NCBI GenBank assembly: GCA_041650955.1
Contig: JBAZKG010000003.1
Location: 42,766-106,765, forward strand
Reading direction: 5' to 3'
DNA from: Patescibacteria group bacterium
Lineage (GTDB): Bacteria; Patescibacteriota; Patescibacteriia; 2-12-FULL-60-25
DNA: 64,000 nt
Part shown: positions 1 through 64,000 of the stretch, in pieces
Layout of the letters: each line of letters starts with the position of its first letter
Numbering within the stretch: the stretch's first letter is position 1
The notes under the pieces: generated by a model
What the model saw: only the letters and a program-made list of their open reading frames with translations
Told to the model about the DNA's origin: nothing
The model's database searches: none
Program-made: the position numbers and the translations under genes

Positions 1-353
1 GCGAACAGATCATCCAGCGTCGGAATAACGAGCGGGATATAGCGGGCGGCAAGCGCTGGATTTCCGCGCTCCCAAAAAACATTCAAGCGGTATCGTCCGC
101 CGTCGGGCATGGCAAGAGAGCAGTCCAGTTCGCGTTCCGTTTGAAATCGCTTCCGCTGTTCTTCTGATAAGATTTCATCGATGTTTTTTTGCAATTTCGC
201 TTCCGTAAATACGGGCAAATCATCCTGCGGTATCAGCTCTCCGTTGATCCGAAAGATCGGAGGCCGTCCAACCATGCAGTGCGCATCGGATGCATGCATC
301 TCTGCCGCTTTTTGCAACATCGCATGAAGCTCAGTTTGTTTCGTAATTTGCAT
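1..353 (-). CDS. pilT: Type IV pilus retraction ATPase PilT/PilU family, N-terminal ~117 codons (gene continues beyond the left edge)
   Basis: Not in the ORF track because no stop lies in the window. My translation of the minus strand from ATG at 353-351 gives MQITKQTELHAMLQKAAEMHASDAHCMVGRPPIFRINGELIP...GRYRLNVFWERGNPALAARYIPLVIPTLDDL. This fits the conserved PilT N-domain pattern (ASD.H...G.PP..R..G; RFR.N.F..RG). Confidence 0.75.
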   Translation of the reverse strand, partial: MQITKQTELHAMLQKAAEMHASDAHCMVGRPPIFRINGELIPQDDLPVFTEAKLQKNIDEILSEEQRKRFQTERELDCSLAMPDGGRYRLNVFWERGNPALAARYIPLVIPTLDDLF

Positions 354-375
354 ATCGATAGAGATATGGTAGCAC

Positions 376-486
376 GAAGAAGGTCTGTAGGTCAGTAGGA
401 CAGTATGACTGTAGGTTTCTTTTACTGATGACATCAGGAAGAGCGACCTACAGTCATACAGTCCTACAATCCTACAGACCTTCTTC
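376..486. repeat. Periodic palindromic element (PPE), family A (8-nt unit ~CTGTAGGN)
   Basis: Left arm GAAGAAGGTCTGTAGGTCAGTAGGACAGTATGACTGTAGGT pairs with right arm ACCTACAGTCATACAGTCCTACAATCCTACAGACCTTCTTC. The loop holds the mini-palindrome CTGATGACATCAG. A homologous copy, loop included, is at 28822-28928. Confidence 0.9.
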
Positions 487-585
487 CAAACGCCGCTCAA
501 CCAAGCAAAATGATCCGTAATTGTTGAACATATTTGCATAACGGAGTATCCTGCAAGTGCTTTCTTACGAACCATAGGACGCCCT

Positions 586-906
586 ATGAACAAAGCTGAA
601 CTTATTACGCATATCGCCGACGAAGTCGGCGTCACAAAGAAACAAGCCGAAGACATGGTCGAGGCTTTTGTCAAAATTGTGACAGATTCTCTCTGCAAAG
701 GAGGGGAAGTCACGATCGCCGGTTTTGGTGCATTCATGTCCAAGCAGCGTAAAGGCCGCATGGGCGTTAATCCGCAAAATCCGACAGAGAAGATGCCCAT
801 CCCTTCTGTCGTGGTCGCCAAATTCAAAGCCGGTAAAAATTTAAAAGAAGCGCTGAAGGCGAAAACGCCTGCGCCAGCGCCTGCGCTGGAAGCGCAAGCG
901 GCATAA
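586..906 (+). CDS. hup: HU/IHF-family nucleoid DNA-binding protein with short Ala/Pro-rich C-terminal tail
   Basis: MNKAELITHIADEVGVTKKQAEDMVEAFVKIV...GFGAF..KQRKGRMGVNPQNPTEKMPIPSVVVAKFKAGKNLKEAL is the canonical HU signature. An intrinsic terminator follows. Confidence 0.95.
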   Translation: MNKAELITHIADEVGVTKKQAEDMVEAFVKIVTDSLCKGGEVTIAGFGAFMSKQRKGRMGVNPQNPTEKMPIPSVVVAKFKAGKNLKEALKAKTPAPAPALEAQAA

Positions 907-911
907 AAAAT

Positions 912-940
912 ACCCTCGAGTTGAATCGAGGGTGTTTTTT
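912..940 (+). terminator. Intrinsic terminator of hup
   Basis: ACCCTCGA-GTTGAA-TCGAGGGT stem-loop followed by GTTTTTT. Confidence 0.85.
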
Positions 941-947
941 ATGTTGA

Positions 948-1016
948 AGTCGGTGAGTCGGAAGTCGATGAGTCGGTCAGAGTACTGATCGACTCACCGA
1001 CTTCCGACTCACCGAC
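948..1016. repeat. PPE, family B (8-nt unit ~AGTCGGTG)
   Basis: AGTCGGTGAGTCGGAAGTCGATGAGTCGGTCAG / loop AGTA / CTGATCGACTCACCGACTTCCGACTCACCGACT. It lies between the hup terminator and the rny stop codon. Confidence 0.9.
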
Positions 1017-1020
1017 TCTC

Positions 1021-2544
1021 TTAACGCGCGTATTCCACCACCCTTTTCTCTCGAATAAGCGTGATCCGAATTTCTCCCGGGTATTTCAATTCCTGTTCCA
1101 ATTTTGCGGCAATGTCGCGCGCAAGTTTTTCTGCCTGTAAGTCGTCGATATTCGCTGGATTCACAAAGACGCGAACTTCGCGGCCAGCTTGAATGGCATA
1201 TGAACGTTCAATGCCTTCAAAGCTGTTTACAACTTTTTCCAAATCTTCCAAACGCTTGATGTATTGTTCGTAGGAATCCTTGCGCGCACCCGGACGGGCT
1301 CCGCTGATTGCGTCTGCGGCTTTCACAATGACCGCTTCAATGGTCCGCGGCTTGTCTTCATGATGCCCGATGCTCTGATAGGCGATTTCTTCCGGCAAGC
1401 CGAATTTTTTCATGATTTGATACCCAAGCTCCGGATGCCCACCTTGCATGTCATGATCAACGGCTTTGCCGATATCATGGAACAGTCCGCCAATCTTGCA
1501 GACTTTTACATCTGCACCAAGCTGTTCGCCGAGTGCGATGGATAATCGTGCGACTTCCATGGAATGGAGAAGCGCGTTTTGGCCATAGCTCGTTCGGAAT
1601 TTCATCCGGCCGAGAATCTGAATGAGCTTCGGATCGATTTCCGCTGTTGAAATTCCAATTTCATACAGCGCGTCTTCTCCGGCCTTTTTCATTTCAACGG
1701 CAAGTTCGCGCTTGGATTCGGCAATGGTTTCCTCAATGCGCCCCGGATGGATGCGTCCGTCAGCAATAAGTTTTTCAAGCGAGCGTTTTGCGATCTGGCG
1801 GCGAATCGGACTGAATCCGCTGATGGTAATCATCCCCGGTGTTTCATCAACGATCAACTCACACCCAGTCAGCATTTCGATGGACTTGATATTGCGTCCC
1901 TCGCGACCGATTACGCGTCCCTTCATGTCGTTGCTTGGAAGTTCGACGTAGGATGTCGTCGTCTCGTGCACATGGCTTGCGGCCTGGCGCTGAATGGCGA
2001 CCGCGAGGATATTGCTCGCCTTGCGATCGATTTCATCCTGCGACTGTTCATCTAATTTCCGAATACGCGAAACGATCGTATCGTGATTTTGGTCTTCGAC
2101 CAATTTCATGATACGCGCAGACGCTTCTTCTTTTGTGAGCTGGCTGATTTCCTGAATGCGTGTTAATTCCTCGTTCTTTAAGGCGTCAGTCTCTGCTCGT
2201 GTTTTTTCGATGCGTTTGGCATCTTCATCAAGCTTTTCTTTTTGGGACTCGATATCAAGGAGCTTGTTTGCGAAAAGTTTTTCGCGCTCATTCAGCTCGC
2301 CTCGCTGTCCCTGAAGCTCGTCAAGCATCTTCTTTTGGTCGACTCGCGCTTCCTCCAGAATATGGATGGCTTTGTCCTTTGCGCGAATGAGCACATCCTG
2401 CTCTTTTTCTTCCGCGGCTTTAATAATGTGCACGGCTTTCGCCTCTGCACTGTTTACATTCGACTTGCCTTTCGCGTCACGGATAACCCATGCCACGATG
2501 GCCCCGGCCGTTGCGCCGAGTAATACATAAAAGACGGTAAGCAT
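1021..2544 (-). CDS. rny: Ribonuclease Y (N-terminal TM helix, coiled coil, KH domain, HD domain)
   Basis: 507 aa. KH motif GREGRNIKSIEMLTGCELIVDETPGMITISGFSPIRR. HD domain HSMEVARLSIALGEQLGADVKVCKIGGLFHDIGKA. Confidence 0.95.
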   Translation of the reverse strand: MLTVFYVLLGATAGAIVAWVIRDAKGKSNVNSAEAKAVHIIKAAEEKEQDVLIRAKDKAIHILEEARVDQKKMLDELQGQRGELNEREKLFANKLLDIESQKEKLDEDAKRIEKTRAETDALKNEELTRIQEISQLTKEEASARIMKLVEDQNHDTIVSRIRKLDEQSQDEIDRKASNILAVAIQRQAASHVHETTTSYVELPSNDMKGRVIGREGRNIKSIEMLTGCELIVDETPGMITISGFSPIRRQIAKRSLEKLIADGRIHPGRIEETIAESKRELAVEMKKAGEDALYEIGISTAEIDPKLIQILGRMKFRTSYGQNALLHSMEVARLSIALGEQLGADVKVCKIGGLFHDIGKAVDHDMQGGHPELGYQIMKKFGLPEEIAYQSIGHHEDKPRTIEAVIVKAADAISGARPGARKDSYEQYIKRLEDLEKVVNSFEGIERSYAIQAGREVRVFVNPANIDDLQAEKLARDIAAKLEQELKYPGEIRITLIREKRVVEYAR

Positions 2545-2748
2545 ACAATTCCCGTCTGGTCACAAAAAGGCAAACCGTTAGCGGTTTTTCGGTCTTCAGT
2601 TGAATTCACGTCAATATCCGCACAAAAACCGGTAGAAAGTCAAAAGGCGAAGGCCGATCCTCGATGAGCAAATCCATTTGCAGCCAGTCCGGGATGATCA
2701 AGATTTCTGGCTCAAGGGTACACCGGAACGGGGGAACGGTCAATAAGA

Positions 2749-2823
2749 GGGGCGTGGCGTGTGGCGTGGGGCGTGGTGAGGAAAAATTCTTCACCATGCC
2801 CTACGCCCCACGCCCTACGCCCC
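2749..2823. repeat. PPE, family C (7-nt unit ~GGGGCGT)
   Basis: GGGGCGTGGCGTGTGGCGTGGGGCGTGGTGA / loop GGAAAAATTCT / TCACCATGCCCTACGCCCCACGCCCTACGCCCC. Confidence 0.9.
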
Positions 2824-2876
2824 GTTATTTAAGAAGCCTCCACACGTATGCAGAGGCTTCGGAGGCTAGGTCAGGA

Positions 2877-3140
2877 TTACTCCTGAACGTTGGTGTTGCT
2901 GGCGACAGTGTTGTCGCTCGGACTGTTGGCTTGGCCGATTGGCTGTGCCGGACAGTTTGGCGCGGCGAACTGTTGCCGATGTTGCAGATCCACGTACCGC
3001 TGGGTCAACGTGCGGTAGTCCGTCCGCATTCGGTAGTCAGAAGCGCTGACGACCAGAAGGGTTGCAAGAAGAGCGCCGGCGGCGATGATGAGAAATGGAT
3101 TCGCACTGGTATTTTGTTGCACGGTGTTTTTTACGGACAT
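2877..3140 (-). CDS. Hypothetical small protein with one TM helix
   Basis: 87-aa ORF. Strong SD (AAAAGGAGATACG-ATG) upstream of the ATG at 3140. Hydrophobic stretch FLIIAAGALLATLLVV. No recognisable family. Confidence 0.6.
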   Translation of the reverse strand: MSVKNTVQQNTSANPFLIIAAGALLATLLVVSASDYRMRTDYRTLTQRYVDLQHRQQFAAPNCPAQPIGQANSPSDNTVASNTNVQE

Positions 3141-3264
3141 CGTATCTCCTTTTGTTGTGAGTCGATTGACTCGGTTTCATGAGTATCACGAATGGGATCC
3201 GTGACGGACTGTAGGCGTTTCCACGTTGTACATGTCCGTCGCCGATCCCCATGATGTATGGGAT

Positions 3265-3342
3265 GAGAAGTTAGAAGTTAGAATTTAGAAGTTAGAATAT
3301 GATCTCTTCTTCTAACTTCTAAATTCTAACTTCTAACTTCTC
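3265..3342. repeat. PPE, family D (7-nt unit TAGAAGT/TAGAATT)
   Basis: GAGAAGTTAGAAGTTAGAATTTAGAAGTTAGAA / loop TATGATCTCTTC / TTCTAACTTCTAAATTCTAACTTCTAACTTCTC. Confidence 0.9.
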
Positions 3343-3628
3343 TTACAATACCTCGAATAGATCATGACGTTGGTAAAACAATCGCCGCCGGAAGTGGGAA
3401 GAGGTGACGCATGATGTAATACATTACTCATGAATCCGGGCGTGGATGAGAAGCGACCGAGACCTGCCTACCGTCAGGCAGGCGATCCCAGTTGAATCAT
3501 CAACCCACAAATGCCCCCGAATCGTTTGTCCGACGGTCTGTCAGAGAACGAATGCGGTTTTTTCTCTCTCCTGCCCACGTCTGGCGGCGTTTGCTGTTCT
3601 CCCGTTATATAAGGGGAGGTTGTTGGTA

Positions 3629-3699
3629 TAGAAGTTAGAAGATAGAATTTAGAAGTGAGAGATCTTATTCTCACTTCTAAATTCTAACTTCTAACTTCT
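3629..3699. repeat. PPE, family D
   Basis: TAGAAGTTAGAAGATAGAATTTAGAAGTGAGA / GATCTTAT / TCTCACTTCTAAATTCTAACTTCTAACTTCT. Confidence 0.9.
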
Positions 3700-3798
3700 T
3701 GTTATTGTGAGGTGCAACTCAGACCACCAAGTGATTGATGAGCTGGGGTGCTGGCGGGTCGTAGAATTCGTACCCGCCGAGACGTTGCTGTTAGACGG

Positions 3799-4173
3799 TT
3801 ATTTTAAGGTGGTGAGTGCTAAGACGGTCATACTGCCAGAAAGAATCACGAGGCATACCCATAGATCATTCGCAAATTCTTTTTGCATGCTGACATACGC
3901 CAAGATCGCAATGAGTGCCACCATTGATATCCAATAGATCAATGCACGCAACCTGATGAACATGTATACCATCCAAAAACCTACCGTTTGCCACATGATA
4001 AAATCCTTTCGTGTGACGAAAACACTGCGCGGATCATTGAATGTTCCTGCGTCAGGGATCTGAGAAGGTCCGCGATCAAGACAAGCTTTGAAAGCGGGGT
4101 GGTTTGCGATTGTTTGCCGAAGCAAACGGTGCAAGCCTGGATCGAGATACGAATTGATCGAGATGCATCCCAA
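3799..4173 (-). CDS. Hypothetical membrane protein (start uncertain; a 65-aa version from ATG 3996 has the better SD)
   Basis: The ORF-track start is TTG with no SD. The internal ATG at 3996 is preceded by GAAAGGATTTTATC. The C-terminal 65 aa (MWQTVGFWMVYMFIRLRALIYWISMVALIAILAY...) contain two hydrophobic helices. Confidence 0.45.
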   Translation of the reverse strand: MGCISINSYLDPGLHRLLRQTIANHPAFKACLDRGPSQIPDAGTFNDPRSVFVTRKDFIMWQTVGFWMVYMFIRLRALIYWISMVALIAILAYVSMQKEFANDLWVCLVILSGSMTVLALTTLK

Positions 4174-4288
4174 TCGAAACGTACCCAGTGATCCGTCCGG
4201 ACCGTTCTCCCTAGGGGATGTCGGTCACGGTTTCTCTCTCCTCCTCAGGTCCCTATTCAGGAACGTCCTGTTTTATTGTGAACAAAAG

Positions 4289-4317
4289 AGCATAACACGT
4301 ATGAACGGTTTTGTCAA
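4289..4317 (-). promoter_or_regulatory. Sigma70-type promoter facing the 3799-4173 gene
   Basis: Minus strand reads TTGACA-17 nt-TATGCT (plus-strand TGTCAA at 4312-4317, AGCATA at 4289-4294). Confidence 0.6.
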
Positions 4318-4392
4318 GAGGGGTTTGCGTCAATTTTATCTAAAATGGCTTTGTTGAGGGAAAAAGTGAGAAATTGACAGGAATCCACAGAG

Positions 4393-4462
4393 TCGTAGGG
4401 GCGATCCGGCGGAATAACGAATTACCTTACAGTATCGTAGGGGCGATCCGCCGGATCGCCCT
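4393..4462. repeat. REP elements upstream of RAYT (one truncated, one complete)
   Basis: CGTAGGGGCGATCCGGCGG (truncated), then CGTAGGGGCGATCCGCCGGATCGCCCT. Both carry the conserved GTAG head typical of REPs. Confidence 0.85.
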
Positions 4463-4535
4463 AAAACGTATATATTTTCTTCGTATTTTGATTACTTGAC
4501 AGCACTTCTCATTCCATGAGACTAAATATCTATGG

Positions 4536-5102
4536 ATGAGCAAACACTTCAAGAGAAAATCGCCACGCCTGCCGACGTATACCTATTCTGAAGAAGGTTG
4601 GTATTTCGTCACGCTTTGCGTTAAAAATAGGCGTCCTATTTTTGGTCGGATTGAAAATGAGAAAATGATTTTGAGTCGAGAGGGGTATCTCGCAAAACAA
4701 GAATGGGTGAATACGTTTCACGTTCGAAAAAATCTTCGAAAAGATTCGTTTATCATAATGCCGGATCACATCCATATTATTATTCATTCGGTAGAAAATG
4801 GCGATCCGGCGGAACAGGGCGATCCGCCGGATCGCCCCTACGATACTGTCGAGTATGAGATTGGCAGAGCGCGTCGTATGATTTCTGGTTCAATTTCCGC
4901 TATCATCGGTCAATATAAATCATTGGTTACGAAACGAATCTGGCGAATGAGTAATGACAGAACGCCTATTTGGCAACGGAGTTTTTATGATCACATCATC
5001 CGAACGGAAAATGATCTTGAAAATCTTCGAGAATATATTCAATTGAATCCTGTAAATTGGCAATTGAAATGGGATCAGAGAAACCAGAATTGTTTTTATT
5101 AA
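4536..5102 (+). CDS. REP-associated tyrosine transposase (RAYT; IS200/IS605 Y1 transposase-like)
   Basis: HUH motif PDHIHIIIH. C-terminal WQRSFYDHIIRTENDLENLREYIQLNPVNW is typical of Y1_Tnp/RAYT proteins. An in-frame REP doublet encodes ENGDPAEQGDPPDRPYD between the HUH motif and the Tyr motif. Confidence 0.85.
   Translation: MSKHFKRKSPRLPTYTYSEEGWYFVTLCVKNRRPIFGRIENEKMILSREGYLAKQEWVNTFHVRKNLRKDSFIIMPDHIHIIIHSVENGDPAEQGDPPDRPYDTVEYEIGRARRMISGSISAIIGQYKSLVTKRIWRMSNDRTPIWQRSFYDHIIRTENDLENLREYIQLNPVNWQLKWDQRNQNCFY
4799..4842. repeat. REP doublet inside the RAYT coding sequence
   Basis: GGCGATCCGGCGGAACAGGGCGATCCGCCGGATCGCCCCTACG, read in frame as GDPAEQGDPPDRPY. Confidence 0.85.
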
Positions 5103-5104
5103 AA

Positions 5105-5130
5105 GGGCGATCCGGCGGATCGCCCCTACG
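5105..5130. repeat. REP element immediately after the RAYT stop (inverted orientation)
   Basis: GGGCGATCCGGCGGATCGCCCCTACG. Confidence 0.85.
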
Positions 5131-5225
5131 ATCTTGTCGAATTTTGTGGCTTAACGAAGCGTCTCGCCTCGACCGTACATACTTGATTATTAGAAATAGT
5201 AAAGATTTTTTGATTGCAAAAAACG

Positions 5226-6116
5226 TCAGGAAGCGTAGGGGCGATCCGGCGGATCGCCTTTCTTCACAATCAACTCCTCAATATTTTCAGGGTTTAATTT
5301 CTCCAACCTCTTCGCCTCCTTCACATCAAACTCGCCAATCCTCGTCCGGCGGAGCGCCGTCAAATATGCGCCGACGTGGAGGGCTTCGCCGATATCGCGG
5401 GCAAGGGATCGGATATAGGTTCCGCTGGAGCAGGAGACATCGAACGACAGCATCGGCCATTCGTATGACGTGATATGCAGATCGTAAATTTTTACATCCT
5501 TCGTCGGCAAAACAACTCCTTCCATTTTTCCTTTTCGTGCCAGTTCATACAATTTTTTTCCTCCAACCTTTTTCGCGCTAAACGCTGGCGCTGTTTGCAC
5601 GTATCCGCCGCGAAATAAATCGAGTGCTTGTTCGACGTCATCTCGCATTGGGGGGATTGCTGATTGCTGATTGCTAATTACTGATTTTGATTTTGAGGAA
5701 TGAGCAATTGGCAATTGGCAATTAGTAATTATTCCTTCTACATCATCCGTATCACTCGTTGCCCCTAACATCGCCGTCGTCTGATATGTTTTATCAAGTC
5801 CGACAAGACCCGTGAGCATCTTTGTTCCCTTATTGATCCCGACGATCAGCAATCCTGTCGCAAACGGATCCAGCGTTCCGGCATGTCCCACACGCCGCGT
5901 CTTCGCAATCCTCCGCACGCGGTCAACCACATCATGGCTCGTCATTCCGGCTGGTTTGTCGATCAGGATGAGGCCGTCAAAAGAGGTGGGTGTAGGGGCG
6001 CACGGCTGTGCGCCCATCTTCGAGTTAGGGGCGTGGGAAGACATGGATGAGAGGGTACTGCATCTTGATAAAAACCTCAAAATGGTGTATGTTCGAATTG
6101 ACGGTGAACGCTTCAA
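5226..6116 (-). CDS. truB: tRNA pseudouridine-55 synthase TruB (start probably ATG 6017 or 6044, not the TTG at 6116)
   Basis: LILIDKPAGMTSHDVVDRVRRI...VGHAGTLDPFATGLLIVG is the TruB catalytic-Asp motif. REP sequence encodes the N-terminal MGAQPCAPT and the C-terminal GDPPDRPYAS. A family-K PPE lies in frame mid-gene. Confidence 0.9.
   Translation of the reverse strand: MKRSPSIRTYTILRFLSRCSTLSSMSSHAPNSKMGAQPCAPTPTSFDGLILIDKPAGMTSHDVVDRVRRIAKTRRVGHAGTLDPFATGLLIVGINKGTKMLTGLVGLDKTYQTTAMLGATSDTDDVEGIITNCQLPIAHSSKSKSVISNQQSAIPPMRDDVEQALDLFRGGYVQTAPAFSAKKVGGKKLYELARKGKMEGVVLPTKDVKIYDLHITSYEWPMLSFDVSCSSGTYIRSLARDIGEALHVGAYLTALRRTRIGEFDVKEAKRLEKLNPENIEELIVKKGDPPDRPYAS
5234..5258. repeat. REP element overlapping the truB 3' end
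   Basis: CGTAGGGGCGATCCGGCGGATCGCC. On the minus strand it is translated as the truB C-terminus ...GDPPDRPYAS. Confidence 0.85.
5656..5731. repeat. PPE-like element, family K (ATTGCTG / GCAATTG units), in frame inside truB
   Basis: ATTGCTGATTGCTGATTGCTAATTACTGATT ... GAGCAATTGGCAATTGGCAATTAGTAATTA. The arms are only partly complementary. The element encodes ITNCQLPIAHSSKSKSVISNQQSAI within TruB. Confidence 0.7.
5991..6014. repeat. REP variant at the truB 5' end
   Basis: GTAGGGGCGCACGGCTGTGCGCCC. It has the same GTAGGGGCG head as the RAYT-flanking REPs but a different palindromic stem. Confidence 0.85.
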
Positions 6117-6131
6117 CCTATAGGAGGTTTT

Positions 6132-6701
6132 ATGGGGTCTTTGCTCATTACAAATTCAGTGATTATTGCTTCAGTTGCAATCATTCTTCGGATTCTTTTT
6201 CCGTACACGGCGAATGAAAAACTCGTAACGTATCTCGCTTTTGGATTGATCGGCCTGGTCGTTTTTCTACCACTCGCGATTTCATTTCTGCCAAGACGAT
6301 TGGGAGAGTCAAAGATATGCACGATGATACAGGAAAGGATCCCATACAGAGATTCTTTTCCTTCCGTGATGGTCATTATTGTATCGATCATCACCATTCC
6401 GGGCGTTCCTGCTGATACAGATGCGTGTATTGTCATGAGCCTCCTTGCATTGCTCATCGGACCGACGATCTATTGCATTATCACGTCTCAAAGTTATATC
6501 TGGACGGTATGCATCTTGCTCGTAAGCATTGTGACGATAGATGCGATGCTGTTGTTTCCTTCAGCGTGGTCTTGGTTGATTGCAATCGTCGGTATCCTCG
6601 TTCTCGATGTCGCTGGCAGTTGTGGTTTGTCAGAGTATTGTATCTTCTCGGACGATGATCCAATTGCATCGCTCTATGGCCCGTACGGCCCTGACGAATA
6701 A
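6132..6701 (+). CDS. Hypothetical polytopic membrane protein (first of three tandem membrane-protein genes)
   Basis: 189 aa, strong SD TAGGAGGTTTT-ATG, about 5 hydrophobic helices, no recognisable family. Confidence 0.7.
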   Translation: MGSLLITNSVIIASVAIILRILFPYTANEKLVTYLAFGLIGLVVFLPLAISFLPRRLGESKICTMIQERIPYRDSFPSVMVIIVSIITIPGVPADTDACIVMSLLALLIGPTIYCIITSQSYIWTVCILLVSIVTIDAMLLFPSAWSWLIAIVGILVLDVAGSCGLSEYCIFSDDDPIASLYGPYGPDE

Positions 6702-6841
6702 CGAAGGTTCCGTCTCGTACATACGACCTCTGTTCCCCTTGGAATGGAGGTCGTTTTCGTTTCATATCATATATATATCCTTGATCATATATATAAAATA
6801 GCGTACGCTCCAATTGTCCACGTGACAGATAGGAGGTAATT

Positions 6842-7447
6842 ATGTCGCGCTTGATCTTTCTCAATATTCTGTTTCTGTTCGTCGCAGGCGCTCTATTCAT
6901 GAGAGTGGATGTATTTGAGTTGAAATTGGATCAGATGATGGCTGAAGTCCTTGGAGGAATGGGGATACTCACACTCGTCTGCATTATTGGCGGAGTCATC
7001 TCTTTCTGGTTTTTCAATCCAGATGAAGGGATCATCGTTCCGACGATATCTCTCGCCTTTCTTTCTCTGATAAGCACGATCTTCTGGTTTGTAGCCATTG
7101 GCGATTCGCACTCGGGTTTTTTGAGGGCAATTGTCCTGATTCCATCACTGCCCATTCTTGCTTTCGTGGTAACAAGAGCCGCGACAGGCCTGCAGACGAT
7201 AGAATACAAAACACGATGGTCGTTCATTCCTTTTGCCGTTACGGCATTGGCATTCGGACCCTCCTTCCATCTCCCGTCGTACAAATGGGCTCCTTGCTGT
7301 GCCGGCATTGTTCTTCTCGCGGTCTATCGGATATGTCTTCGATACATTGATTACGAGAACATCGGATCATATTCCGCTTCACCAACGTACGTCGATTCTG
7401 ATGGAGGACCATCAGCAATTGATTACATGTCTTCGCGGGGCAGATGA
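6842..7447 (+). CDS. Hypothetical polytopic membrane protein (second of three)
   Basis: 201 aa, SD GATAGGAGGTAATT-ATG, multiple TM helices. Confidence 0.7.
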   Translation: MSRLIFLNILFLFVAGALFMRVDVFELKLDQMMAEVLGGMGILTLVCIIGGVISFWFFNPDEGIIVPTISLAFLSLISTIFWFVAIGDSHSGFLRAIVLIPSLPILAFVVTRAATGLQTIEYKTRWSFIPFAVTALAFGPSFHLPSYKWAPCCAGIVLLAVYRICLRYIDYENIGSYSASPTYVDSDGGPSAIDYMSSRGR

Positions 7448-7462
7448 TCCTTCTTTCACATA

Positions 7463-7529
7463 CGGCCTTGATTCCAATCGCGTCTAACGCGACAATCGCG
7501 TTCTACGCGACCACTTGGAATCGAGGTCG
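7463..7529 (+). terminator. Conserved 3' hairpin module (CGGCCTTGATTCCAA...TTGGAATCGAGGTCG)
   Basis: 15-bp outer stem enclosing TCGCGT..ACGCGA sub-hairpins. The same module recurs at 8214-8263 and, degenerate, at about 6750. Confidence 0.6.
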
Positions 7530-7536
7530 TTTCAGT

Positions 7537-7579
7537 TTGGCTACTAGCTACTGGCCAGAAGCCAGTAGCTAGTAGCCAA
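7537..7579. repeat. PPE, family E (short copy)
   Basis: TTGGCTACTAGCTACTGGC / CAGAA / GCCAGTAGCTAGTAGCCAA. Confidence 0.9.
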
Positions 7580-7655
7580 AAGCCCGTAATGTAGACATTC
7601 TACAAAGAATTGTGATATACATCCATTATCAGCACTGAATAAAGGGAGGTATTGC

Positions 7656-8186
7656 ATGGACCGTTTCCTCTGGAAATTTTCAATTGGTTTCTTCATGCTC
7701 ATCACGGTACTTTCGACAATCTTCGTTGCATGTTTGCGGCTCGGTTACCTTGATCGAAATGGCATGTTCTGGTTCACAGATCCCGAAGCAGAACAATTGT
7801 TATTTTATGTGATATTTTTCGGGAGCGCGTTTTCCCCCGGGTTTATGTACACGAGTCCACATCTGGGAATTCCCATTGCGACGTGTACGGCTTCAATCAT
7901 CGGATTATTCATCGCTCGCGATGTTTTTTCCGGGGTCAATCCGATCGGAACGATTGTTGTCTACGGGGGAATGTTCCTTTTCTTTTCCGCCGTTGTTGCC
8001 CCAGACGAACTCGGATGGATTATTCTTGGTTCTATTCCATTCGTCTTCCAAGCCGCTGTCATCGGGCTCACGGCAGGTGCGAATCACATCTGGCTTCCGC
8101 TCCTGGTGTATCTCTTGGTGTGTACGCTTCCTATCTTGTTGTTTTCCTACGGCTTACGATGGGATGCGAAGAAAGCGCCCGCGTGA
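7656..8186 (+). CDS. Hypothetical polytopic membrane protein (third of three)
   Basis: 176 aa, SD AAAGGGAGGTATTGC-ATG, 5-6 TM helices. Confidence 0.7.
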   Translation: MDRFLWKFSIGFFMLITVLSTIFVACLRLGYLDRNGMFWFTDPEAEQLLFYVIFFGSAFSPGFMYTSPHLGIPIATCTASIIGLFIARDVFSGVNPIGTIVVYGGMFLFFSAVVAPDELGWIILGSIPFVFQAAVIGLTAGANHIWLPLLVYLLVCTLPILLFSYGLRWDAKKAPA

Positions 8187-8213
8187 ACACGCAACGATAT
8201 TCACTCTGCCTCA

Positions 8214-8270
8214 CGGCCTCGATTCCAATCGCGTCTCACGCGACCACTTGGAATCGAGGTCGTGTTTTTT
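8214..8270 (+). terminator. Intrinsic terminator (second copy of the GATTCCAA hairpin module)
   Basis: CGGCCTCGATTCCAA...TTGGAATCGAGGTCG followed by TGTTTTTT. Confidence 0.8.
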
Positions 8271-8274
8271 ATAC

Positions 8275-8493
8275 CGACCTACCCCCGGCCCCTTCCTTTA
8301 CCCCGCCGTCGGCGGGGCGAGCAGGAAGGGGAGCTCTGACTCATGGTGGTTCCGTATGGGAATATATATTTTGTCATCGAATTAAATTTTTGTTTAAAGT
8401 CTGCGTTAAATCATCTAATAAAGTTTCTTTTAAAAATCAAACCTCGGCAGTATAGCTCCCCTTCCTGCGAAGGAAGGGGCCGGGGGTAGGTCG
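8275..8493. mobile_element. MITE-like element, copy 1 (~219 bp; 40-bp terminal inverted repeats with nested palindromes)
   Basis: Termini CGACCTACCCCCGGCCCCTTCC...AGGAAGGGGAGCT and AGCTCCCCTTCCTGCGAAGGAAGGGGCCGGGGGTAGGTCG. AT-rich core homologous to copy 2. The left terminus carries an extra nested palindrome CCCCGCCGTCGGCGGGG. Confidence 0.85.
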
Positions 8494-8517
8494 ATCTTAT
8501 CGACTCGTCATCTCCGT

Positions 8518-8546
8518 TTGACAGTCTGGCCAAAAAACAGTACTCT
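8518..8546 (+). promoter_or_regulatory. Sigma70-type promoter of infB (very short leader)
   Basis: TTGACA-17 nt-TACTCT. The -10 box ends 12 nt before the ATG at 8559. Confidence 0.7.
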
Positions 8547-8558
8547 ACACGCGATTCT

Positions 8559-10571
8559 ATGAACGTATCAGAACTCGCTCGACAATTGCGTGTCACGCCA
8601 AATGAGCTCCTGGATCGCCTTCCAGGACTTGGTTTTAGTATCGGCCGGCGCGCGATCAAGATCGATGACATGATGGCGAGCCAAATCATCCGAAAGTGGA
8701 ATGAAAACCGCCGCCGCGAGCGCATGCGTTCGTCGCTCATCAAGACATCGACATATCAGGCAGAGCGTCGCCCGGAGGATTTGCGTCCCATCTCGGTTCC
8801 GCCGATTTTGGCTGTGCGTGATTTGGCCGGGCTCATGGGCATGCCGGTGACGCGCGTGATTCAGGAACTCATGCGCAACGGAATTCTTGCGGCGCAGAAT
8901 GAACGGCTTGATTTTGAAACAGCCGCAATCATTGCGGAAGAACTTGGATACAAAGCCACTCTCATCGAGGCTGCGGATGAATCAAAGAGCGAACACGCCG
9001 CATCCGAAGGACGGTTAAAGAAAATGGTAGAAGAACATGGAGCCGAAGGCCGCATTGCGCGTCCGCCGGTGATCGTTGTCATGGGCCACGTGGATCATGG
9101 AAAAACGAAAACGCTCGACGCTATTCGAAAAACAAATGTCGTTGCAAGCGAAGCTGGAGGCATTACCCAGCATATCGGCGCGTATCAGGCAGAAAAGAAC
9201 GGACGCAAAATCACCTTCATCGATACGCCGGGACATGAAGCGTTCACGGTCATGCGTTCGCGTGGAGCCAAGGTCGCGGATATCGCCGTGCTCGTTGTGG
9301 CCGCAGACGACGGCGTTCAGCCGCAAACGAAAGAAGCGATCGACATCATCAAAGCCGCTGGGCTTCCGTTCGTCGTTGCGCTGAACAAGATCGATAAGCC
9401 CGAAGCAGATCCGGATCGCGTACTCGCGCAACTCGCAGATTATGGCGTGCAGGTGGAAGACTGGGGAGGAAAAATTCCGCTCGCAAAAATTTCCGCGCTC
9501 AAAGGCACGGGAATCGACGATTTGCTTGAATTGATTTTGCTCGTCGCTGACATGGAACCGGAACGCATTATGGCAAATCCGGATCGACTCGCGATCGGCA
9601 CAGTTATCGAGTCTCGCGTGGACAAAGGTGAAGGCGCAATTGCGACGATTCTTATCCAAGGCGGAACCTTGCATCGGAATGATTCGCTCGGCATCGCGAA
9701 TGCGCTCTACGGACGCGTGCGCGCTATGCGCGACTGGACCGGAAAAAATCTGGAATCTGCGGGGCCGGGTACGCCGGTAAAAATTCTTGGATTTAAAGTC
9801 GCTCCGGCCGTCGGCGATATCGTGGAAGTGCCGGAAGATCCAAAAAAGCTCGATGCCAAAGTGCGCACTGCGCATCAGGTCGCCGAAGGATTTACCGCAA
9901 AGAGGCAGGTGTCATCCAGTTCCACGGATGAGGACGGAAAGAAAAAACTCTTATTGAATGTCGTACTCAAATCCGATGTGCTCGGATCGCTCGAAGCGAT
10001 TTTGGGAATGCTCGAAAAAATTCATGATGATGACGTGGGCGTCGAAATCATCCGTAAGGGACTTGGATTCGTGACAGACGCGGATGTAAACGAGGCCGCG
10101 ACAGGATCAAAAATCGTCTACGCATTCAATGTTGGCGCAGGCCCGGGCATTGCAGAAAAGGCGCGCGAAAAAGGCGTTGAGATTCGAACGTATAAAATCA
10201 TTTACGAACTTCAGGACAATATCATCGCGGAATTGAACGCCCTGATCAAGCCGAAGGTTGATCTGATGCATACGGGATGGGTCAATGTGCTTGCGATATT
10301 CCGTACAGAAGCGGCTCGCCAGGTTGTCGGCGGCGTGGTGAAAGAAGGAAAAGCCATCACCGGCGAAAAGGCCCGTATTTGGCGCGGGGAAGAACCGATG
10401 GGCGACATGGAACTCGAATCCGTCCAAGCCGGAAAGCAAAAAATGAAAGAAGTTTCGGAAGGAACCGAATGCGGACTCTCGCTCGTGGGCAAACTTAAAG
10501 CCGAAGTCGGCGACCGCCTCGAAATTTTCCGCGAAGTGGTTACGGAGCATAAGGTGAAGATAGACCGGTAA
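8559..10571 (+). CDS. infB: Translation initiation factor IF-2
   Basis: 670 aa. GTPase motifs [21 protein letters not shown]. The IF-2 C-terminal domains are recognisable. Confidence 0.97.
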
Positions 10572-10575
10572 AAAT

Positions 10576-10646
10576 AGTGCGTGGTTAGTCGTTGCGTTGT
10601 TGCGTGGGATTTCCTACGCAACCACGTAACGACGTAACCACGCACT
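10576..10646. repeat. PPE, family F (8-nt unit ~GTTGCGTG)
   Basis: AGTGCGTGGTTAGTCGTTGCGTTGTTGCGTGGGA / TTTCC / TACGCAACCACGTAACGACGTAACCACGCACT. Confidence 0.9.
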
Positions 10647-10655
10647 TTCTTTATA

Positions 10656-10684
10656 TTGACAAATTCCCCATTTTCCACTACATT
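10656..10684 (+). promoter_or_regulatory. Sigma70-type promoter
   Basis: TTGACA-17 nt-TACATT, upstream of the SD-led ATG at 10734. Confidence 0.7.
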
Positions 10685-10733
10685 TTCCCTGCGTTCGCTT
10701 TGAACGTTTCGCACCTACACAAGGAGATTGCAC

Positions 10734-11597
10734 ATGTTGCAGTTTAAACACCCATCAATTGTTCGAATCATCGACCGCGCAGAGCCAGACTTCCAGAAAT
10801 ATGGAATGACGACAAACGGAGAAATTGTCGATGGAATTCTGCTTGTGAGAGTATTCACCGGAATTCCTCAATACACTCTTGGAGGGTTTTCTCTCAAAGA
10901 CATGTTTGGACTGTGGCCCGTTTCAATCAGCCAATATCTCGTGATGGAGAATACATTCGTGGATCCAACGGATCAGTCTCTTGCCTTCTGCACCGTGATG
11001 AATGATGAAATGAAACAAGGGGTGTCTGTTCCAAGTTCCTGGAGCACGCTCATACCAAAAATGGATTCAGTGCCGCTTGAATTGCTCATCGCGCAACACC
11101 TAAATGATACATGCGCACAACTCGCGCTTCAACGATACGATCCAGCCAACCGCGATTGCTGCCGGTTGCTTCCCCTCGTTCATCCGGATCGGCTTCGACA
11201 AGAATGGTTTCTTGGCCGGTTCACGGACGTGAATGCATTGTGGCGGTACTTTTTCGACTGCACGTGGATGGAGCATGAGTATGAGAGCAAGGTATTTCTT
11301 CTCTGGCGGTTGAGAGATATCGCTGAAGAAGAAACAATACAACGCTGTGGTGTCGAAGTCTTGAAACCGGAACATTCAGATACAACTCGATTCGCAATAA
11401 TCGAAGCCATGTCACATCGTATCATTGATGCGATTCATGCTATCGTCATGGACGACACAGAATCCTTGAAAGTAAGAAAGAAAGCTTTTGAAATCATGGA
11501 TGTGAATAATGAATGGCGCTGTAGATTTCAAGGAGAACATACTGAACAGTATCGGCGCATCATGCAACCGAGACTCAAACTTCCTAAAATCTCTTGA
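10734..11597 (+). CDS. Hypothetical cytoplasmic protein
   Basis: ATG at 10734 preceded by AAGGAGA (the track start 10728 is a TTG). 287 aa, no recognisable family. Promoter upstream and terminator downstream. Confidence 0.7.
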   Translation: MLQFKHPSIVRIIDRAEPDFQKYGMTTNGEIVDGILLVRVFTGIPQYTLGGFSLKDMFGLWPVSISQYLVMENTFVDPTDQSLAFCTVMNDEMKQGVSVPSSWSTLIPKMDSVPLELLIAQHLNDTCAQLALQRYDPANRDCCRLLPLVHPDRLRQEWFLGRFTDVNALWRYFFDCTWMEHEYESKVFLLWRLRDIAEEETIQRCGVEVLKPEHSDTTRFAIIEAMSHRIIDAIHAIVMDDTESLKVRKKAFEIMDVNNEWRCRFQGEHTEQYRRIMQPRLKLPKIS

Positions 11598-11604
11598 ATA
11601 CAAC

Positions 11605-11638
11605 GTAGCGGCTCAACGTACCGAGCCGCTACTTTTTT
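11605..11638 (+). terminator. Intrinsic terminator
   Basis: GTAGCGGCTC-AACGTACC-GAGCCGCTAC followed by TTTTTT. Confidence 0.85.
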
Positions 11639-11641
11639 ATC

Positions 11642-11710
11642 TGGTTACTAGCTTCTAGCTTCTGGCTTTCAGCGAATAGCCAGTAGCCAGAAGCTAGAAG
11701 CTAGTAGCCA
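11642..11710. repeat. PPE, family E variant
   Basis: TGGTTACTAGCTTCTAGCTTCTGGCT / TTCAGCGAAT / AGCCAGTAGCCAGAAGCTAGAAGCTAGTAGCCA. Confidence 0.9.
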
Positions 11711-11723
11711 AAACAAAGTTTAA

Positions 11724-11751
11724 GCCGCCGAACGAGAAGGTGTTCGGCGGC
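11724..11751. terminator. Bidirectional hairpin terminator
   Basis: GCCGCCGAAC-GAGAAGGT-GTTCGGCGGC with an A-run before and a T-run after. It lies just 3' of the minus-strand gene ending at 11779. Confidence 0.7.
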
Positions 11752-11778
11752 TTTGTTGTATGAAAGAGCTCCGATGAG

Positions 11779-12255
11779 CTATGCAACAAGAACTTCGGAA
11801 ACTGCAGTCGCAGATCCGGACGATGATCCAGTTACCTGTGAAGGGGGATTGGTCGAGGCTGATTCGAGTCGCGGGAAGATTGCCATGTCTCGAAGCGTTT
11901 GCATCGCGGTTCTGGCCAATGGTTTTCCAAGCTGGTTTTGCAACAGTCGCGCGACTTCTTGCGAGCCTTTCTTCTTGATGGCACCGACCGTCGGCAGGTT
12001 GGTCCTGATCAAGACGTTCTTTGCTTCGCTTCCAAGTTCGGGCAAGCTGTTCACATGCGTCCCTCGACAGATCCTTCGCGCTTCGATTTGTTTCGGCAGC
12101 TCCATCCAAGGAACGTCTTTCTGCGGAGACGCTTCAGGCATCTGTGGGCTCTCGTATTGCGAGAATAATCCCACCGCCCTTGCGAATCCGTCCAGACTTG
12201 CTCTTCCAAGCGGTTTGGTACCTAATTTTCTTCTCTTTTTCAACGTATCCTCCAT
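11779..12255 (-). CDS. Hypothetical protein
   Basis: Chosen among three overlapping ORFs because a TTGACA-17-TATCCT promoter faces it and a terminator follows it. The start is set at ATG 12255 (MEDTLKKRRKLG...), because the track start 12321 lies inside the -35 box. Confidence 0.5.
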   Translation of the reverse strand: MEDTLKKRRKLGTKPLGRASLDGFARAVGLFSQYESPQMPEASPQKDVPWMELPKQIEARRICRGTHVNSLPELGSEAKNVLIRTNLPTVGAIKKKGSQEVARLLQNQLGKPLARTAMQTLRDMAIFPRLESASTNPPSQVTGSSSGSATAVSEVLVA

Positions 12256-12292
12256 TCGTTTCCCCAAAACTATTTTGGGAACGATGGGGGAT

Positions 12293-12321
12293 AGGATAGA
12301 GGATTTTAGGGGAAGTGTCAA
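12293..12321 (-). promoter_or_regulatory. Sigma70-type promoter
   Basis: Minus strand reads TTGACA-17 nt-TATCCT. Confidence 0.65.
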
Positions 12322-12325
12322 TGAG

Positions 12326-12477
12326 TAGTAGCTAGTAGCTAGTAGCTAGTAGCTAGAAGCTAGGAAGATAAAAATCTTCCAAATAATCCCAGATAATCCC
12401 AGCTACTAGATGCTAGCTACCAGCTACTATATTATTTGCATTTTTCCACAGCTTCTAGCTACCAGCTACTAGCTACT
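12326..12477. repeat. PPE, family E, compound copy
   Basis: (GTAGCTA)x4-GAAGCTAGGAAGAT / AAAA / ATCTTCC..., followed by two right-arm blocks AGCTACTAGATGCTAGCTACCAGCTACT and GCTTCTAGCTACCAGCTACTAGCTACT. Confidence 0.85.
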
Positions 12478-12489
12478 CTTGCAAAGGCA

Positions 12490-12518
12490 TTGACTGCTCC
12501 TTGAGCAGTCGTTAAGAT
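12490..12518 (+). promoter_or_regulatory. Sigma70-type promoter of trxA-trxB
   Basis: TTGACT-17 nt-TAAGAT. Confidence 0.7.
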
Positions 12519-12548
12519 GGCTTGACATTACTATATCAATCAAATCCT

Positions 12549-12866
12549 ATGGAAAAAACGTACACTGATGCAAATTTCGAAGCCGAAGTTTTGAAAGCGG
12601 ACAAGCCGGTGCTTGTGGATTTTTGGGCGCCATGGTGCGGGCCGTGCAAAATGATGGCTCCGACCATTGAACAGATCGCGAAAGAGCTGGATGGAAAAGT
12701 TCTTGTTGGAAAAATGAATGTGGATGAAAGCAATACCTACGCACAACAATTCGGCATCATGAGCATTCCCACTTTTCTCATTTTCAAAGACGGTAAAGTC
12801 GTGGAACAGATGATCGGGGTGATGGATAAGGAGGATATGAAAGAGAAAATAGTAAAATATATTTAA
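12549..12866 (+). CDS. trxA: Thioredoxin
   Basis: WCGPCK active site. MEKTYTDANFEAEVLKADKPVLVDFWAPWCGPCKMMAP. The start is set at ATG 12549 rather than the track TTG at 12522. Confidence 0.95.
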   Translation: MEKTYTDANFEAEVLKADKPVLVDFWAPWCGPCKMMAPTIEQIAKELDGKVLVGKMNVDESNTYAQQFGIMSIPTFLIFKDGKVVEQMIGVMDKEDMKEKIVKYI

Positions 12867-12929
12867 GTTGCATAGGACGTGGTTGCGTGGTTACGTAGGA
12901 ATCCCACGCAACCACGTAACAACGCAACT
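12866..12929. repeat. PPE, family F
   Basis: AGTTGCATAGGACGTGGTTGCGTGGTTACGTAGGA / A / TCCCACGCAACCACGTAACAACGCAACT, between trxA and trxB. Confidence 0.85.
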
Positions 12930-12936
12930 ATTTTAT

Positions 12937-13857
12937 ATGAATGACGTTATCATCATTGGTTCCGGCCCGGCCGGATGGACCGCGGCGATTTATGCGGCGC
13001 GGGCGGATTTGCATCCAGTTGTTTTTGAAGGCGATGAACCGGGCGGACAGCTGATTACAACGACGGAAGTTGAAAACTTTCCGGGTTTTGAAAACGGAAT
13101 CATGGGCCCGGAACTGATGGATGTGATGAAAAAACAGGCTGCGCGTTTTGGAACGGAAATTATTACCCAGCGCGTGGACGAGCTTCGTCGGAACGAGGAC
13201 GGGACATTTACTGTCGTCTCGAAAGGAACGGAATACCAGTCCAAAGCGATTATTCTTGCGACCGGCGCAACAGCGCGCCGCATCGGACTCGAGTCCGAAA
13301 AAGCGCTCTACGGCAAAGGCGTTTCCGCGTGCGCAACATGCGACGGATTTTTCTTTAAAGGAAAAGAAGTCATCATTGTCGGCGGGGGAGACTCGGCAAT
13401 GGAAGAAGCGGATTTTTTGACGCGTTTTGCAACCAAGGTCTCTATCGTCCATCGACGCGACGCTTTTCGCGCAAGCAAGGCAATGCAAGATCGCATTTTT
13501 AAGAATTCAAAAATCGAAGTTATCTGGAATTCCGAAGTCACGGAAATTCTCGGCGTTGATGTCGGCCACGTGACAGGCGTCACCTTGAAATCAACCATCG
13601 ACGGATCAACGCGCGAGATGAAGATCGACGGCGTCTTTGCGGCCATCGGCCATGTTCCGAATTCCGATCTTGTCAAAAATCTTCTTGAACTCGACGAAAA
13701 AGGATACGTCAAAACCATCCCTGGCTCATCCAAAACCTCCATTCCCGGCCTCTTCGCCTGCGGCGACCTCCAAGACTCCCGCTACCGCCAAGCCATCACG
13801 GCCGCCGGGACTGGATGCATGGCGGCGCTGGATGCGGAAAAGTATTTAGCGGAATAA
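12937..13857 (+). CDS. trxB: Thioredoxin-disulfide reductase
   Basis: MNDVIIIGSGPAGWTAAIYAARA (FAD GxGxxG) and CATCDG redox-active disulfide. The track start 12868 reads through the PPE and is rejected. Confidence 0.95.
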   Translation: MNDVIIIGSGPAGWTAAIYAARADLHPVVFEGDEPGGQLITTTEVENFPGFENGIMGPELMDVMKKQAARFGTEIITQRVDELRRNEDGTFTVVSKGTEYQSKAIILATGATARRIGLESEKALYGKGVSACATCDGFFFKGKEVIIVGGGDSAMEEADFLTRFATKVSIVHRRDAFRASKAMQDRIFKNSKIEVIWNSEVTEILGVDVGHVTGVTLKSTIDGSTREMKIDGVFAAIGHVPNSDLVKNLLELDEKGYVKTIPGSSKTSIPGLFACGDLQDSRYRQAITAAGTGCMAALDAEKYLAE

Positions 13858-13870
13858 ATTCGTTTTAAAT

Positions 13871-14067
13871 CGACCTTCCCCCGGCCCCTTCCTTCGCAGG
13901 AAGGGGAGCTCTGACTCATGGTGGTTCCGTATGGGGAATGTAAATTTTTTGTGATCGAATCATTTTTATTTAAAGTCCGCGTTGTATCATCTATAAAGTT
14001 CCATAAAAAAATCAACCTCGATAGTATAGCTCCCCTTCCTGCGAAGGAAGGGGCCGGGGGAAGGTCG
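13871..14067. mobile_element. MITE-like element, copy 2 (197 bp)
   Basis: CGACCTTCCCCCGGCCCCTTCCTTCGCAGGAAGGGGAGCT ... AGCTCCCCTTCCTGCGAAGGAAGGGGCCGGGGGAAGGTCG. The core (CTGACTCATGGTGGTTCCGTATGGG...) is homologous to copy 1. Confidence 0.9.
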
Positions 14068-14069
14068 AT

Positions 14070-14208
14070 AAAAAAAGAACCGCACGACCTTGTTTGCAAG
14101 GGGTGCGGTTCGAGTGAAAGCGTCAGAGAAGAACGAGCTTTCCACCATGGACCCGAAGACCTTTCGGTCAACCTTCTGGTTATCATCTTCCGACAAACTC
14201 CATGGCCT
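14070..14208 (-). ncRNA. Candidate small RNA (~135 nt) of unknown class
   Basis: Minus-strand TTGACA-17-TAAAAG promoter (14215-14243). No ORF longer than 6 codons follows an in-frame start with an SD. GNRA hairpin GACC-GAAA-GGUC. Strong terminator GAACCGCAC...GTGCGGTTC plus T8 at 14070-14111. Confidence 0.4.
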
Positions 14209-14214
14209 AAATAT

Positions 14215-14243
14215 CTTTTATCAAAAATAAGGTATTTTGTCAA
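14215..14243 (-). promoter_or_regulatory. Sigma70-type promoter of the candidate sRNA
   Basis: Minus strand reads TTGACA-17 nt-TAAAAG. Confidence 0.55.
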
Positions 14244-14278
14244 GGAATAATTTTAAAAAACCTTTAAAAATAAGGTCT

Positions 14279-14312
14279 TTCCCACGCCCCACGCCCCACG
14301 CCCCACGCCCCC
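14279..14312. repeat. Family C half-element (one arm only)
   Basis: TTCCCACGCCCCACGCCCCACGCCCCACGCCCCC, four CCACGCC units and no complementary arm nearby. Confidence 0.8.
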
Positions 14313-14323
14313 TCTTCTTCCCA

Positions 14324-14352
14324 TTGACAAACCTCCCGTAAAACCGTACTAT
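14324..14352 (+). promoter_or_regulatory. Sigma70-type promoter of rpsP (near-leaderless)
   Basis: TTGACA-17 nt-TACTAT. The ATG is 11 nt after the -10 box. Confidence 0.75.
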
Positions 14353-14363
14353 TTGCCCACACT

Positions 14364-14840
14364 ATGTTGCATATCCGTTTACGCCGAGGCGGGAAGAGAA
14401 AACAACCGATTTACCGGTTGATTGTTTGCGAAAAGACCAAAGATCCCTGGGGAGATTATTTGGAGAATTTGGGCACATTCAATCCGCGATCAACTCCGCC
14501 GGAGGTCAATTTTAATACGGAGCATATCAAGGAATGGATTGCCAAGGGCGCGCAATGCTCGGACACGGTCTGGAATATGTTGCTTGACCAAGGCGTTGTA
14601 ACGGGTGCAAAACGCAAGACCGTCGAACTCTCAAAGAAACGCCACGCCAAGATGGAAAAGGCCGGTGCGGATAAGAAGGCCGCGGCCGAAGCAAAGGAAG
14701 CAAAAGCCGCGGCCGAAGCTGAAGCGAAGCGTCAGGCGGCGGAAGAAGCCAAAGCGGCGGCCGAAGCGGCGAAAGCCGAAGCTGAAGCGGCTCCTGCAGT
14801 AGAGGAAGTTCCTGCATCTGAAGAAGCACCAGCGGAATAA
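14364..14840 (+). CDS. rpsP: 30S ribosomal protein S16 with ~75-aa Ala/Glu/Lys-rich C-terminal extension
   Basis: MLHIRLRRGGKRKQPIYRLIVCEKTKDPWGDYLENLGTFNP matches the S16 core. The tail is AAEAKEAKAAAEAEAKRQAAEEAKAAAEAAKAEAEAA. Confidence 0.93.
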   Translation: MLHIRLRRGGKRKQPIYRLIVCEKTKDPWGDYLENLGTFNPRSTPPEVNFNTEHIKEWIAKGAQCSDTVWNMLLDQGVVTGAKRKTVELSKKRHAKMEKAGADKKAAAEAKEAKAAAEAEAKRQAAEEAKAAAEAAKAEAEAAPAVEEVPASEEAPAE

Positions 14841-14943
14841 TAGTAGCTGGTAGCTGGTAGCTAGGAAGAATTTGAGAGGCGGGTCTGAAAAGGCTCGCTT
14901 TTTTGTTTTTTCCTAGCTACTAGCTACCAGCTACCAGCTACTA
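14841..14943. repeat. PPE, family E; the loop carries a T-rich terminator-like tract
   Basis: TAGTAGCTGGTAGCTGGTAGCTAGGAA ... TTCCTAGCTACTAGCTACCAGCTACCAGCTACTA. The loop contains GGCTCGCTTTTTTGTTTTTT. Confidence 0.9.
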
Positions 14944-15055
14944 ATCTCCCCATCTCGACAACCTACCCTCAAAATGCTATCCTATATCCATCGTTCGGCA
15001 AGTTGCCACAGCCGGGCGCCAAGATTCCTTAACATATTGAAAGAATATAACTACT

Positions 15056-15445
15056 ATGGCTGAACTCCTAAAGGATCAGGCATTCGTGGAAAGCGTTGTA
15101 AAAGCGCTTGTGAACCACCCAGAAGACGTCCATACGGATCGAACCGTGGACGACCGAGGCGTGCTGATCACCCTCCACATTAATCAGGAAGACATGGGCT
15201 ACATCATTGGCCGACAGGGCCAAACGGCGCGTGCGCTTCGCATCCTCCTCAAAACGGTTGGTGCAAAAGATAATGCTCGCGTAAACTTAAAAATTTACGA
15301 GCCGGAAGAACTTCGCCGTGAACACCACGAGCGGAAAGGATTTTCACCTCGACCAGCCGCATCTGGCATGGGCGCATCTGCCCCATCGTCACATGGCGAA
15401 GCAGGAATGGTTACGGATGAAGATTTGGCAGACCTTGGGATATAA
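15056..15445 (+). CDS. KH-domain RNA-binding protein (YlqC/UPF0109-like) with C-terminal extension
   Basis: VKALVNHPEDVHTDRTVDDRGVLITLHINQEDMGYIIGRQGQTARALRILLKTVG. It occupies the conserved position after rpsP. Confidence 0.85.
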   Translation: MAELLKDQAFVESVVKALVNHPEDVHTDRTVDDRGVLITLHINQEDMGYIIGRQGQTARALRILLKTVGAKDNARVNLKIYEPEELRREHHERKGFSPRPAASGMGASAPSSHGEAGMVTDEDLADLGI

Positions 15446-15461
15446 AATTCAATACATACGA

Positions 15462-15496
15462 AACCGCAGGCGCAGGCAACAGCCTGCGGTTTTTGT
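15462..15496 (+). terminator. Intrinsic terminator
   Basis: ACCGCAGGC-GCAGGCAACA-GCCTGCGGT followed by TTTTTG. Confidence 0.85.
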
Positions 15497-15505
15497 TGAT
15501 GAAAT

Positions 15506-15704
15506 CGACCCATCCCCGGCCCTTCCCTTCGCAGGGAAGGGAGCTATACTGCGAAGATTATTTTTTTTGAAATTGAATAGAGAAATGAATCAACGTCAAC
15601 TCTTTATTGTTTGAATATGTCAACTTGAAATTTGGCGCATATAATGAAAGTATTATTGACAGCAAGCTCCCTTCCCTGCGAAGGGAAGGGCCGGGGATGG
15701 GTCG
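15506..15704. mobile_element. MITE-like element, copy 3 (199 bp, inverted relative to copies 1-2, more diverged)
   Basis: CGACCCATCCCCGGCCCTTCCCTTCGCAGGGAAGGGAGCT ... AGCTCCCTTCCCTGCGAAGGGAAGGGCCGGGGATGGGTCG. The substitutions in the two termini are complementary, so pairing is preserved. Confidence 0.85.
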
Positions 15705-15707
15705 ATA

Positions 15708-15742
15708 CAAAAAAAAGCGGTCCGATGTTTGGTCGGACCGCT
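15708..15742 (-). terminator. Intrinsic terminator of the 15762-16007 gene
   Basis: GCGGTCCG-ATGTTTGGT-CGGACCGC, with a T-run on the minus strand. Confidence 0.75.
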
Positions 15743-15761
15743 TTGAGCGATTGGCAGAGAG

Positions 15762-16007
15762 TCAAAGTTTTATTTTTGCACGAGGGATCTTTGGACGATG
15801 GATTGATACTGCGGCCATCCAAACACTGCAGACGATGAGAAGGATATACAGTGCGAGGCCTTCTGTTCCATCAAATCCTTTTTTGTCGCAATCGTAAACG
15901 ATGCACATCGCACAGGAAGTCGGCGATTCTGCGAGGATCATGACGATATCCCATAAGATACTTAGAATGCCAAAAATAGCCCCGACGATTCCGAAAATTA
16001 CACCCAT
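15762..16007 (-). CDS. Hypothetical small membrane protein (Cys-rich loop)
   Basis: 81 aa, strong SD AATAGGAGGCTAGAAAAATC-ATG, two hydrophobic helices, own terminator. Confidence 0.65.
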   Translation of the reverse strand: MGVIFGIVGAIFGILSILWDIVMILAESPTSCAMCIVYDCDKKGFDGTEGLALYILLIVCSVWMAAVSIHRPKIPRAKIKL

Positions 16008-16154
16008 GATTTTTCTAGCCTCCTATTGGCGGTGAAATGTACCAACGTTGTTGACGTCTATGGCTTAGACTAGCAGAAATCAGCATTTTTTTCAAGTCCT
16101 CGCATCCAAGAGCGCAGAGTTGTCATTCCTGCCAATACCACGTAAGCTACTCGT

Positions 16155-16943
16155 ATGAAAAAGCCGCTCAAATTCGAAGCCATCTCTATCTTCCCGGAAT
16201 CATTCGACTCGTACATGAGCGCGTCGATTCTTGGTCGTGCGCAAAAAAAGAAGCTCGTTTCTTTCAAAGCGCATGATCTTCGAAAATGGACGCACGATGT
16301 CCACAAAACCGTAGACGACAAGCCGTTCGGCGGCGGTCCCGGCATGGTCATGAAGCCGGAGCCTTTCTTTGAAGCGTTGGTTGATCTCAAACTTTTTAAA
16401 AAAGATGGCACTCGAAGAAAGGCCCCACGCCCAACGCCCCACGCCCAACGCCCCAGAATCATCATGACTGCGGCGAATGGAAAAATGTTTACGCATGCGG
16501 ATGCGGTGAGGTTATCGAAATGTCAGCGCGTCGTTTTTTTGTGCGGACGATACGAAGGAATCGACCAGCGCGTGATCGACCGCCTCTGCGATGAATCCTT
16601 CTGCATCGGCCCCTACGTGCTCACAGGCGGCGAATTACCCGCCATGGTGATGATGGACGCGATTTCGCGCCACATCCCGGGCGTGCTTGGGAAAGAGGCA
16701 TCGTTAGAGGAAGAGAGTTGGTCTGACAATAGGAGCGAGGAGCGAGGAGCGAGGAGCGAGAAATCCGACCTACGATCGGAGCCTGTCCCGAGTGCATCCG
16801 AGGGAACCTACGATCTACGCCCCGAATACCCCCAGTACACCCGCCCCGAAGTTTGGCTCGGCATGAAGGTGCCGGAGGTGCTGTTGTCCGGGAATCACAA
16901 GAAGATTAAAGAGTGGAGAGAAGGGATGAGAAAGAAGTCTTAA
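16155..16943 (+). CDS. trmD: tRNA (guanine37-N1)-methyltransferase TrmD carrying two in-frame repeat-derived insertions
   Basis: FEAISIFPESFDSYMSASILGRA, VDDKPFGGGPGMVMKPEP, LCGRYEGIDQRVID and PQYTRPEVW..VPEVLLSGNHKKIKEWR are all TrmD hallmarks. The insertions are at 16421-16454 and 16731-16760. Confidence 0.93.
   Translation: MKKPLKFEAISIFPESFDSYMSASILGRAQKKKLVSFKAHDLRKWTHDVHKTVDDKPFGGGPGMVMKPEPFFEALVDLKLFKKDGTRRKAPRPTPHAQRPRIIMTAANGKMFTHADAVRLSKCQRVVFLCGRYEGIDQRVIDRLCDESFCIGPYVLTGGELPAMVMMDAISRHIPGVLGKEASLEEESWSDNRSEERGARSEKSDLRSEPVPSASEGTYDLRPEYPQYTRPEVWLGMKVPEVLLSGNHKKIKEWREGMRKKS
16421..16454. repeat. Family C tract inside trmD
   Basis: GGCCCCACGCCCAACGCCCCACGCCCAACGCCCC, translated in frame as APRPTPHAQRP. 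Confidence 0.85.
16731..16760. repeat. Family L tract (GAGCGAG units) inside trmD
   Basis: AGGAGCGAGGAGCGAGGAGCGAGGAGCGAG, translated as RSEERGARSE in the TrmD interdomain linker. Confidence 0.85.
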
Positions 16944-16955
16944 TGTATTTATTTT

Positions 16956-17786
16956 ATGAAACTAGCACTTGTTGATATATGCGGTGAAGGAGATATCAAG
17001 AATCGAGAAGGGGACGAGTATTGGAAACGTCCTTTGGATCTACTCAAAAATGAAAAGATTTCATTTCTTGATTTTGCATCAGGCGCACGAACGGTCGAAG
17101 ATAAAGTTCAAGGTTTTCATGATGCATTAAAATCAGATGCAGATTTGATTTGGTTAGTCCGAGGTGGATATTCTTGTATTCAAGCGTTTGATAAGATTGA
17201 TTGGAATCTCGTACGTCAAACAGCAAAACCGTTATATGGATTGAGTGATTTTACTCATCTTGCATGGATGGCTGTTCAGCAAGGAGTTCGTTGTTATTAT
17301 GGACAAGGGTTGACGCATTTCGAGAAAACCTTTCCAAATTCTTCGGATGCAGATTTTTTGTTTTCGTTTCTTCGAACCGGAACTCTCCCGCCTTTTATCG
17401 TTCAGCCACTTTCCACGTCTGCCACACAGACGGATCTCTCGTCTGCTCAAATCATTGGCGGGCATTTAGTCGTCGCTCTGCTTATGCTGTTGCAATATCC
17501 AATTGATCTTCACGATCGATATCTCTTTCTCGAATATCATCCAGGTGGCTTGGGAGAAGGGTTGCGTGATATTGGATATTATCTTGAACATCTGATGAAT
17601 ATACTGAAACGTACAAAGAATTTACCAAAAGGATTTATCTTTGGACAAAGTATGTTACCACAGCTCGATGAGACATCTATCCCTTGGAAGGAAATAAATA
17701 CTTTTTGTGCAGAACGAGTATCACGTCTCGATCTTCCTGTGTACGAAATTGATCATTTTAAAACCGTGATTCCATTTCACTTATAA
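16956..17786 (+). CDS. LD-carboxypeptidase-like (peptidase S66) protein
   Basis: ADLIWLVRGGYSCIQ and the nucleophile motif GLSDFTHL (GxSDxT) match S66 muramoyl-tetrapeptide carboxypeptidases. 276 aa. Confidence 0.65.
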   Translation: MKLALVDICGEGDIKNREGDEYWKRPLDLLKNEKISFLDFASGARTVEDKVQGFHDALKSDADLIWLVRGGYSCIQAFDKIDWNLVRQTAKPLYGLSDFTHLAWMAVQQGVRCYYGQGLTHFEKTFPNSSDADFLFSFLRTGTLPPFIVQPLSTSATQTDLSSAQIIGGHLVVALLMLLQYPIDLHDRYLFLEYHPGGLGEGLRDIGYYLEHLMNILKRTKNLPKGFIFGQSMLPQLDETSIPWKEINTFCAERVSRLDLPVYEIDHFKTVIPFHL

Positions 17787-17819
17787 ATCTTAATCCGAAG
17801 ATTTTTTGGTATTGAAAAC

Positions 17820-17846
17820 AGCGCCTTCATCAGGCGCTATTTTTTT
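17820..17846 (+). terminator. Intrinsic terminator
   Basis: AGCGCCT-TCATC-AGGCGCT followed by ATTTTTTT. Confidence 0.85.
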
Positions 17847-17884
17847 GCCGTAAGCTGTCGGCCGTAAGCCATAAGCCGTAAGCC
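17847..17884. repeat. Family I half-element (GCCGTAAGC units, one arm only)
   Basis: GCCGTAAGCTGTCGGCCGTAAGCCATAAGCCGTAAGCC. The complete hairpin member is at 31553-31625. Confidence 0.8.
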
Positions 17885-17886
17885 AA

Positions 17887-18591
17887 CTATGGCTTCATCA
17901 GTCCTTTCTTCTTCGCAAGAACGTATGAGTAGATAATCGGTATAATTGATGCGCTCAAAATCACACTCATAAAGGTCACGAAGAGAACGATGCTGGATGT
18001 GACCGTGAGCGAGAGGATGAGGACGGTGATGCCGCCGAGGACAAAGAGGAGTCCGCCGAAGCGCTGGCTTTTACGCCAGACTTCCGGATCAGACAGCGTC
18101 CACGGCGTGCGCAGGCCAACGAACCAGTTTTGTTCGATCTTTCCCATGGAATTGCCGATCAGAATGAAGAGCACGCCCATGCCGCTCACGATGAGATTTG
18201 GGATATGGGCATTGATCCATGGATGAATCGCGGCAAACGTGGTGATCATGTGAATATAGGCGAAGAAGCTGATAATGCCGACTTGAAGCATGGACCATGT
18301 GTGCTGAAAATTCGCATACGATTCGCGTTTCGGATCCATGCGCTGAACGATCGGAAAAAGAAATGCAATCACGAGCCCGAGAATCGGAGCGAAAAATGCG
18401 CCGAATCCTTTTGGAGAAAATCCATCCGCCGCGCCCGAAGGTCCCCAATGCGTGGGAACGATATCGGGAAGAAACGAATACATGACAATCGAAAACAGGA
18501 ACATACCTGCAACGATCGCAAAAACGGTTTTGCTTGGATACCACGGAGCGGGTTTTTGCTCGGTGGAAGCTTGATTAGGAAGAGTATTCAT
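17887..18591 (-). CDS. SdpI/YhfL-family membrane protein (DUF1648 + SdpI domains)
   Basis: LPDIVPTHWGPSGAADGF (DUF1648-type) and NWFVGLRTPWTLSDPEVWRKSQRFGG (SdpI-type). The start is moved to ATG 18591 because the track start reads through a PPE. Confidence 0.8.
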   Translation of the reverse strand: MNTLPNQASTEQKPAPWYPSKTVFAIVAGMFLFSIVMYSFLPDIVPTHWGPSGAADGFSPKGFGAFFAPILGLVIAFLFPIVQRMDPKRESYANFQHTWSMLQVGIISFFAYIHMITTFAAIHPWINAHIPNLIVSGMGVLFILIGNSMGKIEQNWFVGLRTPWTLSDPEVWRKSQRFGGLLFVLGGITVLILSLTVTSSIVLFVTFMSVILSASIIPIIYSYVLAKKKGLMKP

Positions 18592-18597
18592 ATGGTG

Positions 18598-18675
18598 ATT
18601 GTTTGATTGCTTGATTGCTTGATTGTTGTTGAAGATTGAAAGTAATAGCAATCAAACAATCTAGCAATCAAACAA
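18598..18675. repeat. PPE, family K (8-nt unit TTGATTGC)
   Basis: ATTGTTTGATTGCTTGATTGCTTGATTGTTGTT ... TAGCAATCAAACAATCTAGCAATCAAACAAT, between the ArsR-like and SdpI-like genes. Confidence 0.9.
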
Positions 18676-18696
18676 TTTGTATTGATGATCAGGTCA

Positions 18697-18963
18697 TTAT
18701 TTAGAGAAGAGTTCGTAGATGATTGCCGCCGCCTCTTCGAAGACGGACGTATTAATTTCGTAAAAGATAAACTGCCCCTCGCGTCGGCTGCGGACGAGAT
18801 TGGCTCGTTTCAGAATATCCAAATGATGCGACAGCGAGGCTTGGGTCATCTGGAAGTGCTTCTGGAGGTCGGAAACGCTCATATCCTGCTCTTTAAGAAG
18901 AGCGAGGATCTTGCGCCGGCTTCCGTCAGCCAAGGCCTTAAAAAGTGAGTGTTCCATAGACAT
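18697..18963 (-). CDS. ArsR/SmtB-family transcriptional regulator (SdpR-like)
   Basis: FKALADGSRRKILALLKEQDMSVSDLQKHFQMTQASLSHHLDILKRANLV is a winged-HTH ArsR signature. Confidence 0.9.
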   Translation of the reverse strand: MSMEHSLFKALADGSRRKILALLKEQDMSVSDLQKHFQMTQASLSHHLDILKRANLVRSRREGQFIFYEINTSVFEEAAAIIYELFSK

Positions 18964-18981
18964 ATAGATGGATGTCTATAT
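18962..18981. promoter_or_regulatory. Candidate ArsR operator palindrome
   Basis: ATATAGA-TGGATG-TCTATAT, a perfect 7-bp inverted repeat between the -10 box and the start codon of the ArsR gene. Confidence 0.5.
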
Positions 18982-19008
18982 CTTAACAAAGGCTTTAGTA
19001 ACTGTCAA
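18980..19008 (-). promoter_or_regulatory. Sigma70-type promoter of the ArsR-SdpI operon
   Basis: Minus strand reads TTGACA-17 nt-TAAGAT. Confidence 0.7.
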
Positions 19009-19022
19009 GACGCATTTTAAAA

Positions 19023-19103
19023 GGCCATTAGGGAACTAGGCCACTACGCCACTAGGGGAAATTGAATTCCCTTAGTGGCGTAATGGCTTAGCCCCCTAGT
19101 GGC
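19023..19103. repeat. PPE, family G (8-nt unit ~CCACTAGG)
   Basis: GGCCATTAGGGAACTAGGCCACTACGCCACTAGGGG ... TTCCCTTAGTGGCGTAATGGCTTAGCCCCCTAGTGGC. Confidence 0.9.
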
Positions 19104-19135
19104 TCACTCTCTCTACAGGTATACTGCCCTCAACA

Positions 19136-20581
19136 ATGAACATTCGGGTTCTTTCGAGCATTCTCTTCCTTGCCTCACTCGGGGTCTTTTTCGCGTCTGG
19201 ATCGGCACTTGCCGCAACGCCGCCGACGCGTCCGGTTCCGGTTCATCCGGAATATGCACGGACATCGGATGTTTCGCTGTGGACGAAGGGCTTTGCATCA
19301 AGCACGTCTTTTCCGACATTTGAAAAAACATATCTTCGCGGCGGGTATCTTGCGTCCGGAGATGTGAATGGAGATGGGAAAGATGAAATCATCGTCGGAT
19401 CTGGAATCGGACGGATAAACGAAGTGCGCGTCTATTCAACGGATGGAAAACAACTTTCATCTTTTCAACCTTATCCAACGTGGTTTTCCGGCGGGGTTCG
19501 CGTTGCAGTCATTGATATGAATGGCGACGGGAATGCGGATATCGTTACAGCGCCCGGTCCGGGTATTGAGTCGCGAATAGAAATATTTGACGCGGCAGGA
19601 AAAAAATCCGTGAATGAAGCGCTTGCGTATCCGAAAACATTTTTAGGCGGAGTTCATATTGCGTCCGGTGATGTCAATCGTGACAGCAAGCCGGATATTA
19701 TCGTTGCTCCTGGGTCCGGAGGCGGTCCGCATGTGCGCGTATTTGATGCGAATCTGCAGGATGAAAACATGGATACGTTTGTGTTTGACGCGAAGATGAC
19801 GGATGGCGTGAATATTGCCGTTATTCATACGCCTTGGGGAGATCAGCTGGTCGCGGGTCCTGAAAGCTGGTCCGAACCGCTTGTTCGCCGCTTTTCGTTT
19901 GATCAAAATGGCGGACGTTTGGATCAGGAGTTTTACGCTTTCGCCTCTTCGTCCCATTCCGGCGTTACGCTTGGAGCACATGATCTTGACGGAGACGGGA
20001 ATGATGAAATCGTCACCGCGCAAAACGGGGGAACTGTGCCGGAAGTGCGTTTTTATGACGCGTATGGAAGTTTGTTTGCGAAAGCGATGTTAAAAGATCC
20101 TCCGTATCGGGGTGCGCTCTCTTTCGCATCCGTGCATGCGGAAAAAAATGCGCATCCGGTTCTCGCAACCATGATTCTCGCGCCAACGGTATATGATCTT
20201 TCCGGACAAGAGAAACGCATAGAGGTGAATATTGCCGAACAGCGTCTGTACGCATACGAGCACGGACGCATTGCGCGGACATTTTTGGTCTCCACTGGCG
20301 TCGCGCGACATCCGACGCCGATTGTTGAAACAAAAGTTCTCGCAAAGATTCTATCAAAACGATACAAGTGGACATACAGTCCCGGCAATCCGGATAATTA
20401 CGATCTTCCGAACGTGAAATGGAATCTGCGGGTTTACGGCCCCGTCTTCATCCATGGCGCATATTGGCACAATAATTTCGGGAATCGCATGAGCCATGGA
20501 TGCATCAACGTCGACTACGGGAATGCCGAGTGGATCTATAATTGGGCGGATGTGGGAGTGCCGGTGAGCATTCATCAGTAA
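19136..20581 (+). CDS. Secreted FG-GAP/VCBS-repeat protein with C-terminal L,D-transpeptidase (YkuD) domain
   Basis: Signal peptide MNIRVLSSILFLASLGVFFASGSALA. Repeats DVNGDGKDEIIVG, DMNGDGNADIVTA, DLDGDGNDEIVTA. YkuD catalytic motif SHGCINV. Confidence 0.85.
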   Translation: MNIRVLSSILFLASLGVFFASGSALAATPPTRPVPVHPEYARTSDVSLWTKGFASSTSFPTFEKTYLRGGYLASGDVNGDGKDEIIVGSGIGRINEVRVYSTDGKQLSSFQPYPTWFSGGVRVAVIDMNGDGNADIVTAPGPGIESRIEIFDAAGKKSVNEALAYPKTFLGGVHIASGDVNRDSKPDIIVAPGSGGGPHVRVFDANLQDENMDTFVFDAKMTDGVNIAVIHTPWGDQLVAGPESWSEPLVRRFSFDQNGGRLDQEFYAFASSSHSGVTLGAHDLDGDGNDEIVTAQNGGTVPEVRFYDAYGSLFAKAMLKDPPYRGALSFASVHAEKNAHPVLATMILAPTVYDLSGQEKRIEVNIAEQRLYAYEHGRIARTFLVSTGVARHPTPIVETKVLAKILSKRYKWTYSPGNPDNYDLPNVKWNLRVYGPVFIHGAYWHNNFGNRMSHGCINVDYGNAEWIYNWADVGVPVSIHQ

Positions 20582-20660
20582 GCCATTAAGGAACTAGGCC
20601 ACTACGCCACTAGGGAATTGCATTTTCCCTAGTGGCGTAGTGGCCTAGTTCCCTAGTGGC
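20582..20660. repeat. PPE, family G
   Basis: GCCATTAAGGAACTAGGCCACTACGCCACTAGGGA / ATTGCATTT / TCCCTAGTGGCGTAGTGGCCTAGTTCCCTAGTGGC. Confidence 0.9.
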
Positions 20661-21269
20661 CTATTTCACCATCACCTTCACCGTCTTCCCCTCAACTACG
20701 TATCCAAGCAGAGTCTCGATGTCCTGTTTTGCCTGATCAGTCGCGCGATTGATCGTTTCGTCGGTCTGCGCGGCTTTTTCGGCTGTTTGGGAAAGGAGAG
20801 AAAGGGATTCATTGTATCCGTCGTCCGAATTCAAAAGCTGTTTCAGCACGCCTTGGTTATTTTTGAGTTCAATCGGCCCGACGAGGCGGGAATTGAATAG
20901 TCTGGCTTTTGGAATTGTGACCGTGATCGTATTCGTCGCTGGATCAATCACAACGTCTTGCTGTGTCATGCTCGCGAGGTCTACGCCCAAATTTACCTCC
21001 ATGGTTCCGCGCGCTTCAATCGTCTGGCCGAAGAAAAAGTCTTTGAACGCATTGCCGGAGTTTCGATCAATCGTGACCGGCGTATCAAAAACGTATGTCT
21101 GGCTCACAAGAAAGCCTCGATTATGCAGAGCCGTTAGAATCGCTTGCGCGCTGACTGTCTGCGAGGCTTTCGGTTTTGGCGAAAAGAGTTTATATCCGGT
21201 ATAGACTCCGGCAGAGTAGAAGATAGCAATGCCGATCAGCGTCCAGAGGAGAATGATGCGAGATTTCAT
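20661..21269 (-). CDS. Membrane-anchored hypothetical protein (DUF4230-like)
   Basis: 202 aa with an N-terminal TM helix. My recollection of DUF4230 proteins matches its size and architecture. No catalytic motif. Confidence 0.6.
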   Translation of the reverse strand: MKSRIILLWTLIGIAIFYSAGVYTGYKLFSPKPKASQTVSAQAILTALHNRGFLVSQTYVFDTPVTIDRNSGNAFKDFFFGQTIEARGTMEVNLGVDLASMTQQDVVIDPATNTITVTIPKARLFNSRLVGPIELKNNQGVLKQLLNSDDGYNESLSLLSQTAEKAAQTDETINRATDQAKQDIETLLGYVVEGKTVKVMVK

Positions 21270-21273
21270 ATAT

Positions 21274-21349
21274 AGTTGCGTAGTTGCGCGGTTGCATGGT
21301 TGCGTAGGGTGAAATTCGACGCAACCACGTAACCACGCAACGACGTACT
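21274..21349. repeat. PPE, family F
   Basis: AGTTGCGTAGTTGCGCGGTTGCATGGTTGCGTAGGG / TGAAATT / CGACGCAACCACGTAACCACGCAACGACGTACT. Confidence 0.9.
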
Positions 21350-21375
21350 AAATATGGTACAGGATATGGAACTTT

Positions 21376-21403
21376 TTGCGAAAGGACGGTTTAACGATAT
21401 ACT
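21376..21403 (+). promoter_or_regulatory. Promoter giving a leaderless mRNA
   Basis: TTGCGA-16 nt-TATACT. The ATG at 21410 begins 6 nt after the -10 box. Confidence 0.55.
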
Positions 21404-21409
21404 ACAGGC

Positions 21410-23335
21410 ATGTTTTTCAAGCGTTCTTCATCCGTCTTTCATGCGTGGGAGTCTTTGATGATTCATCTTGTTACGATCGCGGGTTTTTCGGTGCTAAGTC
21501 TCTCGATTATATACTATTTCTATCAGATTACTCCTTTGATCGTCGGGATCGTTTTAAGCATTGTATTCGTCGCCGGCTTCTTGACGTCTCCAGTCTTTCG
21601 AAAGATGAAGGAACGAAAAAAATCGCTCCCACCGTATGCCGTCTGTTGGATGCTCGGATCAATTCTTACCTCGTTTCTTATCATCATTCTTCTTTGGATA
21701 TCACAAACTGATGAAGCCATTGCTTCGCCATGGCAGGCGGTCACGCCCATTATTTTTTTATTGTATGCATTCGCATCTACCTGTACGGTTTGCGTTGCGC
21801 GCATGGCGCCAAGCCGATGGTCTCTGCCTATCTTGATGGTCTTTGGCGTTGCGACATTCGGGGTTTCGCTCATCATATATAAACTCGGATTTGGATATGA
21901 TCCATTCGTCCATCAGGCGACCGAACAGCATATTTTGGAGCATGGTTTTATTTTTCCGAAACAGCCGATGTACATTGGGCAGTATGTCTCTGTCGTTTTG
22001 CTCTCATGGCTGACAGCACTTTCCATTCATCTGGTTGATCGGATACTTGTTCCGTTTCTTTCCACACTTGTGATGATTCCAATGATTTTTACGGCATTTC
22101 GATATGGATGGATGAAGAAAATCAAACAGCCTGCGCTCGCGCTCCTTGCGCTCTTTTTGATTCCAGTCGGGTATTTCGCTTTTTCCGTCCCATTTAATCT
22201 CGCGCTCCTTGCGCTCGTGCTTATTATCGGATTTTTTCCGCTCGCAGATGAACCGCGCGTCAAATGGCTGATCGCATCGCTTGGATGCGTGTCGATCGCC
22301 ATACATCCGCTCATCGGGATTCCAACAATTTTGCTTGCGATAATTGCGATCTGTAAAAAATTTCCGGCATGGCTGCTTGCGATCTGTATTCCAATTTTTT
22401 TATTCATCGCTTTCTCAATCTATTTCCATTTGCAAGGCGCTTCTATCATCTGGCCTTCAATGAATCAGGCAATGAATGCGTTCACCGCGCTCTTTGGAAA
22501 TCCGTACGAGCTCGCACGAGGCCCATTGTATCTCGCAATTCTCTATGCGCTCTTATATCTTTCGCCTCCCATACTGATCGGTACTGCGATGTATGGGTAT
22601 GCATCCGCCTTGCCAAAAGATCAGGCGCTTCGGAGATCGGTGTGGGCACTGGGGTATGCATCAATCGGCGTTATCGCAAGCGCCATCGTTATCCCGCTGT
22701 TCTTCAGTTTTCCAAATATTATCGCGAGCGAACAGTTTGAATTCTCTCTGCGCCTTCTACTCATCCTTCCGCTTCTTTGGCTGCCCGGACTTGCATACGC
22801 AATTCATGCCGGTTTGAATCAAACGTCTTCCGTAAAAAAGATATGCGTGCTGATCGTTATCGCGCTTGCCATGACTGGCGCATGGGCCGCTTCATATCCC
22901 CAATATAATGCCATTTCATACGCACCAGCTCCGGGTCTTTCGCAAGGGGATATTGATGCCGTGAGATTTATCGAGTCGAATGCACAAGACGCTCCGTATG
23001 CCGTTCTCTCCTCCCAGATGATGGGAGCGGCGGCATTGACGGAGTTTGGATTTGAAAAACAGATTTCAACGCATAACGGACCGCTCTATGCCTATGCTAT
23101 TCCGACAGGCGGGAAACTCTATCAATACTATCTGCGTTTTATTTCCAGCGACGAGGATCCGCAAAATGTCGCATTCGAGTTGTATCAATTCACGGATGCC
23201 CCGCTCATCTATATCTCCATTCCGGATTCGTGGGATCCACAAGGCCAAGCGATCAAAAAATTGGCACCGATCACGCTCAATCATTTTGAAGTCGGTGGCA
23301 ATCGCATTTTCAAGTTGAAAGTCGTTCGCCGCTAG
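21410..23335 (+). CDS. Large polytopic membrane protein with C-terminal extracytoplasmic domain (function unknown)
   Basis: 641 aa, at least 12 predicted TM helices followed by a ~150-aa soluble domain. The architecture resembles polyprenyl-dependent glycosyltransferases, but I cannot point to a motif. Confidence 0.75.
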   Translation: MFFKRSSSVFHAWESLMIHLVTIAGFSVLSLSIIYYFYQITPLIVGIVLSIVFVAGFLTSPVFRKMKERKKSLPPYAVCWMLGSILTSFLIIILLWISQTDEAIASPWQAVTPIIFLLYAFASTCTVCVARMAPSRWSLPILMVFGVATFGVSLIIYKLGFGYDPFVHQATEQHILEHGFIFPKQPMYIGQYVSVVLLSWLTALSIHLVDRILVPFLSTLVMIPMIFTAFRYGWMKKIKQPALALLALFLIPVGYFAFSVPFNLALLALVLIIGFFPLADEPRVKWLIASLGCVSIAIHPLIGIPTILLAIIAICKKFPAWLLAICIPIFLFIAFSIYFHLQGASIIWPSMNQAMNAFTALFGNPYELARGPLYLAILYALLYLSPPILIGTAMYGYASALPKDQALRRSVWALGYASIGVIASAIVIPLFFSFPNIIASEQFEFSLRLLLILPLLWLPGLAYAIHAGLNQTSSVKKICVLIVIALAMTGAWAASYPQYNAISYAPAPGLSQGDIDAVRFIESNAQDAPYAVLSSQMMGAAALTEFGFEKQISTHNGPLYAYAIPTGGKLYQYYLRFISSDEDPQNVAFELYQFTDAPLIYISIPDSWDPQGQAIKKLAPITLNHFEVGGNRIFKLKVVRR

Positions 23336-23373
23336 CCGTCGCGTTAAACGCGATTCGAACCTTAAATTTAAAA

Positions 23374-23401
23374 CAGGGACAACTCGAGTGAGTTGTCCCT
23401 G
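23374..23401. terminator. Bidirectional terminator between convergent genes
   Basis: CAGGGACAACT-CGAGTG-AGTTGTCCCTG. Confidence 0.8.
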
Positions 23402-23411
23402 CTGTGAGTAG

Positions 23412-24418
23412 TTATGAAGGATGGTAATACCTGCAGTAAATGTCATCTTCCGGCGTAACAGCATCCTTGAATTGTTGATCAAGGTTGTAGTCTGATGCTT
23501 GAGTGATGACGAGTCCGACGACATAATAAACGAAGAATGCGTCTGGAACGTCTATGACGTATGCGGCCCAATTAGAGCTGTACAGTTGAGCTATAACGGC
23601 TTCCGTTTGAATCCAGTGAAGGACTCCGCCGCATGTGACCGCGTAGACCTTTGGATCTGTCGTGATCTTGACGAGTTGCGATCCAGGTCGAATGGTCAAA
23701 TTGCCGCCGACTTTTATTGCAAATAGATCAGCATCGCTGACTTGATAAATCGTCGGGCAATCTTCGCTCGTCGTGAACCATGAGTGGTAGACGGCTTCGT
23801 CTGGAAAAACGTAACGCTTTCCATCTTGATTGGAATACCAGTACATCGCCGGACCGCTTCCTTTGATGATGGAAGATTTCGGGACGAGATTGATGGGAAG
23901 CTGGTCGCAGAAGACCCATCCTCCAGCGCATTGTGCCGCTGGAGTTGTCTTTGGACAGATGCGGTCATCGGTTGGATCGCATGCATCGCCGATTCCATCT
24001 CCATCAACATCACTTTGATTAGTGTTCGCGACAAACGGACAATTGTCCGCGCTATCCATAACGCTGTCGCCGTCTCCGTCGTGGAATGGAGCAGATCCTC
24101 CCGTTCCCGCTACAGAACTTGATCCACCAGTATCCATAGAAGATCCGCCTGTTGCAGACGATCCTCCAGTAGAAGAATCTCCGCCAGTTGCACTGGACGC
24201 GATGGTTGAGCTTCGCCTGTTGGATCTTGGCCTCCGGTTGATGGGTTTGTTGATCCGCCAGTCGTTGGCACCGATGACCCGCCTGTCGAAGTCATACCAG
24301 CAATGGAAGAAGTTCCACCGATATTTTTGCAATTATCCGATGTCGTTAGGGAGTTTCCGCCACAGGAAGGAATGAATGAAACGAACAAAATGGCTAAACA
24401 GAGCGATTTGATTGACAT
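23412..24418 (-). pseudogene. Lipoprotein with Ser/Thr/Gly linker, thrombospondin type-3 Ca-binding repeats and C-terminal beta-rich domain; reading frame broken once
   Basis: Frame A (from ATG 24418, SD AAAAGGAGACAGAA) gives MSIKSLCLAILFVSFIPSCGG...STGG. Frame B continues ...STIASSATGGDSSTGG...DGDGDSVMDSADNCPFVANTNQSDVDGDGIGDACDP to the stop at 23412. The frame switch lies at about 24212-24230. Confidence 0.6.
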
Positions 24419-24435
24419 TTCTGTCTCCTTTTCTC

Positions 24436-24464
24436 TTGACAAATTGTGTAAGGTATGGTATACA
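24436..24464 (+). promoter_or_regulatory. Sigma70-type promoter of the 24555 gene
   Basis: TTGACA-17 nt-TATACA. Confidence 0.7.
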
Positions 24465-24485
24465 ACCATGAAATCCGAACTGTCA

Positions 24486-24514
24486 TGTATACCATTATTT
24501 ACAGGTTATGTCAA
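24486..24514 (-). promoter_or_regulatory. Sigma70-type promoter of the lipoprotein gene (face-to-face with the plus-strand promoter)
   Basis: Minus strand reads TTGACA-17 nt-TATACA. The two -10 boxes sit in a 10-bp inverted repeat ATGGTATACA / TGTATACCAT. Confidence 0.7.
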
Positions 24515-24554
24515 TAATCTGTGATGGGCCTGACACCGGTTTCACCATATATCT

Positions 24555-24833
24555 ATGAAAAAGAACGTTCTGAAGAAGATTGCGGCAGGTTTTGTCGCTT
24601 CTGTCACCGTTGCCGCATTCGCTCTTGCGCTTGCACCGATGGCTGCACAAGCGAAAATCGTCTCGCCGTTTATCAAAATCGTCCCAGGCTACGCGGCTCC
24701 GGGATATGTCTATCGCCCGACCGTGGCGGTCGCTTATCGACCGACGCCGTTCATGCGCATTGTCCCGGGCTACACAGCCCCGGGATATCGTCCGAAGATA
24801 GGATATGTCATGACATACCGTCCGTGGCGCTAA
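24555..24833 (+). CDS. Small secreted protein with IVPGY.APGY repeats
   Basis: Signal peptide MKKNVLKKIAAGFVASVTVAAFALALAPMAAQA, then KIVPGYAAPGYVYRP ... RIVPGYTAPGYRPK. Own promoter and terminator. Confidence 0.6.
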   Translation: MKKNVLKKIAAGFVASVTVAAFALALAPMAAQAKIVSPFIKIVPGYAAPGYVYRPTVAVAYRPTPFMRIVPGYTAPGYRPKIGYVMTYRPWR

Positions 24834-24853
24834 GCGTCTCTGACGAATTAAAG

Positions 24854-24885
24854 CATCCCGATGAACTCGGGATGTTTTGTTTTTA
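24854..24885 (+). terminator. Intrinsic terminator
   Basis: CATCCCGA-TGAAC-TCGGGATG followed by TTTTGTTTTT. Confidence 0.85.
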
Positions 24886-24894
24886 TCAATTATA

Positions 24895-24933
24895 TAAAAC
24901 GAAAACGCCCTGCTATGTCGCAATAACAGGGCG
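24895..24933 (-). terminator. Intrinsic terminator of the 24952-25785 gene
   Basis: Minus strand reads CGCCCTG-TTATTGCGACATAG-CAGGGCG followed by TTTTCGTTTT. Confidence 0.75.
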
Positions 24934-24951
24934 GTGTGAGTGTGTGGCGGT

Positions 24952-25785
24952 TTATCCGTGAACGAGTTTTCGAAGATCCTCTTGGAAATAAACTCGAGGT
25001 TGAATTTTCCTCCAAGGTCTATTGATGTCGAGCGCTGTGTCCAAATCTGTTCTTGGAAATTTGATCATTTTGACAAACACAAAGCGATTAAGAATGGTTT
25101 GTGGATGCCGGACATCCTGCCGCGTGTACCATATCGCATCTAAATGTCCAGGATAGAAGGAGGGATCGGGATACATCTGTTTGAATTGAAACGGATCAAT
25201 ATCCTCTATATACGATTGGCAGGCAAGCATCCAATCGACATGTGTGACCGCGACGGCAATATCGTCTAATTTGCAATCGCGCTCTAGTTGATGCATGAAC
25301 GGAATCGCTCGCAGATTTCGTACATCGAGAATCGATTCAGCTCCCACGAACGGCGGACGGAAACAAAACGGGTCGCGCAGACATTTTTGGAACGCTTTCG
25401 GATACGTTTCTTGGAACTGTCTCCAAGACATATCTTGTTCACCCCATGACCGTTCATGAAGATTTGGATCAATGATCCAAGGATCCCACGGATTACGTCC
25501 CGAAGTTTTATCCATCAAAAATGAACATGCTGTTTGGAAAGCGCGCGCAGCTGGTGATGCGTATCTTCGCACGCTTTTGTAATAAAGATCCAGCAATGCT
25601 TCATAGAATAATCCGGCCTGTCCTGCCCATTTCAATTCCGTATCAATGAGCGGCCAATCATCCTTGTGTCTCGAGGCGAGTTCTTGTTGCGCTTCTGCAT
25701 CATCCGGATTTTCATTCAGACGACTCATAAGAATCTTGCTCTGATCTTTTCCATGGCGAATCATCAGGAAATGCATTGGTAGCAT
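24952..25785 (-). CDS. Histidine-phosphatase-superfamily (PGAM-like) protein
   Basis: N-terminal LMIRHGK (RHG catalytic motif), later ERSWGE and VAVTHVDWM. SD AGGGAGGTTTGC-ATG. Confidence 0.6.
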   Translation of the reverse strand: MLPMHFLMIRHGKDQSKILMSRLNENPDDAEAQQELASRHKDDWPLIDTELKWAGQAGLFYEALLDLYYKSVRRYASPAARAFQTACSFLMDKTSGRNPWDPWIIDPNLHERSWGEQDMSWRQFQETYPKAFQKCLRDPFCFRPPFVGAESILDVRNLRAIPFMHQLERDCKLDDIAVAVTHVDWMLACQSYIEDIDPFQFKQMYPDPSFYPGHLDAIWYTRQDVRHPQTILNRFVFVKMIKFPRTDLDTALDINRPWRKIQPRVYFQEDLRKLVHG

Positions 25786-25824
25786 GCAAACCTCCCTTTC
25801 TTATAAGTGAAAATGTGCGGTGTT

Positions 25825-25853
25825 ATTGCACCAAAAAAGAGGGAAAATGTCAA
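25825..25853 (-). promoter_or_regulatory. Sigma70-type promoter
   Basis: Minus strand reads TTGACA-17 nt-TGCAAT. Confidence 0.6.
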
Positions 25854-25861
25854 TCGAAATA

Positions 25862-25934
25862 AGCCAGTAGGGTTGAGCAAGTAGCCAGTAGGAAGATGCA
25901 ATTCCTACTGGCTACTGGCTCAACCCTACTGGCT
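25862..25934. repeat. PPE, family E variant (GCCAGTAG units)
   Basis: AGCCAGTAGGGTTGAGCAAGTAGCCAGTAGGAA / GATGCAA / TTCCTACTGGCTACTGGCTCAACCCTACTGGCT. Confidence 0.9.
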
Positions 25935-25958
25935 GATCTCATGCTATCATATCCCTAT

Positions 25959-26858
25959 ATGAAGTCCTTCTTTTCTTTACTGCTACTGTTACTGATAACT
26001 GCTACTCTCTTCACTCCGACGCCTACCGTCCGAGCTGGCGCATGCTATTCCGACATTGTTTATATCCACGACTGGACTGGGGTCATGAATACGTCGGCAT
26101 ACGGACGGGATCAGGCCTGCATGGAAGGGAGTAAGGTATTGGAAGTCATTCCAAAAGGGACGTCGGTCCATATCATCGCAGACACGGACGGTTGGTACCG
26201 CGTGGAATGGAATGGGTATCGTTTATGGGTTGGCGCGACGCTCATCGACATAACGCAAAAAAGATTTGAAGGGGATTCGGCCGCTTACGATCTGTACATG
26301 AGCAAATTCTCGAATACCATTACAACGCCGGCGGCGGATGTGCCTGCAGAACCGGCGGCTCCATCATCCTCATCAACTCCCTCAACCCCATCAACTCCTC
26401 AAACGCCTTCATCTGTTGCGCCAGCATCGAATGTATCGTCTCCAGCCGCGTCTAACGCGGCCGATCCGGCTCTTCTGAATCGCTTGAAAGGATATATCTT
26501 GTTGCAAGTTCAGAGCCATGGCGAGGCATGGTATGTGGATCCGATCACAGGAAAGCGATATTACATGAAAGACGGTCCAACCGCGTATCAGATGATGCGC
26601 AGTTTCGGACTCGGAGTTACCGAATCGGATTACCAAAAAATTGCCAGCGGAAATACATCCATGAAAAGTCGCTTGAGCGGGCGGATTATTTTGCGCGCAC
26701 AAGCGCATGGCGAAGCGTATTACATCCACCCGGGTGATCTCAAAGTCTACTATCTTCAAAATGGCGACGAAGCCTATCGCGTCATGAGGCTATATAGCCT
26801 TGGAATTACGAACACAGATCTGGGCAAGCTTGCGGCGGGGGAAATAACGATAAAATAG
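25959..26858 (+). CDS. Secreted SH3b-domain protein with two C-terminal GEAWY..P..G..YY repeats
   Basis: Signal peptide MKSFFSLLLLLLITATLFTPTPTVRA, SH3b-like GTSVHIIADTDGWYRVEWNGYRLWV, Pro/Ser linker, and a duplicated ~50-aa module. The track start 25896 reads through a PPE. Confidence 0.75.
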   Translation: MKSFFSLLLLLLITATLFTPTPTVRAGACYSDIVYIHDWTGVMNTSAYGRDQACMEGSKVLEVIPKGTSVHIIADTDGWYRVEWNGYRLWVGATLIDITQKRFEGDSAAYDLYMSKFSNTITTPAADVPAEPAAPSSSSTPSTPSTPQTPSSVAPASNVSSPAASNAADPALLNRLKGYILLQVQSHGEAWYVDPITGKRYYMKDGPTAYQMMRSFGLGVTESDYQKIASGNTSMKSRLSGRIILRAQAHGEAYYIHPGDLKVYYLQNGDEAYRVMRLYSLGITNTDLGKLAAGEITIK

Positions 26859-26928
26859 AAGTTAGAATTCAGAAGTTAGAAGTTAGAATCGGATCTCTAA
26901 CTTCTAACTTCTGAATTCTAACTTCTAT
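26855..26928. repeat. PPE, family D, subfamily TAGAAGTTAGAATTCAGAAGTTAGAAGTTAGAAT (copy 1 of 3)
   Basis: About 97 percent identical to 27855-27927 and near-identical to 31052-31123. It contains the stop of the SH3b gene and the last 3 codons plus stop of the TerC-like gene. Confidence 0.92.
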
Positions 26929-27832
26929 TTTTTATTGACTTCCATCCAAAATATCCAACGATGATAAAGGTGGCGATCGGGGAGACCCAGCTTGGGATGA
27001 TGATATTGAACGCGTCGAGCATCATAATCATACCGAGCGCAAAAATAGAGTACATTGCTCCATTTTTAAGGAAAACAAATTTTTTGATGCGATCAATATT
27101 ACCGACGGTTATTTGACGCAAAATGTAGGCGCCAATGCCATTTCCAAGAAGAATAAGCGGAACGGAAAGGGTAAACGCGAAGGCTCCCAGAACACCGTCG
27201 ATCGAAAATGTCGCATCAATGACTTCGAGATAGAGAATTTTGCTCATGTCGGATAATCCGCTTGAGCCATGCGTAAGTTTTGACTCTGCGAGTTCGGCAT
27301 TTTGTTTGAATCCGTGCGTAATAAAGAACGCCGTTGATCCGATCACGGCGCCAAAGGCCATGGTCGGATTCACTTTGAGCGCGAGCCAAACGATGACGGA
27401 TAATATGATCGAGACAACGGCATAGAACCAGATTCCCTGCTTGTGAAAGAATTTTTCTCCGATCAGTCCGTACTCTTTCGGTTCAAGAAACAGCCAGTGG
27501 AAAAAAAGAAAGATGAGAAAAATGCCTCCGCCGGCCATCAGAATCGGCGCGGATTTTTCCACGGCTTCGAGGACATGCGGATCTCCGCTAAAAGACGCGG
27601 TAAATGCCTGAATCGGGCCGAGTCCGGGCGTTGCGAACCACACAATAAGCCATGGAAGCAGGCCGCGAACGGCAAAGACGGCGATCAAAAGTCCCCAGAA
27701 CAAAAACCATTTTCGTCCGCGCTTTGACATGGTCGAAAGCACTTCGGCGTTGACGATGGCATTGTCGATACTGCTGATGATTTCAAACAAGCAAAGGCCG
27801 GAGACGGTAATCAAAATGGAAAAGATATTCAT
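26918..27832 (-). CDS. TerC/DUF475-family integral membrane protein
   Basis: MNIFSILITVSGLCLFEIISSIDNAIVNAEVL... with a second DATFSIDGVLGAF repeat. 304 aa, polytopic. Confidence 0.8.
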   Translation of the reverse strand: MNIFSILITVSGLCLFEIISSIDNAIVNAEVLSTMSKRGRKWFLFWGLLIAVFAVRGLLPWLIVWFATPGLGPIQAFTASFSGDPHVLEAVEKSAPILMAGGGIFLIFLFFHWLFLEPKEYGLIGEKFFHKQGIWFYAVVSIILSVIVWLALKVNPTMAFGAVIGSTAFFITHGFKQNAELAESKLTHGSSGLSDMSKILYLEVIDATFSIDGVLGAFAFTLSVPLILLGNGIGAYILRQITVGNIDRIKKFVFLKNGAMYSIFALGMIMMLDAFNIIIPSWVSPIATFIIVGYFGWKSIKNRS

Positions 27833-27854
27833 GGGGAAAGGGTAGCATGGAATA

Positions 27855-27927
27855 TTAGAAGTTAGAATTCAGAAGTTAGAAGTTAGAATCGGATTTCTAA
27901 CTTTTAACTTCTGAATTCTAACTTCTC
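27855..27927. repeat. PPE, family D, same subfamily (copy 2 of 3)
   Basis: TAGAAGTTAGAATTCAGAAGTTAGAAGTTAGAATCGGATTTCTAACTTTTAACTTCTGAATTCTAACTTCT, in direct orientation with copy 1 and exactly 1000 bp away. Confidence 0.92.
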
Positions 27928-27978
27928 ATATTCCAATTTTAATGCCCGCTGATCCAGTATGGTTCAGCGGGCGAGTTG

Positions 27979-28164
27979 CTATTGTCGTTTCGCCAAAGGC
28001 AATCTCGGTATGATGACAAAGAAGAGGACGATGATGGCGTCAAACGACAACGGATAGAAGATTGGTATGGGTTTCACGCTGACAAAACGTGTCGCGTGAA
28101 GTAAAAGTGCAATGAGCAAGACGGGAAATAGGAAACAGACATCTGCAAACCTTAGATTTTTCAT
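27979..28164 (-). CDS. Hypothetical small membrane protein
   Basis: 61 aa, SD CAGGAGGAATTC-ATG, promoter at 28194-28222, two hydrophobic helices. Confidence 0.5.
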   Translation of the reverse strand: MKNLRFADVCFLFPVLLIALLLHATRFVSVKPIPIFYPLSFDAIIVLFFVIIPRLPLAKRQ

Positions 28165-28193
28165 GAATTCCTCCTGAACTTCCTAAACAGAGG

Positions 28194-28222
28194 AGGATAG
28201 CATATTTTGAAGAAAATGTCAA
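28194..28222 (-). promoter_or_regulatory. Sigma70-type promoter
   Basis: Minus strand reads TTGACA-17 nt-TATCCT. Confidence 0.6.
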
Positions 28223-28317
28223 GTCTGGTAGCTATTTTATGTGTATAGAAAGGCCTATCTATTGTTGTGTTAAAAATGCCACTGTGATATCCTTTTTCCA
28301 GTTCTTTCTCGTTATTT

Positions 28318-28532
28318 CCGTGTTGAGGTTCGACCCCGCGTATTTACATGCAAGACATGCAAATACACGGGGTCGAGACGTGCGCGGAGTGGATCGAAAA
28401 AATAGAGGCGTGGAATTCGAAGCTATAACGTCTCAAGACAAGGGTCAGTGAAACCGGAACTGCATGAGGCAATCGCATGTCTTCAATTCGTGCGGGTCTC
28501 GACCCCGTTCTTCCAAAAGGCGTTGCTTGCAG
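28318..28532 (+). ncRNA. Candidate structured RNA of unknown class (strand tentative)
   Basis: 20-bp hairpin 28321-28365. GGGGTCGAGAC (28359-28369) can alternatively pair with GTCTCGACCCC (28486-28496), enclosing a ~115-nt rod. Terminator AGGCGTTGC..GCAGCGCCT plus T6 at 28508-28532. No credible ORF. Confidence 0.3.
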
Positions 28533-28696
28533 CGCCTTTTTTCTTTAAGAAAAATCAATGTAATATACGTACTCCTTCGCCACATCAGAATGTGGCTACG
28601 GAGCACCATCCTTCACCTTGCCTTCGTGAGACGTTGTGCTTGTTATGGTTGGCCGCGCCATCCGAAACCCCCCGCTTCTTAGCGGGGGGTGAAGGA

Positions 28697-28771
28697 TGGT
28701 AGCTCCAAGGGGAATTGAACCCCTATTAACGGCTTGAAAAGCCGCTGTCCTAACCATTAGACGATGGAGCC
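28697..28771 (-). tRNA. tRNA-Glu (anticodon UUC), CCA encoded
   Basis: Minus strand reads GGCTCCATCGTCTAATGGTTAGGACAGCGGCTTTTCAAGCCGTTAATAGGGGTTCAATTCCCCTTGGAGCTACCA. It folds as a cloverleaf with a 7-bp acceptor stem, anticodon loop TTTTCAA and T-loop GGTTCAATTCC. Confidence 0.9.
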
Positions 28772-28791
28772 TTGTTCAGTTGTGCGGGGCA

Positions 28792-28820
28792 ATGGTAAGG
28801 GAAAATGAGAGGAAAGTCAA
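28792..28820 (-). promoter_or_regulatory. Sigma70-type promoter of tRNA-Glu
   Basis: Minus strand reads TTGACT-17 nt-TACCAT, about 20 nt upstream of the tRNA 5' end. Confidence 0.65.
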
Positions 28821-28821
28821 G

Positions 28822-28928
28822 AATAGGTCTGTATGTCTGTAGGACTGTAGGACTGTAGGTTGCTATTTCTGATGACTTCAGGCAGAGCGACCTACTGTCC
28901 TACAGTCCTACAGACATACAGACCTATT
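28822..28928. repeat. PPE, family A
   Basis: AATAGGTCTGTATGTCTGTAGGACTGTAGGACTGTAGGT ... ACCTACTGTCCTACAGTCCTACAGACATACAGACCTATT. The loop CTGATGACTTCAGGCAGAGCG is homologous to the loop of 376-486. Confidence 0.9.
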
Positions 28929-29388
28929 CTTCATCCCTCACCTTCCTCCGTAACTGCTTGATTTTCGACGTTCTCTCTTTTGCGTCTAGACGGCGCAATT
29001 TTGACGCGCGCGTTGGCTTTGTATCGATACGTTGGATTTCTGGTTTGAGCGCATCACGAACGAATTGGCGAAGCTTGTGGATCGCTTCAATTTTATTTTG
29101 AGCTTGAGACCGTTGATCTTCCGAATCGACAACAAGATAACCGTTTTTATTCGTCGTGAGCTTTGTCATCAATGTCTGCTTTTGCTCATCATCAAAAACA
29201 GACGAGGACATAATTGGCCATTTGACGACGACTTTCGTCTCGCGCTTGTTTACATTCTGTCCGCCCGGACCGGATGATCGGGCGGTTGAAATCTCCAATT
29301 CATTTTCAGGAACTTCGGGAACGGTATGCGGCATATCAAACAATGCATATTTTACGTGAGTATTGATAAAAAGGCGAATATGAGGCAC
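28924..29388 (-). CDS. arfB: Peptidyl-tRNA hydrolase ArfB (class-I release-factor GGQ domain; ribosome rescue)
   Basis: ELEISTARSSGPGGQNVNKRETKVVVKW plus a basic C-terminal tail KPTRASKLRRLDAKERTSKIKQLRRKVR. The start may be ATG 29334 rather than GTG 29388. Confidence 0.85.
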   Translation of the reverse strand: MPHIRLFINTHVKYALFDMPHTVPEVPENELEISTARSSGPGGQNVNKRETKVVVKWPIMSSSVFDDEQKQTLMTKLTTNKNGYLVVDSEDQRSQAQNKIEAIHKLRQFVRDALKPEIQRIDTKPTRASKLRRLDAKERTSKIKQLRRKVRDEE

Positions 29389-29389
29389 A

Positions 29390-29468
29390 GTAAGTTGGTA
29401 AGTCGGTGAGTCGATAAGTCGGTCAGTAGAGAACTCACCGACTCACCGACTTATCGACTCACCGACTT
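29390..29468. repeat. PPE, family B
   Basis: AGTAAGTTGGTAAGTCGGTGAGTCGATAAGTCGGTCAGT / AGAGA / ACTCACCGACTCACCGACTTATCGACTCACCGACTT. Confidence 0.9.
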
Positions 29469-29472
29469 TTCA

Positions 29473-30558
29473 ATGAAATTCACCATCCTCGGTATTGAAA
29501 CCAGCTGCGACGAAACATCCGTCGCTCTTTTGGATGTGGATACGGCGACAAGCGTTCCGACGGTGCGATTGCGCAAGCATTATATTTCAAGCCAGATTAA
29601 GATTCATGCCAAGTTCGGGGGAGTTGTTCCAGAAGTCGCGGCGCGAAGTCATGTGCCGGAAACCGTTGCACTTATTACAAAAGCGCTTGGACGAAAGGGG
29701 TTTGATGCGTTTGACGCAATCGCCGTCACGCGTGGTCCAGGTCTTGCCACAGCACTCCGAGTCGGTATTCATGCCGCGCAAACCATTGCTTGGACGAGTG
29801 GAAAGCCCATTGTCGGCGTGAATCATCTTATGGGGCATTTGGCGAGCGCATGGTTGCTCGCGGAAAATCGCAAGCACTGGGCATACCCGTCGCTTGCCTT
29901 GCTTGTTTCCGGCGGACATACGGAACTCGTTTTGCTCGAGGGGTTGAATTTTGCACGCGTGATCGGCTCGACGCGCGATGATGCGGCCGGAGAAGCGTTT
30001 GATAAAAGCGCAAAACTTCTCGGCCTTGGATATCCCGGCGGACCCAAGCTTTCAAAACTCGCCGTCGGCGGAAACGATCAAGCCTATCATTTTCCGCGTC
30101 CCATGTTGCACGACCCGTCGCTCGACTTCAGCTTTTCAGGTTTGAAAACATCAATCAGACAGGAAGTAGAGAGTCGGTCAGTCGGTGAGTCGGTAAGTCG
30201 GTCAGCACGAAATTCACCGACTCACCGACTCACCGACTTACCGACTTTGTCGGATCTCTGCGCCTCGATTCAACGCGCCATCATCGACGTCCTCATCGCG
30301 AAGACGATACGCGCGGCAAAGGAGTATCCGGTCAAAAATATTCTTCTTGTCGGCGGCGTATCGGCGAATCAACAGCTTCGCGAAGATTTGGCGTCAGCTG
30401 TAAAAAAAGAATTGCCGTCCGTCCGTTTCTTAAAACCCGCTCTCCCATTTTGCACGGATAATGGCGCAATGATTGCCGCGGCCGGCGCATGGCGTATCAT
30501 GAAAGGGGAGAAGGATGACTGGCGGTCTTTAGAAGTTGATCCAGAGTTGGATATATAA
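29473..30558 (+). CDS. tsaD: tRNA N6-adenosine threonylcarbamoyltransferase TsaD (Kae1/Qri7 family) with in-frame PPE insertion
   Basis: ILGIETSCDETSVALL, VNHLMGHL, LLVSGGHTEL and GYPGGPKL are all TsaD hallmarks. 26 extra residues ESRSVGESVSRSARNSPTHRLTDLPT are encoded by a family-B hairpin. Confidence 0.95.
   Translation: MKFTILGIETSCDETSVALLDVDTATSVPTVRLRKHYISSQIKIHAKFGGVVPEVAARSHVPETVALITKALGRKGFDAFDAIAVTRGPGLATALRVGIHAAQTIAWTSGKPIVGVNHLMGHLASAWLLAENRKHWAYPSLALLVSGGHTELVLLEGLNFARVIGSTRDDAAGEAFDKSAKLLGLGYPGGPKLSKLAVGGNDQAYHFPRPMLHDPSLDFSFSGLKTSIRQEVESRSVGESVSRSARNSPTHRLTDLPTLSDLCASIQRAIIDVLIAKTIRAAKEYPVKNILLVGGVSANQQLREDLASAVKKELPSVRFLKPALPFCTDNGAMIAAAGAWRIMKGEKDDWRSLEVDPELDI
30171..30246. 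repeat. PPE, family B, inside tsaD
   Basis: GAGTCGGTCAGTCGGTGAGTCGGTAAGTCGGTCA / GCACGAAATT / CACCGACTCACCGACTCACCGACTTACCGACT. It is in frame with no stop codon. Confidence 0.92.
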
Positions 30559-30617
30559 GTCCACAGTCCACAGACTGCAGTCGTAAGTTATCGGACTGTA
30601 GTCTATGGACTGTGGAC
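30559..30617. repeat. PPE, family A variant (GTCCACAG units)
   Basis: GTCCACAGTCCACAGACTGCAGTC / GTAAGTTATC / GGACTGTAGTCTATGGACTGTGGAC, between tsaD and tsaE. Confidence 0.9.
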
Positions 30618-30630
30618 CCCTCTTTAACCT

Positions 30631-31062
30631 ATGAACTGGTTCATCCCCACCACCACCGATTGGAATTCCGTCGCGCGCGAAATCGTCGCAAAGTTAAACG
30701 ACGGTGATATTTTGACATTGAGCGGTCCGCTTGGCGCGGGAAAGACGACCTTTGTCCAGGCGTTGGCGCAGGCGCTCGGTTCGGAGAAGCTTCCAAAAAG
30801 TCCGACGTTTTCCATGTTGCGAACCTATTCGATTTCTGGAAACGGACTTTCGCGACTTCTGCATGTGGATGCGTATCGCATTGAAAATGAAATTGATTTG
30901 ATCACGCTTGATCTTGATGAAGAATTGCTTATCCCCGGAACCATTCTCGTCATCGAGTGGCCGGAGCATATCCCGGCGTGGCTCGAAACGCGCCCGCATC
31001 TTGCGCTGACGATTGAGATTGATGGTGATGGGCGGCGCGCAAGCATGGAAAATAGAAGTTAG
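30631..31062 (+). CDS. tsaE: tRNA threonylcarbamoyladenosine biosynthesis ATPase TsaE
   Basis: LSGPLGAGKTTFVQALAQALG (P-loop), SPTFSMLRTY, HVDAYR. Confidence 0.9.
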   Translation: MNWFIPTTTDWNSVAREIVAKLNDGDILTLSGPLGAGKTTFVQALAQALGSEKLPKSPTFSMLRTYSISGNGLSRLLHVDAYRIENEIDLITLDLDEELLIPGTILVIEWPEHIPAWLETRPHLALTIEIDGDGRRASMENRS

Positions 31063-31123
31063 AATTCAGAAGTTAGAAGTTAGAATATGATTTCTAACTT
31101 CTAACTTCTGAATTCTAACTTCT
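31052..31123. repeat. PPE, family D, same subfamily (copy 3 of 3)
   Basis: TAGAAGTTAGAATTCAGAAGTTAGAAGTTAGAAT / ATGA / TTTCTAACTTCTAACTTCTGAATTCTAACTTCT. It supplies the last 3 codons and the stop of tsaE (ENRS*). Confidence 0.92.
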
Positions 31124-31130
31124 TTCTTAA

Positions 31131-31165
31131 ATGGCAAAACGCTTCGTTCACTGAACGAAGCGTTT
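31131..31165 (-). terminator. Intrinsic terminator of the 31195-31494 gene
   Basis: Minus strand reads AAACGCTTCGTTCA-G-TGAACGAAGCGTTT followed by TGCCATTT. Confidence 0.7.
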
Positions 31166-31194
31166 AGCTGTTGAGGTTAAGGTGAAAGGGCGTG

Positions 31195-31494
31195 TTAGAG
31201 GGAGTGTTGTATCCCTGATTTTGGTTCATCTGTCTTTTCATCTGAACTGCTCTCTGACTCTGATTTGGTTTTCCCCCACTCAATACGTCGTAGTGCGGTC
31301 ACATAATCTTCACGATCATCATGAGACATTGCCAAAAGAAATTGTTTGATTTCTCCTGGGTTGTCTGGGACCATCGGATCGAGCATAACGCTTCCATCTC
31401 GCCTTTGGAGATAGGAACGGCCTCGTTGACGTATAATGCAAGGGAAGGGACTGTGTTCAAAGTCAAAGGATGGTTCTTGTGCCAATGCGGTCAT
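31195..31494 (-). CDS. Hypothetical acidic protein
   Basis: ATG 31494 preceded by CAAAGGAGGTGCTC, TTGACA-17-TACAGT promoter upstream. 99 aa (MTALAQEPSFDFEHSPFP...). Confidence 0.6.
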   Translation of the reverse strand: MTALAQEPSFDFEHSPFPCIIRQRGRSYLQRRDGSVMLDPMVPDNPGEIKQFLLAMSHDDREDYVTALRRIEWGKTKSESESSSDEKTDEPKSGIQHSL

Positions 31495-31514
31495 GAGCAC
31501 CTCCTTTGAGCGGG

Positions 31515-31543
31515 ACTGTACGCGATTTTGCAAATTTTGTCAA
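31515..31543 (-). promoter_or_regulatory. Sigma70-type promoter
   Basis: Minus strand reads TTGACA-17 nt-TACAGT. Confidence 0.7.
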
Positions 31544-31552
31544 TACAAAAAA

Positions 31553-31625
31553 AGCTTACGGCTGACAGCTTACGGCTGACGGCAAGATGTAATTGCCGTC
31601 AGCCGTAAGCTGTCAGCCGTAAGCT
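31553..31625. repeat. PPE, family I (14-nt unit AGCTTACGGCTGAC)
   Basis: AGCTTACGGCTGACAGCTTACGGCTGACGGCAA / GATGTAA / TTGCCGTCAGCCGTAAGCTGTCAGCCGTAAGCT. The 33-nt arms are perfectly complementary. Confidence 0.92.
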
Positions 31626-31627
31626 AA

Positions 31628-33445
31628 TTACGCCCCTGGTTGGGAAATGTCTTCGTTTTCCACCGCAATGGCGGCGACGCGGAGGACTTCTTCTACGGAA
31701 GTGAGCCCTTCAGTCGCCTTTAATAATCCGTCTTGTACCATGGTAATCATGCCCTGCTTAAAGGCGAGTTCATCGATGTGTGATGCGCTCACTTGTTCTG
31801 CCAGAATGGCCTCTTCCACTTCTTTATTCATGATAAATATTTCATAAATGCCGACGCGTCCTTTGTATCCAAGCCCATTGCACGCCTTACAATTCGCGGC
31901 TGGATTTGGGGGAGCGAAGAAGGACATCTTAGAGAGGTCTGCTTTGATGCCAGCGTTCGGCGGAATGTGATTCAACTCTTCTTTGACTTGCTCCATCAGC
32001 CCGGGATCAAGAGTGACTGGTACGCGGCATTCGGGACAGAGCTTGCGCACAAGGCGCTGGCCGATAATGGCATTCAAGGACGGTGCAAGCAGGAATGGTT
32101 TGACGCCCATGGAAATAAAGCGCGGAATTGCGCCGGAGGCGGAGTTTGTGTGAATCGTCGAAATGACAAGATGTCCGGTGAGCGCGGCTTGAATGGAAAT
32201 TTCCGCCGTTTCAAGATCGCGGATTTCTCCGACCATTACGATGTCCGGGTCCTGGCGAAGAATGGAGCGCAAACCAAGCGCGAACGTGTATCCTTTATCG
32301 TGCTGGATCTGGCTCTGATTGATTCCCTGAAGTTTATACTCCACCGGATCTTCAAGCGTAATGATTTTAACTTCCGGCGTATTCAGTTTATTGAGAATCG
32401 CGTAGAGCGTTGTTGTTTTTCCGGATCCGGTCGGACCGGTTGTAACAATCATGCCGTTCGGCTTTTCAATTTCACGCCGCAAATCTTCGAGTGCTTTGCC
32501 GCGCAGTCCGAGATTTTCAAATTCAAGTGCAATGGATTTCGGGCGAAGCAGGCGCATGACAACCGATTCTCCGTATGCCGTCGGTAAAAATGAAACGCGG
32601 ATATCCAGCTTTTCATCCGTGAGATAAATGGTGATGCGTCCGTCTTGCGGCACATCGGTGATATTGATTTTGACGCCGGAGAGCAGTTTGAGGCGGCTGA
32701 TAATTTGTTTCCATGACTCGCGCGCGAGCGAAGCGACATCTTGGAGAATCCCGTCGAGGCGAAACCGGATTTTAACGTCTTCCTCTTCCGCTTCCACGTG
32801 AATATCCGAGGCATTGCTGGTGAGCGCGGCTCCGAGTATGAGCGTGACAACATCCGTGGTTGAGACTTCAGTGATTCGCTTTTGCAAATCGCGGAAATTG
32901 CTGATCTCTTTGGCGTATTTTTCCAAATCTTTTTCTTCAATCCGGTAGCCATATGTCACTTCTCGTATTTCCGGAAGGGCGTCGTACAGCCGTTCTGCGC
33001 TGGCGAATGACGCATCGGAAACGAGATAGAGCGTTCCATGTCCGTATTGCTGTTTTGAGATGCGAGTCATGACCTCGTCGACGTCCGGCGACGGTTTTGT
33101 TGTTGCAAAGCGGAGCTCGTCTCCAAGGTGGAGGAAGCACATGACATGTTTTGCGCTTGCTTCTTCGTGCGGGATAAGTGAAAGAGCTTCCGGAGCAATT
33201 GGAAAACCGGAAAGATTCACATAAGGGAGTCCGGTCTTTTCCGCCTGCTTTTTTGCAAGTTCTTCGAGTTCGTTCAGCTTGATCTGCTGCATTTTTTCTT
33301 CCAGCTTTTCCTGCGAGCTTTTTTTCGAATCTGATTTTGACGTTTTTGCAACGATTTTTTTCACCGGCGTACTCGAAACATCCGAGGCGGGAGCCGCTCC
33401 GGATTTTTTCATCAAGTCTTCTATGGAAGTTGCGCGATTCGGCAT
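31628..33445 (-). CDS. pilB: Type IV pilus assembly / type II secretion ATPase (PilB/GspE family)
   Basis: 605 aa. T2SSE N-domain, Walker A GPTGSGKTTT, Asp box LRQDPDIVMVGEIRD, His box, and a C-terminal tetracysteine CPECR...CKACNGLGYKGR. Confidence 0.93.
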   Translation of the reverse strand: MPNRATSIEDLMKKSGAAPASDVSSTPVKKIVAKTSKSDSKKSSQEKLEEKMQQIKLNELEELAKKQAEKTGLPYVNLSGFPIAPEALSLIPHEEASAKHVMCFLHLGDELRFATTKPSPDVDEVMTRISKQQYGHGTLYLVSDASFASAERLYDALPEIREVTYGYRIEEKDLEKYAKEISNFRDLQKRITEVSTTDVVTLILGAALTSNASDIHVEAEEEDVKIRFRLDGILQDVASLARESWKQIISRLKLLSGVKINITDVPQDGRITIYLTDEKLDIRVSFLPTAYGESVVMRLLRPKSIALEFENLGLRGKALEDLRREIEKPNGMIVTTGPTGSGKTTTLYAILNKLNTPEVKIITLEDPVEYKLQGINQSQIQHDKGYTFALGLRSILRQDPDIVMVGEIRDLETAEISIQAALTGHLVISTIHTNSASGAIPRFISMGVKPFLLAPSLNAIIGQRLVRKLCPECRVPVTLDPGLMEQVKEELNHIPPNAGIKADLSKMSFFAPPNPAANCKACNGLGYKGRVGIYEIFIMNKEVEEAILAEQVSASHIDELAFKQGMITMVQDGLLKATEGLTSVEEVLRVAAIAVENEDISQPGA

Positions 33446-33451
33446 GGTGAG

Positions 33452-33545
33452 GAAGTCGATAAGTCGGTTAGTCGGTGAGTCGATGAGTGCTCCGACCGAC
33501 GGTATGAATACTTACCGACTCACCGACTTATCGACTGACCGACTC
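33452..33545. repeat. PPE, family B
   Basis: GAAGTCGATAAGTCGGTTAGTCGGTGAGTCGATGAGT ... CTTACCGACTCACCGACTTATCGACTGACCGACTC. Confidence 0.9.
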
Positions 33546-33550
33546 TATTT

Positions 33551-34561
33551 TTAAGCGCCGGGTACCTTGGTTTGATGCGTGAACGAACGAACGAGGCGAT
33601 GGAGCTTGGGAACAACGCCCCCTTCGCCAAAGCGACGAAACAAATATGTCCACGAGGCGTAGTTCAGGAGAACAATAAAGCCGAAAATTGCAATCGTGAG
33701 AACGAGAAACAGGGCAAGGAAGACAACAGTAACTGCGGCGAAGATGAATCCGGATTTTATGAGAGCGGCGGTGAAGAGAAGAATGCCGTAGGGGATTGCG
33801 AGCAGAAGGCCGCCGATGATGATGGCGATATATCCGGCGACGGAAATGAGAAAGAGTATCGCCCCGGTTTCCGTGGCAACGAGCCAGTGGCGCGAAAGAA
33901 GTGTGATCCCTCGTTCAATGCTTTGTGCCAGCGTAGCGCCCTGCAAGATCATGGCATTCAGAGCGAAGATATGGACGATAACAACGGCGATGGCTACGGC
34001 CGTAAAGAAGACAAAGGCAAAGATGTAGGCATAGAACGAACCGGATCCCGGGTTGGTCGAAACAAAGGCAAGAATAATCGCAACAAGCGACCGCAAAGCC
34101 ATGAGAACCGCAGAGGCGATGATATTCAACGCAAAGACCGGCCACATGGCTCGTGCGCCGACCATGAGCGCTTCGCGGATTGGAGGAGCTTCATTTTTCT
34201 TCGAGCCGACAGAATACACAAGGGCGGACTGCGCAATAACCGAAGCGGAATAGACTGCGAAGATAAGGATAAGAAGGAAAGCAGTCAGAAGAAAAACGTT
34301 CAGTGAACCAAAGATGAGCTGGGTGACGGAAAGATGCGACCACGTATTCTGGGCTTGCGCCAAAAACGGAGCAAAGGTCGTAACAATTGAACCCTGCGCG
34401 CCAAGGGCATTCAGCTTGCTCCAGACGACGTCATACAAGCTCCCTGTAAGAAGAAATCCGGCGATTGTGGCAAAGATCCACAATTTTTTCTCACGCCATG
34501 TAAATACAAACGCGTCTTTGAGAACCACGCGATACACGGGTTCGTTAAAAGGAGTAGCCAT
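33551..34561 (-). CDS. Hypothetical polytopic membrane protein
   Basis: 336 aa with 6-7 TM helices. No family recognised from sequence. Confidence 0.7.
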   Translation of the reverse strand: MATPFNEPVYRVVLKDAFVFTWREKKLWIFATIAGFLLTGSLYDVVWSKLNALGAQGSIVTTFAPFLAQAQNTWSHLSVTQLIFGSLNVFLLTAFLLILIFAVYSASVIAQSALVYSVGSKKNEAPPIREALMVGARAMWPVFALNIIASAVLMALRSLVAIILAFVSTNPGSGSFYAYIFAFVFFTAVAIAVVIVHIFALNAMILQGATLAQSIERGITLLSRHWLVATETGAILFLISVAGYIAIIIGGLLLAIPYGILLFTAALIKSGFIFAAVTVVFLALFLVLTIAIFGFIVLLNYASWTYLFRRFGEGGVVPKLHRLVRSFTHQTKVPGA

Positions 34562-34585
34562 ACGGGGATAGTATAGCAGGAGGTG

Positions 34586-34750
34586 GTAGCTAGGAGCTAG
34601 TAGCTGGTAGCTAGGGCTATTTAGATGGGATTATTTTTAATATGAAGTTTAGACGATGAATATTTTGAATCCAAATCAAAATCCGACCCTTTTACAGGTC
34701 AGATTTGAATTCTTTCTTCCCAGCTTCTAGCTACCAGCTACTAGATGCTA
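34586..34750. repeat. PPE, family E, with ~100-nt AT-rich loop containing the probable ftsH terminator
   Basis: GGTAGCTAGGAGCTAGTAGCTGGTAGCTAGGG ... CCCAGCTTCTAGCTACCAGCTACTAGATGCTA. The right arm provides the ftsH stop codon (..AENSI-TAG). Confidence 0.85.
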
Positions 34751-36573
34751 TTTTCCGCATTCGCCGGCGGGATTCCCAAGGCATCGTAGAACGCCTTGCG
34801 TTCCAGGGTTTCCTTTTCAAGAAGGATGTCGGTAACACGGTCGATGTCCGCCTTGTGCTCTTCGATGATGTTTGTCGCCACCACGAGCGCTTCATCAATC
34901 AAGCGGTCAACTTCGTTGTCGATGATCTCGGCCGTGTGTTCGGAGTAGTTGCGGTTTTCGTGGATTTCGCGACCAAGAAAGATCATGTCTTCCTGCTCGC
35001 CGAATACGCGCGGTCCGAGTTTGTCGGACATGCCCCACTGCGTAACCATTTTGCGCGCGAGTTTGGTCGCTTCCCGCATGTCGCTCGACGGGCCGGTTGT
35101 GGTTTGTTTGTAATACGCGCGTTCTGCGGCAAATCCGCCCAGCATCATCGCGAGTTCTTCTTCGTACTCCTCGCGCGTTTTCATGTTGCGGTCTTCGAGC
35201 GGCATTTTGAGCGTGTATCCAGCCGCATGCCCGCGCGAAATGATGGAAACTTTTTGAATCGGATCCGCGTGAGGCAAAAGGTGTCCGACAATCGCATGGC
35301 CAAGCTCGTGAATCGCAGTCTTCCGCTTTTCAAACGCATTCATGATATGGCTTTTTCGTTCCGGCCCGAGTAAAACTTTTTCAATGGAATCGAGCAAGGT
35401 CTGCATGGAAATTTTCGGTTCATTCGCCCGCGCCGTTGCGATCGCTCCTTCGTTCAGAATATTCGCCAAGTCCGCGCCGCTAAATCCAGGCGTTCGCTCG
35501 GCAATTTTGCGCATATTCACATCATCGGCAAGTGGCTTGTCTTTTGCGTGAACCGTCAAAATCGCTTCGCGGTCATTAATATCCGGCATGTCCAAAATTA
35601 CGCGGCGGTCGAATCGTCCGGGCCGAAGCAAAGCCGGGTCAAGCACATCCGGACGGTTGGTTGCCGCAAGAACGATGACGCCCAAATTCGGCTCAAACCC
35701 GTCCATTTCCGTCAGGATCTGGTTCAAAGTCTGTTCGCGTTCATCATGCGACCCGCCAAGTCCGGATCCGCGCTGACGGCCGACCGCATCAATTTCATCA
35801 ATGAACACGATGCAGGGCTTTGCCTTTTTTGCGCGCGCAAACAAATCGCGCACGCGGCTTGCGCCGACGCCCACGAACATTTCCACGAATTCAGATCCGC
35901 TCATGTGAAAGAACGGAACATTCGCTTCGCCGGCAACAGCTCGCGCGAGAAGCGTCTTGCCGATTCCCGGCGCGCCCATAAGCAGAACGCCTTTTGGAAT
36001 TTTCGCGCCGACTTTTTTGAATGATTCCGGCTCTTTTAAGAACTCGACAATTTCCAAGAGTTCGCTTTTTGCTTCTTTTGCGCCTGCAACGTCTTCGAAC
36101 GTGACGCGTCCGGTATCGCCCTTTTGAATTTCACGAGCCGTTGACTGGCCAAAACTCATCGCGCGGTTATTCTGTCCCTGGATCATCCGGAAGAACAACC
36201 ACATGAGCACGCCAATAAGGATAATCGGAAGGATGTTCTGAATCACAAGGCTTGTCCAATACGCGGCTCCGGTCATTTCCTGAATGTCGGTTTTGACTTC
36301 GCGCGCTTTGTCCGGCGACACGCCATAATCCGAAAGCACTGAACTGAAGGACTGTGTTGATTCTTTCGTAGCGACAGCGGTTGACCCGTCTTTCATCGTG
36401 GCTGTGACTTTTGGTCCATTCACGATTACGGATGCCACTTGCTCTTGCTGGATGTCATTTGCAAGCGTTGCGATATCGACCGTTTTCGGCTTCTGGATAT
36501 TCACGCTCGCCAAAAGAATGCCCACAAGGACAAGGGCTCCGAAAAAGAAGAGGATGGTTCGGAGATGCTTCAT
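34741..36573 (-). CDS. ftsH: ATP-dependent zinc metalloprotease FtsH
   Basis: 610 aa. Walker [32 protein letters not shown], zinc site HELGHAIV. Confidence 0.97.
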
Positions 36574-36576
36574 ATT

Positions 36577-36663
36577 TTGTTGCGTGGTTACGCGGTTGCG
36601 TCGTTGCGTAGTATCTCACTGCGTAGCGATCCTACGCAACCACGCAACGACGTCCAACGCAAC
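36577..36663. repeat. PPE, family F
   Basis: TTGTTGCGTGGTTACGCGGTTGCGTCGTTGCGTAG ... CTACGCAACCACGCAACGACGTCCAACGCAAC. Confidence 0.9.
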
Positions 36664-36669
36664 TGCTAC

Positions 36670-37755
36670 TTATTCCGCCTTATCGCGACGGAGCGAGAGT
36701 CCGAGGCGATGATTTTCCGGATCGATGGAAACGATCGTAAAGTCGAATTCGTCTCCGATGCGCGCAAATTCATTTACGTCGCGAACTGGCTTGTTTGAGA
36801 GTTCAGAGATATGGGCGAGTCCGTGGATTTCCGGATCAAGTTCCACAAAGAGTCCGAACGGATTGATCTTCAAGACTTTGCCGGAGATCTTTTGTCCGAG
36901 CTTGTACTTCGCCGTTACGCGCCGCCACGGGTCTTCGATCAAGCGCTTCATGGAGAGGAAAATTTTCGCTCCTTCGATATTGATGATTTCCGCGCGCACA
37001 CGGTCGCCGAGTTTCAGGATTTCTCGCGGATCTTCGATGCGCTGCCATGCGATTTCCGAAATATGCACGAGCCCTTCCAGATTTTCGTCAAAGCGTACGA
37101 ATGCGCCAAAGTCCGTCACAGCCGTCACATCGCCTTCGACCGCATCGCCGACTTTATACTTCGAGACCACGGTTTCCTGTTTTGTTTCCCAGAGCGCTTT
37201 TTCGCTCACAATCAATTTATCTTCTTCCTCATTCACGTCGATAATTTTGACATCCATTGTCTTGCCGACAAGGTCGCGAAGCTTTTCAAGAATCTTCGTC
37301 TTTTCTCCGCCGGTCACGCGCGGATAATTTTCCGGAGAAAGCTGGGAGACCGGAAGAAACGCCGTCGATGCATCAAGGCGAACCATCAAACCGCCTTTGT
37401 TCGCTTCGATGATCTTTGCCGGAATCGGATTGCCAGCGGTGAAGAGTTCGCGCAAAACATCCCATGAGCGCTTTCGGCCTGCGCCGCGGAGCGAGAGTTC
37501 GATTTCGCCGACTTCGTTATCAAGTTCAATGACCGTGGCTTCGACTTCGTCGCCAACATGAAGAACGACGCCGGATTCAAGTTCCGGGCCGCGGACGATG
37601 CCGATGGCAACGCCGTTCACGTCAATGCGAACTTCGTTTCTGCCGACGGCGATGACAACTCCTTTTATAACATCTCCGGCTTTCGGAAATGCCACGAGTT
37701 CGTTATGGTCGGCAATAAGCTTGCCGAATTCGGTTGTTGCTACTGGTTGAGACAT
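36670..37755 (-). CDS. rpsA: 30S ribosomal protein S1-like protein (four S1 domains)
   Basis: 361 aa. Repeated S1/OB modules (GDVIKGVVIAV.., GNPIPAKIIEA.., GDAVEGDVTAVTDFGAFVRF.., GQKISGKVLKINPFGLFVEL..GLAHISE). Confidence 0.9.
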   Translation of the reverse strand: MSQPVATTEFGKLIADHNELVAFPKAGDVIKGVVIAVGRNEVRIDVNGVAIGIVRGPELESGVVLHVGDEVEATVIELDNEVGEIELSLRGAGRKRSWDVLRELFTAGNPIPAKIIEANKGGLMVRLDASTAFLPVSQLSPENYPRVTGGEKTKILEKLRDLVGKTMDVKIIDVNEEEDKLIVSEKALWETKQETVVSKYKVGDAVEGDVTAVTDFGAFVRFDENLEGLVHISEIAWQRIEDPREILKLGDRVRAEIINIEGAKIFLSMKRLIEDPWRRVTAKYKLGQKISGKVLKINPFGLFVELDPEIHGLAHISELSNKPVRDVNEFARIGDEFDFTIVSIDPENHRLGLSLRRDKAE

Positions 37756-37790
37756 AGGTTTGTGAGGAAACGCGCGGTGGATCGATGTGA

Positions 37791-37873
37791 GAAGAAGAGA
37801 AGTTAGAAGATAGAAGTTAGAAGTTAGAGATGAATAATCTCTTCACATTCTATCTTCTAACTTCTATCTTCTA
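37791..37873. repeat. PPE, family D (imperfect)
   Basis: GAAGAAGAGAAGTTAGAAGATAGAAGTTAGAAGTTAGAGA ... TCTCTTCACATTCTATCTTCTAACTTCTATCTTCTA. Confidence 0.85.
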
Positions 37874-38045
37874 TTTCAACATCCAGTCCTACCGAGTGCC
37901 CTCTTATATTAGCCGTTCCCATCAACCTTCACAGGGAATCAGCCGCGGGCCTCCGTATTAAGGAGATAGAGCCTAGGGCTCGCACCGCATGAGTTAATAA
38001 TAATGAAGGTAAAAGGAGGGTACAGGAAATCGTGTATTTTGGCAA

Positions 38046-38127
38046 GTAGGGGCACGCCGCTGGCGTGCCCTTCTTGAGGATTGTGTAGGGGCGTCCGCCG
38101 CGGCGGACTGTGCGCCCTTGGGGAAGT
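38046..38127. repeat. Two REP variants in tandem
   Basis: GTAGGGGCACGCCGCTGGCGTGCCC and GTAGGGGCGTCCGCCGCGGCGGACTGTGCGCCC. Both have the same GTAGGGGC head with different palindromic stems. Confidence 0.85.
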
Positions 38128-38235
38128 CAACAACGCTTTTTATTAAATGATTTGATTGCTATCATGGGTGCAATGTGAATCATGGAATGAACGGTTTTCC
38201 TCCCCACTCCCTTCTACCCACTCCTCACTTTTTCT

Positions 38236-39633
38236 ATGGCAGACACGAAACCGTATGATCCGTCGTTTGGCGGCGACAAGCGCGTCGTCTCGATTGATCG
38301 ATATCGACGGCAGAAAGAGCCGACGCCGGAAGCCGCGCTGAAACAACAGGAATTAGAGACGAATCGTGAACGGCTGGAAAAACAATTTAATGCATTGGAA
38401 TTGAAGACGAGAATGATTTCCGGCGTTGCGGATGTCCTTGCTTTATATCCGCTGGATGCGTCGGAAGAACAGCGTCGCGAGGCTTTGCTCGAAGCTGTTC
38501 GCACTTCGTTCGAAGCATTGCCCCCGCACATACAGGCTCTTGCCGAAGGCATGGTCCCTCGAATCGAACAGTCATTCACGCATGAGAATCCGGAATCGAT
38601 GCAATCCGTTGAATCAAAAGAAGATCTTCTTTCACACGCTTCTTCGGAAACGATACAAATGATTTCCTCTTTTTGGGATCGCGTGAATTCGGAAGAAGAG
38701 CTTCCGTTTGACGAGTCGGAAGGATTAAGCGCTGACATTTTGGAAGAGAAGCGCGCGCATATTCTTGAATTGCTCACGACTCCGGAATCGAAAGAGCCGT
38801 CAAAAGTGGATGCATGCATTCGTGTGATTGATGAAGCCATCCATACCGTGCGGCGTTATACGAGTCCGGGCTCTCTCTCGCTCTTAAAAAGAATTCGCGA
38901 GGATGCGATCAAGACGATTTCGAAAGATATTGCCTCTGGCCGTCTATTCGATGGCGAGCGCGCTTTTTTTTCGTATCTCGTTCGATATTCCGACCTCATT
39001 GAAGAGCATCCTGTATTAAAAGACAATGTTGCAAATACGTACGCGGTACGCGAAGTCTTGCCGATACGAGTCGTCAAATCTCCTGAAAAAAACACAGACA
39101 CCCTTACGGATGAATCCTTTGAAACAGAAGAATATTCGCGAAGTTTTCCATTCATTAACGAACAAATCACTGCAGTTCAGCTCCCGCAAGAATTGATAGC
39201 GGGATTCATGGAAACGCATGCATTATCTTCGCGTGCAGAAATTGCACTCGAAAAAATTGTCCGTCTTATCAAAGATCTGCGCTTGCTCGCTTCGTATAAC
39301 GCTTCTGAAGATCCAAACGATGAAGTTGATGCTTCTTCGGAACAGGCATTTCGTGACGCGAATGAAATTGAGCGTCAGATTCTGCGCGTCTTTCAAATGA
39401 TACGGCGCATTCGAAGCTTGGAAGAAGTTGGAACAGAGGATGAGGATCGTTTTATCGAAACAATATGCTATTGCGTTCCGCCGTCGGAATATGCAGACGT
39501 TGTCCTCTTCGCAAGACAGCGGATGCGATTGGATCCGCCAATGGATTTATTGCAAAAACAGGAAGAACAAGAACGAAAAGACGCTCTAGCCGAATATGAA
39601 AACGTCGCCGGATTCACCGCTTTAACATCTTGA
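38236..39633 (+). CDS. Hypothetical acidic, helix-rich cytoplasmic protein
   Basis: 465-aa uninterrupted ORF with protein-like composition and no recognisable domain. Confidence 0.7.
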   Translation: MADTKPYDPSFGGDKRVVSIDRYRRQKEPTPEAALKQQELETNRERLEKQFNALELKTRMISGVADVLALYPLDASEEQRREALLEAVRTSFEALPPHIQALAEGMVPRIEQSFTHENPESMQSVESKEDLLSHASSETIQMISSFWDRVNSEEELPFDESEGLSADILEEKRAHILELLTTPESKEPSKVDACIRVIDEAIHTVRRYTSPGSLSLLKRIREDAIKTISKDIASGRLFDGERAFFSYLVRYSDLIEEHPVLKDNVANTYAVREVLPIRVVKSPEKNTDTLTDESFETEEYSRSFPFINEQITAVQLPQELIAGFMETHALSSRAEIALEKIVRLIKDLRLLASYNASEDPNDEVDASSEQAFRDANEIERQILRVFQMIRRIRSLEEVGTEDEDRFIETICYCVPPSEYADVVLFARQRMRLDPPMDLLQKQEEQERKDALAEYENVAGFTALTS

Positions 39634-39653
39634 TCATCCGACTTGCTATACTT

Positions 39654-39729
39654 ATGGTAGGTGGTAGGTCGTAGGTGGTAGGTGGAAAATTTCCTCTTAC
39701 CACCTACCACCTACCACCTACCACCTACT
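39654..39729. repeat. PPE, family J (7-nt unit GGTAGGT)
   Basis: ATGGTAGGTGGTAGGTCGTAGGTGGTAGGTGG / AAAATTTCCTCTTA / CCACCTACCACCTACCACCTACCACCTACT. Confidence 0.9.
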
Positions 39730-39735
39730 AATTTT

Positions 39736-40416
39736 ATGTCCGACCTCTATCTCAACCTCCACGACCGACTCGCACTCACGGACTTCATGCTCGAAGCCGT
39801 GGAGTATTTGGAGCCGAATGATCCATTGCGGGAACGCGTGGACCACGTGGCAGATGCGGCGATTCATGGCGGGGACGTATCCATCGAAACCTTAAATGAG
39901 ATCGCGCGCGAAACCGCACGGGCGTCATGGCCTGCGCGGATCGCCGTGGTACGGTATCTCAAGACCCCGGAAGGAAAGCAAGAAGAATGGCGGCGGGTGC
40001 TTGCGGCCGTGAGCAATTCTACCGAACATTTACTCGAACGGTTCCGCGGAAGCATTAAAAAAGAAACATTGCAGGAGGTTTTGGACCATGAGGAATCGCA
40101 AACCGTATTGCACGAAGCCGAGCGCATTGAAATTCAGGAAGTGCTCCGCCACATTCTGCCTTCGATTTGGAAGGATAAGAAAAAAGAGCTTCTCGCGTCT
40201 GCGAAATCAGCAAAGGATGAATTAGGAAAGCTCGAAGAGCTTTTGACTGCACTCCGCCGGGTCGCATCCCAGGAAGGGACCCTGAACCCAGACGAAATCG
40301 AATCCAAAGTCGTCCACTACGAAGATCGCATTTACTACGAAGGCGAGGAAGTGCCAGCAGAGATTCTGGAGCAGGAAGTCGGGTTTTATTTGGATGAAAG
40401 GGAGATCACACAGTAG
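39736..40416 (+). CDS. Hypothetical helical protein
   Basis: ATG 39736 (MSDLYLNLHDRL...). The track start 39682 reads through the PPE. 226 aa, no recognised family. The TAG stop lies inside the next PPE. Confidence 0.7.
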   Translation: MSDLYLNLHDRLALTDFMLEAVEYLEPNDPLRERVDHVADAAIHGGDVSIETLNEIARETARASWPARIAVVRYLKTPEGKQEEWRRVLAAVSNSTEHLLERFRGSIKKETLQEVLDHEESQTVLHEAERIEIQEVLRHILPSIWKDKKKELLASAKSAKDELGKLEELLTALRRVASQEGTLNPDEIESKVVHYEDRIYYEGEEVPAEILEQEVGFYLDEREITQ

Positions 40417-40495
40417 CTAGTAGCTGGTAGCTGGTAGCTGGGAAGATCCGGAAGAAATTTTCTTCCCAGCTTCTAGCTTCTAGCTACTAGCTACT
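40412..40495. repeat. PPE, family E
   Basis: AGTAGCTAGTAGCTGGTAGCTGGTAGCTGGGAAGA / TCCGGAAGAAATTT / TCTTCCCAGCTTCTAGCTTCTAGCTACTAGCTACT. Confidence 0.9.
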
Positions 40496-40508
40496 TTTTC
40501 ATAAAAAC

Positions 40509-40538
40509 AAAAACCGTTCGCTTGCGTGGACGGTTTTT
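40509..40538. terminator. Bidirectional terminator between convergent genes
   Basis: AAAACCGT..ACGGTTTT hairpin flanked by A5/T5 runs. Confidence 0.7.
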
Positions 40539-40554
40539 GATGGCAATGACGCGG

Positions 40555-43500
40555 TTACTTTTTATAGATCGTCTTATACCCCGTTGTAATCGAATTTCCT
40601 GTTTTGTCAGTCATGACAGCCGCATAGCTGAACGATGTGTCGTAGAAGTTCGTGCTGACGACCGTACTGCAAGAGATGGCATTCGTACAGGTTTTGACGC
40701 GCGAGCCGTTTGCAAGAATGTCGATGCGCGCCACGCCGTCCGGATCGTATGCCGCGGCCGCGAGCGTGATGGCGTTGTTTGCGGTGTAACCAGATTCATG
40801 ATCCGAGTTCACCGAAACCCAGCCGTTTGTGACATCGCTTCCGCTCGTCGTTCCATTGCCAGTCGTGTTCGACGCGGTGCAGGCCGTTCCAGAACAAGAC
40901 GTCCCGCTGATAGAAATCGTCTTTCCCGTGGTCCATGCCGTTGCTCCGCCATTGCTCTTAGCAACGCCGTTGACGAATATGGATGTACCAGTTTGATACG
41001 AGGATCCGTTCAATGTGACCGAGCAGTCCTGATTTCCTGTTCCACTCGAATAACACGTCTTTGCAACATTTCCGTTCACGTAGATGACAACGGATGAAAT
41101 GCCTCGCGATGCCCATGAACCGATGTGGTAGGCCGTTGTCGCGTTCGGTCCGAGCGCATCAACTGTCGGTTCAATCCAGTCCCACACGTTAACCGTATCG
41201 GGATTTGTTGTGTTAGAAGTCGTTGTATTTGACGAAGTATTATTTGATGTCGCCGCCGCATTCATCGCAATCGTATGGCTGTCCGTCCATGTGGCATTGC
41301 CGTTTGCATCTGTCACTTTTGCGTTGAGATATACGCTCGTTCCGGCGCTGTATCCATTTGCAGAGATTGTTACCGCACATGACTGATTCCCCGTTCCGCT
41401 GACCCAGCAGGTTTTGATCGTGTTGCCATTTGCCATCATGTCGATTTTGCTCAAGCCGTCGCTATCCTGCGCGCCAACATTGAACGTTGTTGAATCTCCG
41501 CGATTCATCGACGTCACGTCTGGATCGAGCCAGGTCCATGCATTCGTTGTCCCGTTATTTGTCGAGTTTGACGTGTTTGAGTTCGAAGTATCTGTCCCGC
41601 GATAGAGTGTTCGGCTGTCCGTCCATGTGATGTTTCCGTTTGCATCCGTCACTTTGGCGTTCACGAAAATGCCAGTATTTTGGGAATAGCTGTTGCCGTA
41701 AATGGTTGCCGCGCATGTCTGGTTTCCGGTTCCGCTTACCCAGCAGGTTTTGATGATGTTGTCGTTTGCAATGATTTCAATTTTGCTCAATCCGTCATTA
41801 TCCTGTGCTCCCACATTGAATGTAATCGAATCGGTCGAAGCGAGCGTTGTCTGATTCGAACTCAACCAGATCCATGTATTTGCCGTGGTTCCAGAATTCG
41901 AAGAGGTATTAGAAGCGTCGCTATTCGTATTCCGATAGATATTTGTTACGGGGATCCATTCCTCCGCTCCAGAAATTTTCACAATGCGGGCATTCAGTGC
42001 AATCGTCGTTCCTTGGGAGAAATTGTTCGCTACAATGTCTGCGATGCAGGTTTGACCCTGGGAGTATGTTGGGCACGTTTTGATGATATTTCCGTTTGCA
42101 TATATATCGACCCGCTTTACATTATTCGGATCGGAAGCGACGCTGGTGTAAGCCGCATTAACGATATAGGCCGTTGATTCGCCAGCATTCAGCGTTGTAA
42201 CATTCGGACTCAGTCGGCTGGAAAAGCCCGAAGAAGAATAAACATACGCAGAATTCGTCGATCCTGTATCTGAATTGCGATGAATAGTGGTCGTCTGCGT
42301 CCATGAATCCAATCCCGAACCATCAATGATATGCGCGTTCACGGCAATACCCGTTCCCTGCGTGTAATTGCCGGCATAAAGCGATGCGGTGCAGGTTTGA
42401 TTTCCGGTTGCATTATAGAGGTTGCAGGTTTTTACGATGTTGCCGTTCACGTAGATATCGACTTTATTGATACCGTTCGCGTCGTACGCACCAACGTTGA
42501 AGGATGCGGTGTCTCCGCTGTTCAATGCCGTCGTATTCGGATCAAACCAAGTCCAGCTGGTAATGCCGGAACCGGATGTGGTTTGCGTATTCGTCGTATT
42601 CGAGGTGACGGTTCCGTCTGCCGTAGCTGAACTGTTCGTATCAACCGTCAATACATCCGGCGTTCCGCTGGTGTCCGTAGAATATCCATTTTTATCCGTC
42701 GCACGCGTGTAGAAGGAAATCGTTCGTGTTGCGGCATTTTTGGTGTAATACGTATTGCGGAATTCGCACACGCTGTCATTACATGTCTTGATAAGCGCGC
42801 CGTTTACGTAGATGTCGATGCGATCAATGCCATTCGTATCCGATGCGGAAACGCGGTATGCGAATTCCTTTCCGTTTCCAATGCGGAATCCGGACGGATT
42901 TCCCTGAATCGTCACGCGCGGCCCATTGCTCGATGTGTATACGCGATCCCCGCCAAAACTGCCGTTTGATGTGACTGCGGTTTCATTCGCATTAGTTGTT
43001 TGGTTATTTTCCCGGACTTCTACGAGTTTTGCCGTGAGCGGATATGTCGGCTGATCGTTATCTACCGTTGAAACAGCTCCGCCAAGATAGAAGTGCCCAT
43101 TGTCATCTCCCGCGACGGTTGTGAAATAGTCGCGCATAATTCCAAGATAACTTACGGAAGCCGTATTATTATCATCTGTAAAACGATAGACATGTTTATT
43201 ATTTACAATAACCATCCATGACACGCCATTCCATGCCATGTTTACGTTTTGCATGTCTGTATTATTGAAGACATCCGTCCACGCAGGTGCATTTACTGTA
43301 TAACCATCGGTAGATCTGTAGATGCGCGGAGATGGGCCGGAAGAAGAGGCGGCTCCGCCAAAAATGTATGCTTTGTTTCCATTCGAGACGATTTTGGAAA
43401 GAGAAGTAAAGTCCGCGTTCGACGAAGAGATGATAGTAAAATTGCTTCCGTCGAAGCGGTAAACGAGCACTTGCGGAATTCCGTAAGTGGCATTGGTCAC

Positions 43501-44199
43501 TTGCGCGGCTACGACCCATTGATTATTTGTAACTGGAGCAATCCCTAAATTCATAGACCCACCATTCACGGATCCGTGCATCAGATTATATGTTTGGTTG
43601 TCGAGTGAGTGATCGAGAGAGTCTGTGACAGTGCTCGGAAGACTGACGACGGTCGGATTGGTTGAAAGATTCGTCCATTTTAAGAGTCGTCCTTTTGTGG
43701 TTACGATATACCAGGTACCGTTTCGTCCAACGATTTGATTGATTCCTTCATTGGATGCAAGGACGTTTTGAATATATGGAGTCACAAGTTTGTATTCTCC
43801 ATTTTGATACGCAACAATACGAATAGAATCATCTGTGCGGACGACATTTTGCAAAAACAATACGGTACTTCCATCGCTCACCATGTCATCGATACGATCA
43901 ACGCCCGCATTACGGACATCGCTTGCAATATCGAATTGCGTGGCACGAAACTTCTCGTATCGAGATGCTATCCCGCCGTTCCATAGATCTTGGCCATCCG
44001 TATATAAAAATGTATCTGTGTCGATATGTGCGACAGCCCAAATTGGACGATTGCTTCGTGTTTTAATGAAGTCGGAAATATCCGTCCATGTCCATGCGCC
44101 TGTTACGGCCGTTGTATCGGCTTGAACGGGCTGAATAAAGCTCATCATCGGCGAGAGCGTCGAGATGGCTATGGTGAGTATTGTGAGGAGACGTTTCAT
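40555..44199 (-). CDS. Large secreted surface protein: ~430-aa N-terminal beta-rich domain plus seven ~95-aa Ig-like repeats, each with a conserved Cys pair
   Basis: Signal peptide MKRLLTILTIAISTLSPMMSFIQPVQA (ATG 44199). Repeats share W.W..P......G....F.VGA.D.DG..K.D...NG..IKTC...GTGNQ.C. 1214 aa. Confidence 0.85.
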   Translation of the reverse strand: MKRLLTILTIAISTLSPMMSFIQPVQADTTAVTGAWTWTDISDFIKTRSNRPIWAVAHIDTDTFLYTDGQDLWNGGIASRYEKFRATQFDIASDVRNAGVDRIDDMVSDGSTVLFLQNVVRTDDSIRIVAYQNGEYKLVTPYIQNVLASNEGINQIVGRNGTWYIVTTKGRLLKWTNLSTNPTVVSLPSTVTDSLDHSLDNQTYNLMHGSVNGGSMNLGIAPVTNNQWVVAAQVTNATYGIPQVLVYRFDGSNFTIISSSNADFTSLSKIVSNGNKAYIFGGAASSSGPSPRIYRSTDGYTVNAPAWTDVFNNTDMQNVNMAWNGVSWMVIVNNKHVYRFTDDNNTASVSYLGIMRDYFTTVAGDDNGHFYLGGAVSTVDNDQPTYPLTAKLVEVRENNQTTNANETAVTSNGSFGGDRVYTSSNGPRVTIQGNPSGFRIGNGKEFAYRVSASDTNGIDRIDIYVNGALIKTCNDSVCEFRNTYYTKNAATRTISFYTRATDKNGYSTDTSGTPDVLTVDTNSSATADGTVTSNTTNTQTTSGSGITSWTWFDPNTTALNSGDTASFNVGAYDANGINKVDIYVNGNIVKTCNLYNATGNQTCTASLYAGNYTQGTGIAVNAHIIDGSGLDSWTQTTTIHRNSDTGSTNSAYVYSSSGFSSRLSPNVTTLNAGESTAYIVNAAYTSVASDPNNVKRVDIYANGNIIKTCPTYSQGQTCIADIVANNFSQGTTIALNARIVKISGAEEWIPVTNIYRNTNSDASNTSSNSGTTANTWIWLSSNQTTLASTDSITFNVGAQDNDGLSKIEIIANDNIIKTCWVSGTGNQTCAATIYGNSYSQNTGIFVNAKVTDANGNITWTDSRTLYRGTDTSNSNTSNSTNNGTTNAWTWLDPDVTSMNRGDSTTFNVGAQDSDGLSKIDMMANGNTIKTCWVSGTGNQSCAVTISANGYSAGTSVYLNAKVTDANGNATWTDSHTIAMNAAATSNNTSSNTTTSNTTNPDTVNVWDWIEPTVDALGPNATTAYHIGSWASRGISSVVIYVNGNVAKTCYSSGTGNQDCSVTLNGSSYQTGTSIFVNGVAKSNGGATAWTTGKTISISGTSCSGTACTASNTTGNGTTSGSDVTNGWVSVNSDHESGYTANNAITLAAAAYDPDGVARIDILANGSRVKTCTNAISCSTVVSTNFYDTSFSYAAVMTDKTGNSITTGYKTIYKK

Positions 44200-44203
44200 A
44201 GTT

Positions 44204-44325
44204 GGTAAATAAGTCTGTAAGTCTGTAGGACTGTATGTCTGTAGGTCTCTAGACCTGTATGTTTTATCCAAGAATAGCTTCCAGAATAAAACCTACAGTC
44301 CTACAGACGTACAAACCCACAGACC
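44204..44325. repeat. PPE, family A, in the 5' leader of the adhesin gene
   Basis: GGTAAATAAGTCTGTAAGTCTGTAGGACTGTATGTCTGTAGGTCT ... ACCTACAGTCCTACAGACGTACAAACCCACAGACC. Confidence 0.85.
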
Positions 44326-44400
44326 TTCCCCTGTTATCCCTCATCTCAAAAGCTTTGTCAATGAAATTGGCAGTTTTGAGGAGAGTACGACGAACTTGGC

Positions 44401-44429
44401 AATATACCAGAAAATGGTGGAAATGTCAA
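44401..44429 (-). promoter_or_regulatory. Sigma70-type promoter (distal promoter of the adhesin gene)
   Basis: Minus strand reads TTGACA-17 nt-TATATT. A second, weaker TTGACA-17-GATAAC lies at 44333-44361. Confidence 0.65.
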
Positions 44430-44433
44430 GTCT

Positions 44434-44496
44434 AGTTGCGTTGTTGCGCCTGTCCTCCGTAGCTTTGGCGGAGGGGGATGGTTACGTGGTTGCGTA
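44434..44496. repeat. Atypical family F element: two same-sense arms flanking a small palindrome
   Basis: AGTTGCGTTGTTGCG ... CCTCCGTAGCTTTGGCGGAGG ... GGTTACGTGGTTGCGTA. The arms are direct repeats, not inverted. Confidence 0.7.
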
Positions 44497-44510
44497 CGAA
44501 AGAATACTTT

Positions 44511-44542
44511 AAAAAAACAGGGGCCTTCGAATTGAAGACCCC
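44511..44542 (-). terminator. Intrinsic terminator of the 44567-45166 gene
   Basis: Minus strand reads GGGGTCTTC-AATTC-GAAGGCCCC followed by TGTTTTTTT. Confidence 0.8.
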
Positions 44543-44566
44543 ATAGGTGTTTTTTGAGAAAGGTGA

Positions 44567-45166
44567 TCAGTGGCCGCAGTCGCAACAGCCGTGCTCTTCG
44601 CAACCACAGTGATCATGAGCATCTTTGTCGGAGCCGCGGACGACTCGCTCCAATTGTTCCCGAAGCAGGTTGCTTCGTGCAAACTTGGTTTGGGCGATAA
44701 GAATTCGAACCAAGAACGGTCGATGCTCGGGACGTATTTCTTCCCGTGTATTTTTCGGAGTAGCGGTGACAAAGAGTCGTCGATCCAATTCGTCCATCTT
44801 GATTTGTTCAGCCATGATTTCCGCATGTTCTTCTATCATTGGCCAAACTTTATTCCACGTTTTCAATCCTTGCACAACGATTGATCCGAATTCTTTGTCG
44901 TTGCACATATAATTTCCGCTATTGGACTGATAGCAATGGATGACCGCATCCCGCAGTCGATCAATCTGATGAAATCGGAAGAACACGGTCATGCTTGGCT
45001 CAAGCGTACGAATGCACAAAAACATGAGATCGATCCATTGCTCAAGATCGTCTGCCATATCGTGCGTTTTGGCCGGATCGTCAGTCTCAACCACTTCCTT
45101 CACATTGACGGTCTGCGGTGTTTTTTGAAAAGCGGCTCTGACGAGTTTGAGAATGTTAAAGTTCAT
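44567..45166 (-). CDS. Hypothetical protein with C-terminal His/Cys-rich metal-binding-like tail
   Basis: 199 aa, SD GGAAGGAGAGCCC-ATG, promoter at 45187-45215. The C-terminus is DKDAHDHCGCEEHGCCDCGH. Confidence 0.7.
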   Translation of the reverse strand: MNFNILKLVRAAFQKTPQTVNVKEVVETDDPAKTHDMADDLEQWIDLMFLCIRTLEPSMTVFFRFHQIDRLRDAVIHCYQSNSGNYMCNDKEFGSIVVQGLKTWNKVWPMIEEHAEIMAEQIKMDELDRRLFVTATPKNTREEIRPEHRPFLVRILIAQTKFARSNLLREQLERVVRGSDKDAHDHCGCEEHGCCDCGH

Positions 45167-45186
45167 GGGCTCTCCTTCCGGGATGA

Positions 45187-45215
45187 AGGGTACGTACTAT
45201 TGGAAGAAACGTCAA
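45187..45215 (-). promoter_or_regulatory. Sigma70-type promoter
   Basis: Minus strand reads TTGACG-17 nt-TACCCT. Confidence 0.55.
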
Positions 45216-45271
45216 TCTAGGGACAATAAGCAAACAAAAAAATAAAAAAATAAAATTAGCCGCGTCTTTTT

Positions 45272-46819
45272 TTATTTTTTGCCTTCCTCCAACCTCGGAA
45301 ACAACGCCGTCGCTGTTCCAAGTTTTGTCCCGGCGGGTAATCCTCCCCACGTTTTTATCTTCTCGAATGATATTTCATTCACGTTTTGACCAAGAAGAGT
45401 CAAAATTGCATCCGACGTTTGCGGCATGAAGGGACGGATCATCCAGCCGATGTGGCGGATGGCTTCGGCGAGCGCAAAGAGCACGCGATCAAGATCCGCG
45501 TCTTTATTTTCTTTTGCAAGCGCCCACGGCTTTTCATCATCAATATATTTATTCGCATCGCGAATAAGCGTCCATGCGGTTTCGAGCGCTTGATCAAAAC
45601 GCCAGTCGTTCATAAAGGTTTGATACGTCGCCCAGAGCGCGTCCACGTCCCACGGTGCGGTCGGAGAAACTCCCACAACGCCTGTGCGATATTTTTCGAT
45701 CATGCTTGCGACGCGAAGAACAAGATTGCCGAGATTGTTCGAGAGATCGGCTTCAAAGCGGGCAACAAAACGATCCTGATCGTATTCACCGTCGCCGTTA
45801 AACGGAATTTCTCGAAGAAGAAGATAGCGAGTCGCTTCAACGCCGAATGTCGTCAAAAGCATATCAGGCTCAAGCACATTGCCAAGCGTTTTGCTCATCT
45901 TGCCACCGCCTTTTGCAAGAATCCATCCATGAACCGCAACTTGTTTCGGAACATCCACGCCAGCGGCCATTAACATTGCCGGCCAAAGCACGGTATGAAA
46001 ACGATTGATCTCTTTACCGATGACATGATGAACCGTGGGCCAGTATGTTGCGACTTTTTTTTCATCTTTCGGAAACCCGAGCGCGCTCAAATAGTTTACA
46101 AGCGCATCGAACCACACATAGATATTCTGCGAGTCATCACCCGGAACCGGAATGCCCCATGGCACGTGCTTGGAAGAGCGCGATACGCTGATATCCTCGA
46201 GTCCGCCTTTCACAAGCTGGATCGCTTCATTGAATTTTGTTTCCGGCGTTGCAAAATTCGGATTCTTTTCGTAGATTGCGAGCAAGTCTTTTTCAAATGC
46301 CGTGAGCTTAAAGAAATAATTCTCTTCTTCGATTTGTTCCGGCGTCAAATTCGGATGATCCAGACATTTTCCGTCAACAAGATCTTTTTCCGTCTTGAAC
46401 GATTCGCATCCGACGCAGTACAAGCCGGTATATTTTTTCGTATACAAGAACGGCCCGCGCGGATCTTTCTTTCCGTTCTCGATGACGCGGTTCCAAAATG
46501 CCGTGACTGTTTCTTTATGCCGGTCTTCGGTGGTTCGAATAAAGTCCGTATAGGAAATCGAAAGTCTCGAAGCGAGGTCTTGATACTGCTTCGCAATACC
46601 GTCAACAAACGCTTTTGGTTCAAGCTTTGCTTCCGCGGCCTTGCGCGCAATCTTTTGTCCGTGCTCATCCATGCCCGTCACAAACACAACATCATTTCCC
46701 AGCAAACGCTGATACCGCGCCATGGCATCGGTATAGATGTATTCAAGGGCAAACCCGATATGCGGCGCTCCGTTCGCATACGCAATCGCGGTCGTGATGT
46801 AGTACGGCTGTTTGGACAT
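45272..46819 (-). CDS. metG: Methionine--tRNA ligase (short form, no C-terminal tRNA-binding domain)
   Basis: ITTAIAYANGAPHIGF (HIGH), KMSKTLGN (KMSKS), MetRS connective-peptide and anticodon-binding regions. 515 aa. Confidence 0.96.
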   Translation of the reverse strand: MSKQPYYITTAIAYANGAPHIGFALEYIYTDAMARYQRLLGNDVVFVTGMDEHGQKIARKAAEAKLEPKAFVDGIAKQYQDLASRLSISYTDFIRTTEDRHKETVTAFWNRVIENGKKDPRGPFLYTKKYTGLYCVGCESFKTEKDLVDGKCLDHPNLTPEQIEEENYFFKLTAFEKDLLAIYEKNPNFATPETKFNEAIQLVKGGLEDISVSRSSKHVPWGIPVPGDDSQNIYVWFDALVNYLSALGFPKDEKKVATYWPTVHHVIGKEINRFHTVLWPAMLMAAGVDVPKQVAVHGWILAKGGGKMSKTLGNVLEPDMLLTTFGVEATRYLLLREIPFNGDGEYDQDRFVARFEADLSNNLGNLVLRVASMIEKYRTGVVGVSPTAPWDVDALWATYQTFMNDWRFDQALETAWTLIRDANKYIDDEKPWALAKENKDADLDRVLFALAEAIRHIGWMIRPFMPQTSDAILTLLGQNVNEISFEKIKTWGGLPAGTKLGTATALFPRLEEGKK

Positions 46820-46878
46820 AACAGGGAAACGTTAGCAGGAAATGGGGGAGGATTCAATGTTGGATCTATCAAGCAATC

Positions 46879-46907
46879 TTGACAACATAACCATTTTCTG
46901 ATAATAA
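46879..46907 (+). promoter_or_regulatory. Sigma70-type promoter
   Basis: TTGACA-17 nt-TAATAA. Confidence 0.65.
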
Positions 46908-46985
46908 GGAAGCTGGATTTGTTACAACAGAGGGAGATATAAATGAACATTCGACAACAAAGAGGAAAAGAGGAGAAGAAATTAT

Positions 46986-47264
46986 ATGGGAATATTCGTA
47001 GATGATTCAGAAGTTCGGGTATACATATTGAAGTTTCCCGGTGGAACCTGGACGCGCGAAGATCGAACTGTTTTGTATTGCGTTTCAACAGAAAGTCCTC
47101 GCGACATGATGGTTATTCCGGGTAAGCCTGAGTTTCTCGTGATGGTTGGAGAGTGGAAAGAGGCACATATCCGATCGGGACTTGGAAAAGGATATGAAAC
47201 CGTTGAAATCCATATACACACTTTGGATGAAGCAAAGAGCGGCTACGATAAACTCTTTTGGTAA
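46986..47264 (+). CDS. Hypothetical small protein
   Basis: 92 aa, SD AAGAGGAGAAGAAATTAT-ATG, own promoter and terminator. Confidence 0.6.
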   Translation: MGIFVDDSEVRVYILKFPGGTWTREDRTVLYCVSTESPRDMMVIPGKPEFLVMVGEWKEAHIRSGLGKGYETVEIHIHTLDEAKSGYDKLFW

Positions 47265-47292
47265 TCCTCTCCTAAGAAATGATATGACACTT

Positions 47293-47327
47293 CCAGCCGA
47301 TCTCTTCTCGATATCGGCTGGTTTTTA
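47293..47327 (+). terminator. Intrinsic terminator
   Basis: CCAGCCGAT-CTCTTCTCGAT-ATCGGCTGG followed by TTTTTA. Confidence 0.85.
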
Positions 47328-47342
47328 ATTTATGTCAGGAGA

Positions 47343-47366
47343 GGGCGCACAGCTGTGCGCCCCTAC
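47343..47366. repeat. REP variant
   Basis: GGGCGCACAGCTGTGCGCCCCTAC (reverse orientation). It overlaps the stop codon of the GT4 gene. Confidence 0.85.
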
Positions 47367-48577
47367 AAATGCTGTTCCTCCAACACATCTCTCAACGCAC
47401 CAACCCATAGTTGCGGTTTTGACGGGGGAACGAATAATGTCCCGGTCGGTGCGGTTTCGGGGAGCGCGCCAGTGCTGGATGCGATGCAGGGGCATCCGAA
47501 GCGCGCGGCTTCATGAAGTGGCAGGCCATAGCCTTCGTACCAGGAAGGATAGAGGAAGCAGGAAGCGGTGGCGTAGAGGGTGTCGAGGTCGAGGTCGGTG
47601 ATGTGGGAAAAAGGAGCGAGGAGCGACCTGCCCGCCACGCAAGCCGAGATGAGCGAGGCGTTGCAGGCGGGGGAGCGAGGAGCGAGAAGAGAATGTATAA
47701 AATCGCGCGCATCAAAAATAAACTCGCTCCTCGCTCCTTCCCCCTTCGCTGACTCCTTCGCTGAAGCTACGGAGTCCAGGGAAGCTACGGGGGACACACG
47801 CTCCTCGCTCCTACATTCTCTTTTCGGCGCGCCAACAATTACAAGCTTCAAATTCGCGTACTTCGTTTCTTTTCGAAGTTGTTCAACGGCGAGGATGGCA
47901 GTGCGGATGTTTTTACGCGTGTTGCCGCCGCCCATGGCCAGAATAAAAGGGGCGTGGGGCGTGGGGCGTGGGGCGTGGTGAAGAAATTCTGAATCTAAAA
48001 GTTCAGTTGGGCGGATGCGAGGAGTGAATATCCTAATTTTTTTTTCTTCCCACGCCCCACGCCCCACGCCCCACGCCCTTATCATTCGTTTGACGTCTCG
48101 TTTTGTCACCTCACTCACACATATCAACGTATCCGCGCGGCAGATCAAACGCTTGCAATGAACGGCGCGATGCCAGAGGCGGCTTTTGAAGGAAAACCAC
48201 GAGGGCTCGATCAAAAAAGAGAGGTCGTGAAGGAATAGGGTGTATGGGATGGTGATGCGCCCGGTAAAACCGAGATTGCCGATGAGGAGCTTGTCGAACG
48301 CGAGCCCGGTCTTCTTTGTTGTCACACGGTCAAGCGATACAAGATTCAGCATCGATAAACCGCTCCATAATTTATTCGGCATGCGGATATGCGCGTGCGT
48401 GACGCGCGGATGCGTCCGGAACGGATCGGGGAGTTTTGGAATATTCCACCCGGTTGTAACAAAAACAAAATTTACTTCCGTTTGATCAACGATTCTTTGC
48501 AACCAATCAAAAACAACCGCCGCAACGCCGCGGCTGTCTGCATCGACCAAAGGTCGTGCATCGACAAGTACGTTCAT
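47363..48577 (-). CDS. Glycosyltransferase family 4 (GT-B) carrying two large in-frame palindromic insertions
   Basis: GT4 C-terminal core LYATASCFLYPSWYEGYGLPLHEAARFGCPCIASSTGALPE. The ORF stays open through a family-C hairpin (47949-48079) and family-L tracts (47612-47811). Confidence 0.8.
   Translation of the reverse strand: MNVLVDARPLVDADSRGVAAVVFDWLQRIVDQTEVNFVFVTTGWNIPKLPDPFRTHPRVTHAHIRMPNKLWSGLSMLNLVSLDRVTTKKTGLAFDKLLIGNLGFTGRITIPYTLFLHDLSFLIEPSWFSFKSRLWHRAVHCKRLICRADTLICVSEVTKRDVKRMIRAWGVGRGAWEEKKIRIFTPRIRPTELLDSEFLHHAPRPTPHAPFILAMGGGNTRKNIRTAILAVEQLRKETKYANLKLVIVGAPKRECRSEERVSPVASLDSVASAKESAKGEGARSEFIFDARDFIHSLLAPRSPACNASLISACVAGRSLLAPFSHITDLDLDTLYATASCFLYPSWYEGYGLPLHEAARFGCPCIASSTGALPETAPTGTLFVPPSKPQLWVGALRDVLEEQHL
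47671..47737. repeat. PPE, family L (GAGCGAG units), inside the GT4 gene
   Basis: GGGAGCGAGGAGCGAGAAGAG ... AAACTCGCTCCTCGCTCC. Additional half-tracts lie at 47612-47626 and 47799-47811. Confidence 0.85.
47949..48079. repeat. PPE, family C, inside the GT4 gene (131 nt)
   Basis: GGGGCGTGGGGCGTGGGGCGTGGGGCGTGGTGAAGAA ... TTCTTCCCACGCCCCACGCCCCACGCCCCACGCCC. Translated on the minus strand as GVGRGAWEEKK...HHAPRPTPHAP. Confidence 0.9.
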
Positions 48578-48578
48578 A

Positions 48579-48670
48579 TTGGTCTACGAATGTACGAATG
48601 ATACGAATCGGCGAATAACTCGCTATGTGACCATTCGCCGATTCGTATCATTCGTACATTCGTAGACCAA
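48579..48670. repeat. PPE, family H (8-nt unit ~TACGAATG), perfect 38-bp arms
   Basis: TTGGTCTACGAATGTACGAATGATACGAATCGGCGAAT / 16-nt loop / ATTCGCCGATTCGTATCATTCGTACATTCGTAGACCAA. Confidence 0.93.
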
Positions 48671-48675
48671 CAGAA

Positions 48676-49815
48676 CTAACGTTGATATTTCTGTATGACT
48701 TCATTTAGAAATCCACCAAATCGTTGTTTGAACAGCTGATCCGAAAAAGATTCCGCGTGCGCGTGAATGCGAATCGGATCGTATTTTGACGGATCAAAAC
48801 GGATGATCGCATCTCCGATGTCTTCCCATGTCTGTGCCTCAATATATTCTCCGGTGACGCCGGGCACAACCGTTTCCGCCGCGCCGCCTTGGCCGTAGGC
48901 GATGATTGGTTTGCCGGCGGCCATTGCCTCGACGGCGGTGATGCCGAAGTCCTCGACATGCGGATGAATAAATCCGATGGCATTCGAAAAAAGTTCGCGC
49001 TTGGCATCTTCCGAAATCCATCCCAAGAATTCGGTTTTTGATCCGGCGATGCGCTTGAGCCGCTTTAATTCCGGCCCAACGCCGAACACTTTGAGCGGCA
49101 TATTCAGTTTTGCAAACGCCCGCACCGTGAGATCAAAACGTTTGTACCCGACGAGACGGCCGCCAGTGACCCACCCCCCTTCGCCCATCGAAGACTCTGG
49201 GCTTCGGGGGGCAGGTGACGCGTGAAAATCTAGGACATCAACGGGTGGGTGGATGACCATGGCGTCGCGGCCGTAGTAGCGGCGGATGCGCGCGCGGCTT
49301 GTTTGGGAGTTGGTGACAACGATATCCGGTCGTTCCGCGGCAATGCGATCCCATAAGCGAAGGCGGTGGAGGATCGGCGGCAGAAGACGTTTAATAAGTC
49401 GAGGTTGCGAAAGATCATTCACATACGACTGGCGATCTTCCCACAAAAAACGTGTGGGCGTGTGTAAATAGCAAATATGAAGCGCATTCGGAGCGGCGAT
49501 TGCGCCTTTTGCGAACGTGCTTGAACTTGAGATCACAATATCGTAGCCGGATAAATCAAAATGCTCGATGGCCATGGGCATGAACGGCAATGTCCATTCT
49601 TCGCGTCCGCGAATAAATGGAAGGCGCTGTAAATCGCTCACGCGAATATCTTTTCCGCGGAAGGACGCATGCGTTCGATTCGGATTATAAAAAAGCGTGT
49701 AGGTGGGCGCGGCCGGAAACATTTCCTGCAATGCCCGAACGACGCGTTCGCCTCCGCCATCTTGGATAAGATAGTCATGCACAATCGCAATGCGCAATCC
49801 GTTCGTCCCACTCAT
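48676..49815 (-). CDS. Glycosyltransferase family 4
   Basis: LRIAIVHDYLIQDGGGERVV N-terminus and FIHPHVEDFGITAVEAMAAGKPIIAYGQGGAAETV (E-x7-E region). 379 aa. Confidence 0.9.
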   Translation of the reverse strand: MSGTNGLRIAIVHDYLIQDGGGERVVRALQEMFPAAPTYTLFYNPNRTHASFRGKDIRVSDLQRLPFIRGREEWTLPFMPMAIEHFDLSGYDIVISSSSTFAKGAIAAPNALHICYLHTPTRFLWEDRQSYVNDLSQPRLIKRLLPPILHRLRLWDRIAAERPDIVVTNSQTSRARIRRYYGRDAMVIHPPVDVLDFHASPAPRSPESSMGEGGWVTGGRLVGYKRFDLTVRAFAKLNMPLKVFGVGPELKRLKRIAGSKTEFLGWISEDAKRELFSNAIGFIHPHVEDFGITAVEAMAAGKPIIAYGQGGAAETVVPGVTGEYIEAQTWEDIGDAIIRFDPSKYDPIRIHAHAESFSDQLFKQRFGGFLNEVIQKYQR

Positions 49816-49863
49816 GCGGCTATCCTAGCGGATGGGGAGGGGAGAGGCGAGGATGGGTCAAGG

Positions 49864-49954
49864 TAGCCAGTAGGCCATCATCAGCCAGTAGGCCATAGCC
49901 AGTAGCCAGTAGGAATTGCTCTTACTACTGGCTACTGGCTCAACCCTACTGGCT
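49864..49954. repeat. PPE, family E variant (GCCAGTAG units)
   Basis: GTAGCCAGTAGGCCATCATCAGCCAGTAGGCCATAGCCAGTAGCCAGTAGG ... ACTACTGGCTACTGGCTCAACCCTACTGGCT. The right arm is identical to that of 25862-25934. Confidence 0.85.
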
Positions 49955-50005
49955 ATCAAAATCCCCGCCGGTCGACATCACTGTCAAACGGCGGGGGAGT
50001 TGTTG

Positions 50006-50029
50006 TAGGGGCGCACAGCTGTGCGCCCT
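50006..50029. repeat. REP variant
   Basis: GTAGGGGCGCACAGCTGTGCGCCC, the same sequence in reverse complement as 47343-47366. Confidence 0.85.
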
Positions 50030-50081
50030 TGAGAGATAAACCATCGCGTCCGTGAGAGATCAACCTGCGCCCTTGAAGGAG

Positions 50082-50528
50082 CTACCTGGTGAGATCGATC
50101 CAAATGCGTTCGCGTTGTCTGCGCACGATCCTTGTTTCTCCAATTTGAATGAGCGATTCAGCGTAGAGCGTCTCCATTTCAAGAAGCTTTGCTTTCGCTA
50201 TGAGAACATCCATGAGTTGTTGCTGAATGTCACGACGTTTGTCAGGAGCAACTCGTTGTTCGGTCACAACAAAGTCATGAATCATTCCTTCAAATCCGGT
50301 GAGTTTTCGAATCGGGACAAGCGTTGCCATTCCGACGACACCAAGAAGATCTTCGTCCAATGCAAGTACAACATGGCCGCTCGTACACGCTGCTGCAAAA
50401 AAGAATTCCAGTAGCGCTCTAGGGACATCGCACGTTTTGACATTTTTGAGTTGAGCCGCGAGCGCCTGAATTTGTCCCATATACTTCATGACTGAAAGTG
50501 GATCTTGTATCCAGTCGAATGTGATCAT
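50082..50528 (-). CDS. Hypothetical protein, possibly GNAT-fold acetyltransferase-like (weak)
   Basis: 148 aa. Its start overlaps the def stop (ATGA). The beta-alpha pattern ..VVLALDEDLLGVVGMATLVPI..GMIHDFVVTEQ.. is GNAT-like, but the Q/RxxGxG/A motif is absent. Confidence 0.5.
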   Translation of the reverse strand: MITFDWIQDPLSVMKYMGQIQALAAQLKNVKTCDVPRALLEFFFAAACTSGHVVLALDEDLLGVVGMATLVPIRKLTGFEGMIHDFVVTEQRVAPDKRRDIQQQLMDVLIAKAKLLEMETLYAESLIQIGETRIVRRQRERIWIDLTR

Positions 50529-51136
50529 ACTTCCTCCTTTGCGCCAAAAGCGCGGGCGATTTCACTCGAGGTTTTCAGGCCCCACTGTTTCGCGAAGAAC
50601 GTTCGCGACGGCATCACGGATCCCTTGAGCGCGATATCTGTAAAGACAATGCCTTCCAGATGATTGATTTCGTGCTGAAGAATGAGCGAATACCAGCCGA
50701 TCGCATTGATGAGAATTTCTTTCCCTTCTTCGTTATACGCTGTGACGCGTATGGACCAATGATAGGGAACGGCACCCCATACGCCGGGAACGCTCGCGCA
50801 CGAAACGAATGCATGACATACATCGTTTCCACGCGGCTCCATTGTTGGAGAAAAGAGCGCATGGAAAGGGATTGGCGTGTCTCGTAAAAATGGCCGCCGA
50901 CGTTCCATGGGAACCTGGTCGATATACGCCTGCAGGTCTTCGATAACGATCATCGGCGGATAATCCAACCCGACTTGATTGATCGCGAGTCCGACGCTAC
51001 TTGTTTTGCGCAGAAGCTCTTGCATTTCAAAGATGAGAGCTTGTGTCACTGGATGGTTAATTTGTTCCGGTGTGATCGGTCGAACCAAGGTATGAAGCAT
51101 GGGATGATCCGGGCCGACGATATTGAGTGACGACAT
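50525..51136 (-). CDS. def: Peptide deformylase (divergent motifs)
   Basis: SVGLAINQVG (motif 1), VSCASVPG (motif 2; the usual EGCLS, Cys kept), QHEINHLEG (motif 3, HExxH). SD AAAGGAGGTGAC-ATG. Confidence 0.8.
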   Translation of the reverse strand: MSSLNIVGPDHPMLHTLVRPITPEQINHPVTQALIFEMQELLRKTSSVGLAINQVGLDYPPMIVIEDLQAYIDQVPMERRRPFLRDTPIPFHALFSPTMEPRGNDVCHAFVSCASVPGVWGAVPYHWSIRVTAYNEEGKEILINAIGWYSLILQHEINHLEGIVFTDIALKGSVMPSRTFFAKQWGLKTSSEIARAFGAKEEV

Positions 51137-51200
51137 GTCACCTCCTTTATTGTGAATGTTCAGTTTGCACCGAGGTCAAACGCGGCCTCGTATGATGGAG

Positions 51201-51229
51201 GGTGTATCAGAAAATGGGGGGAATGTCAA
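51201..51229 (-). promoter_or_regulatory. Sigma70-type promoter of def
   Basis: Minus strand reads TTGACA-17 nt-TACACC. Confidence 0.55.
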
Positions 51230-51236
51230 AGAAGAG

Positions 51237-51309
51237 GGGCGTGGGGCGTAGCGTATGGGGCGTGGTGAAAGATCTTTCACCACGCCCCGCACGCTACGCC
51301 CCACGCCCC
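51237..51309. repeat. PPE, family C
   Basis: GGGGCGTGGGGCGTAGCGTATGGGGCGTGGTGAAAG / AT / CTTTCACCACGCCCCGCACGCTACGCCCCACGCCCC. Confidence 0.9.
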
Positions 51310-51604
51310 AAATGAAATGCCGCCGGTATCCTACTTATTTCGGATACTCGGCGGCACGATAGGGTGTAGTTGGTTGCTCTTGCAAACGGGTCAGGGACAT
51401 GTCCCGTCTTTTGTCGTTTACGCGAGGCGTTTGACTACTATTGCGGGCCGAAGGGCGACGGTCACTTGGTATTTAGATTAAAGAGATTGCTTCTTCGCAT
51501 GCAGGATTTCCCTTTCTGCGTTGCTTGTTTTTCGACTTTTGGCCAAATCATTGGCCGACGGTACGGTACGAACCATCTGTCCTATACGTTCAGGACTTCA
51601 GGAT
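51310..51604 (-). ncRNA. Candidate ~295-nt non-coding (or micro-ORF) transcript of unknown class
   Basis: Near-consensus promoter TTGACA-17-TAGAGT (51611-51639), whose -35 box contains the sugar-transferase stop codon. Several local hairpins. Strong terminator TGCCGCCGAGTATCC..GGATACCGGCGGCA plus U-rich tail (51318-51356). Only a 31-codon ORF (MVRTVPSANDLAKSRKTSNAEREILHAKKQSL). Confidence 0.4.
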
Positions 51605-51610
51605 GGCGAG

Positions 51611-51639
51611 ACTCTAACAGAGAACGGCCAACTTGTCAA
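51611..51639 (-). promoter_or_regulatory. Sigma70-type promoter of the candidate transcript
   Basis: Minus strand reads TTGACA-17 nt-TAGAGT. Confidence 0.7.
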
Positions 51640-53057
51640 TAGGCGCCTCTTCGTGTCGCCACCACGAACGGCGTTTTTAATAAAATCCAGATATCGAGCC
51701 CGGGCGACCAGTGCTCGATATACCATGTGTCGAGTTTGACCTCGTCTTCGAAATCCAAATCCGCGCGGCCGGAAATTTGCGCCATGCCGGTGATGCCCGG
51801 CTTGATGCTTAACACTCGGCGATGATGCGGCTTGTAGAGTTTTACTTCTTCGGGCAGATGCGGTCGCGGACCGACCAAGCTGACATCGCCTTTCAAAACT
51901 AGAAACAGTTCCGGCAATTCGTCGAGTGACCACGCGCGCAGAAATCGTCCAACGGATGTGACGCGCGGATCACGTCGAATTTTCATAAGAGGTCCGGCGC
52001 GGTGGCTTCCATATTCTTTCATGAACGCCGGATCAAGATGGAGTTTATCTGCGCCGACTTTCATTGTCCGAAATTTAAAATAATTGAATGGGACGCCGTC
52101 TTCACCGATGCGTTGAAGCGGCGTTCCATCCGACCGTTTTGAGTAGAAGACAGGGCCTTTCGAAGTGAATTTGATGGCAAGCGCGATCAAAATCATCACA
52201 GGAGAAAGAAGGATAATCAAAATCAGCGAGACGATAAAATCAAACAGGCGTTTAAAAATACGCCCCCATCCTTCGAGCGGCGTGCGCTTGACTTCGATGA
52301 TCGGAATGCCGCCATTCGTCGTCACAGAGATATTCGTAAAGCTCGCGGCAAACAAATCAGCGAGATACTTGAATGTGACGTTTCGCGCTTCGGTGATTGC
52401 GATGAGTTCCACGGCGTCTTCTTTTGAAATCATCGGATCGGCAAGCAGGACTTCATCAATGGCCCGATCTTTCAGAAGTTTTTCCAGATCGGTTTTTGAC
52501 GCTTCATTCCACGAAGGAAAACGACGGGCGACCGTATAGCCGAGGACCGGATTGGATGCAAACAGATCTGCAAGAGCGATTGCGGCTTTACCTTTTCCGA
52601 TAATGGCAATTGTTCGATGGCCGAGGCGCGCGCGGAGAAGCGAGTGGCGGATGACGCGCAGAAGCAAGCGGACGATTTCCACGAACAGAATCGAGAGCGA
52701 CCAGAGCGCGAGAATGATAAAACGCGACGTCGTGAAATCGCGCTGAAAGAACACGGTCGCGATTAATATCATGACTCCAGCCGTACAGCTCACGATCACG
52801 CGGCCGAATTCTTCCCATGCGCGTCGTTCGCGTCGCTGATAAAGTCCGGCGATTGCAAAGATGCCCACGAAGATCGCAGAGAAAATAATGGACGTCGTTA
52901 GATACCTCGCGAACGGGATCGCAGTCAAAATCGGACGGATTTCAATAAATGCCGCGGAAAAACGAAGCGTGTATGCCGCGAGCGCGGCAAGCATAAGCGC
53001 GGCAAAATCAAGCGGAACTTGAAGCGCAAGGAAAGTGAGGTCAAAGCTTCGGCGCAT
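51636..53057 (-). CDS. Polyprenyl-phosphate sugar-1-phosphate transferase (WbaP/EpsL-type bacterial sugar transferase)
   Basis: 473 aa. N-terminal TM block plus C-terminal KRLFDFIVSLILIILLSPV...KFRTM...LDELPELFLVLKGDVSLVGPRP. Confidence 0.92.
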   Translation of the reverse strand: MRRSFDLTFLALQVPLDFAALMLAALAAYTLRFSAAFIEIRPILTAIPFARYLTTSIIFSAIFVGIFAIAGLYQRRERRAWEEFGRVIVSCTAGVMILIATVFFQRDFTTSRFIILALWSLSILFVEIVRLLLRVIRHSLLRARLGHRTIAIIGKGKAAIALADLFASNPVLGYTVARRFPSWNEASKTDLEKLLKDRAIDEVLLADPMISKEDAVELIAITEARNVTFKYLADLFAASFTNISVTTNGGIPIIEVKRTPLEGWGRIFKRLFDFIVSLILIILLSPVMILIALAIKFTSKGPVFYSKRSDGTPLQRIGEDGVPFNYFKFRTMKVGADKLHLDPAFMKEYGSHRAGPLMKIRRDPRVTSVGRFLRAWSLDELPELFLVLKGDVSLVGPRPHLPEEVKLYKPHHRRVLSIKPGITGMAQISGRADLDFEDEVKLDTWYIEHWSPGLDIWILLKTPFVVATRRGAY

Positions 53058-53089
53058 ACATTCAAGATACTATGATAGCACGTGATTGG

Positions 53090-53202
53090 GGTTCTACGAA
53101 TATACGAATGATACGAATCGGCGAATGACGTGCTACGAAAGCATTCGTAAATTCGTACCATTCGTAATTCGCTGATTCGTATCATTCGTATATTCGTAGA
53201 CC
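53090..53202. repeat. PPE, family H (long loop with extra TTCGTA units)
   Basis: GGTTCTACGAATATACGAATGATACGAATCGGCGAAT ... ATTCGCTGATTCGTATCATTCGTATATTCGTAGACC. Confidence 0.9.
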
Positions 53203-53235
53203 AAAAAATAAAAAACTCGACATCGCTGTCGAGTT
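53203..53235 (-). terminator. Intrinsic terminator of rnpB
   Basis: Minus strand reads AACTCGACA-GCGA-TGTCGAGTT followed by TTTTTATTTTTT. Confidence 0.85.
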
Positions 53236-53240
53236 GTTTG

Positions 53241-53701
53241 ATGCCAAGACCGAACGATAAGCCGAATTTTGTCCCCCGTCGTCCCCCCGTAGCTTTACGC
53301 GAAGGGGGGGTCTGGGAGGGCAATCATCTATCTGGGATGATCATTGCTGATCACCTCGTTGCGAGCGACCAGTCTCCCGACGTACGTCGGGATCTTGCTC
53401 TTGCACCGGAGAGGGCTTGCCGCGCTACGTTGTTACCAACGCATGAGAGATGTAACAGATGTCTTTCGACACCCATACCATCTCACTTTTCACTTTTCCC
53501 CCGATGGACATCGGGGTAGTATTGTCTCTGTGGCGCTTTCCCTGGGTTTATAGTGAACGTCGGGTACGTATCCTTTCGTTCTCTACCATATCCCGGCCGT
53601 CGTTAACGGCTCTCCATGAACCCCGATGGACATCGGGGAACGGTGTTCGGACTTTCCTCCCCGATGGACATCGGGGCGATTGCCTGTTCGACCTTGGCTT
53701 C
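53241..53701 (-). ncRNA. rnpB: RNase P RNA, bacterial type A (~460 nt)
   Basis: Minus strand starts GAAGCCAAGGTCGAACAGGCAATCGCC...GAGGAAAGTCCGAACAC (P1-P4) and contains GCCACAGAGACAA, GAAAAGTGAAAAGTG and GGTAACAACG...GGTGCAAGAGCAAG. It ends ...GACAAAATTCGGCTTATCGTTCGGTCTTGGC, which pairs back to the 5' end. Compare E. coli GAGGAAAGUCCGGGCUCC and ACAGAACCCGGCUUAUCGGUCAG. Confidence 0.92.
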
Positions 53702-53704
53702 GCG

Positions 53705-53733
53705 ATTGTAATGTATGTTTGGCAGAATGTCAA
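53705..53733 (-). promoter_or_regulatory. Sigma70-type promoter of rnpB
   Basis: Minus strand reads TTGACA-17 nt-TACAAT, with the mature 5' end GAAGCC 4 nt downstream of the -10 box. Confidence 0.8.
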
Positions 53734-53743
53734 GGATTGAAGA

Positions 53744-53836
53744 AAGTCAATAAGTCAACGAGTCGATAAGTCAACAAGTGCACTGACTGACGGTTTGAGA
53801 ACTCGTTGACTTGTTGACTATTTGACTTGTTGACTT
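53744..53836. repeat. PPE, family B variant (AGTCAACA units)
   Basis: AAGTCAATAAGTCAACGAGTCGATAAGTCAACAAGT ... ACTCGTTGACTTGTTGACTATTTGACTTGTTGACTT. Confidence 0.9.
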
Positions 53837-53918
53837 GTGTTTGAAAGGCTTGATCTCTTTCAAGAATCTTGATACAACCTGTACCTGACGGTTTTCACAT
53901 ATTCAAGGAGGTGCCGTC

Positions 53919-54341
53919 ATGATGAGTTTGAACATTACAACTCTTATTGCCTTTGCGTGCGTGGCGCTCTCTGCCGTGATTGGCCTCATGTTCGCAATTG
54001 CCACAACGTATCATGCGAATCATACGAGTCATGCAACAAATTACTTCACATGCACAGATCCATACATGTCAGTTGTGCATTGGAGTGTCTGTACAGGGAT
54101 CGTTGGCATGTTTTCCACGGCTGTCTGTCAGTTTGCCATTGCGGTTCGAAGCTTCCATACCGTCCCGTTAATACGCGAGGAAGAATTCGTGCTTATCGTG
54201 CGTAACGAACAGGGAGTTTTTCAGTGGATTATGTTGGTTGTAGCGTTTTCCCTTCTCAACTTTGTGATCGTAAAAGCAATATCTGCTCCAAAAAAGTGCA
54301 GGCAGATGCATCTCGTCCAGTCTTCGCGCAGTTCCACTTGA
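53919..54341 (+). CDS. Hypothetical membrane protein
   Basis: 140 aa, SD CAAGGAGGTGCCGTC-ATG, 4 TM helices. Confidence 0.65.
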   Translation: MMSLNITTLIAFACVALSAVIGLMFAIATTYHANHTSHATNYFTCTDPYMSVVHWSVCTGIVGMFSTAVCQFAIAVRSFHTVPLIREEEFVLIVRNEQGVFQWIMLVVAFSLLNFVIVKAISAPKKCRQMHLVQSSRSST

Positions 54342-54378
54342 TACAAAGAAGAAATCAACGACGTTCTTTCTCGAAATC

Positions 54379-54411
54379 AAAAAGCCAGTCCGCATTCGCA
54401 GGCTGGCTTTT
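54379..54411. terminator. Bidirectional terminator between convergent genes
   Basis: AAAAAGCCAG..CTGGCTTTT hairpin. Confidence 0.8.
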
Positions 54412-54424
54412 ATGAACCGATATT

Positions 54425-55222
54425 CTATTTTTTATTTTCTAATGTCGCGACATGTTTCGCCGCCCCTTCCGCATACATCTTATGAATTTCTTTGCTCGTG
54501 AGTGAGCGGTTAAAAATGCGAACGTCGTTCATATACCCATTGAAGGAAAACGGTCCGCCTCCGCCGTAGTTTCCTAACCGGATGGTTGCGGTTGGAGCCA
54601 CAGCCGTAACAACCTGCTTCTTATCCAGACTCCCATCGACATACAAGTATTCCGTTGTTCCGTCATACGCGACAGCGAGGAAATACCACTTCCCCATTAC
54701 AGGAGAAGCATTGCTGACGATGCAATTTCCCGAGGCATTCGTACAGGCAGCAAAATGGCCGGCATTCACGGATACATAATTGTTATTTACTCCTTCATCA
54801 AATATATATTGATTGCCGCTTACGGTTCCATTGATATATACCCATAAGGTTTTTGAATGTTGAAGGTTGATTGTCGGTATCGTGTCAGATAAAAAATTCA
54901 AGTCTCCTCCTGGAAAATTCAGAGAACAGCCCTGGCCATTCGGGCTCGAAGCAATAAAAGTGATGGCCGTGCTTCCAAACGTTAAATTATTATTATATCC
55001 GCTTGAATCATTCGCCGTTGTTCCATTGCATTCGTCAAAATCCCAACGGGCAATCAGATCGTCTCCAACAGATCGAAGAATCTGCGCAGAATGCGCCGAT
55101 CCTTTTGCCAGACGTGCTTTTTCGCGTGCGCCGTTTAGCTGGACGACTCCAAGCGTTGCCAACAACCCGATGATCGCAATAACGACAAGGAGCTCGATGA
55201 GGGTAAAGCCTCGTGGTTTCAT
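54425..55222 (-). CDS. Type IV pilin-like protein fused to a LamG/concanavalin-like domain (paralog 1)
   Basis: ATG 55222. Prepilin signal MKPRGFTLIELLVVIAIIGLLAT, and a C-terminal NDVRIFNRSLTSKEIHKMYAEG typical of LamG-type laminin-G domains. The track start reads through a PPE. Confidence 0.85.
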   Translation of the reverse strand: MKPRGFTLIELLVVIAIIGLLATLGVVQLNGAREKARLAKGSAHSAQILRSVGDDLIARWDFDECNGTTANDSSGYNNNLTFGSTAITFIASSPNGQGCSLNFPGGDLNFLSDTIPTINLQHSKTLWVYINGTVSGNQYIFDEGVNNNYVSVNAGHFAACTNASGNCIVSNASPVMGKWYFLAVAYDGTTEYLYVDGSLDKKQVVTAVAPTATIRLGNYGGGGPFSFNGYMNDVRIFNRSLTSKEIHKMYAEGAAKHVATLENKK

Positions 55223-55247
55223 ATTAATAGGGAGTATATCAAGAAAA

Positions 55248-55304
55248 GAAGCGAGAAGCGAGCACGAGAAGATGATCTTCTCGTGCTCGCTTCTCGCTTC
55301 TCGC
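55248..55304. repeat. PPE, family L
   Basis: GAAGCGAGAAGCGAGCACGAGAAGA / TGA / TCTTCTCGTGCTCGCTTCTCGCTTCTCGC, between the two pilin genes. Confidence 0.9.
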
Positions 55305-55309
55305 ATCTA

Positions 55310-56083
55310 TTATCTTTGAGCGACATGCCTTGCCACCCCTTCCGCGTACATTCGGTGGACTTCCTCGCTTGTGAGCGAGCGGTTATAAATACGCAAATCG
55401 TTGATATTGCCATTGACGCGTTGACCGCCGCTGCCGGAATTTCCGATCGTCACGGACGTTGTTGGATTTACTGAAGCTGCTGTCGCGCTTTTATCTAAGC
55501 TACCGTCGATATACAAAGATAATCTTGATCCGTCATAAGTTGTAGCAACGAAATACCACTTATTCGTCACTGGCTGTAGGAAACTATCAAAATAATACGT
55601 AGTATTTAGTCCTACTCGGATATGTCCGAGATACACTTGAACGAAATGATTAATTACCCCCTCATCCAAGAATGTTTGCGGTCCCGCAACCGGTCCAATG
55701 ATATATATCCACATTGTTTGCGTCTGCTGAGCACTCCACGAGGGTACGGTGGCCGTGACCTGATTCGTCCCGTCAAACGTCAGTGAACATCCTTGTCCGT
55801 TTGGCGAAATTGCTGTTTCCGTCACTCCGCTCCCAAGCGTAAGATTATTTCCATATCCGCTTGAATCAATCGCGGGACCGGCTGTCACGCATTCGTCAAA
55901 ATCCCAACGCGCGACAAGATCATCTCCGACGCTGCGGAGGATTTGTCCGGACTGCGCCAATCCTTTTGATACTCTTGCTTTGTCTCTTGCACTCGAAAGC
56001 TGCACGAGCGCGAATGTTGCCAGGAGTCCGATGATCGCAATGACGACGAGAAGTTCGATGAGGGTAAAGCCGCGGGGTTTCAT
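55310..56083 (-). CDS. Type IV pilin-like protein fused to a LamG/concanavalin-like domain (paralog 2)
   Basis: MKPRGFTLIELLVVIAIIGLLAT ... NDLRIYNRSLTSEEVHRMYAEG. TATACT lies 6 nt upstream of the ATG with no SD, so the mRNA is possibly leaderless. Confidence 0.85.
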   Translation of the reverse strand: MKPRGFTLIELLVVIAIIGLLATFALVQLSSARDKARVSKGLAQSGQILRSVGDDLVARWDFDECVTAGPAIDSSGYGNNLTLGSGVTETAISPNGQGCSLTFDGTNQVTATVPSWSAQQTQTMWIYIIGPVAGPQTFLDEGVINHFVQVYLGHIRVGLNTTYYFDSFLQPVTNKWYFVATTYDGSRLSLYIDGSLDKSATAASVNPTTSVTIGNSGSGGQRVNGNINDLRIYNRSLTSEEVHRMYAEGVARHVAQR

Positions 56084-56103
56084 GGAGAGAGTATAGCAAA
56101 ATC

Positions 56104-56171
56104 AGTAGCTGGTAGCTAGTAGCTGGGGCTATTTGGAAGTTTTTTCTTCCAAGCTTCCAGCTACTATCTAC
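56104..56171. repeat. PPE, family E (imperfect)
   Basis: AGTAGCTGGTAGCTAGTAGCTGGGG ... CCAAGCTTCCAGCTACTATCTAC. Confidence 0.8.
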
Positions 56172-56210
56172 GATCTGCTTCCCCGTGCTACAATCCTACA
56201 GGTTTATTGT

Positions 56211-58223
56211 ATGAAAAAGCTCCTCGTTTTTCTTATCCTCATTCTTGCGATACTGGCAGGAGGTGGATATTGGTTCTGGTCGCTCGGGCGCATTCCGGCT
56301 GAAGTTCCCCGAACCGCAGCATTGAACATCGAATCCCAGGGCGTGCAGATTCGAAGAACGCGCGATGCGGGCTGGGAACAGGCAAATAGCGGAATGCAAA
56401 TCTATGAAGGATGGTCGGTCAAAACGGATGAAAACGGGCGGGCAACGATTCGTTTTTATGATCAGGGCGAAACGCGCCTGTCGCAGAACACGGAGATTGT
56501 CGTTGACAAAGCGTCATTTGAAATGAGTGGAGCCGGACGCATGATTGTTTCCGTTAAATTGCAAACCGGACGCGTCTGGAGCCGAATATTGAAACTTCTT
56601 GATATCGGAAGCTCGTATGACGTCCGCACGACCAATATTGTAGCGACGGTTCGAGGAACGTCGTTTGATCTTTCAAAGAACGCAGACGGATCATCGGACA
56701 TCCTTGTCGGAGAGTCGGCCGTAACGGTTGCGAATCTCGGAGGAAAAACCGTGACATCGGTCGCCGAAGGAATTGTGGCAAGTTTTAACGCTTCTGGCGC
56801 GCTCGTCCATCAAGAGTTCGCATCAAGCGCCACCCAAAATCAATGGATCATGAGCAACGAACTTGCGGATTCGGCATTCGTCGATACGGAGAAAAAAATC
56901 CAGCGCGACCAATTGCAGGCGCTTGGCGGTCCGGGCCCTGACAGCAATCTCTATGCCATAACCCAGTTGTCCGAACGCGTTCATCTGGCGCTTGCAAAGG
57001 GAGCGGAAAAAGATGCGCTTGCGGAACAGTACGCCGCGCGAAAGATTTTTCATCTCATCGAACTCGTTGAATCCGGAAAAACGGGTCTGGCGGCGCAGGA
57101 ATTTTCCAAACTTGATGCATCCGTCAAAGCGTTGCCGACAGGCTCGGCGGGGGAAGCTGAACGCGTGCATCTTGCGAACGCGTTATCGCGAATACATTTC
57201 CTTGTTCAAGACGCGAATCCATCCGATGCCATGTATCCGTTCAAACAGCGCGTTGAAAATCTTGTGAGCGAGCTTGCCGCCTCGGATCCAGCCTCATCTT
57301 TCTATGTGCGCATGCTCGCCTTCGATGCGCGTCTTGATGAAGCGTCGAATGCCATCACGAATCGGTCATTCGACGAAGCGCGCATCGGCTTAGATGGCGT
57401 CCGGGACGGAATCGAGAATATCCGCCGCGAGTCCGCTCCGATTTTTCCATCATTGCCTGAAGAACGCCGAAGCGCGCTGGAAGACAAGCTCGCGGCGCTT
57501 GATGCGCGCACGGTTATGATGCGCATGCGGCTTGATCTTGCCATGCGCGAGCCGCAGGGAGGTTCGAGCACGTCGACCATGCCGGGCATTACGAATCCGC
57601 CGGACGGCGCGCTCACGCCTGATGCGCCGAATGCATCCAGTTCCGCGCTGTCGGGCTTTTCGAATGCGCAGACAGGCAATACGCCCGCATTTACGTCGAT
57701 CGAAATATCGCTCGCATCGCATACGCTTGATATTGGGAAATTGGTTTCCATCAAAGCAAAAGGCATTTTAGCCGATGGGACAAAAACCGATATCACGAAT
57801 CTCACGCAATTCGCCATCGACCATCCGGATATTGCGGTCGTGAACGGACCGACGGTCAAAGGATTGCGCATCGGGAACGGCGTGATCACGGCAACGTATA
57901 ATGACGGAGGAACGCAGAGAACAGCGACGTCGAATGTTGTGGTGCAGGGAAAAATCGTTCCGGTTGAACTCATTCTTAAATCCATGTCCGGATCGACGAT
58001 CGCAACGTCGACAACCTCTTTGCTCTCCGCAACCTTGAGATATAACACGGATGAATTAAAGAATGTGACGGCGAATACGAATTTCACTATCGTCGAAGGG
58101 GGAGGATCCATTTCGAATGGGGCGTTCACGGCATCAAACGAACCGGGAGCCACCTCCATCACCGGTTCAACGGTTGAAAACGGCGTCACGATTATCGGAA
58201 CAATGAAAATCATCGTTAAGTAG
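56211..58223 (+). CDS. Membrane-anchored FecR-domain protein with C-terminal bacterial Ig-like (Big_2) domains
   Basis: ATG 56211 (MKKLLVFLILILAILAGGGYWFW). FecR-like RATIRFYDQGETRLSQNTEIVV. Big_2-like LADGTKTDITNLTQFAIDHPDIAVVNGPTVKGLRIGNGVITATY. Confidence 0.8.
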   Translation: MKKLLVFLILILAILAGGGYWFWSLGRIPAEVPRTAALNIESQGVQIRRTRDAGWEQANSGMQIYEGWSVKTDENGRATIRFYDQGETRLSQNTEIVVDKASFEMSGAGRMIVSVKLQTGRVWSRILKLLDIGSSYDVRTTNIVATVRGTSFDLSKNADGSSDILVGESAVTVANLGGKTVTSVAEGIVASFNASGALVHQEFASSATQNQWIMSNELADSAFVDTEKKIQRDQLQALGGPGPDSNLYAITQLSERVHLALAKGAEKDALAEQYAARKIFHLIELVESGKTGLAAQEFSKLDASVKALPTGSAGEAERVHLANALSRIHFLVQDANPSDAMYPFKQRVENLVSELAASDPASSFYVRMLAFDARLDEASNAITNRSFDEARIGLDGVRDGIENIRRESAPIFPSLPEERRSALEDKLAALDARTVMMRMRLDLAMREPQGGSSTSTMPGITNPPDGALTPDAPNASSSALSGFSNAQTGNTPAFTSIEISLASHTLDIGKLVSIKAKGILADGTKTDITNLTQFAIDHPDIAVVNGPTVKGLRIGNGVITATYNDGGTQRTATSNVVVQGKIVPVELILKSMSGSTIATSTTSLLSATLRYNTDELKNVTANTNFTIVEGGGSISNGAFTASNEPGATSITGSTVENGVTIIGTMKIIVK

Positions 58224-58309
58224 CTAGGAGCTAGTAGCTAGTAGCTGGGGTGGATGAAGGGATTTCTTATATTTATCTTCCCAGCTACCAGCTACTAGCT
58301 CCTAGCTAC
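58221..58309. repeat. PPE, family E
   Basis: GTAGCTAGGAGCTAGTAGCTAGTAGCTGGGG ... CCCAGCTACCAGCTACTAGCTCCTAGCTAC. Its first TAG is the stop codon of the FecR-like gene. Confidence 0.9.
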
Positions 58310-58315
58310 CTCTTC

Positions 58316-60304
58316 ATGAAGCCATTCCAGTCCAAACACCTCCCAACCATCATCGGAGCGGCGATCGGACTGCTCTGCGCTCTTTTCTGGTCTCTTGGCG
58401 TATTTCAAACGCTCACGGCACGGGCTGGAGATCAATTATTTACCTCGCGCCATCCGAATCCGCATATCGTGATCATCGCGATTGACGATGCGTCGATTTC
58501 ATCCGTAGGACGCTGGCCTTGGGATCGGTCCGTGCATGCAAAATTGATTCGCTCCCTGTCCAAAGCAGGCGCGCGGCTGATCGCGTATGATGTGAACATT
58601 TCGGAACCGCAAGACGGAAAACAGGATGCGGATCTTGCTTCCGCAGTTGCACAGGCGGGGAATGTTCTTCTTCCCGTTGAGCTCGATCTGCAGAAAACAT
58701 TCGGGACATACGCCTACGATCCGGATCATGTGATTGCGCCCATCGCATCGCTTGCGGCCGCAGTCGAGGGGACCGGATTTTCAAACATGATGCCGGATTC
58801 GGACGGCGTGGTCCGCCGCATTGCATTATCCGCAAAGAATGCGCGGGGATCGGATGTTGTTTTTTCATTCGGCTATGAAGCGGCGCGAGCATCGGATCCA
58901 TCGCTCGCAACCGAACGCGTTCCGCTGGATGCGCAAAACCAGCTCATTATTTCTTTCCCCGGAAAACCGTCAGCTTCATTCCCGATGATTTCCGCCGAAG
59001 ACGTGCTGGCGGAAAACATGCAGACGAATTCGCTCCGCGATGCGATTGTTTTTGTCGGAAGCACGGCATCGGATTTGCATGACGAGCAGTTCGTTCCGAC
59101 ATCGCAGGGAGTCCCGATGTCCGGCGTGGAAATCCATGCGTCGATCGCCGATACGCTCGTACAGCGCGCATGGCTCCGTCCCGTTCCCAAGTTGATCAGC
59201 GCCATCATTATTATTCTGTTCGCCGCGCTGGTCGGTTTTGCCGTTGGAAAATGGAAAGGGCGATTCAGCGCCCTCTTTGCCGTTCTTCTTTGGGGGTCGT
59301 CTCTTCTTGCGGCAATTCTTCTGTTTGATCAGGGCATCATGTTCGATATTGTGTGGCCGACCATCGCAATCGTTCTTGCCTACGCGGGAGCGACGGCCGA
59401 ACGGCGCATTGCCGCCGAACTGGAACGGCGGTCCGTTGAACGGTTATTCTCGCGCTACGTGAGCCCGAAAGTCGTTGAAGCGATCGTGAAAGATCCAAAC
59501 AGCATTTCGCTCGTCGGCGAACGGCGAAACATGAGCGTTCTCTTTTCCGACATTCGCGGATTTACGTCGCTCACGGAACGGCTACAGCCGGAAGCGCTTG
59601 TTCGCATGCTGAATGCCTATTTTGATGCAATGACGCATGTCGTCTTTGATCACCAAGGCGTGCTGGACAAATATATCGGCGACGCGGTCATGGCATTTTG
59701 GAATGCGCCGTTTCATCAGGACGATCACGCTGTCCTTGCCGTGTCATGCGCCTTGCGCATGAAAGAGATTTTGCGCGACATGAATGAATCCGGCCTTCTC
59801 GGCAAATCGGCATGGCGCATCGGCATCGGCGTGAGCACCGGGGACATGATTGTCGGCAACATCGGCGGAGGCGCGCATACGGACTATACGGTGATCGGCG
59901 ATGCTGTGAATATTGCCAGCCGACTCGAAGAACTGACGAAAGAATACCGCGTGGGAATTCTGATTTCCGAGCCGACGGCAAAAGCCGTGAGCGAAACGAT
60001 TTTGACGCGCCGCCTTTCGCGCGTTCGCGTATTCGGCAAGCACATTTCCGTGAATATGTACGAAGCCGTCGCACACCTCGGTCAGGCGACGGAAAAACAA
60101 TTGTCTCTGCGCGAAACATACGAGCGCGCGCTCGAAGCATACGAAGCGCGGTCATTTGACTCGGCGATAAAAATCCTTCAAGCTCTTTTAGTTGATGTTC
60201 CTGATGACCAGCCATCGCATATCCTTTTGGAACGCGCGAAAAATTTCCTCACCTCCCCTCCGCCGGAAGATTGGGACGGGACGTGGATTTACACGAAGAA
60301 GTAG
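58316..60304 (+). CDS. CHASE2-domain class III adenylate/guanylate cyclase
   Basis: ATG 58316. CHASE2 (WPWDRSVHAKLIRSLSKAGARLIAYDV), 3 TM helices, cyclase core VLFSDIRGFTSL..GDAVMAFWNAP..RIGIGVSTGDMIVGNIG..YTVIGDAVNIASRLE. Confidence 0.9.
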   Translation: MKPFQSKHLPTIIGAAIGLLCALFWSLGVFQTLTARAGDQLFTSRHPNPHIVIIAIDDASISSVGRWPWDRSVHAKLIRSLSKAGARLIAYDVNISEPQDGKQDADLASAVAQAGNVLLPVELDLQKTFGTYAYDPDHVIAPIASLAAAVEGTGFSNMMPDSDGVVRRIALSAKNARGSDVVFSFGYEAARASDPSLATERVPLDAQNQLIISFPGKPSASFPMISAEDVLAENMQTNSLRDAIVFVGSTASDLHDEQFVPTSQGVPMSGVEIHASIADTLVQRAWLRPVPKLISAIIIILFAALVGFAVGKWKGRFSALFAVLLWGSSLLAAILLFDQGIMFDIVWPTIAIVLAYAGATAERRIAAELERRSVERLFSRYVSPKVVEAIVKDPNSISLVGERRNMSVLFSDIRGFTSLTERLQPEALVRMLNAYFDAMTHVVFDHQGVLDKYIGDAVMAFWNAPFHQDDHAVLAVSCALRMKEILRDMNESGLLGKSAWRIGIGVSTGDMIVGNIGGGAHTDYTVIGDAVNIASRLEELTKEYRVGILISEPTAKAVSETILTRRLSRVRVFGKHISVNMYEAVAHLGQATEKQLSLRETYERALEAYEARSFDSAIKILQALLVDVPDDQPSHILLERAKNFLTSPPPEDWDGTWIYTKK

Positions 60305-60387
60305 CTAGGTGCTGGTAGCTAGTAGCTGGGGCATCGGATGGGCTTCCAGTATCTTCTTATCTTCCTAGCTACCAGCTACTAGCTACT
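60301..60387. repeat. PPE, family E
   Basis: GTAGCTAGGTGCTGGTAGCTAGTAGCTGGGG ... CCTAGCTACCAGCTACTAGCTACT. Its first TAG is the stop codon of the cyclase gene. Confidence 0.9.
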
Positions 60388-60391
60388 AATT

Positions 60392-60943
60392 ATGATCAAA
60401 CCTCGACTTCTCCTCCATGTCTGTTGCGGCGTCTGTTCCGCTTATATCCCGGAGCTTTTGGCTCCGGATTTTGACGTAACCATGTATTACGATAATCCGA
60501 ATATTTATCCGGCAGAGGAATTTCGAAAGCGAGCCGATGCGGCGAAAGAAATGGCAAAACGGTATGGCATGGCCTTTGTCGAAGTTCCGCAAAATGTTGA
60601 ATCATGGAATCTGGCAGTCGTAGGACATGCGACGGATCGGGAAAACGGCGAGCGATGCCGCTTATGCATGGTTCATCGCTTGGACAGCGCATTCGCATAC
60701 GCAAAAGAACATCAATTCGACGCCGTTGCGTGCACGCTCGGCGTCAGTCGTCGCAAGCATATCGACATGGTGAACGCGATCGGCAAACAATTGTCAGACG
60801 CGTACGGCATTCCATTCCTCGATCGCGATTGGAGAAAAAACGGCGGAGAAGATGAATCCCAGCGCCGCGCCCGCGAGTACGGCATCTACCGGCAGGAGTA
60901 TTGCGGGTGCATTTATTCGATGAAGAAGTCGGTTAGTCGATAA
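60392..60943 (+). CDS. queH: Epoxyqueuosine reductase QueH (DUF208)
   Basis: LLLHVCCGVCSAY, ERCRLCMVHRL and QEYCGC form the Cys pattern of QueH. 183 aa. The last 6 codons (KKSVSR) and the stop lie in a PPE. Confidence 0.88.
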   Translation: MIKPRLLLHVCCGVCSAYIPELLAPDFDVTMYYDNPNIYPAEEFRKRADAAKEMAKRYGMAFVEVPQNVESWNLAVVGHATDRENGERCRLCMVHRLDSAFAYAKEHQFDAVACTLGVSRRKHIDMVNAIGKQLSDAYGIPFLDRDWRKNGGEDESQRRAREYGIYRQEYCGCIYSMKKSVSR

Positions 60944-61006
60944 GTCGGTGAGTCGGTTAGTAAATGCAATTACTCACCGACTCACCGACTTATCGACTTC
61001 CCGACT
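60925..61006. repeat. PPE, family B
   Basis: GAAGTCGGTTAGTCGATAAGTCGGTGAGTCGGTTAGTAA / ATGCAA / TTACTCACCGACTCACCGACTTATCGACTTCCCGACT. Confidence 0.9.
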
Positions 61007-61029
61007 GTTCTTCCTGTATCATCCCTCCC

Positions 61030-61863
61030 ATGAAACGCATTGCCACGCCTCTCCTCATCGTGACCGTCCTCTTCATGGGCTGGGGTTGCGTTCGCGGCGG
61101 AGCGACCCAACCCGTCGTTTCTTCTCGCTCCTCGCTCCTCGCTCCTCGCTCCTCATCTACGACGACCGCCGAAGCCGCAATACCTTTCACGTGGTCATCC
61201 ATCGGCGATGGCGCGGAACGCGGAGAAAAGACGATTCCGAACGGCGAATATACGGCGCATCTTATTGCGTACCGTTTTGATCCGAAGAAGTATGATTTTC
61301 ATTTTGCGCAAACAGATCAGCCAAAACTTGTGAGCGCATGGATGCAGGAAAATTCAACAGCTTCGTTTATCATCAACGGCGTGTATTTTCAGGAGGATCA
61401 TTCTCCGGCTGGGATGTTGAGGATTGATAATACAAATGTCGGTTCACGGAGTTTTGATGCAAAAAAATCAGGGTTGATTATATTCGGTTCTGACGGGAAT
61501 CGGATTATGGATACGTCCGTCAACAACGTGAAAGATCCAAAAGCTTCAAACGAAGCGCAGAGCTATCCGTTCTTGATCAAGAATGGGTCTCCAGCGATAC
61601 AGGATGACAGCGGTCTTGTCGCGCGCCGTTCATTTATCGGAATAGATATAGACGGAAAAATTATTTTCGGCGCCTATGTCGGCGGAGAAATCAGTTTATC
61701 GTCTCTGTCTCAACTCCTCGCGACGCTTCCCGTCACATGGACGAACGCAATCAATCTGGACGGGGGAGCATCAACGGGATTTTCGGCAAATATCAGCGGT
61801 TATCAAGAACTTGAGGATTCGTACGTCGATATTCCGAATGTAATTGAAGTAGAGAAGCGCTAA
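61030..61863 (+). CDS. Phosphodiester glycosidase-family (DUF2233) lipoprotein
   Basis: ATG 61030. MKRIATPLLIVTVLFMGWGC lipobox-like signal, and NLDGGASTG near the C-terminus. It contains a family-L tract encoding SSRSSLLAPRSSS. Confidence 0.78.
   Translation: MKRIATPLLIVTVLFMGWGCVRGGATQPVVSSRSSLLAPRSSSTTTAEAAIPFTWSSIGDGAERGEKTIPNGEYTAHLIAYRFDPKKYDFHFAQTDQPKLVSAWMQENSTASFIINGVYFQEDHSPAGMLRIDNTNVGSRSFDAKKSGLIIFGSDGNRIMDTSVNNVKDPKASNEAQSYPFLIKNGSPAIQDDSGLVARRSFIGIDIDGKIIFGAYVGGEISLSSLSQLLATLPVTWTNAINLDGGASTGFSANISGYQELEDSYVDIPNVIEVEKR
61125..61154. repeat. Family L tract (CTCGCTC units) inside the DUF2233 gene
   Basis: CTCGCTCCTCGCTCCTCGCTCCTCGCTCCTC, one arm only, in the linker after the signal peptide. 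Confidence 0.85.
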
Positions 61864-61868
61864 GCGTG

Positions 61869-61958
61869 TTGGTCTACGAATGTACGAATAATACGAATCG
61901 GCGAATACTCACAAAGGAAGTATTCGCCGATTCGTATTATTCGTACATTCGTAGACCA
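61869..61958. repeat. PPE, family H, perfect 41-bp arms
   Basis: TTGGTCTACGAATGTACGAATAATACGAATCGGCGAATACT / CACAAAGGA / AGTATTCGCCGATTCGTATTATTCGTACATTCGTAGACCA. Confidence 0.93.
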
Positions 61959-62948
61959 CTATCTTCCCAACCCCACCTTTTCTCTCACTTCCTTCATCTT
62001 CGGCTCCGCGATCTGCTTCGCGGCCAAACGTCCTTCGTCGAGTATATGATTCAATTCCCCGCGGTCATTCATGTAGTTCGCGATTTTCGCACGGATCGGG
62101 GAGATCATGCCGATTACAGCTTCGGTCAAGTCTTTCTTAAAATCACCGTAGCCTTTTCCAAGATACTGTTTTTCCAAATCCTTCATCGTGATTCCGGTCG
62201 CATGATGATAAATCGTCATCAAGTTCGAAATTGCCGGGCGCTTTTCCGTATCATACGCAATCACTCCGTCCGAATCCGTGACCGCTTTTTTAATCTTCTT
62301 CGCAATTTCATCATCCGTATCCGTAAGCGCGAGATAATTGAGCGATGACTTTGCGCTCTTGCTCATCTTCACCGTCGGATCATCCAAGCCCATAATGCGT
62401 GCTCCGAATTCCTGCACGAGCGATTTCGGGACGACGAATGTTTCGCCGAACTGCGTATTAAACCGCCGCGCAATCGTCCGGGTCAGCTCCACATGCTGTA
62501 ATTGATCCTCGCCAACCGGCACATCCGTCGTGTCATAGAGCAGAATATCCGCCGCCATAAGCGCAGGGTAGGTGAAGAGTCCGACGCCGACGTTTTCTCC
62601 TTTTGATTTTGCCTTGTCTTTGAATTGCGTCATCCTTTCGAGCTCGGCAATTTTGACAACCGTAGACAAAATCCATGCGAGCTCCGAATGCTCCGGCACT
62701 TCGCTTTGAATAAAAATGCGCGATCGTTTTGGATCAAGTCCGCACGCAAGATAGGTCGCGGCGGCGCGGACATTGTTGTCTCTCAAGATTTTTGGATCTT
62801 GCGGAATCGTGATGGCATGCAAATCAACGATGCAGAAAAAACACGGATAACGATGCTGAATCTGTGCCCACTGCTTAAGCGCGCCGATATAATTTCCGAT
62901 ATGGACGGTATTCGTCGGCTGTATGCCGGAAAAGCAGAGTTCTTTCAT
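61959..62948 (-). CDS. trpS: Tryptophan--tRNA ligase
   Basis: FSGIQPTNTVHIGNYIGAL (HIGH-type), KMSKSAKS (KMSKS), 329 aa, typical TrpRS size. Confidence 0.96.
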   Translation of the reverse strand: MKELCFSGIQPTNTVHIGNYIGALKQWAQIQHRYPCFFCIVDLHAITIPQDPKILRDNNVRAAATYLACGLDPKRSRIFIQSEVPEHSELAWILSTVVKIAELERMTQFKDKAKSKGENVGVGLFTYPALMAADILLYDTTDVPVGEDQLQHVELTRTIARRFNTQFGETFVVPKSLVQEFGARIMGLDDPTVKMSKSAKSSLNYLALTDTDDEIAKKIKKAVTDSDGVIAYDTEKRPAISNLMTIYHHATGITMKDLEKQYLGKGYGDFKKDLTEAVIGMISPIRAKIANYMNDRGELNHILDEGRLAAKQIAEPKMKEVREKVGLGR

Positions 62949-63006
62949 ATAGGCGAAAGTGTACGGGTTTTGGATACAATTGGGAATAGGAGGCGTTTTC
63001 TTCGTA

Positions 63007-63035
63007 TTGACATATCAGCTAAAAATCGGTATATT
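63007..63035 (+). promoter_or_regulatory. Sigma70-type promoter
   Basis: TTGACA-17 nt-TATATT. Confidence 0.75.
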
Positions 63036-63088
63036 GCGCTGTGCACTTTTCTTGACTTGTCCTTTGCCATTCTAAAGAGAGGTTGTTC

Positions 63089-63685
63089 ATGCAAACAGAA
63101 AATCCATTGCCAGAAAACGTTTTGCCGCCTGCGAGTGCGAGGGTGATATCCAGCATTCCCCAGCCGCCGATCGTCAAAACCGTGATCGAAGCGGTCGTGG
63201 CTTTGCGACAGAAGATTGATGCGATTCACGGCGGCTTGCGATGCCTGACCGTGATCACGAATGGATCGTTCCCGGTCCACCAGGATGAGGATTCGATGCA
63301 TGTGTGGTTTGTCGAGGCTACGGGTGCAAAAAGAACTCTCGATGCTTATGGGTATATTGAACGCATGTTTCCATGGCTGTTCGGCCAAGATCAGCGTCCA
63401 GCCGGTGACTGCTATTTTTTCACCTATTGGCACGAACGCGACCGATTGCAACTCCGCGTTTGGGTCTCTACTCCAGCATATTTGATCAATATTCCCTGGC
63501 TCGAGGCGCTTGATACATGGATCGTGAATGGGGTTCGTAAGCTCGCAGAACAAAAGGAGATATTGGACGCCGATGCCTATCAGCAATTGGAGCGCATCAC
63601 GCAGTTGTTCGCAGAACAATGTCGCGAACTTCTTTCGCCAAGCAATCTCCTTGCGGCTTCCGATTCACCTACGCCAGCCGCCTAA
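63089..63685 (+). CDS. Hypothetical protein
   Basis: ATG 63089 preceded by AAAGAGAGGTTGTTC, with a promoter upstream and a terminator downstream. Preferred over the antisense ORF 62945-63619. Confidence 0.65.
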   Translation: MQTENPLPENVLPPASARVISSIPQPPIVKTVIEAVVALRQKIDAIHGGLRCLTVITNGSFPVHQDEDSMHVWFVEATGAKRTLDAYGYIERMFPWLFGQDQRPAGDCYFFTYWHERDRLQLRVWVSTPAYLINIPWLEALDTWIVNGVRKLAEQKEILDADAYQQLERITQLFAEQCRELLSPSNLLAASDSPTPAA

Positions 63686-63716
63686 CCTCGACTTTCAGAT
63701 TTCATCATACTCACGC

Positions 63717-63753
63717 GCCCCCGTTCGGTTCATCCGTTCGGGGGCTTCTGTTT
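63717..63753 (+). terminator. Intrinsic terminator
   Basis: GCCCCCG-TTCGGTTCATCCGTT-CGGGGGC followed by TTCTGTTT. Confidence 0.75.
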
Positions 63754-63754
63754 G

Positions 63755-63832
63755 GGCCACTAGGGAACGAAGCCATTAAGCCACTAGGGAAATGCAATTT
63801 CTTACTGGCCTAATCCCTTAATAGCATGGTGG
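63755..63832. repeat. PPE, family G (right arm degenerate)
   Basis: GGCCACTAGGGAACGAAGCCATTAAGCCACTAGGGA ... TCTTACTGGCCTAATCCCTTAATAGCATGGTGG. Confidence 0.75.
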
Positions 63833-63834
63833 AC

Positions 63835-63863
63835 TTGACAAAATTTCGGTTTTGTGATATGCT
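63835..63863 (+). promoter_or_regulatory. Sigma70-type promoter driving a structured leader that runs to the window edge
   Basis: TTGACA-17 nt-TATGCT. Confidence 0.7.
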
Positions 63864-64000
63864 GGAATCATCGTTTTTCATTGAGAAACGGTATCTCCAA
63901 AGACTGATCAGGTCCGCCGGTGCGGATGAAAAGCTTATAACCTGGCATAGGAGATCGAAACATAAACGTCCTCATCACATGAGGAGAAAGAAAGGGATAT

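Follow-up and report, generated by a model that had tools for sequence, protein, structure and literature searches.

Mirrored changes between the arms of dispersed palindromes in a Patescibacteria contig: possible copying of one arm from the other at the DNA level

The eukaryotic Foldback transposons, such as FB of Drosophila and Galileo, have long terminal inverted repeats built of tandem short subrepeats, with nearly the whole element being inverted repeat, and the arms within one copy are reportedly more similar than the arms of different copies. We know of no bacterial counterpart. In the REPINs, which are associated with RAYT (Y1) transposases, compensatory changes across the hairpin are reported to be common, and the asymmetric intermediate proposed for them would require the symmetric element to be rebuilt (PMC3116915, PMC3733652). 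Template switching at quasi-palindromes (the Ripley model) is established as a mechanism that perfects imperfect inverted repeats, as is the concerted evolution of their arms (PMC5941160, PMC7202029). A further group, the cyanobacterial STRR and the TAACTGA repeats of Beggiatoaceae, Cyanobacteria and Bacteroidetes, consists of heptamer arrays that are overwhelmingly direct (one indirect repeat reported among 170 sets) and often orientation-specific upstream of start codons (PMC4679880).

The DNA analysed here, referred to as the window, is a stretch of 64,000 nucleotides from a metagenome contig of an uncultured Patescibacteria (Uhrbacteria-like) bacterium. Hairpins are present in ~45% of intergenic gaps, with 52 found in 73 kb and none in shuffled sequence. 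They are dispersed palindromes of at least 12 families, the arms of which are tandem arrays of 7-10 nt units separated by spacers of 0-3 variable nucleotides (Table 1). The polarity of the arrays is strict, with no opposite-polarity pairs here and 61 versus 9 in other genomes, and private unit variants such as AGAAAAT, AGAAGTC and AGAATTT are mirrored across the arms. As each of the three family-H copies is shorter than the assembler k of 141 (implied by k141 in the contig name) an assembly artefact is unlikely for them.

Table 1. Positions of the palindromes and related repeats within the window
Feature	Position	Strand	Details
Family-H copy 1	48579-48670		arms 48579-48616 and 48633-48670, 38-bp perfect, 16-nt loop
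Spacer position s2a, copy 1	48600	+	G paired with C 48649; equivalent in copy 3 is A 61890 : T 61938
Family-H copy 2	53093-53200		arms 53093-53130 and 53163-53200
Family-H copy 3	61870-61958		arms 61870-61909 and 61919-61958, 40-bp perfect, 9-nt loop
AGAAGTT-family palindrome	3265-3342		33-bp perfect arms; AGAATTT unit variant mirrored
Further AGAAGTT-family members	3630-3699, 26852-26931, 27848-27935, 31054-31123, 37804-37873		
AGTCGGT-family palindrome	948-1017		also 29400-29468, 30172-30246, 33454-33536, 60935-60998
GTAGCT-family palindrome	58220-58309		fills the gap between FecR and CHASE2
Further GTAGCT-family members	12326-12429, 14841-14943, 40412-40495, 60300-60386		
GTAGGAC-family palindrome	28819-28931		conserved 29-nt loop; sister 376-486; outer flanks differ, mirrored
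GGGGCGT-family palindrome	51236-51309		others 47950-48078
GGGGCGT-family single unpaired arrays	about 14285-14310, 16421-16453		
GCCACTA-family palindrome	20590-20652		28-bp perfect arms; CTACGCC variant mirrored
Decayed GCCACTA-family member	63755-63830		
MITE-like element	13859-14079		52-nt terminal inverted repeats; sisters 8256-8512, 15504-15706
GTAG-headed REP cluster (GTAGGGGCG...CGCCC)	4395-5260	+	surrounds ORF 4536-5102

Whole elements, including their loops, recur in a second genome set (Ga0265297 contigs), and the elements are therefore dispersed copies rather than local accidents. Syntenic relatives have 0-1 such hairpins or have another family occupying the equivalent gap, and the copies are therefore young relative to host divergence. 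One relative locus (L180) has, in the gap orthologous to that between FecR and CHASE2, an AGTCGGT-family palindrome where the window has a GTAGCT-family one. On a wider scale, dozens of Patescibacteria and some Bacteroidota MAGs carry the TACGAAT unit, its arrangement being fixed as unit-unit-N3-unit-N-unit, and a full family repertoire is common to genomes that have no other DNA in common in the regions sampled.

Three palindromes of ~90-110 bp that are built of the TACGAAT unit (family H) had been reported in the first-pass annotation to differ by matched substitutions in both arms, and this is confirmed, with two sites that differ and both mirrored in the opposite arm as G:C to A:T transitions. 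One of these is spacer position s2a, the other is A 53102 : T 53191 of copy 2, where copies 1 and 3 carry G:C; copy 2 also has a single unmirrored site, G 53120 facing T 53173, and a centre of 32-40 nt with extra ATTCGTA units. The arm layout of copy 1 is TGGTC-TACGAAT-G-TACGAAT-GA-TACGAAT-CGG-CGAAT, and the elements have defined outer ends (GGTC...GACC). All three copies form long hairpins when folded (z-scores relative to shuffled sequence, -11 to -18). Copy 1 is flanked on both sides by minus-strand glycosyltransferase ORFs, copy 2 has the RNase P RNA gene and its terminator upstream and a sugar-transferase gene downstream, all on the minus strand. ORF 60964-61863 (+) and trpS 61959-62948 (-) converge on copy 3, which takes up nearly all of the space between their stop codons. 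The right arm of copy 3 is also present in an independent assembly (L121, Logan SRR8542065).

The same pattern had been claimed for two other kinds of repeat in the window, and in both it was found again. The termini of the MITE-like copy at 15504 differ at several mirrored positions from those at 8256 and 13859, its interior being unrelated, and the REP variants keep the GTAGGGGCG head followed by an inner stem of ATCCGCCGGAT, CACAGCTGTG or CGCCGCTGGCG. The ORF within the REP cluster matches Pfam Y1_Tnp (IS200-like) over its C-terminal half only and is a RAYT-like gene; in the 82 kb of genome examined it is flanked by the GTAGGGGCG REPs and not by tandem-unit hairpins.

From the window alone, the chance that two of three variable sites would be mirrored by independent point mutation is estimated at about 1e-4. 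In a set of 16 family H copies, the three of the window and 13 homologous copies from another metagenome, the sites that vary prove to be hypervariable spacers, which have a small number of common alleles and lie between units that are more than 10-fold better conserved. Some of the mirroring is thus to be expected if common types of arm are paired at random. The mirroring is real, but to call it compensatory was an overstatement for family H itself. It may be, for this family only, that the arms are independent draws from a small pool of common variants and the mirroring in the window is a small-sample effect, a possibility that we regard as doubtful. It would account for the paired deviations (6 against 5.9 expected), for a total spacer discordance (29) equal to that of re-paired arms (P=0.42), which the imperfect elements resemble, and for GAAG and GGAG, the arm haplotypes of the two perfect window copies, being the two commonest; the probability that two or more of the three copies are fully concordant, computed from the arm haplotype counts of the pooled set, is ~0.03. 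However, the elements are bimodal, with either no discordance or discordance at 2-4 of 4 spacer positions, and fully concordant elements are in excess (5 of the 16 against 1.56 expected, P=0.014), each with a spacer combination of its own. Two composite copies with a common nested insert (L146 and L172) have AG and GA respectively, a mirrored difference, their core arms being free of unmirrored changes, and the private unit variants and the strong paired excess of other families also speak against independent draws. Covariation was marginal for family H, the score of 0.088 against 0.073 +/- 0.009 being reached by 23 of 500 shuffles; this and the nil paired excess run against a copying of arms within family H.

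Across 11 families and 102 hairpins the excess is clear, with 135 paired deviations against 57 expected and 157 unpaired, a figure that counts cells rather than events and so is inflated by subfamily structure, and that comes from hairpins mostly detected through their pairing, which biases it toward concordance. The AGTCGGT and AGAAGTT arrays were sought arm by arm and nearly all are paired, thus this bias is small in these two families. The mismatch rate of an arm is 0.04-0.08 with its own partner and 0.07-0.34 with the partners of other copies (combined P<1/4000).

The first-pass annotation offered selection on secondary structure, an RNA hairpin or a DNA cruciform, as one reading. Such a hairpin could be functional in terminating transcription, in shielding RNA from decay or in processing, with compensatory second-site changes being favoured. 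The better agreement of own-partner arms is in keeping with this, as are arms that are much more conserved than loops, the many hairpins that begin 0-20 nt past stop codons, the two transitions in the window, and the hairpins in 4 of 4 gaps at L180, three of them orthologous to gaps of the window, though these belong to other families. The occupancy at L180 also counts against a copying of arms, as it could equally reflect a need of the host for a hairpin at those positions. Yet mismatches in unidirectionally transcribed contexts have no sense-strand wobble bias (G.U 35 versus A.C 36), and transversions make up 38% of paired deviations and by our count ~41% of unpaired mismatches, the same spectrum, with no enrichment of transitions among paired changes. 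Hairpins are found in 39% of divergent gaps and in 45% of both co-directional and convergent gaps, 10 of the 16 family H elements are simply mismatched at 2-4 of the 4 supposedly compensatory positions, and relatives with 77-84% TrpS identity have gaps of 3-8 nt that hold no hairpin. An intrinsic terminator is a poor match for stems of 25-40 bp that contain A+T and are without a T-run, the canonical terminators being separate, beside or inside the elements; a generic structured RNA under selection fits neither the wobble counts nor the covariation score. Rfam at gathering score finds only the RNase P RNA and one tRNA in the window, and only sub-threshold look-alikes of microRNA hairpins at TACGAAT-array loci. 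Selection on structure therefore has little in its favour, and we consider it unlikely.

An explanation that is about equally improbable is that the arms are terminal repeats bound by a transposase or other protein, both ends being fitted to one protein, with matched arms inherited from different master elements. The conserved units with free spacers, the defined outer ends, the strict polarity and the TACGAAT architecture kept across many Patescibacteria are what would be expected of protein-bound ends, the MITE copy at 15504 has exactly such matched ends around an unrelated interior, and a Y1 transposase-like ORF is at hand in the window. The mirrored variable sites of family H are however in the spacers and not in the conserved units, and the combination of left and right arm is unique in every one of the 16 elements, which a few masters would not give. 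Neither a target-site duplication (no consistent direct repeat was seen by eye in the flanks of the 16 copies) nor, in the 82 kb of genome examined, a cognate transposase was found, and a genome that we assume to be ~1 Mb, as is typical of Patescibacteria, would need many specificities to serve more than 12 families.

The alternative that the first-pass annotation had raised, that one arm is regenerated from the other, fits better with the bimodality of family H, the mirrored private variants and the paired excess across families. We give a probability of about 0.5 to the mirrored changes having arisen at the DNA level, with one arm as the source of the other, rather than through selection on an RNA fold. 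The data show how the elements are built, that they are dispersed and turn over, that mirrored variants are in excess across families and that RNA-type signatures are absent, whilst the copying step, and any choice between the two routes by which it may occur, we infer. The elements are non-coding, foldback-like palindromes that have spread through the intergenic space of this Uhrbacteria-like lineage of Patescibacteria and are quickly turned over, and one arm would periodically be templated by the other. A copy may already be a perfect inverted duplication at its birth, or template switching in later replication may perfect an imperfect inverted repeat in a single event, and a variant that has entered one arm, whether it arose there by mutation or came from another copy through exchange, would then be written into its partner. 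A longer loop does not go with a higher mismatch rate (Spearman -0.15, P=0.12), the hairpins with long loops being most often perfect, and thus ongoing hairpin-dependent correction is not favoured over palindromic birth. The conservation of the units goes beyond what copying of arms alone gives, and calls for either some further constraint on their sequence or exchange between copies. In the ~82 kb available from the source genome, and at the scattered loci from relatives, neither an intermediate nor a transposase for the tandem-unit families was seen.

The proposed mechanism is a known one, and the class of repeat on which it would act is apparently undescribed. Quasi-palindrome template switching perfects a repeat in one event, changes several sites together and needs no RNA function, and it predicts all-or-none concordance and mirrored transversions, with which the bimodality of family H, the transversions among paired changes and the mirrored AG/GA of the composite copies would be consistent. 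It differs in being a mutational mechanism and not a family of elements. Here it would act on hundreds of dispersed copies with arms of 25-40 bp, and the dependence on loop length expected of it was not seen.

REPs and REPINs are likewise short and abundant palindromic repeats outside genes, with long hairpins, genuine GTAG-headed REPs with a Y1_Tnp-like ORF being present in the same window, and the hairpin with compensatory changes between its halves is seen across families, though weakly for family H alone. The arms of family H are however tandem unit arrays rather than two individually palindromic REPs, the polarity of CTAC/GTAG is opposite and divergent gaps are not avoided. A REP unit is an imperfect palindrome of 20-40 bp in which the GTAG (or CGTC) head is unpaired, and family H does not conform to this, as its arms are not self-complementary and 5'-CTAC...GTAG-3' lies within the paired outer unit. 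Nor was a RAYT gene flanked by family H repeats seen in the 82 kb examined, the RAYT-like ORF having the GTAGGGGCG REPs at its sides.

With bacterial MITEs the elements have in common that they are non-coding, 60-200 bp, multi-copy and intergenic, with terminal inverted repeats, nested insertions (L146, L172) and a presence that varies between relatives; they differ in that nearly the entire element is inverted repeat, the arms have an internal tandem-repeat structure and a parent insertion sequence is not known. Each arm is a heptamer direct-repeat array of the STRR or TAACTGA type, and shares with these the intergenic array of conserved 7-nt units, the occurrence of a unit in distant lineages, the want of a link to gene function and an unexplained origin. 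The arrays here are mainly inverted pairs of strict polarity and come in many unit families, the inverted pairing being on top of the direct repeat.

It is possible, and at present a tentative suggestion, that the palindromes form an undescribed prokaryotic 'foldback' class that moves between lineages, in which the arms are unit arrays recognised by a protein, an intermediate has one arm and the second arm is rebuilt by fold-back synthesis, which would produce mirrored variants. The TACGAAT architecture across lineages and the common repertoire of families would fit such a class. The Foldback transposons themselves differ from the elements described here in being eukaryotic and kilobase-sized, with some encoding a transposase.

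The three copies of family H in the window, palindromes built from TACGAAT units, differ from each other by changes that are mirrored in the two arms, with direct reading of the sequence and an inverted-repeat scan giving a near-exact match to what the first-pass annotation had claimed. A single unmirrored site is found in copy 2, where G 53120 faces T 53173, and all three copies fold into a long hairpin (z = -11 to -18). The annotation was also right about the MITE termini, as mirrored positions distinguish copy 15504 from copies 8256 and 13859, and about the REP variants, in which the GTAGGGGCG head is kept and the inner stem is ATCCGCCGGAT, CACAGCTGTG or CGCCGCTGGCG. An assembly artefact was considered and rejected: the elements are shorter than the k of 141, lie inside the 121-kb metagenome contig (ENA ERZ27247363) that is the source of the window, and turn up again in assemblies and metagenomes of independent origin. 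An independent short-read assembly (L121) also contains the right arm of copy 3. Copy 2 follows the RNase P RNA gene and its terminator, with the length of this gene against the model indicating that it contains insertions.

Coordinates of the repeats and neighbouring features (positions in the window unless a locus on another contig, L, is named)
Feature	Location	Description
H copy 1	48579-48670	38-bp perfect arms, TTGGTC-TACGAAT-G-TACGAAT-GA-TACGAAT-CGG-CGAAT (direct reading and inverted-repeat scan)
H copy 2	53093-53200	A 53102 paired with T 53191; G:C in copies 1 and 3
H copy 3	61870-61958	40-bp perfect arms; versus copy 1, left GA>AA (A 61890), right TC>TT (T 61938)
RNase P RNA gene	53242-53695 (-)	454 nt versus 367-position model
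Canonical terminator	53207-53235	Between RNase P RNA gene and H copy 2
Composite H elements	L146 5786-5996; L172 8898-9053	Second tandem-unit hairpin (GATTGGT/GGTCATT) nested inside H loop; in L146 one inner arm has grown to about nine GGTCATT units, without mirror copy
MITE-like element	13863-14070; L140 11978-12186 (Ga0265297)	94.7% identical
Orthologous gap	58220-58309; L180 3525-3600	Different unit families
Orthologous gap	60300-60386; L180 5675-5740	Different unit families
Orthologous gap	60935-60998; L180 6290-6345	Different unit families
Arms overlapping last codons	26852, 31054, 58220, 60935 and others	Overlap with upstream ORF of 4-9 nt
Shared end pair or loop motif	376-486; 40412-40495; 51236-51309; 60290-60310; L180 1215-1235
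GTAGCT palindromes	14841-14943; L130 1514-1612; L139 5577-5678	Canonical bidirectional terminator or terminator-like hairpins in loops
GGGGCGT arrays	2797-2822; 14285-14310; 16421-16453	Single, no inverted partner
GCCACTA element	63755-63830	Partner arm decayed through substitutions and indels
404-aa ORF	47363-48577 (-)	Runs through tandem-unit hairpins 47672-47737 and 47950-48078; glycosyltransferase resemblance limited to C-terminal 80 residues
188-aa ORF	4536-5102 (+)	Pfam Y1_Tnp (IS200-like) match, 27.4 bits, C-terminal half only
GTAG-headed REP cluster	4395-5260	GTAGGGGCG...CGCCC, flanking the 188-aa ORF; one REP within it (4800-4841)
Dispersed GTAG-headed REPs	5992; 38046; 38085; 47366(-); 50005
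Inverted TACGAAT array	L013 1905-2002	23S-5S rRNA spacer of a MAG labelled Gammaproteobacteria

Across all families the arms were aligned and the right arms re-paired among copies on the basis of the multiple alignment, which gave a mismatch rate of 0.04-0.08 with an arm's own partner versus 0.07-0.34 with a partner from another copy (combined P<1/4000). Padding of 4 nt diluted the signal in one version of this test, and an initial ungapped, best-register comparison within and between copies (6.1% versus 11.9%) was biased by trimming and was therefore replaced by the re-pairing tests. In 102 hairpins 157 deviations from the family consensus are unpaired and 135 are paired, where 57 paired would be expected if the arms were independent, counts to be read bearing in mind that the hairpins were mostly found via pairing, that cells are not independent events and that tandem registers complicate the alignment. 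The outcome that would have spoken against the annotation, no genome-wide excess of paired changes, is thus not what is seen, because mirrored variants are in excess across the families. When arms were detected first, nearly all AGTCGGT and AGAAGTT arrays proved to be paired, so detection bias is limited in those families; single arms and decayed partners are also present. Family H, the one picked out by the annotation, is the weakest case, with 6 paired deviations against 5.9 expected. The label of compensatory substitution is only partly apt.

The H-specific unit spacing, used as a metagenome scan query, led to the Ga0265297 contigs (genome B), which carry the whole family repertoire of the window and a closely similar MITE-like element. 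Beyond the repeats and the MITE no common DNA was found in the regions sampled, and a shared-protein comparison with two protein searches found no orthologue linking this genome to the window. Thirteen further H elements from these contigs have the ends (GGTC...GACC) and units seen in the window and related loops, thus H is a dispersed repeat that is copied whole. In a fixed-frame alignment (A1) of the resulting 16 elements the columns that vary are those of the inter-unit spacers, and the units themselves are nearly invariant. Paired cells amount to 94.1% versus 93.0 +/- 0.5 when shuffled (16 of 500 shuffles reach it), pairs changed on both sides number 6 versus 4.2 (75/500) and the covariation score is 0.088 versus 0.073 (23/500). 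The total number of spacer discordances (29) is what re-pairing predicts (P=0.42), and concordance is bimodal: five of the 16 elements are fully concordant, where 1.56 would be expected (P=0.014), one is discordant at one position and ten at 2-4 of the 4 positions. Each perfect element has a different spacer combination, and the H arms of two composites that have a nested second hairpin in common (L146, L172) differ solely by a mirrored AG/GA.

Mirrored substitutions in hairpins are routinely taken to prove that an RNA structure is selected, and selection on the fold was one of the two readings put forward for this DNA, the other being that one arm is regenerated from its partner. If a compensatory process at the RNA level lay behind the mirrored changes, four results would be hard to accommodate. 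In contexts transcribed in one direction sense-strand mismatches are G.U in 35 cases and A.C in 36, transversions make up 38% of paired changes with unpaired mismatches being ~41% transversion-type (our own count), and divergent gaps are occupied at a rate similar to the others. Furthermore, most H copies of genome B are mismatched at the "compensated" positions whilst retaining their 7-bp unit helices. The data on G.U pairs, transversions, gaps and mismatches therefore speak against selection on structure, and arm copying is the better fit.

The mirrored variants most likely result from arm-to-arm copying at the DNA level, by a mechanism already known, in which one arm would be written using the partner arm as source. 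All-or-none concordance, private mirrored variants (e.g. AGAAAAT, AGAAGTC, AGAATTT, CTACGCC) and copies that are young by comparison with the divergence of their hosts all fit such copying. This could happen at birth, as a perfect inverted duplication, or by later correction. As a test of ongoing correction, no effect of loop length on mismatch rate was found and long-loop hairpins are often perfect, which leans towards perfect inverted duplication at birth. The pattern here most likely stems for the greater part from arm copying in repeats that are selfish or neutral, which is a warning for RNA discovery by covariation in genomes rich in repeats. Template switching during replication turns imperfect inverted repeats into perfect ones, with the arms evolving in concert (PMC5941160, PMC7202029).

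Candidatus Uhrbacteria (Patescibacteria) is the host indicated by gene content and by the nearest TrpS homologues (<=84% identical); a cyanobacterial origin, considered in view of the STRR repeats, was set aside on these grounds. Over 73 kb (the window and a further 8.9 kb of its contig) a hairpin scan detected 52 hairpins versus none in shuffled sequence, most with arms of tandem 7-8 nt units, in at least 12 families (AGAAGTT, AGTCGGT, GTAGCT, GGGGCGT, GTAGGAC, GCCACTA, ATTGTT, GTCCACA, TACGAAT and others). They are intergenic, often 0-20 nt from stop codons, with a strict polarity that is always 5'-unit...complement-3', and occupy 45% of co-directional, 45% of convergent and 39% of divergent gaps (by our own rough ORF calls). 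Rfam matches within the window are RNase P RNA and one tRNA only. Some arms reach into the end of the upstream ORF and cover part of its last codons, so that TAG/TAA triplets within units act as stop codons. Different families have a recurrent GAAGA(A)...(T)TCTTC pair at their outer or loop-side ends, the loop motif GATGCAA/ATGCAAT is likewise found in more than one family, and GTAGCT arrays can stand either side of a pre-existing hairpin. The 404-aa ORF probably reflects gene truncation or an ORF extended too far.

In relatives whose TrpS is 77-83% identical, syntenic contigs have 0-1 such hairpins in 10-14 kb. The gap 3' of trpS is 3 nt or 46 nt in relatives versus 95 nt, nearly all hairpin, in the window, and other relatives have at this site a plain terminator between non-complementary arrays, or a MITE-like element. 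A cyclase search yielded L180 as its closest relative (58% cyclase identity), in which every orthologous gap contains a tandem-unit hairpin, each time of a family other than that of the window, and in a further locus (L122) the hairpin after the SBP_bac_5 stop is again from another family. It follows that gain, loss and replacement of the elements proceed much more rapidly than the divergence of host proteins.

Units are >10-fold better conserved than spacers, hence there is constraint on unit sequence, which implies a recognising protein or a propagation requirement. A genome-contig scan with three TACGAAT units gave, among the matches listed, mostly unrelated Patescibacteria and Bacteroidota arrays that are uninformative on family H, the unit being present at no fewer than 119 loci, in MAGs of many Patescibacteria and of some Bacteroidota. 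Among these matches the layout Y-TACGAAT-TACGAAT-N3-TACGAAT-N-TACGAAT is conserved in dozens of MAGs from Patescibacteria and in some from Bacteroidota (L001-L119), with the non-random spacing (3,1) in 84 of 144 arrays, 60 of the 84 having a fourth unit directly upstream. The arrays listed are single or inverted pairs (polarity 61 versus 9), the pairs with an inter-arm unit match of ~95% and non-complementary spacers, and the single ones oriented without preference with respect to genes (25 versus 18). A search of array-bearing loci against Rfam gave nothing at threshold. Such an architecture across many Patescibacteria hints at a putative recognising factor.

Tiny CPR genomes are considered streamlined, and in contrast ~45% of intergenic gaps are here filled by palindromes of a dozen tandem-unit families, whose exchange between orthologous sites outpaces protein divergence; these multi-family palindromes merit genome-wide study. 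Amongst the REPs, the dispersed copies have the outer stem GGGCG...CGCCC in common and palindromic inner stems that vary (CACAGCTGTG, CGCCGCTGGCG, TCCGCCGCGGCGGA), and the 188-aa ORF flanked by the REP cluster looks like a RAYT gene that is possibly disrupted. No description of such repeat elements in Patescibacteria was found in the literature. One survey noted a high inverted-repeat density in Uhrbacteria-type phyla, as a statistic only (PMC13155455), for which tandem-unit palindromes would supply the anatomy. Heptamer direct repeats occur in Cyanobacteria and Beggiatoaceae (PMC4679880), and in REPINs compensatory changes are reported to be frequent, with a putative asymmetric intermediate from which the symmetric element would have to be rebuilt (PMC3116915). 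Multi-family tandem-unit palindromes that saturate CPR intergenic space appear to be a new addition to the REP/MITE/foldback kind.

Follow-up and report, generated by a model that had tools for sequence, protein, structure and literature searches.

One 18-nt hairpin occupies three helices of a Candidatus Uhrbacteria RNase P RNA and probably replaced ancestral stem-loops

The 64,000-nt stretch of DNA analysed here (hereafter the window) carries on its minus strand a match to the bacterial class A RNase P RNA model RF00010 (RNaseP_bact_a), which cmscan scores at 162.8 bits (E = 1.2e-50; gathering score 100) and which covers all model positions (1-367 of 367). The only other gathering-level Rfam match in the window is a tRNA at 28700-28771, and the open reading frames over the rnpB region are short, overlapping, and found on both strands. 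A preliminary description of this DNA had proposed a type A RNase P RNA on the minus strand, together with a consensus promoter and a terminator. The significant full-length match bears out the gene, and both signals are present at its ends (Table 1). The promoter ends 9 nt upstream of the RF00010 match, while the terminator keeps its position and outer stem both in L158, the closest relative, and in the clade at large. The neighbouring sugar transferase is encoded on a 121-kb ENA contig, and its closest named homologues come from Candidatus Uhrbacteria and Patescibacteria group genomes.

Table 1 Features of the rnpB locus, with positions numbered from the first nucleotide of the window.
Feature	Position	Strand	Basis or remark
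rnpB, bacterial class A RNase P RNA, 454 nt	53242..53695	-	cmscan RF00010; position in relatives
Promoter, sigma-70-type, TTGACA-17-TACAAT	53705..53733	-	11/12 consensus positions; putative function, from the consensus match
Intrinsic terminator, 9-bp stem AACTCGACA-GCGA-TGTCGAGTT, then T run	53214..53235	-	just downstream of rnpB
18-mer core, CCGATGTCCATCGG			
Cassette copy 1, whole helix P3	53659..53676	-	exact match; covariance-model alignment; P3 differs in relatives
Cassette copy 2, lineage-specific P5-P7 helix	53621..53638	-	exact match; insertion between P5 and P7 5' strands in the model
Cassette copy 3, helix P12	53499..53516	-	exact match; P12 in covariance-model alignment
Cassette-like perfect palindrome UCCCGAC-GUAC-GUCGGGA, tip of P16/17	53375..53392	-	19% identical to the L158 block
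Variable helix CCCCCCCUUCGCGUAAAGCUACGGGGGG, J2/4 (P19 position)	53283..53310	-	model insertion between P2 3' and P4 3' strands

Both universal P4 strands, GAGGAAAGUCCG and ACAnAAuuCGGCUUA, are present in the window RNA and are invariant in six aligned clade sequences. Conservation extends to the P4 core, P13/P14, P15, and P18, and no core motif is disrupted. P13 and P14, which form the type A specificity domain, align to RF00010, and the P14 loop is GUAA. J5/7 is occupied by an extra hairpin, the tip of P16/17 is a closed GUAC tetraloop, and the P6 pseudoknot, which would join these two regions, carries no annotation in the Rfam model. The covariance score is on par with those of relatives (162.9 and 169.3 bits). 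The locus belongs to a Candidatus Uhrbacteria (Patescibacteria/CPR) genome and, judged from these sequence features, encodes a type A RNase P RNA that is presumably functional.

In type B RNase P RNAs, helix P5.1 lies between P5 and P7, the position at which the window RNA has a 7-bp covarying helix. However, type B RNAs lack P13/P14 and carry P10.1 and P15.1, whereas the window RNA has P13/P14. Since P13/P14 are present and the best model is class A, we regard the window RNA as type A with one helix at a type-B-like position. Compared with the class A RNA of RF00010, it adds the covarying P5-P7 helix, a helix at the P19 position, and three identical stem-loops.

These stem-loops are exact minus-strand copies of one 18-mer, CCCCGAUGUCCAUCGGGG / CCCCGATGTCCATCGGGG (hereafter the cassette), which consists of a 7-bp perfect stem, CCCCGAU/AUCGGGG, and the loop GUCC, with 72% G+C. 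The three copies are identical at 18 of 18 positions and share one orientation, with GUCC in the RNA; their flanks differ and show no target-site duplication. The preliminary description had reported one 18-nt hairpin used three times verbatim, and the three exact copies confirm this, although the copy that it placed at 53509-53526 lies 10 nt away, at 53499-53516. Of its helix assignments, P3 and P12 agree with the model alignment, while the middle copy, which it put in the P7-P9 region, is the P5-P7 helix. It had also called for a search for other copies of the hairpin; with up to three mismatches allowed, no further 18-mer site was found in the 64-kb window (shuffles average 0.05 matches), and neither the 18-mer nor its 14-nt core has an extragenic copy there. 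What had been described as a further insertion at 53283-53309 is the variable helix at the P19 position, where relatives also have helices, differing in sequence and length. The likeness once noted between this element and a palindrome near 44454 comes down to a shared 10-mer at 44457-44466, which is at chance level since the 27-nt element contains 18 ten-mers with ~0.1 expected matches each, i.e., ~2 in all.

To place the cassette in its lineage, we compared the gene with those of relatives. In five relatives whose sugar transferases are 65‒78% identical to that of the window, rnpB likewise lies upstream of the sugar transferase gene (109‒169 bits), and 31 more clade loci were obtained from species-representative genomes with a gapped pattern for the P4-P7 segment. 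Three loci found via the neighbouring gene (L160, L161, and L162) had no rnpB. Helices stand at all three places in the ~35 Uhrbacteria/Patescibacteria relatives compared, with other sequences and mostly with GNRA loops, and neither the cassette hairpin nor any such triple repeat was found in the rnpB of these ~35 genes. Across 27 distinct sequences, that of the window among them, the P5-P7 insert measures 26 nt. Its seven stem pairs covary, with 22‒27 sequences out of 27 forming the pair at any one position and each position showing several kinds of pair. A GNRA loop is present in 23 of the 27 and, with the register shifted by one, in three more; GUCC occurs in the window alone. P12 of the window and P12 of L002 are each 18 nt long. 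Among 33 clade rnpB genes, an 18-nt internal direct repeat is confined to the window; the next longest internal repeats are 15, 12, and 12 nt, and no shuffled sequence exceeds 14 nt. The preliminary description had left room for the sequences being ancestral in related genomes; the relatives lack the 18-mer at P3 and P12. On this comparison of sequences, the three helices are ancestral, and the sequence that the window carries in them is derived.

The protein next to rnpB in the closest relative, L158, is 85% identical to that of the window. The L158 contig is cut at P10/11, so the 5' half of its rnpB, with P3 and the P5-P7 helix, is missing and the comparison covers the remaining 3' part. Outside three hairpin-tip blocks, the two genes are 93% identical (214/230 positions), whereas the tip blocks of P12, P16/17, and P19 are 44%, 19%, and 42% identical. 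Since the P5-P7 insert stays at 26 nt and the divergence is concentrated in the tips, the stem-loops were swapped rather than inserted. The exchange was between stem-loops of equal size and took place while the core stayed almost unaltered.

That the pattern arose from an assembly or sequencing error, or that the gene is a pseudogene under relaxed constraint, is extremely improbable. The locus does lie on a single metagenome-assembled contig, and several conserved GNRA loops are lost. However, 18-nt repeats with unique flanks are far below the assembler k (the contig name, ERZ27247363 k141_2008197, suggests k = 141), and decay is at odds with a covariance score equal to those of relatives, with intact core motifs and near-identity to L158 outside the tips, and with an intact promoter and terminator.

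Sequences close to the cassette already exist in the rnpB genes of the clade. P12 of L002, L003, and L005 is YCCGAU-GCAA-AUCGGR, which is the stem of the window under a GNRA loop, and P12 of L158 is GUCCGGC-GCAA-GUCGGAU. Several clade members have P3 stems of the form CCCCGAYG...CRUCGGGG, and the P5-P7 helices of L007, L034, and L037 begin with CCCCG. In L016, the 12-mer GCAGCGATGCGG is common to P3 and the P5-P7 helix, with an unusual GCGA loop. Since the P12 and P3 stems of relatives are cassette-like, part of the identity among the three copies may be home-grown homogenisation. Taken to its limit, this leads to purely intragenic concerted evolution, in which the gene's own P12 (or P3) mutated and was copied within the gene, and the 18-mers found in metagenomes would be convergent or chance matches. 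The shared stems described above, the 12-mer of L016, and the lack of an extragenic 18-mer in the window all fit such a course; with the P12 stem CCGAU/AUCGG common to L002, L003, and L005, the loop and the closing pair alone would be new.

An exact-match scan found the 18-mer at at least 120 loci in JGI metagenome contigs, and viral contigs gave one exact match. After removal of redundant flanks, 107 non-redundant contexts were retained among the matches listed, and the controls for this family were internal, namely shuffled palindromes on the same contigs. In these 107 contexts, the flanks pair across the hairpin, with Watson-Crick pairs at 54%, 50%, and 50% of the first three positions vs ~25% at random. 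Also among the matches listed, approximately one third of the contexts lie in long stop-free frames and are possibly chance or coding matches, and at least one group, GGTGGA-hairpin-TGAC, resembles a conserved coding motif. The contigs of the matches listed (708 kb) contain 22 more sites with one or two mismatches, vs an average of 0.13 for the shuffled control palindromes, and UCCCGAUGUCCAUCGGGA, CUCCGAUGUCCAUCGGAG, and AGCCGAUGUCCAUCGGCU are compensatory variants. Conservation within the family extends over the loop and the upper stem, and the outer pairs differ between members in a compensated way.

The hairpin is multi-copy in contigs such as L050, L060, and L094. Among the matches listed, it forms doublets in places, caps terminator-like hairpins at many sites, and is contained in several conserved multi-hairpin elements. 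Rfam searches of 20 matching loci gave no known family over the hairpin contexts except tRNAs and the rnpB of L044, a gene of a different lineage (236 bits) in which the 18-mer is P3; alone, this occurrence could be chance. Another carrier is L057, in which LpxA and LpxB score above their trusted cut-offs. To our knowledge, CPR bacteria have no lipid A synthesis, and L057 is therefore presumably not a CPR bacterium. No transposase was found between the two inverted copies of the hairpin in L057, where the only ORF is one of 188 aa with an N-terminus that looks lipoprotein-like by eye. Nearer to the window, the element UCCCGAU-GGAC-AUCGGGA, a 16/18 variant, caps the rnpB terminator of the clade relative L037; P12 of L002 has exactly this 7-bp stem, and the tip of the rnpB terminator in L021 is similar. 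Besides this element, ~330 kb of Uhrbacteria-clade DNA held no other core match. An origin purely within the gene is unlikely, since the identical 18-mer with its non-GNRA loop forms multi-copy, compensatory families on other contigs, a near copy sits on the L037 terminator, and the control palindromes yield so few near-matches over the same 708 kb.

Some of the metagenomic sites lie in tRNA genes. In L111, the 5' part of a tRNA-Pro is present in duplicate. The duplicate matches the intact gene exactly on either side of the anticodon arm (27 nt before it and 5 nt after it), while the 18-mer stands in place of the 17-nt arm itself. The anticodon arms of two partial tRNA-Ala copies in L086 are replaced likewise, and in L041 cassettes form both the anticodon arm and the T arm of a tRNA-like skeleton. 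In L061, the cassette is the anticodon arm of a full tRNA-shaped gene (Rfam tRNA, 44.7 bits), for which ARAGORN reads the "anticodon" gtcc. The tRNA fragments and the intact tRNA are separated by an ORF of ~85 aa in L111, L041, L086, and L053; Pfam recognises a GIY-YIG domain in the first three, and the ORF of L053 matches the L111 protein (tblastn). Among the matches listed, a tRNA lies within 300 nt of 8 of 129 sites vs ~4 estimated from the ~3% of the sequence that tRNAs with 300-nt flanks occupy. The substitution of tRNA arms concerns a subset of sites and is as precise there as in rnpB. The exact stem-loop swaps with untouched flanks in the duplicates of L111, L086, and L041 are a point in favour of replacement.

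The orientation of the loop bears on whether the hairpin is propagated as DNA or kept as an RNA signal. GUCC and GGAC both occur inside identical conserved flanks and in paired tRNA fragments. Among the matches listed, five terminator-like sites have a T run on the 3' side only (RNA loop GUCC), four have an A run on the 5' side only, for which the loop would be GGAC if they terminate the other strand, and four have both. Since both loop orientations occur in the same conserved flanks, the family acts like DNA rather than like an RNA signal. Readings of the hairpin as a CsrA-type GGA loop or a TGT-type UGU loop were dropped because the loop orientation is not fixed.

The preliminary description had seen palindromes as a theme of this genome. 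The window indeed contains several perfect-palindrome families, in all of which the loop is flipped in some copies, and an ORF of 188 aa at 4536-5102 that matches Pfam Y1_Tnp (RAYT-like; 27.4 bits vs a cut-off of 23). This ORF is flanked by GTAG-headed REP palindromes, GGGCGATCCGSCGGATCGCCC, and not by the rnpB cassette. Dozens of intergenic sites, both flanks of rnpB included, carry paired inverted arrays of 7-8-nt units. TRF places tandem arrays at 53095-53198 and 53744-53838, just outside rnpB, and finds none between 53242 and 53695. The GT[AG]G head is absent at the three rnpB copies; within 10 nt 5' of the 18-mer it occurs in 8 of the 107 contexts among the matches listed vs 4 with control placement, which is no clear enrichment. 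As far as the flanking sequences tell, the REP/RAYT system of the window is separate from the cassette, to which no enzyme is linked. The presence of hairpin-mobilising machinery in this genome is a point for DNA-level spread. A canonical REP was ruled out for the cassette because the GTAG head is missing, as was a transposon or MITE insertion because the helix lengths are unchanged (26 nt for P5-P7, 18 nt for P12) and no target-site duplication is present.

We consider, with a probability of roughly 0.6, that one 18-nt palindromic cassette was written, at the DNA level, over three ancestral peripheral stem-loops of this RNase P RNA, those of P3, the clade-specific P5-P7 helix, and P12. The preliminary description had proposed that a common palindromic module replaced the helices. 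The block-wise divergence, the preserved 26-nt length, and the dispersed family of hairpins agree with this proposal, but a donor copy was not seen in the 64-kb window, which is a point against invasion. The process would most likely be short-patch ectopic gene conversion or replication template switching, in which stem-loops sharing the GC-rich basal pairs CCCCG...CGGGG may serve as exchange partners. P3 has these pairs, as do the P5-P7 helices of several relatives, and P12 comes close to them. As donor, we infer either an extragenic member of the dispersed family of hairpins or a single rnpB helix from which the rest were converted. The swaps would be tolerated because the tips of peripheral helices alone change and the catalytic core is untouched.

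For the ribozyme, the swaps are probably neutral or mildly harmful, since conserved GNRA tetraloops are lost and the identical palindromes are able to cross-pair. The predicted energy of the two local hairpins is -23.0 kcal/mol vs -30.2 kcal/mol for pairing between the P3 copy and the P5-P7 copy. This cross-pairing encloses the P4 strand, and the predicted full-length minimum-energy fold adopts it. The predicted cost of misfolding disfavours an adaptive origin. It also counts against a function at the RNA level, in which selection would have kept the three hairpins as docking points for a single protein or RNA that binds hairpins (an additional RNase P subunit, a chaperone, or a tether, for instance), in place of the GNRA contacts of relatives. 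The three copies are identical and in the same orientation, the hairpin is sense-oriented in tRNA-like molecules, and the conserved loop and upper stem with compensated outer pairs are what a recognition element would show. Nevertheless, the loop flips within the same flanks and in tRNA-like copies, the terminator-like sites among the matches listed have no orientation bias, no clade relative carries the hairpin in its rnpB, and no candidate binding protein was identified. We therefore regard an RNA-level function as very unlikely.

While overwriting of the three stem-loops in this one gene is the reading that we prefer, the metagenomic family raises a broader one, in which the 18-mer is a minimal "hairpin cassette" that crosses phyla and whose target is a DNA or RNA stem-loop and not a sequence. 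Such a cassette would spread by overwriting the tips of stem-loops in structured-RNA genes and terminators, and it would affect helices of RNase P RNA as well as, in duplicated tRNA genes, the anticodon and T arms. Structure-specific nucleases may start the process, which template-switch repair would then complete, and the small GIY-YIG proteins beside the arm-swapped tRNA copies are candidates for the nuclease. We consider this broader reading quite unlikely. If it holds and the cassette truly moves among terminators, tRNA genes, and rnpB across phyla, it would be an unusually small structure-targeting mobile unit, some "tRNA-like" genes without a readable anticodon would be explained, and the window rnpB would be the first essential ribozyme struck three times. 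There is a modest chance that the hairpin marks a new structure-targeting mobile unit of this kind.

In the usual view, substitutions that accumulate gradually and are compensated account for the divergence of peripheral helices in RNase P RNA, whereas here whole stem-loops are swapped between closely related genes and one cassette fills three helices at the cost of conserved GNRA loops. The gene is thus a natural experiment on how much of the periphery of a ribozyme can be exchanged, and a pointer to a process that copies hairpins onto other hairpins. It is also a caution that helix sequences in CPR RNA genes are unreliable as phylogenetic characters. Diverged RNase P RNAs of CPR bacteria, with helices extended or missing, have been described, and repeated hairpin cassettes are not mentioned there (PMC8172020). 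Searches of the literature with the hairpin (DNA and RNA sequences and shorter cores) found no paper on it, and a single palindrome that replaces three helices and recurs in tRNA arms and terminators appears to be undescribed in the literature searched. The colonisation of permissive ribozyme helices by a repeat element is of a kind already known.

The STRR repeats of cyanobacterial rnpB reportedly lie in helix P12. Their presence inside rnpB concerns heterocyst-forming cyanobacteria (Vioque 1997, NAR 25:3471, as cited in PMC2858038). STRR and the cassette are alike in that, in both cases, the gene of an essential ribozyme contains members of a repeat family that is spread through the genome. 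However, STRR are tandem heptamer arrays that lengthen one helix, whereas the cassette is a discrete 18-nt palindrome that replaces three with their length kept, and TRF finds no tandem array of the STRR type in a peripheral helix of the window rnpB.

REPs are generally species-specific. REP and REPIN elements are described as mobilised by RAYT (Y1) transposases (PMC3337134). The cassette resembles them in being short, GC-rich, and palindromic, in reaching multiple copies in some genomes, in its frequent placement at terminators, and in forming doublets in places. On the other hand, it has no GT[AG]G head, its copies in the window are intragenic (three in 64 kb, all in rnpB), no cognate RAYT flanked by the same palindrome accompanies it, and the identical cassette occurs in a CPR genome and in the lipid-A-producing bacterium L057.

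Rickettsia palindromic elements and mitochondrial GC-cluster or hairpin elements invade genes, RNA genes included, and like the cassette they are tolerated at permissive places in functional genes. They are ~30‒150 nt long and add length, whereas the cassette is an 18-nt, exact substitute for a stem-loop. Finally, quasipalindrome template-switch mutation and small inversions of hairpin loops are known, in classical cases within a single hairpin. These processes explain the flips between GUCC and GGAC in the same flanks and the loop flips in every palindrome family of the window, and they offer a route by which stem-loops with similar stems may be copied onto one another, as we infer for the hairpins of this rnpB.

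The sharing of a sequence between helices is also seen in clade rnpB genes (class A RNase P RNA) other than that of the window. In the rnpB of L016, one of the loci of clade relatives, P3 has GCAGCGATGCGG in common with the P5-P7 helix, and the shared stretch takes in the unusual GCGA loop. In the rnpB of L014, the 15-mer TCAAAGGTGTGGGGG is repeated, with one copy in the 5' portion and one in the 3' portion. The sequence ...AAAGGTGTGGGGG lies immediately 5' of the P4 strand in L004, L010, and L014, and bears no obvious resemblance to the P3 hairpins found in the other relatives. The P9 region of L004 and L037 and the segment after P10/11 in L003 and L006 contain large insertions (~50-100 nt) specific to their lineages; the window rnpB has no insertion at either place. 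The lower model scores of these relatives (109-128 bits) are explained by the insertions. In L037, the rnpB terminator, which is capped by a variant, with a GGAC loop, of the 18-mer module (a 7-bp stem with a GUCC loop), is duplicated in tandem together with ~150 nt downstream (about 890-1160), and a masked run of N lies at the junction of the duplication.

Dozens of intergenic sites in the window consist of a short tandem array followed, 10-40 nt further on, by its reverse-complement array. The unit is 7 or 8 nt long, is repeated ~4-5 times, and has a sequence specific to each site; the two arrays together form long hairpins built of repeats. The rnpB gene is bordered by one such paired array on each side. 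In several metagenome contigs (L049, L055, and L092, among others), comparable arrays flank the 18-mer.

HUH-like MPDHIHIII and QRSFYDHIIR are present in the Y1 transposase ORF of the window. With the GTAG-headed palindromes around it, this ORF resembles a REP/RAYT system, here within the genome of a CPR bacterium. The peptide GDPPDRP, encoded by the palindrome copy within this ORF, is also the terminal peptide of the TruB ORF, where the REP palindrome lies at 5240-5258; the REPs therefore overlap coding sequence here. In the further palindrome families of the window, the copies differ by flipped loop orientation, and the flanks surrounding CCCCTTCCTGCGAAGGAAGGGG and CCCTTCCCTGCGAAGGGAAGGG are conserved (agct...ccggggg.aggtcgat).

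Among the metagenome contigs that match the 18-mer exactly, we found a conserved multi-hairpin element of ~90 nt, CAGGGCTGAAGCCCTG-AGTTATCCG-[18-mer]-CGAGACCTCGCCC-CAAAG-GGGCGGGC..., in which the 18-mer occurs in both loop orientations. The element is situated at differing loci, in hosts related to that of the LpxA/LpxB-encoding contig L057. Rfam gave no family match for the element in the five loci scanned (L039, L043, L054, L057, and L062).

Positions of the palindromes, arrays, ORFs, and tRNA-associated loci in the window and in metagenome contigs
Feature	Source	Position	Strand	Remarks
Y1 transposase ORF	window	4536-5102	+	188 aa; Pfam Y1_Tnp match; IS200-like or RAYT type
Perfect palindrome GGGCGATCCG(C/G)CGGATCGCCC	window	4441, 5105, 5240		GTAG-headed; borders the Y1_Tnp ORF (region 4441-5258)
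REP palindrome copy	window	4817-4837		within the Y1 transposase ORF
TruB ORF	window	5226-6116	-	TIGR00431, 213 bits
GTAG-GGGCGCACAGCTGTGCGCCC (three times), GGGCACGCCGCTGGCGTGCCC (once)	window	5996-6015, 47343-47362, 50009-50028, 38050-38070		
CCCCTTCCTGCGAAGGAAGGGG and CCCTTCCCTGCGAAGGGAAGGG	window	8458-8479, 13885-13906, 14032-14053, 15520-15541, 15669-15690		
Paired arrays (examples)	window	3266-3341, 26856-26927, 31053-31123, 39655-39728, 47949-48078, 53095-53198, 53744-53838		
Multi-hairpin element	L092, L093, L106, L127, L151, L057, L062, L078, L080, L113, L054, L115, L087, L039, L043			
tRNA/GIY-YIG locus	L111	about 100-620	-	
tRNA/GIY-YIG locus	L041	1-1116		
tRNA/GIY-YIG locus	L086	about 2900-3400		
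tRNA/GIY-YIG locus	L053	about 2150-2830		
Complete tRNA-shaped gene	L061	794-867		acceptor and D arm tRNA-Pro-like; Rfam tRNA model, 44.7 bits

The 18-mer also replaces arms of tRNA sequences. In four metagenome contigs, partial tRNA copies carry the 18-mer or a variant exactly in place of the anticodon arm, and sometimes of the T arm too. The whole anticodon arm of the complete tRNA-shaped gene in L061 is the 18-mer, which results in an 8-nt loop and the ARAGORN 'anticodon' gtcc; the neighbors of this gene are tRNA-Val, tRNA-Pro, and a duplicate of the 3' end of tRNA-Pro. Between the intact tRNA gene and the partial copies in the four contigs lie small GIY-YIG ORFs of ~85 aa; the domain was confirmed by Pfam in L111, L041, and L086, and the ORF of L053 was identified by tblastn only. 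The arrangement of these GIY-YIG ORFs among tRNA copies resembles that of free-standing homing endonucleases that reside in tRNA clusters, T4 SegB being an example (PMC2330249).
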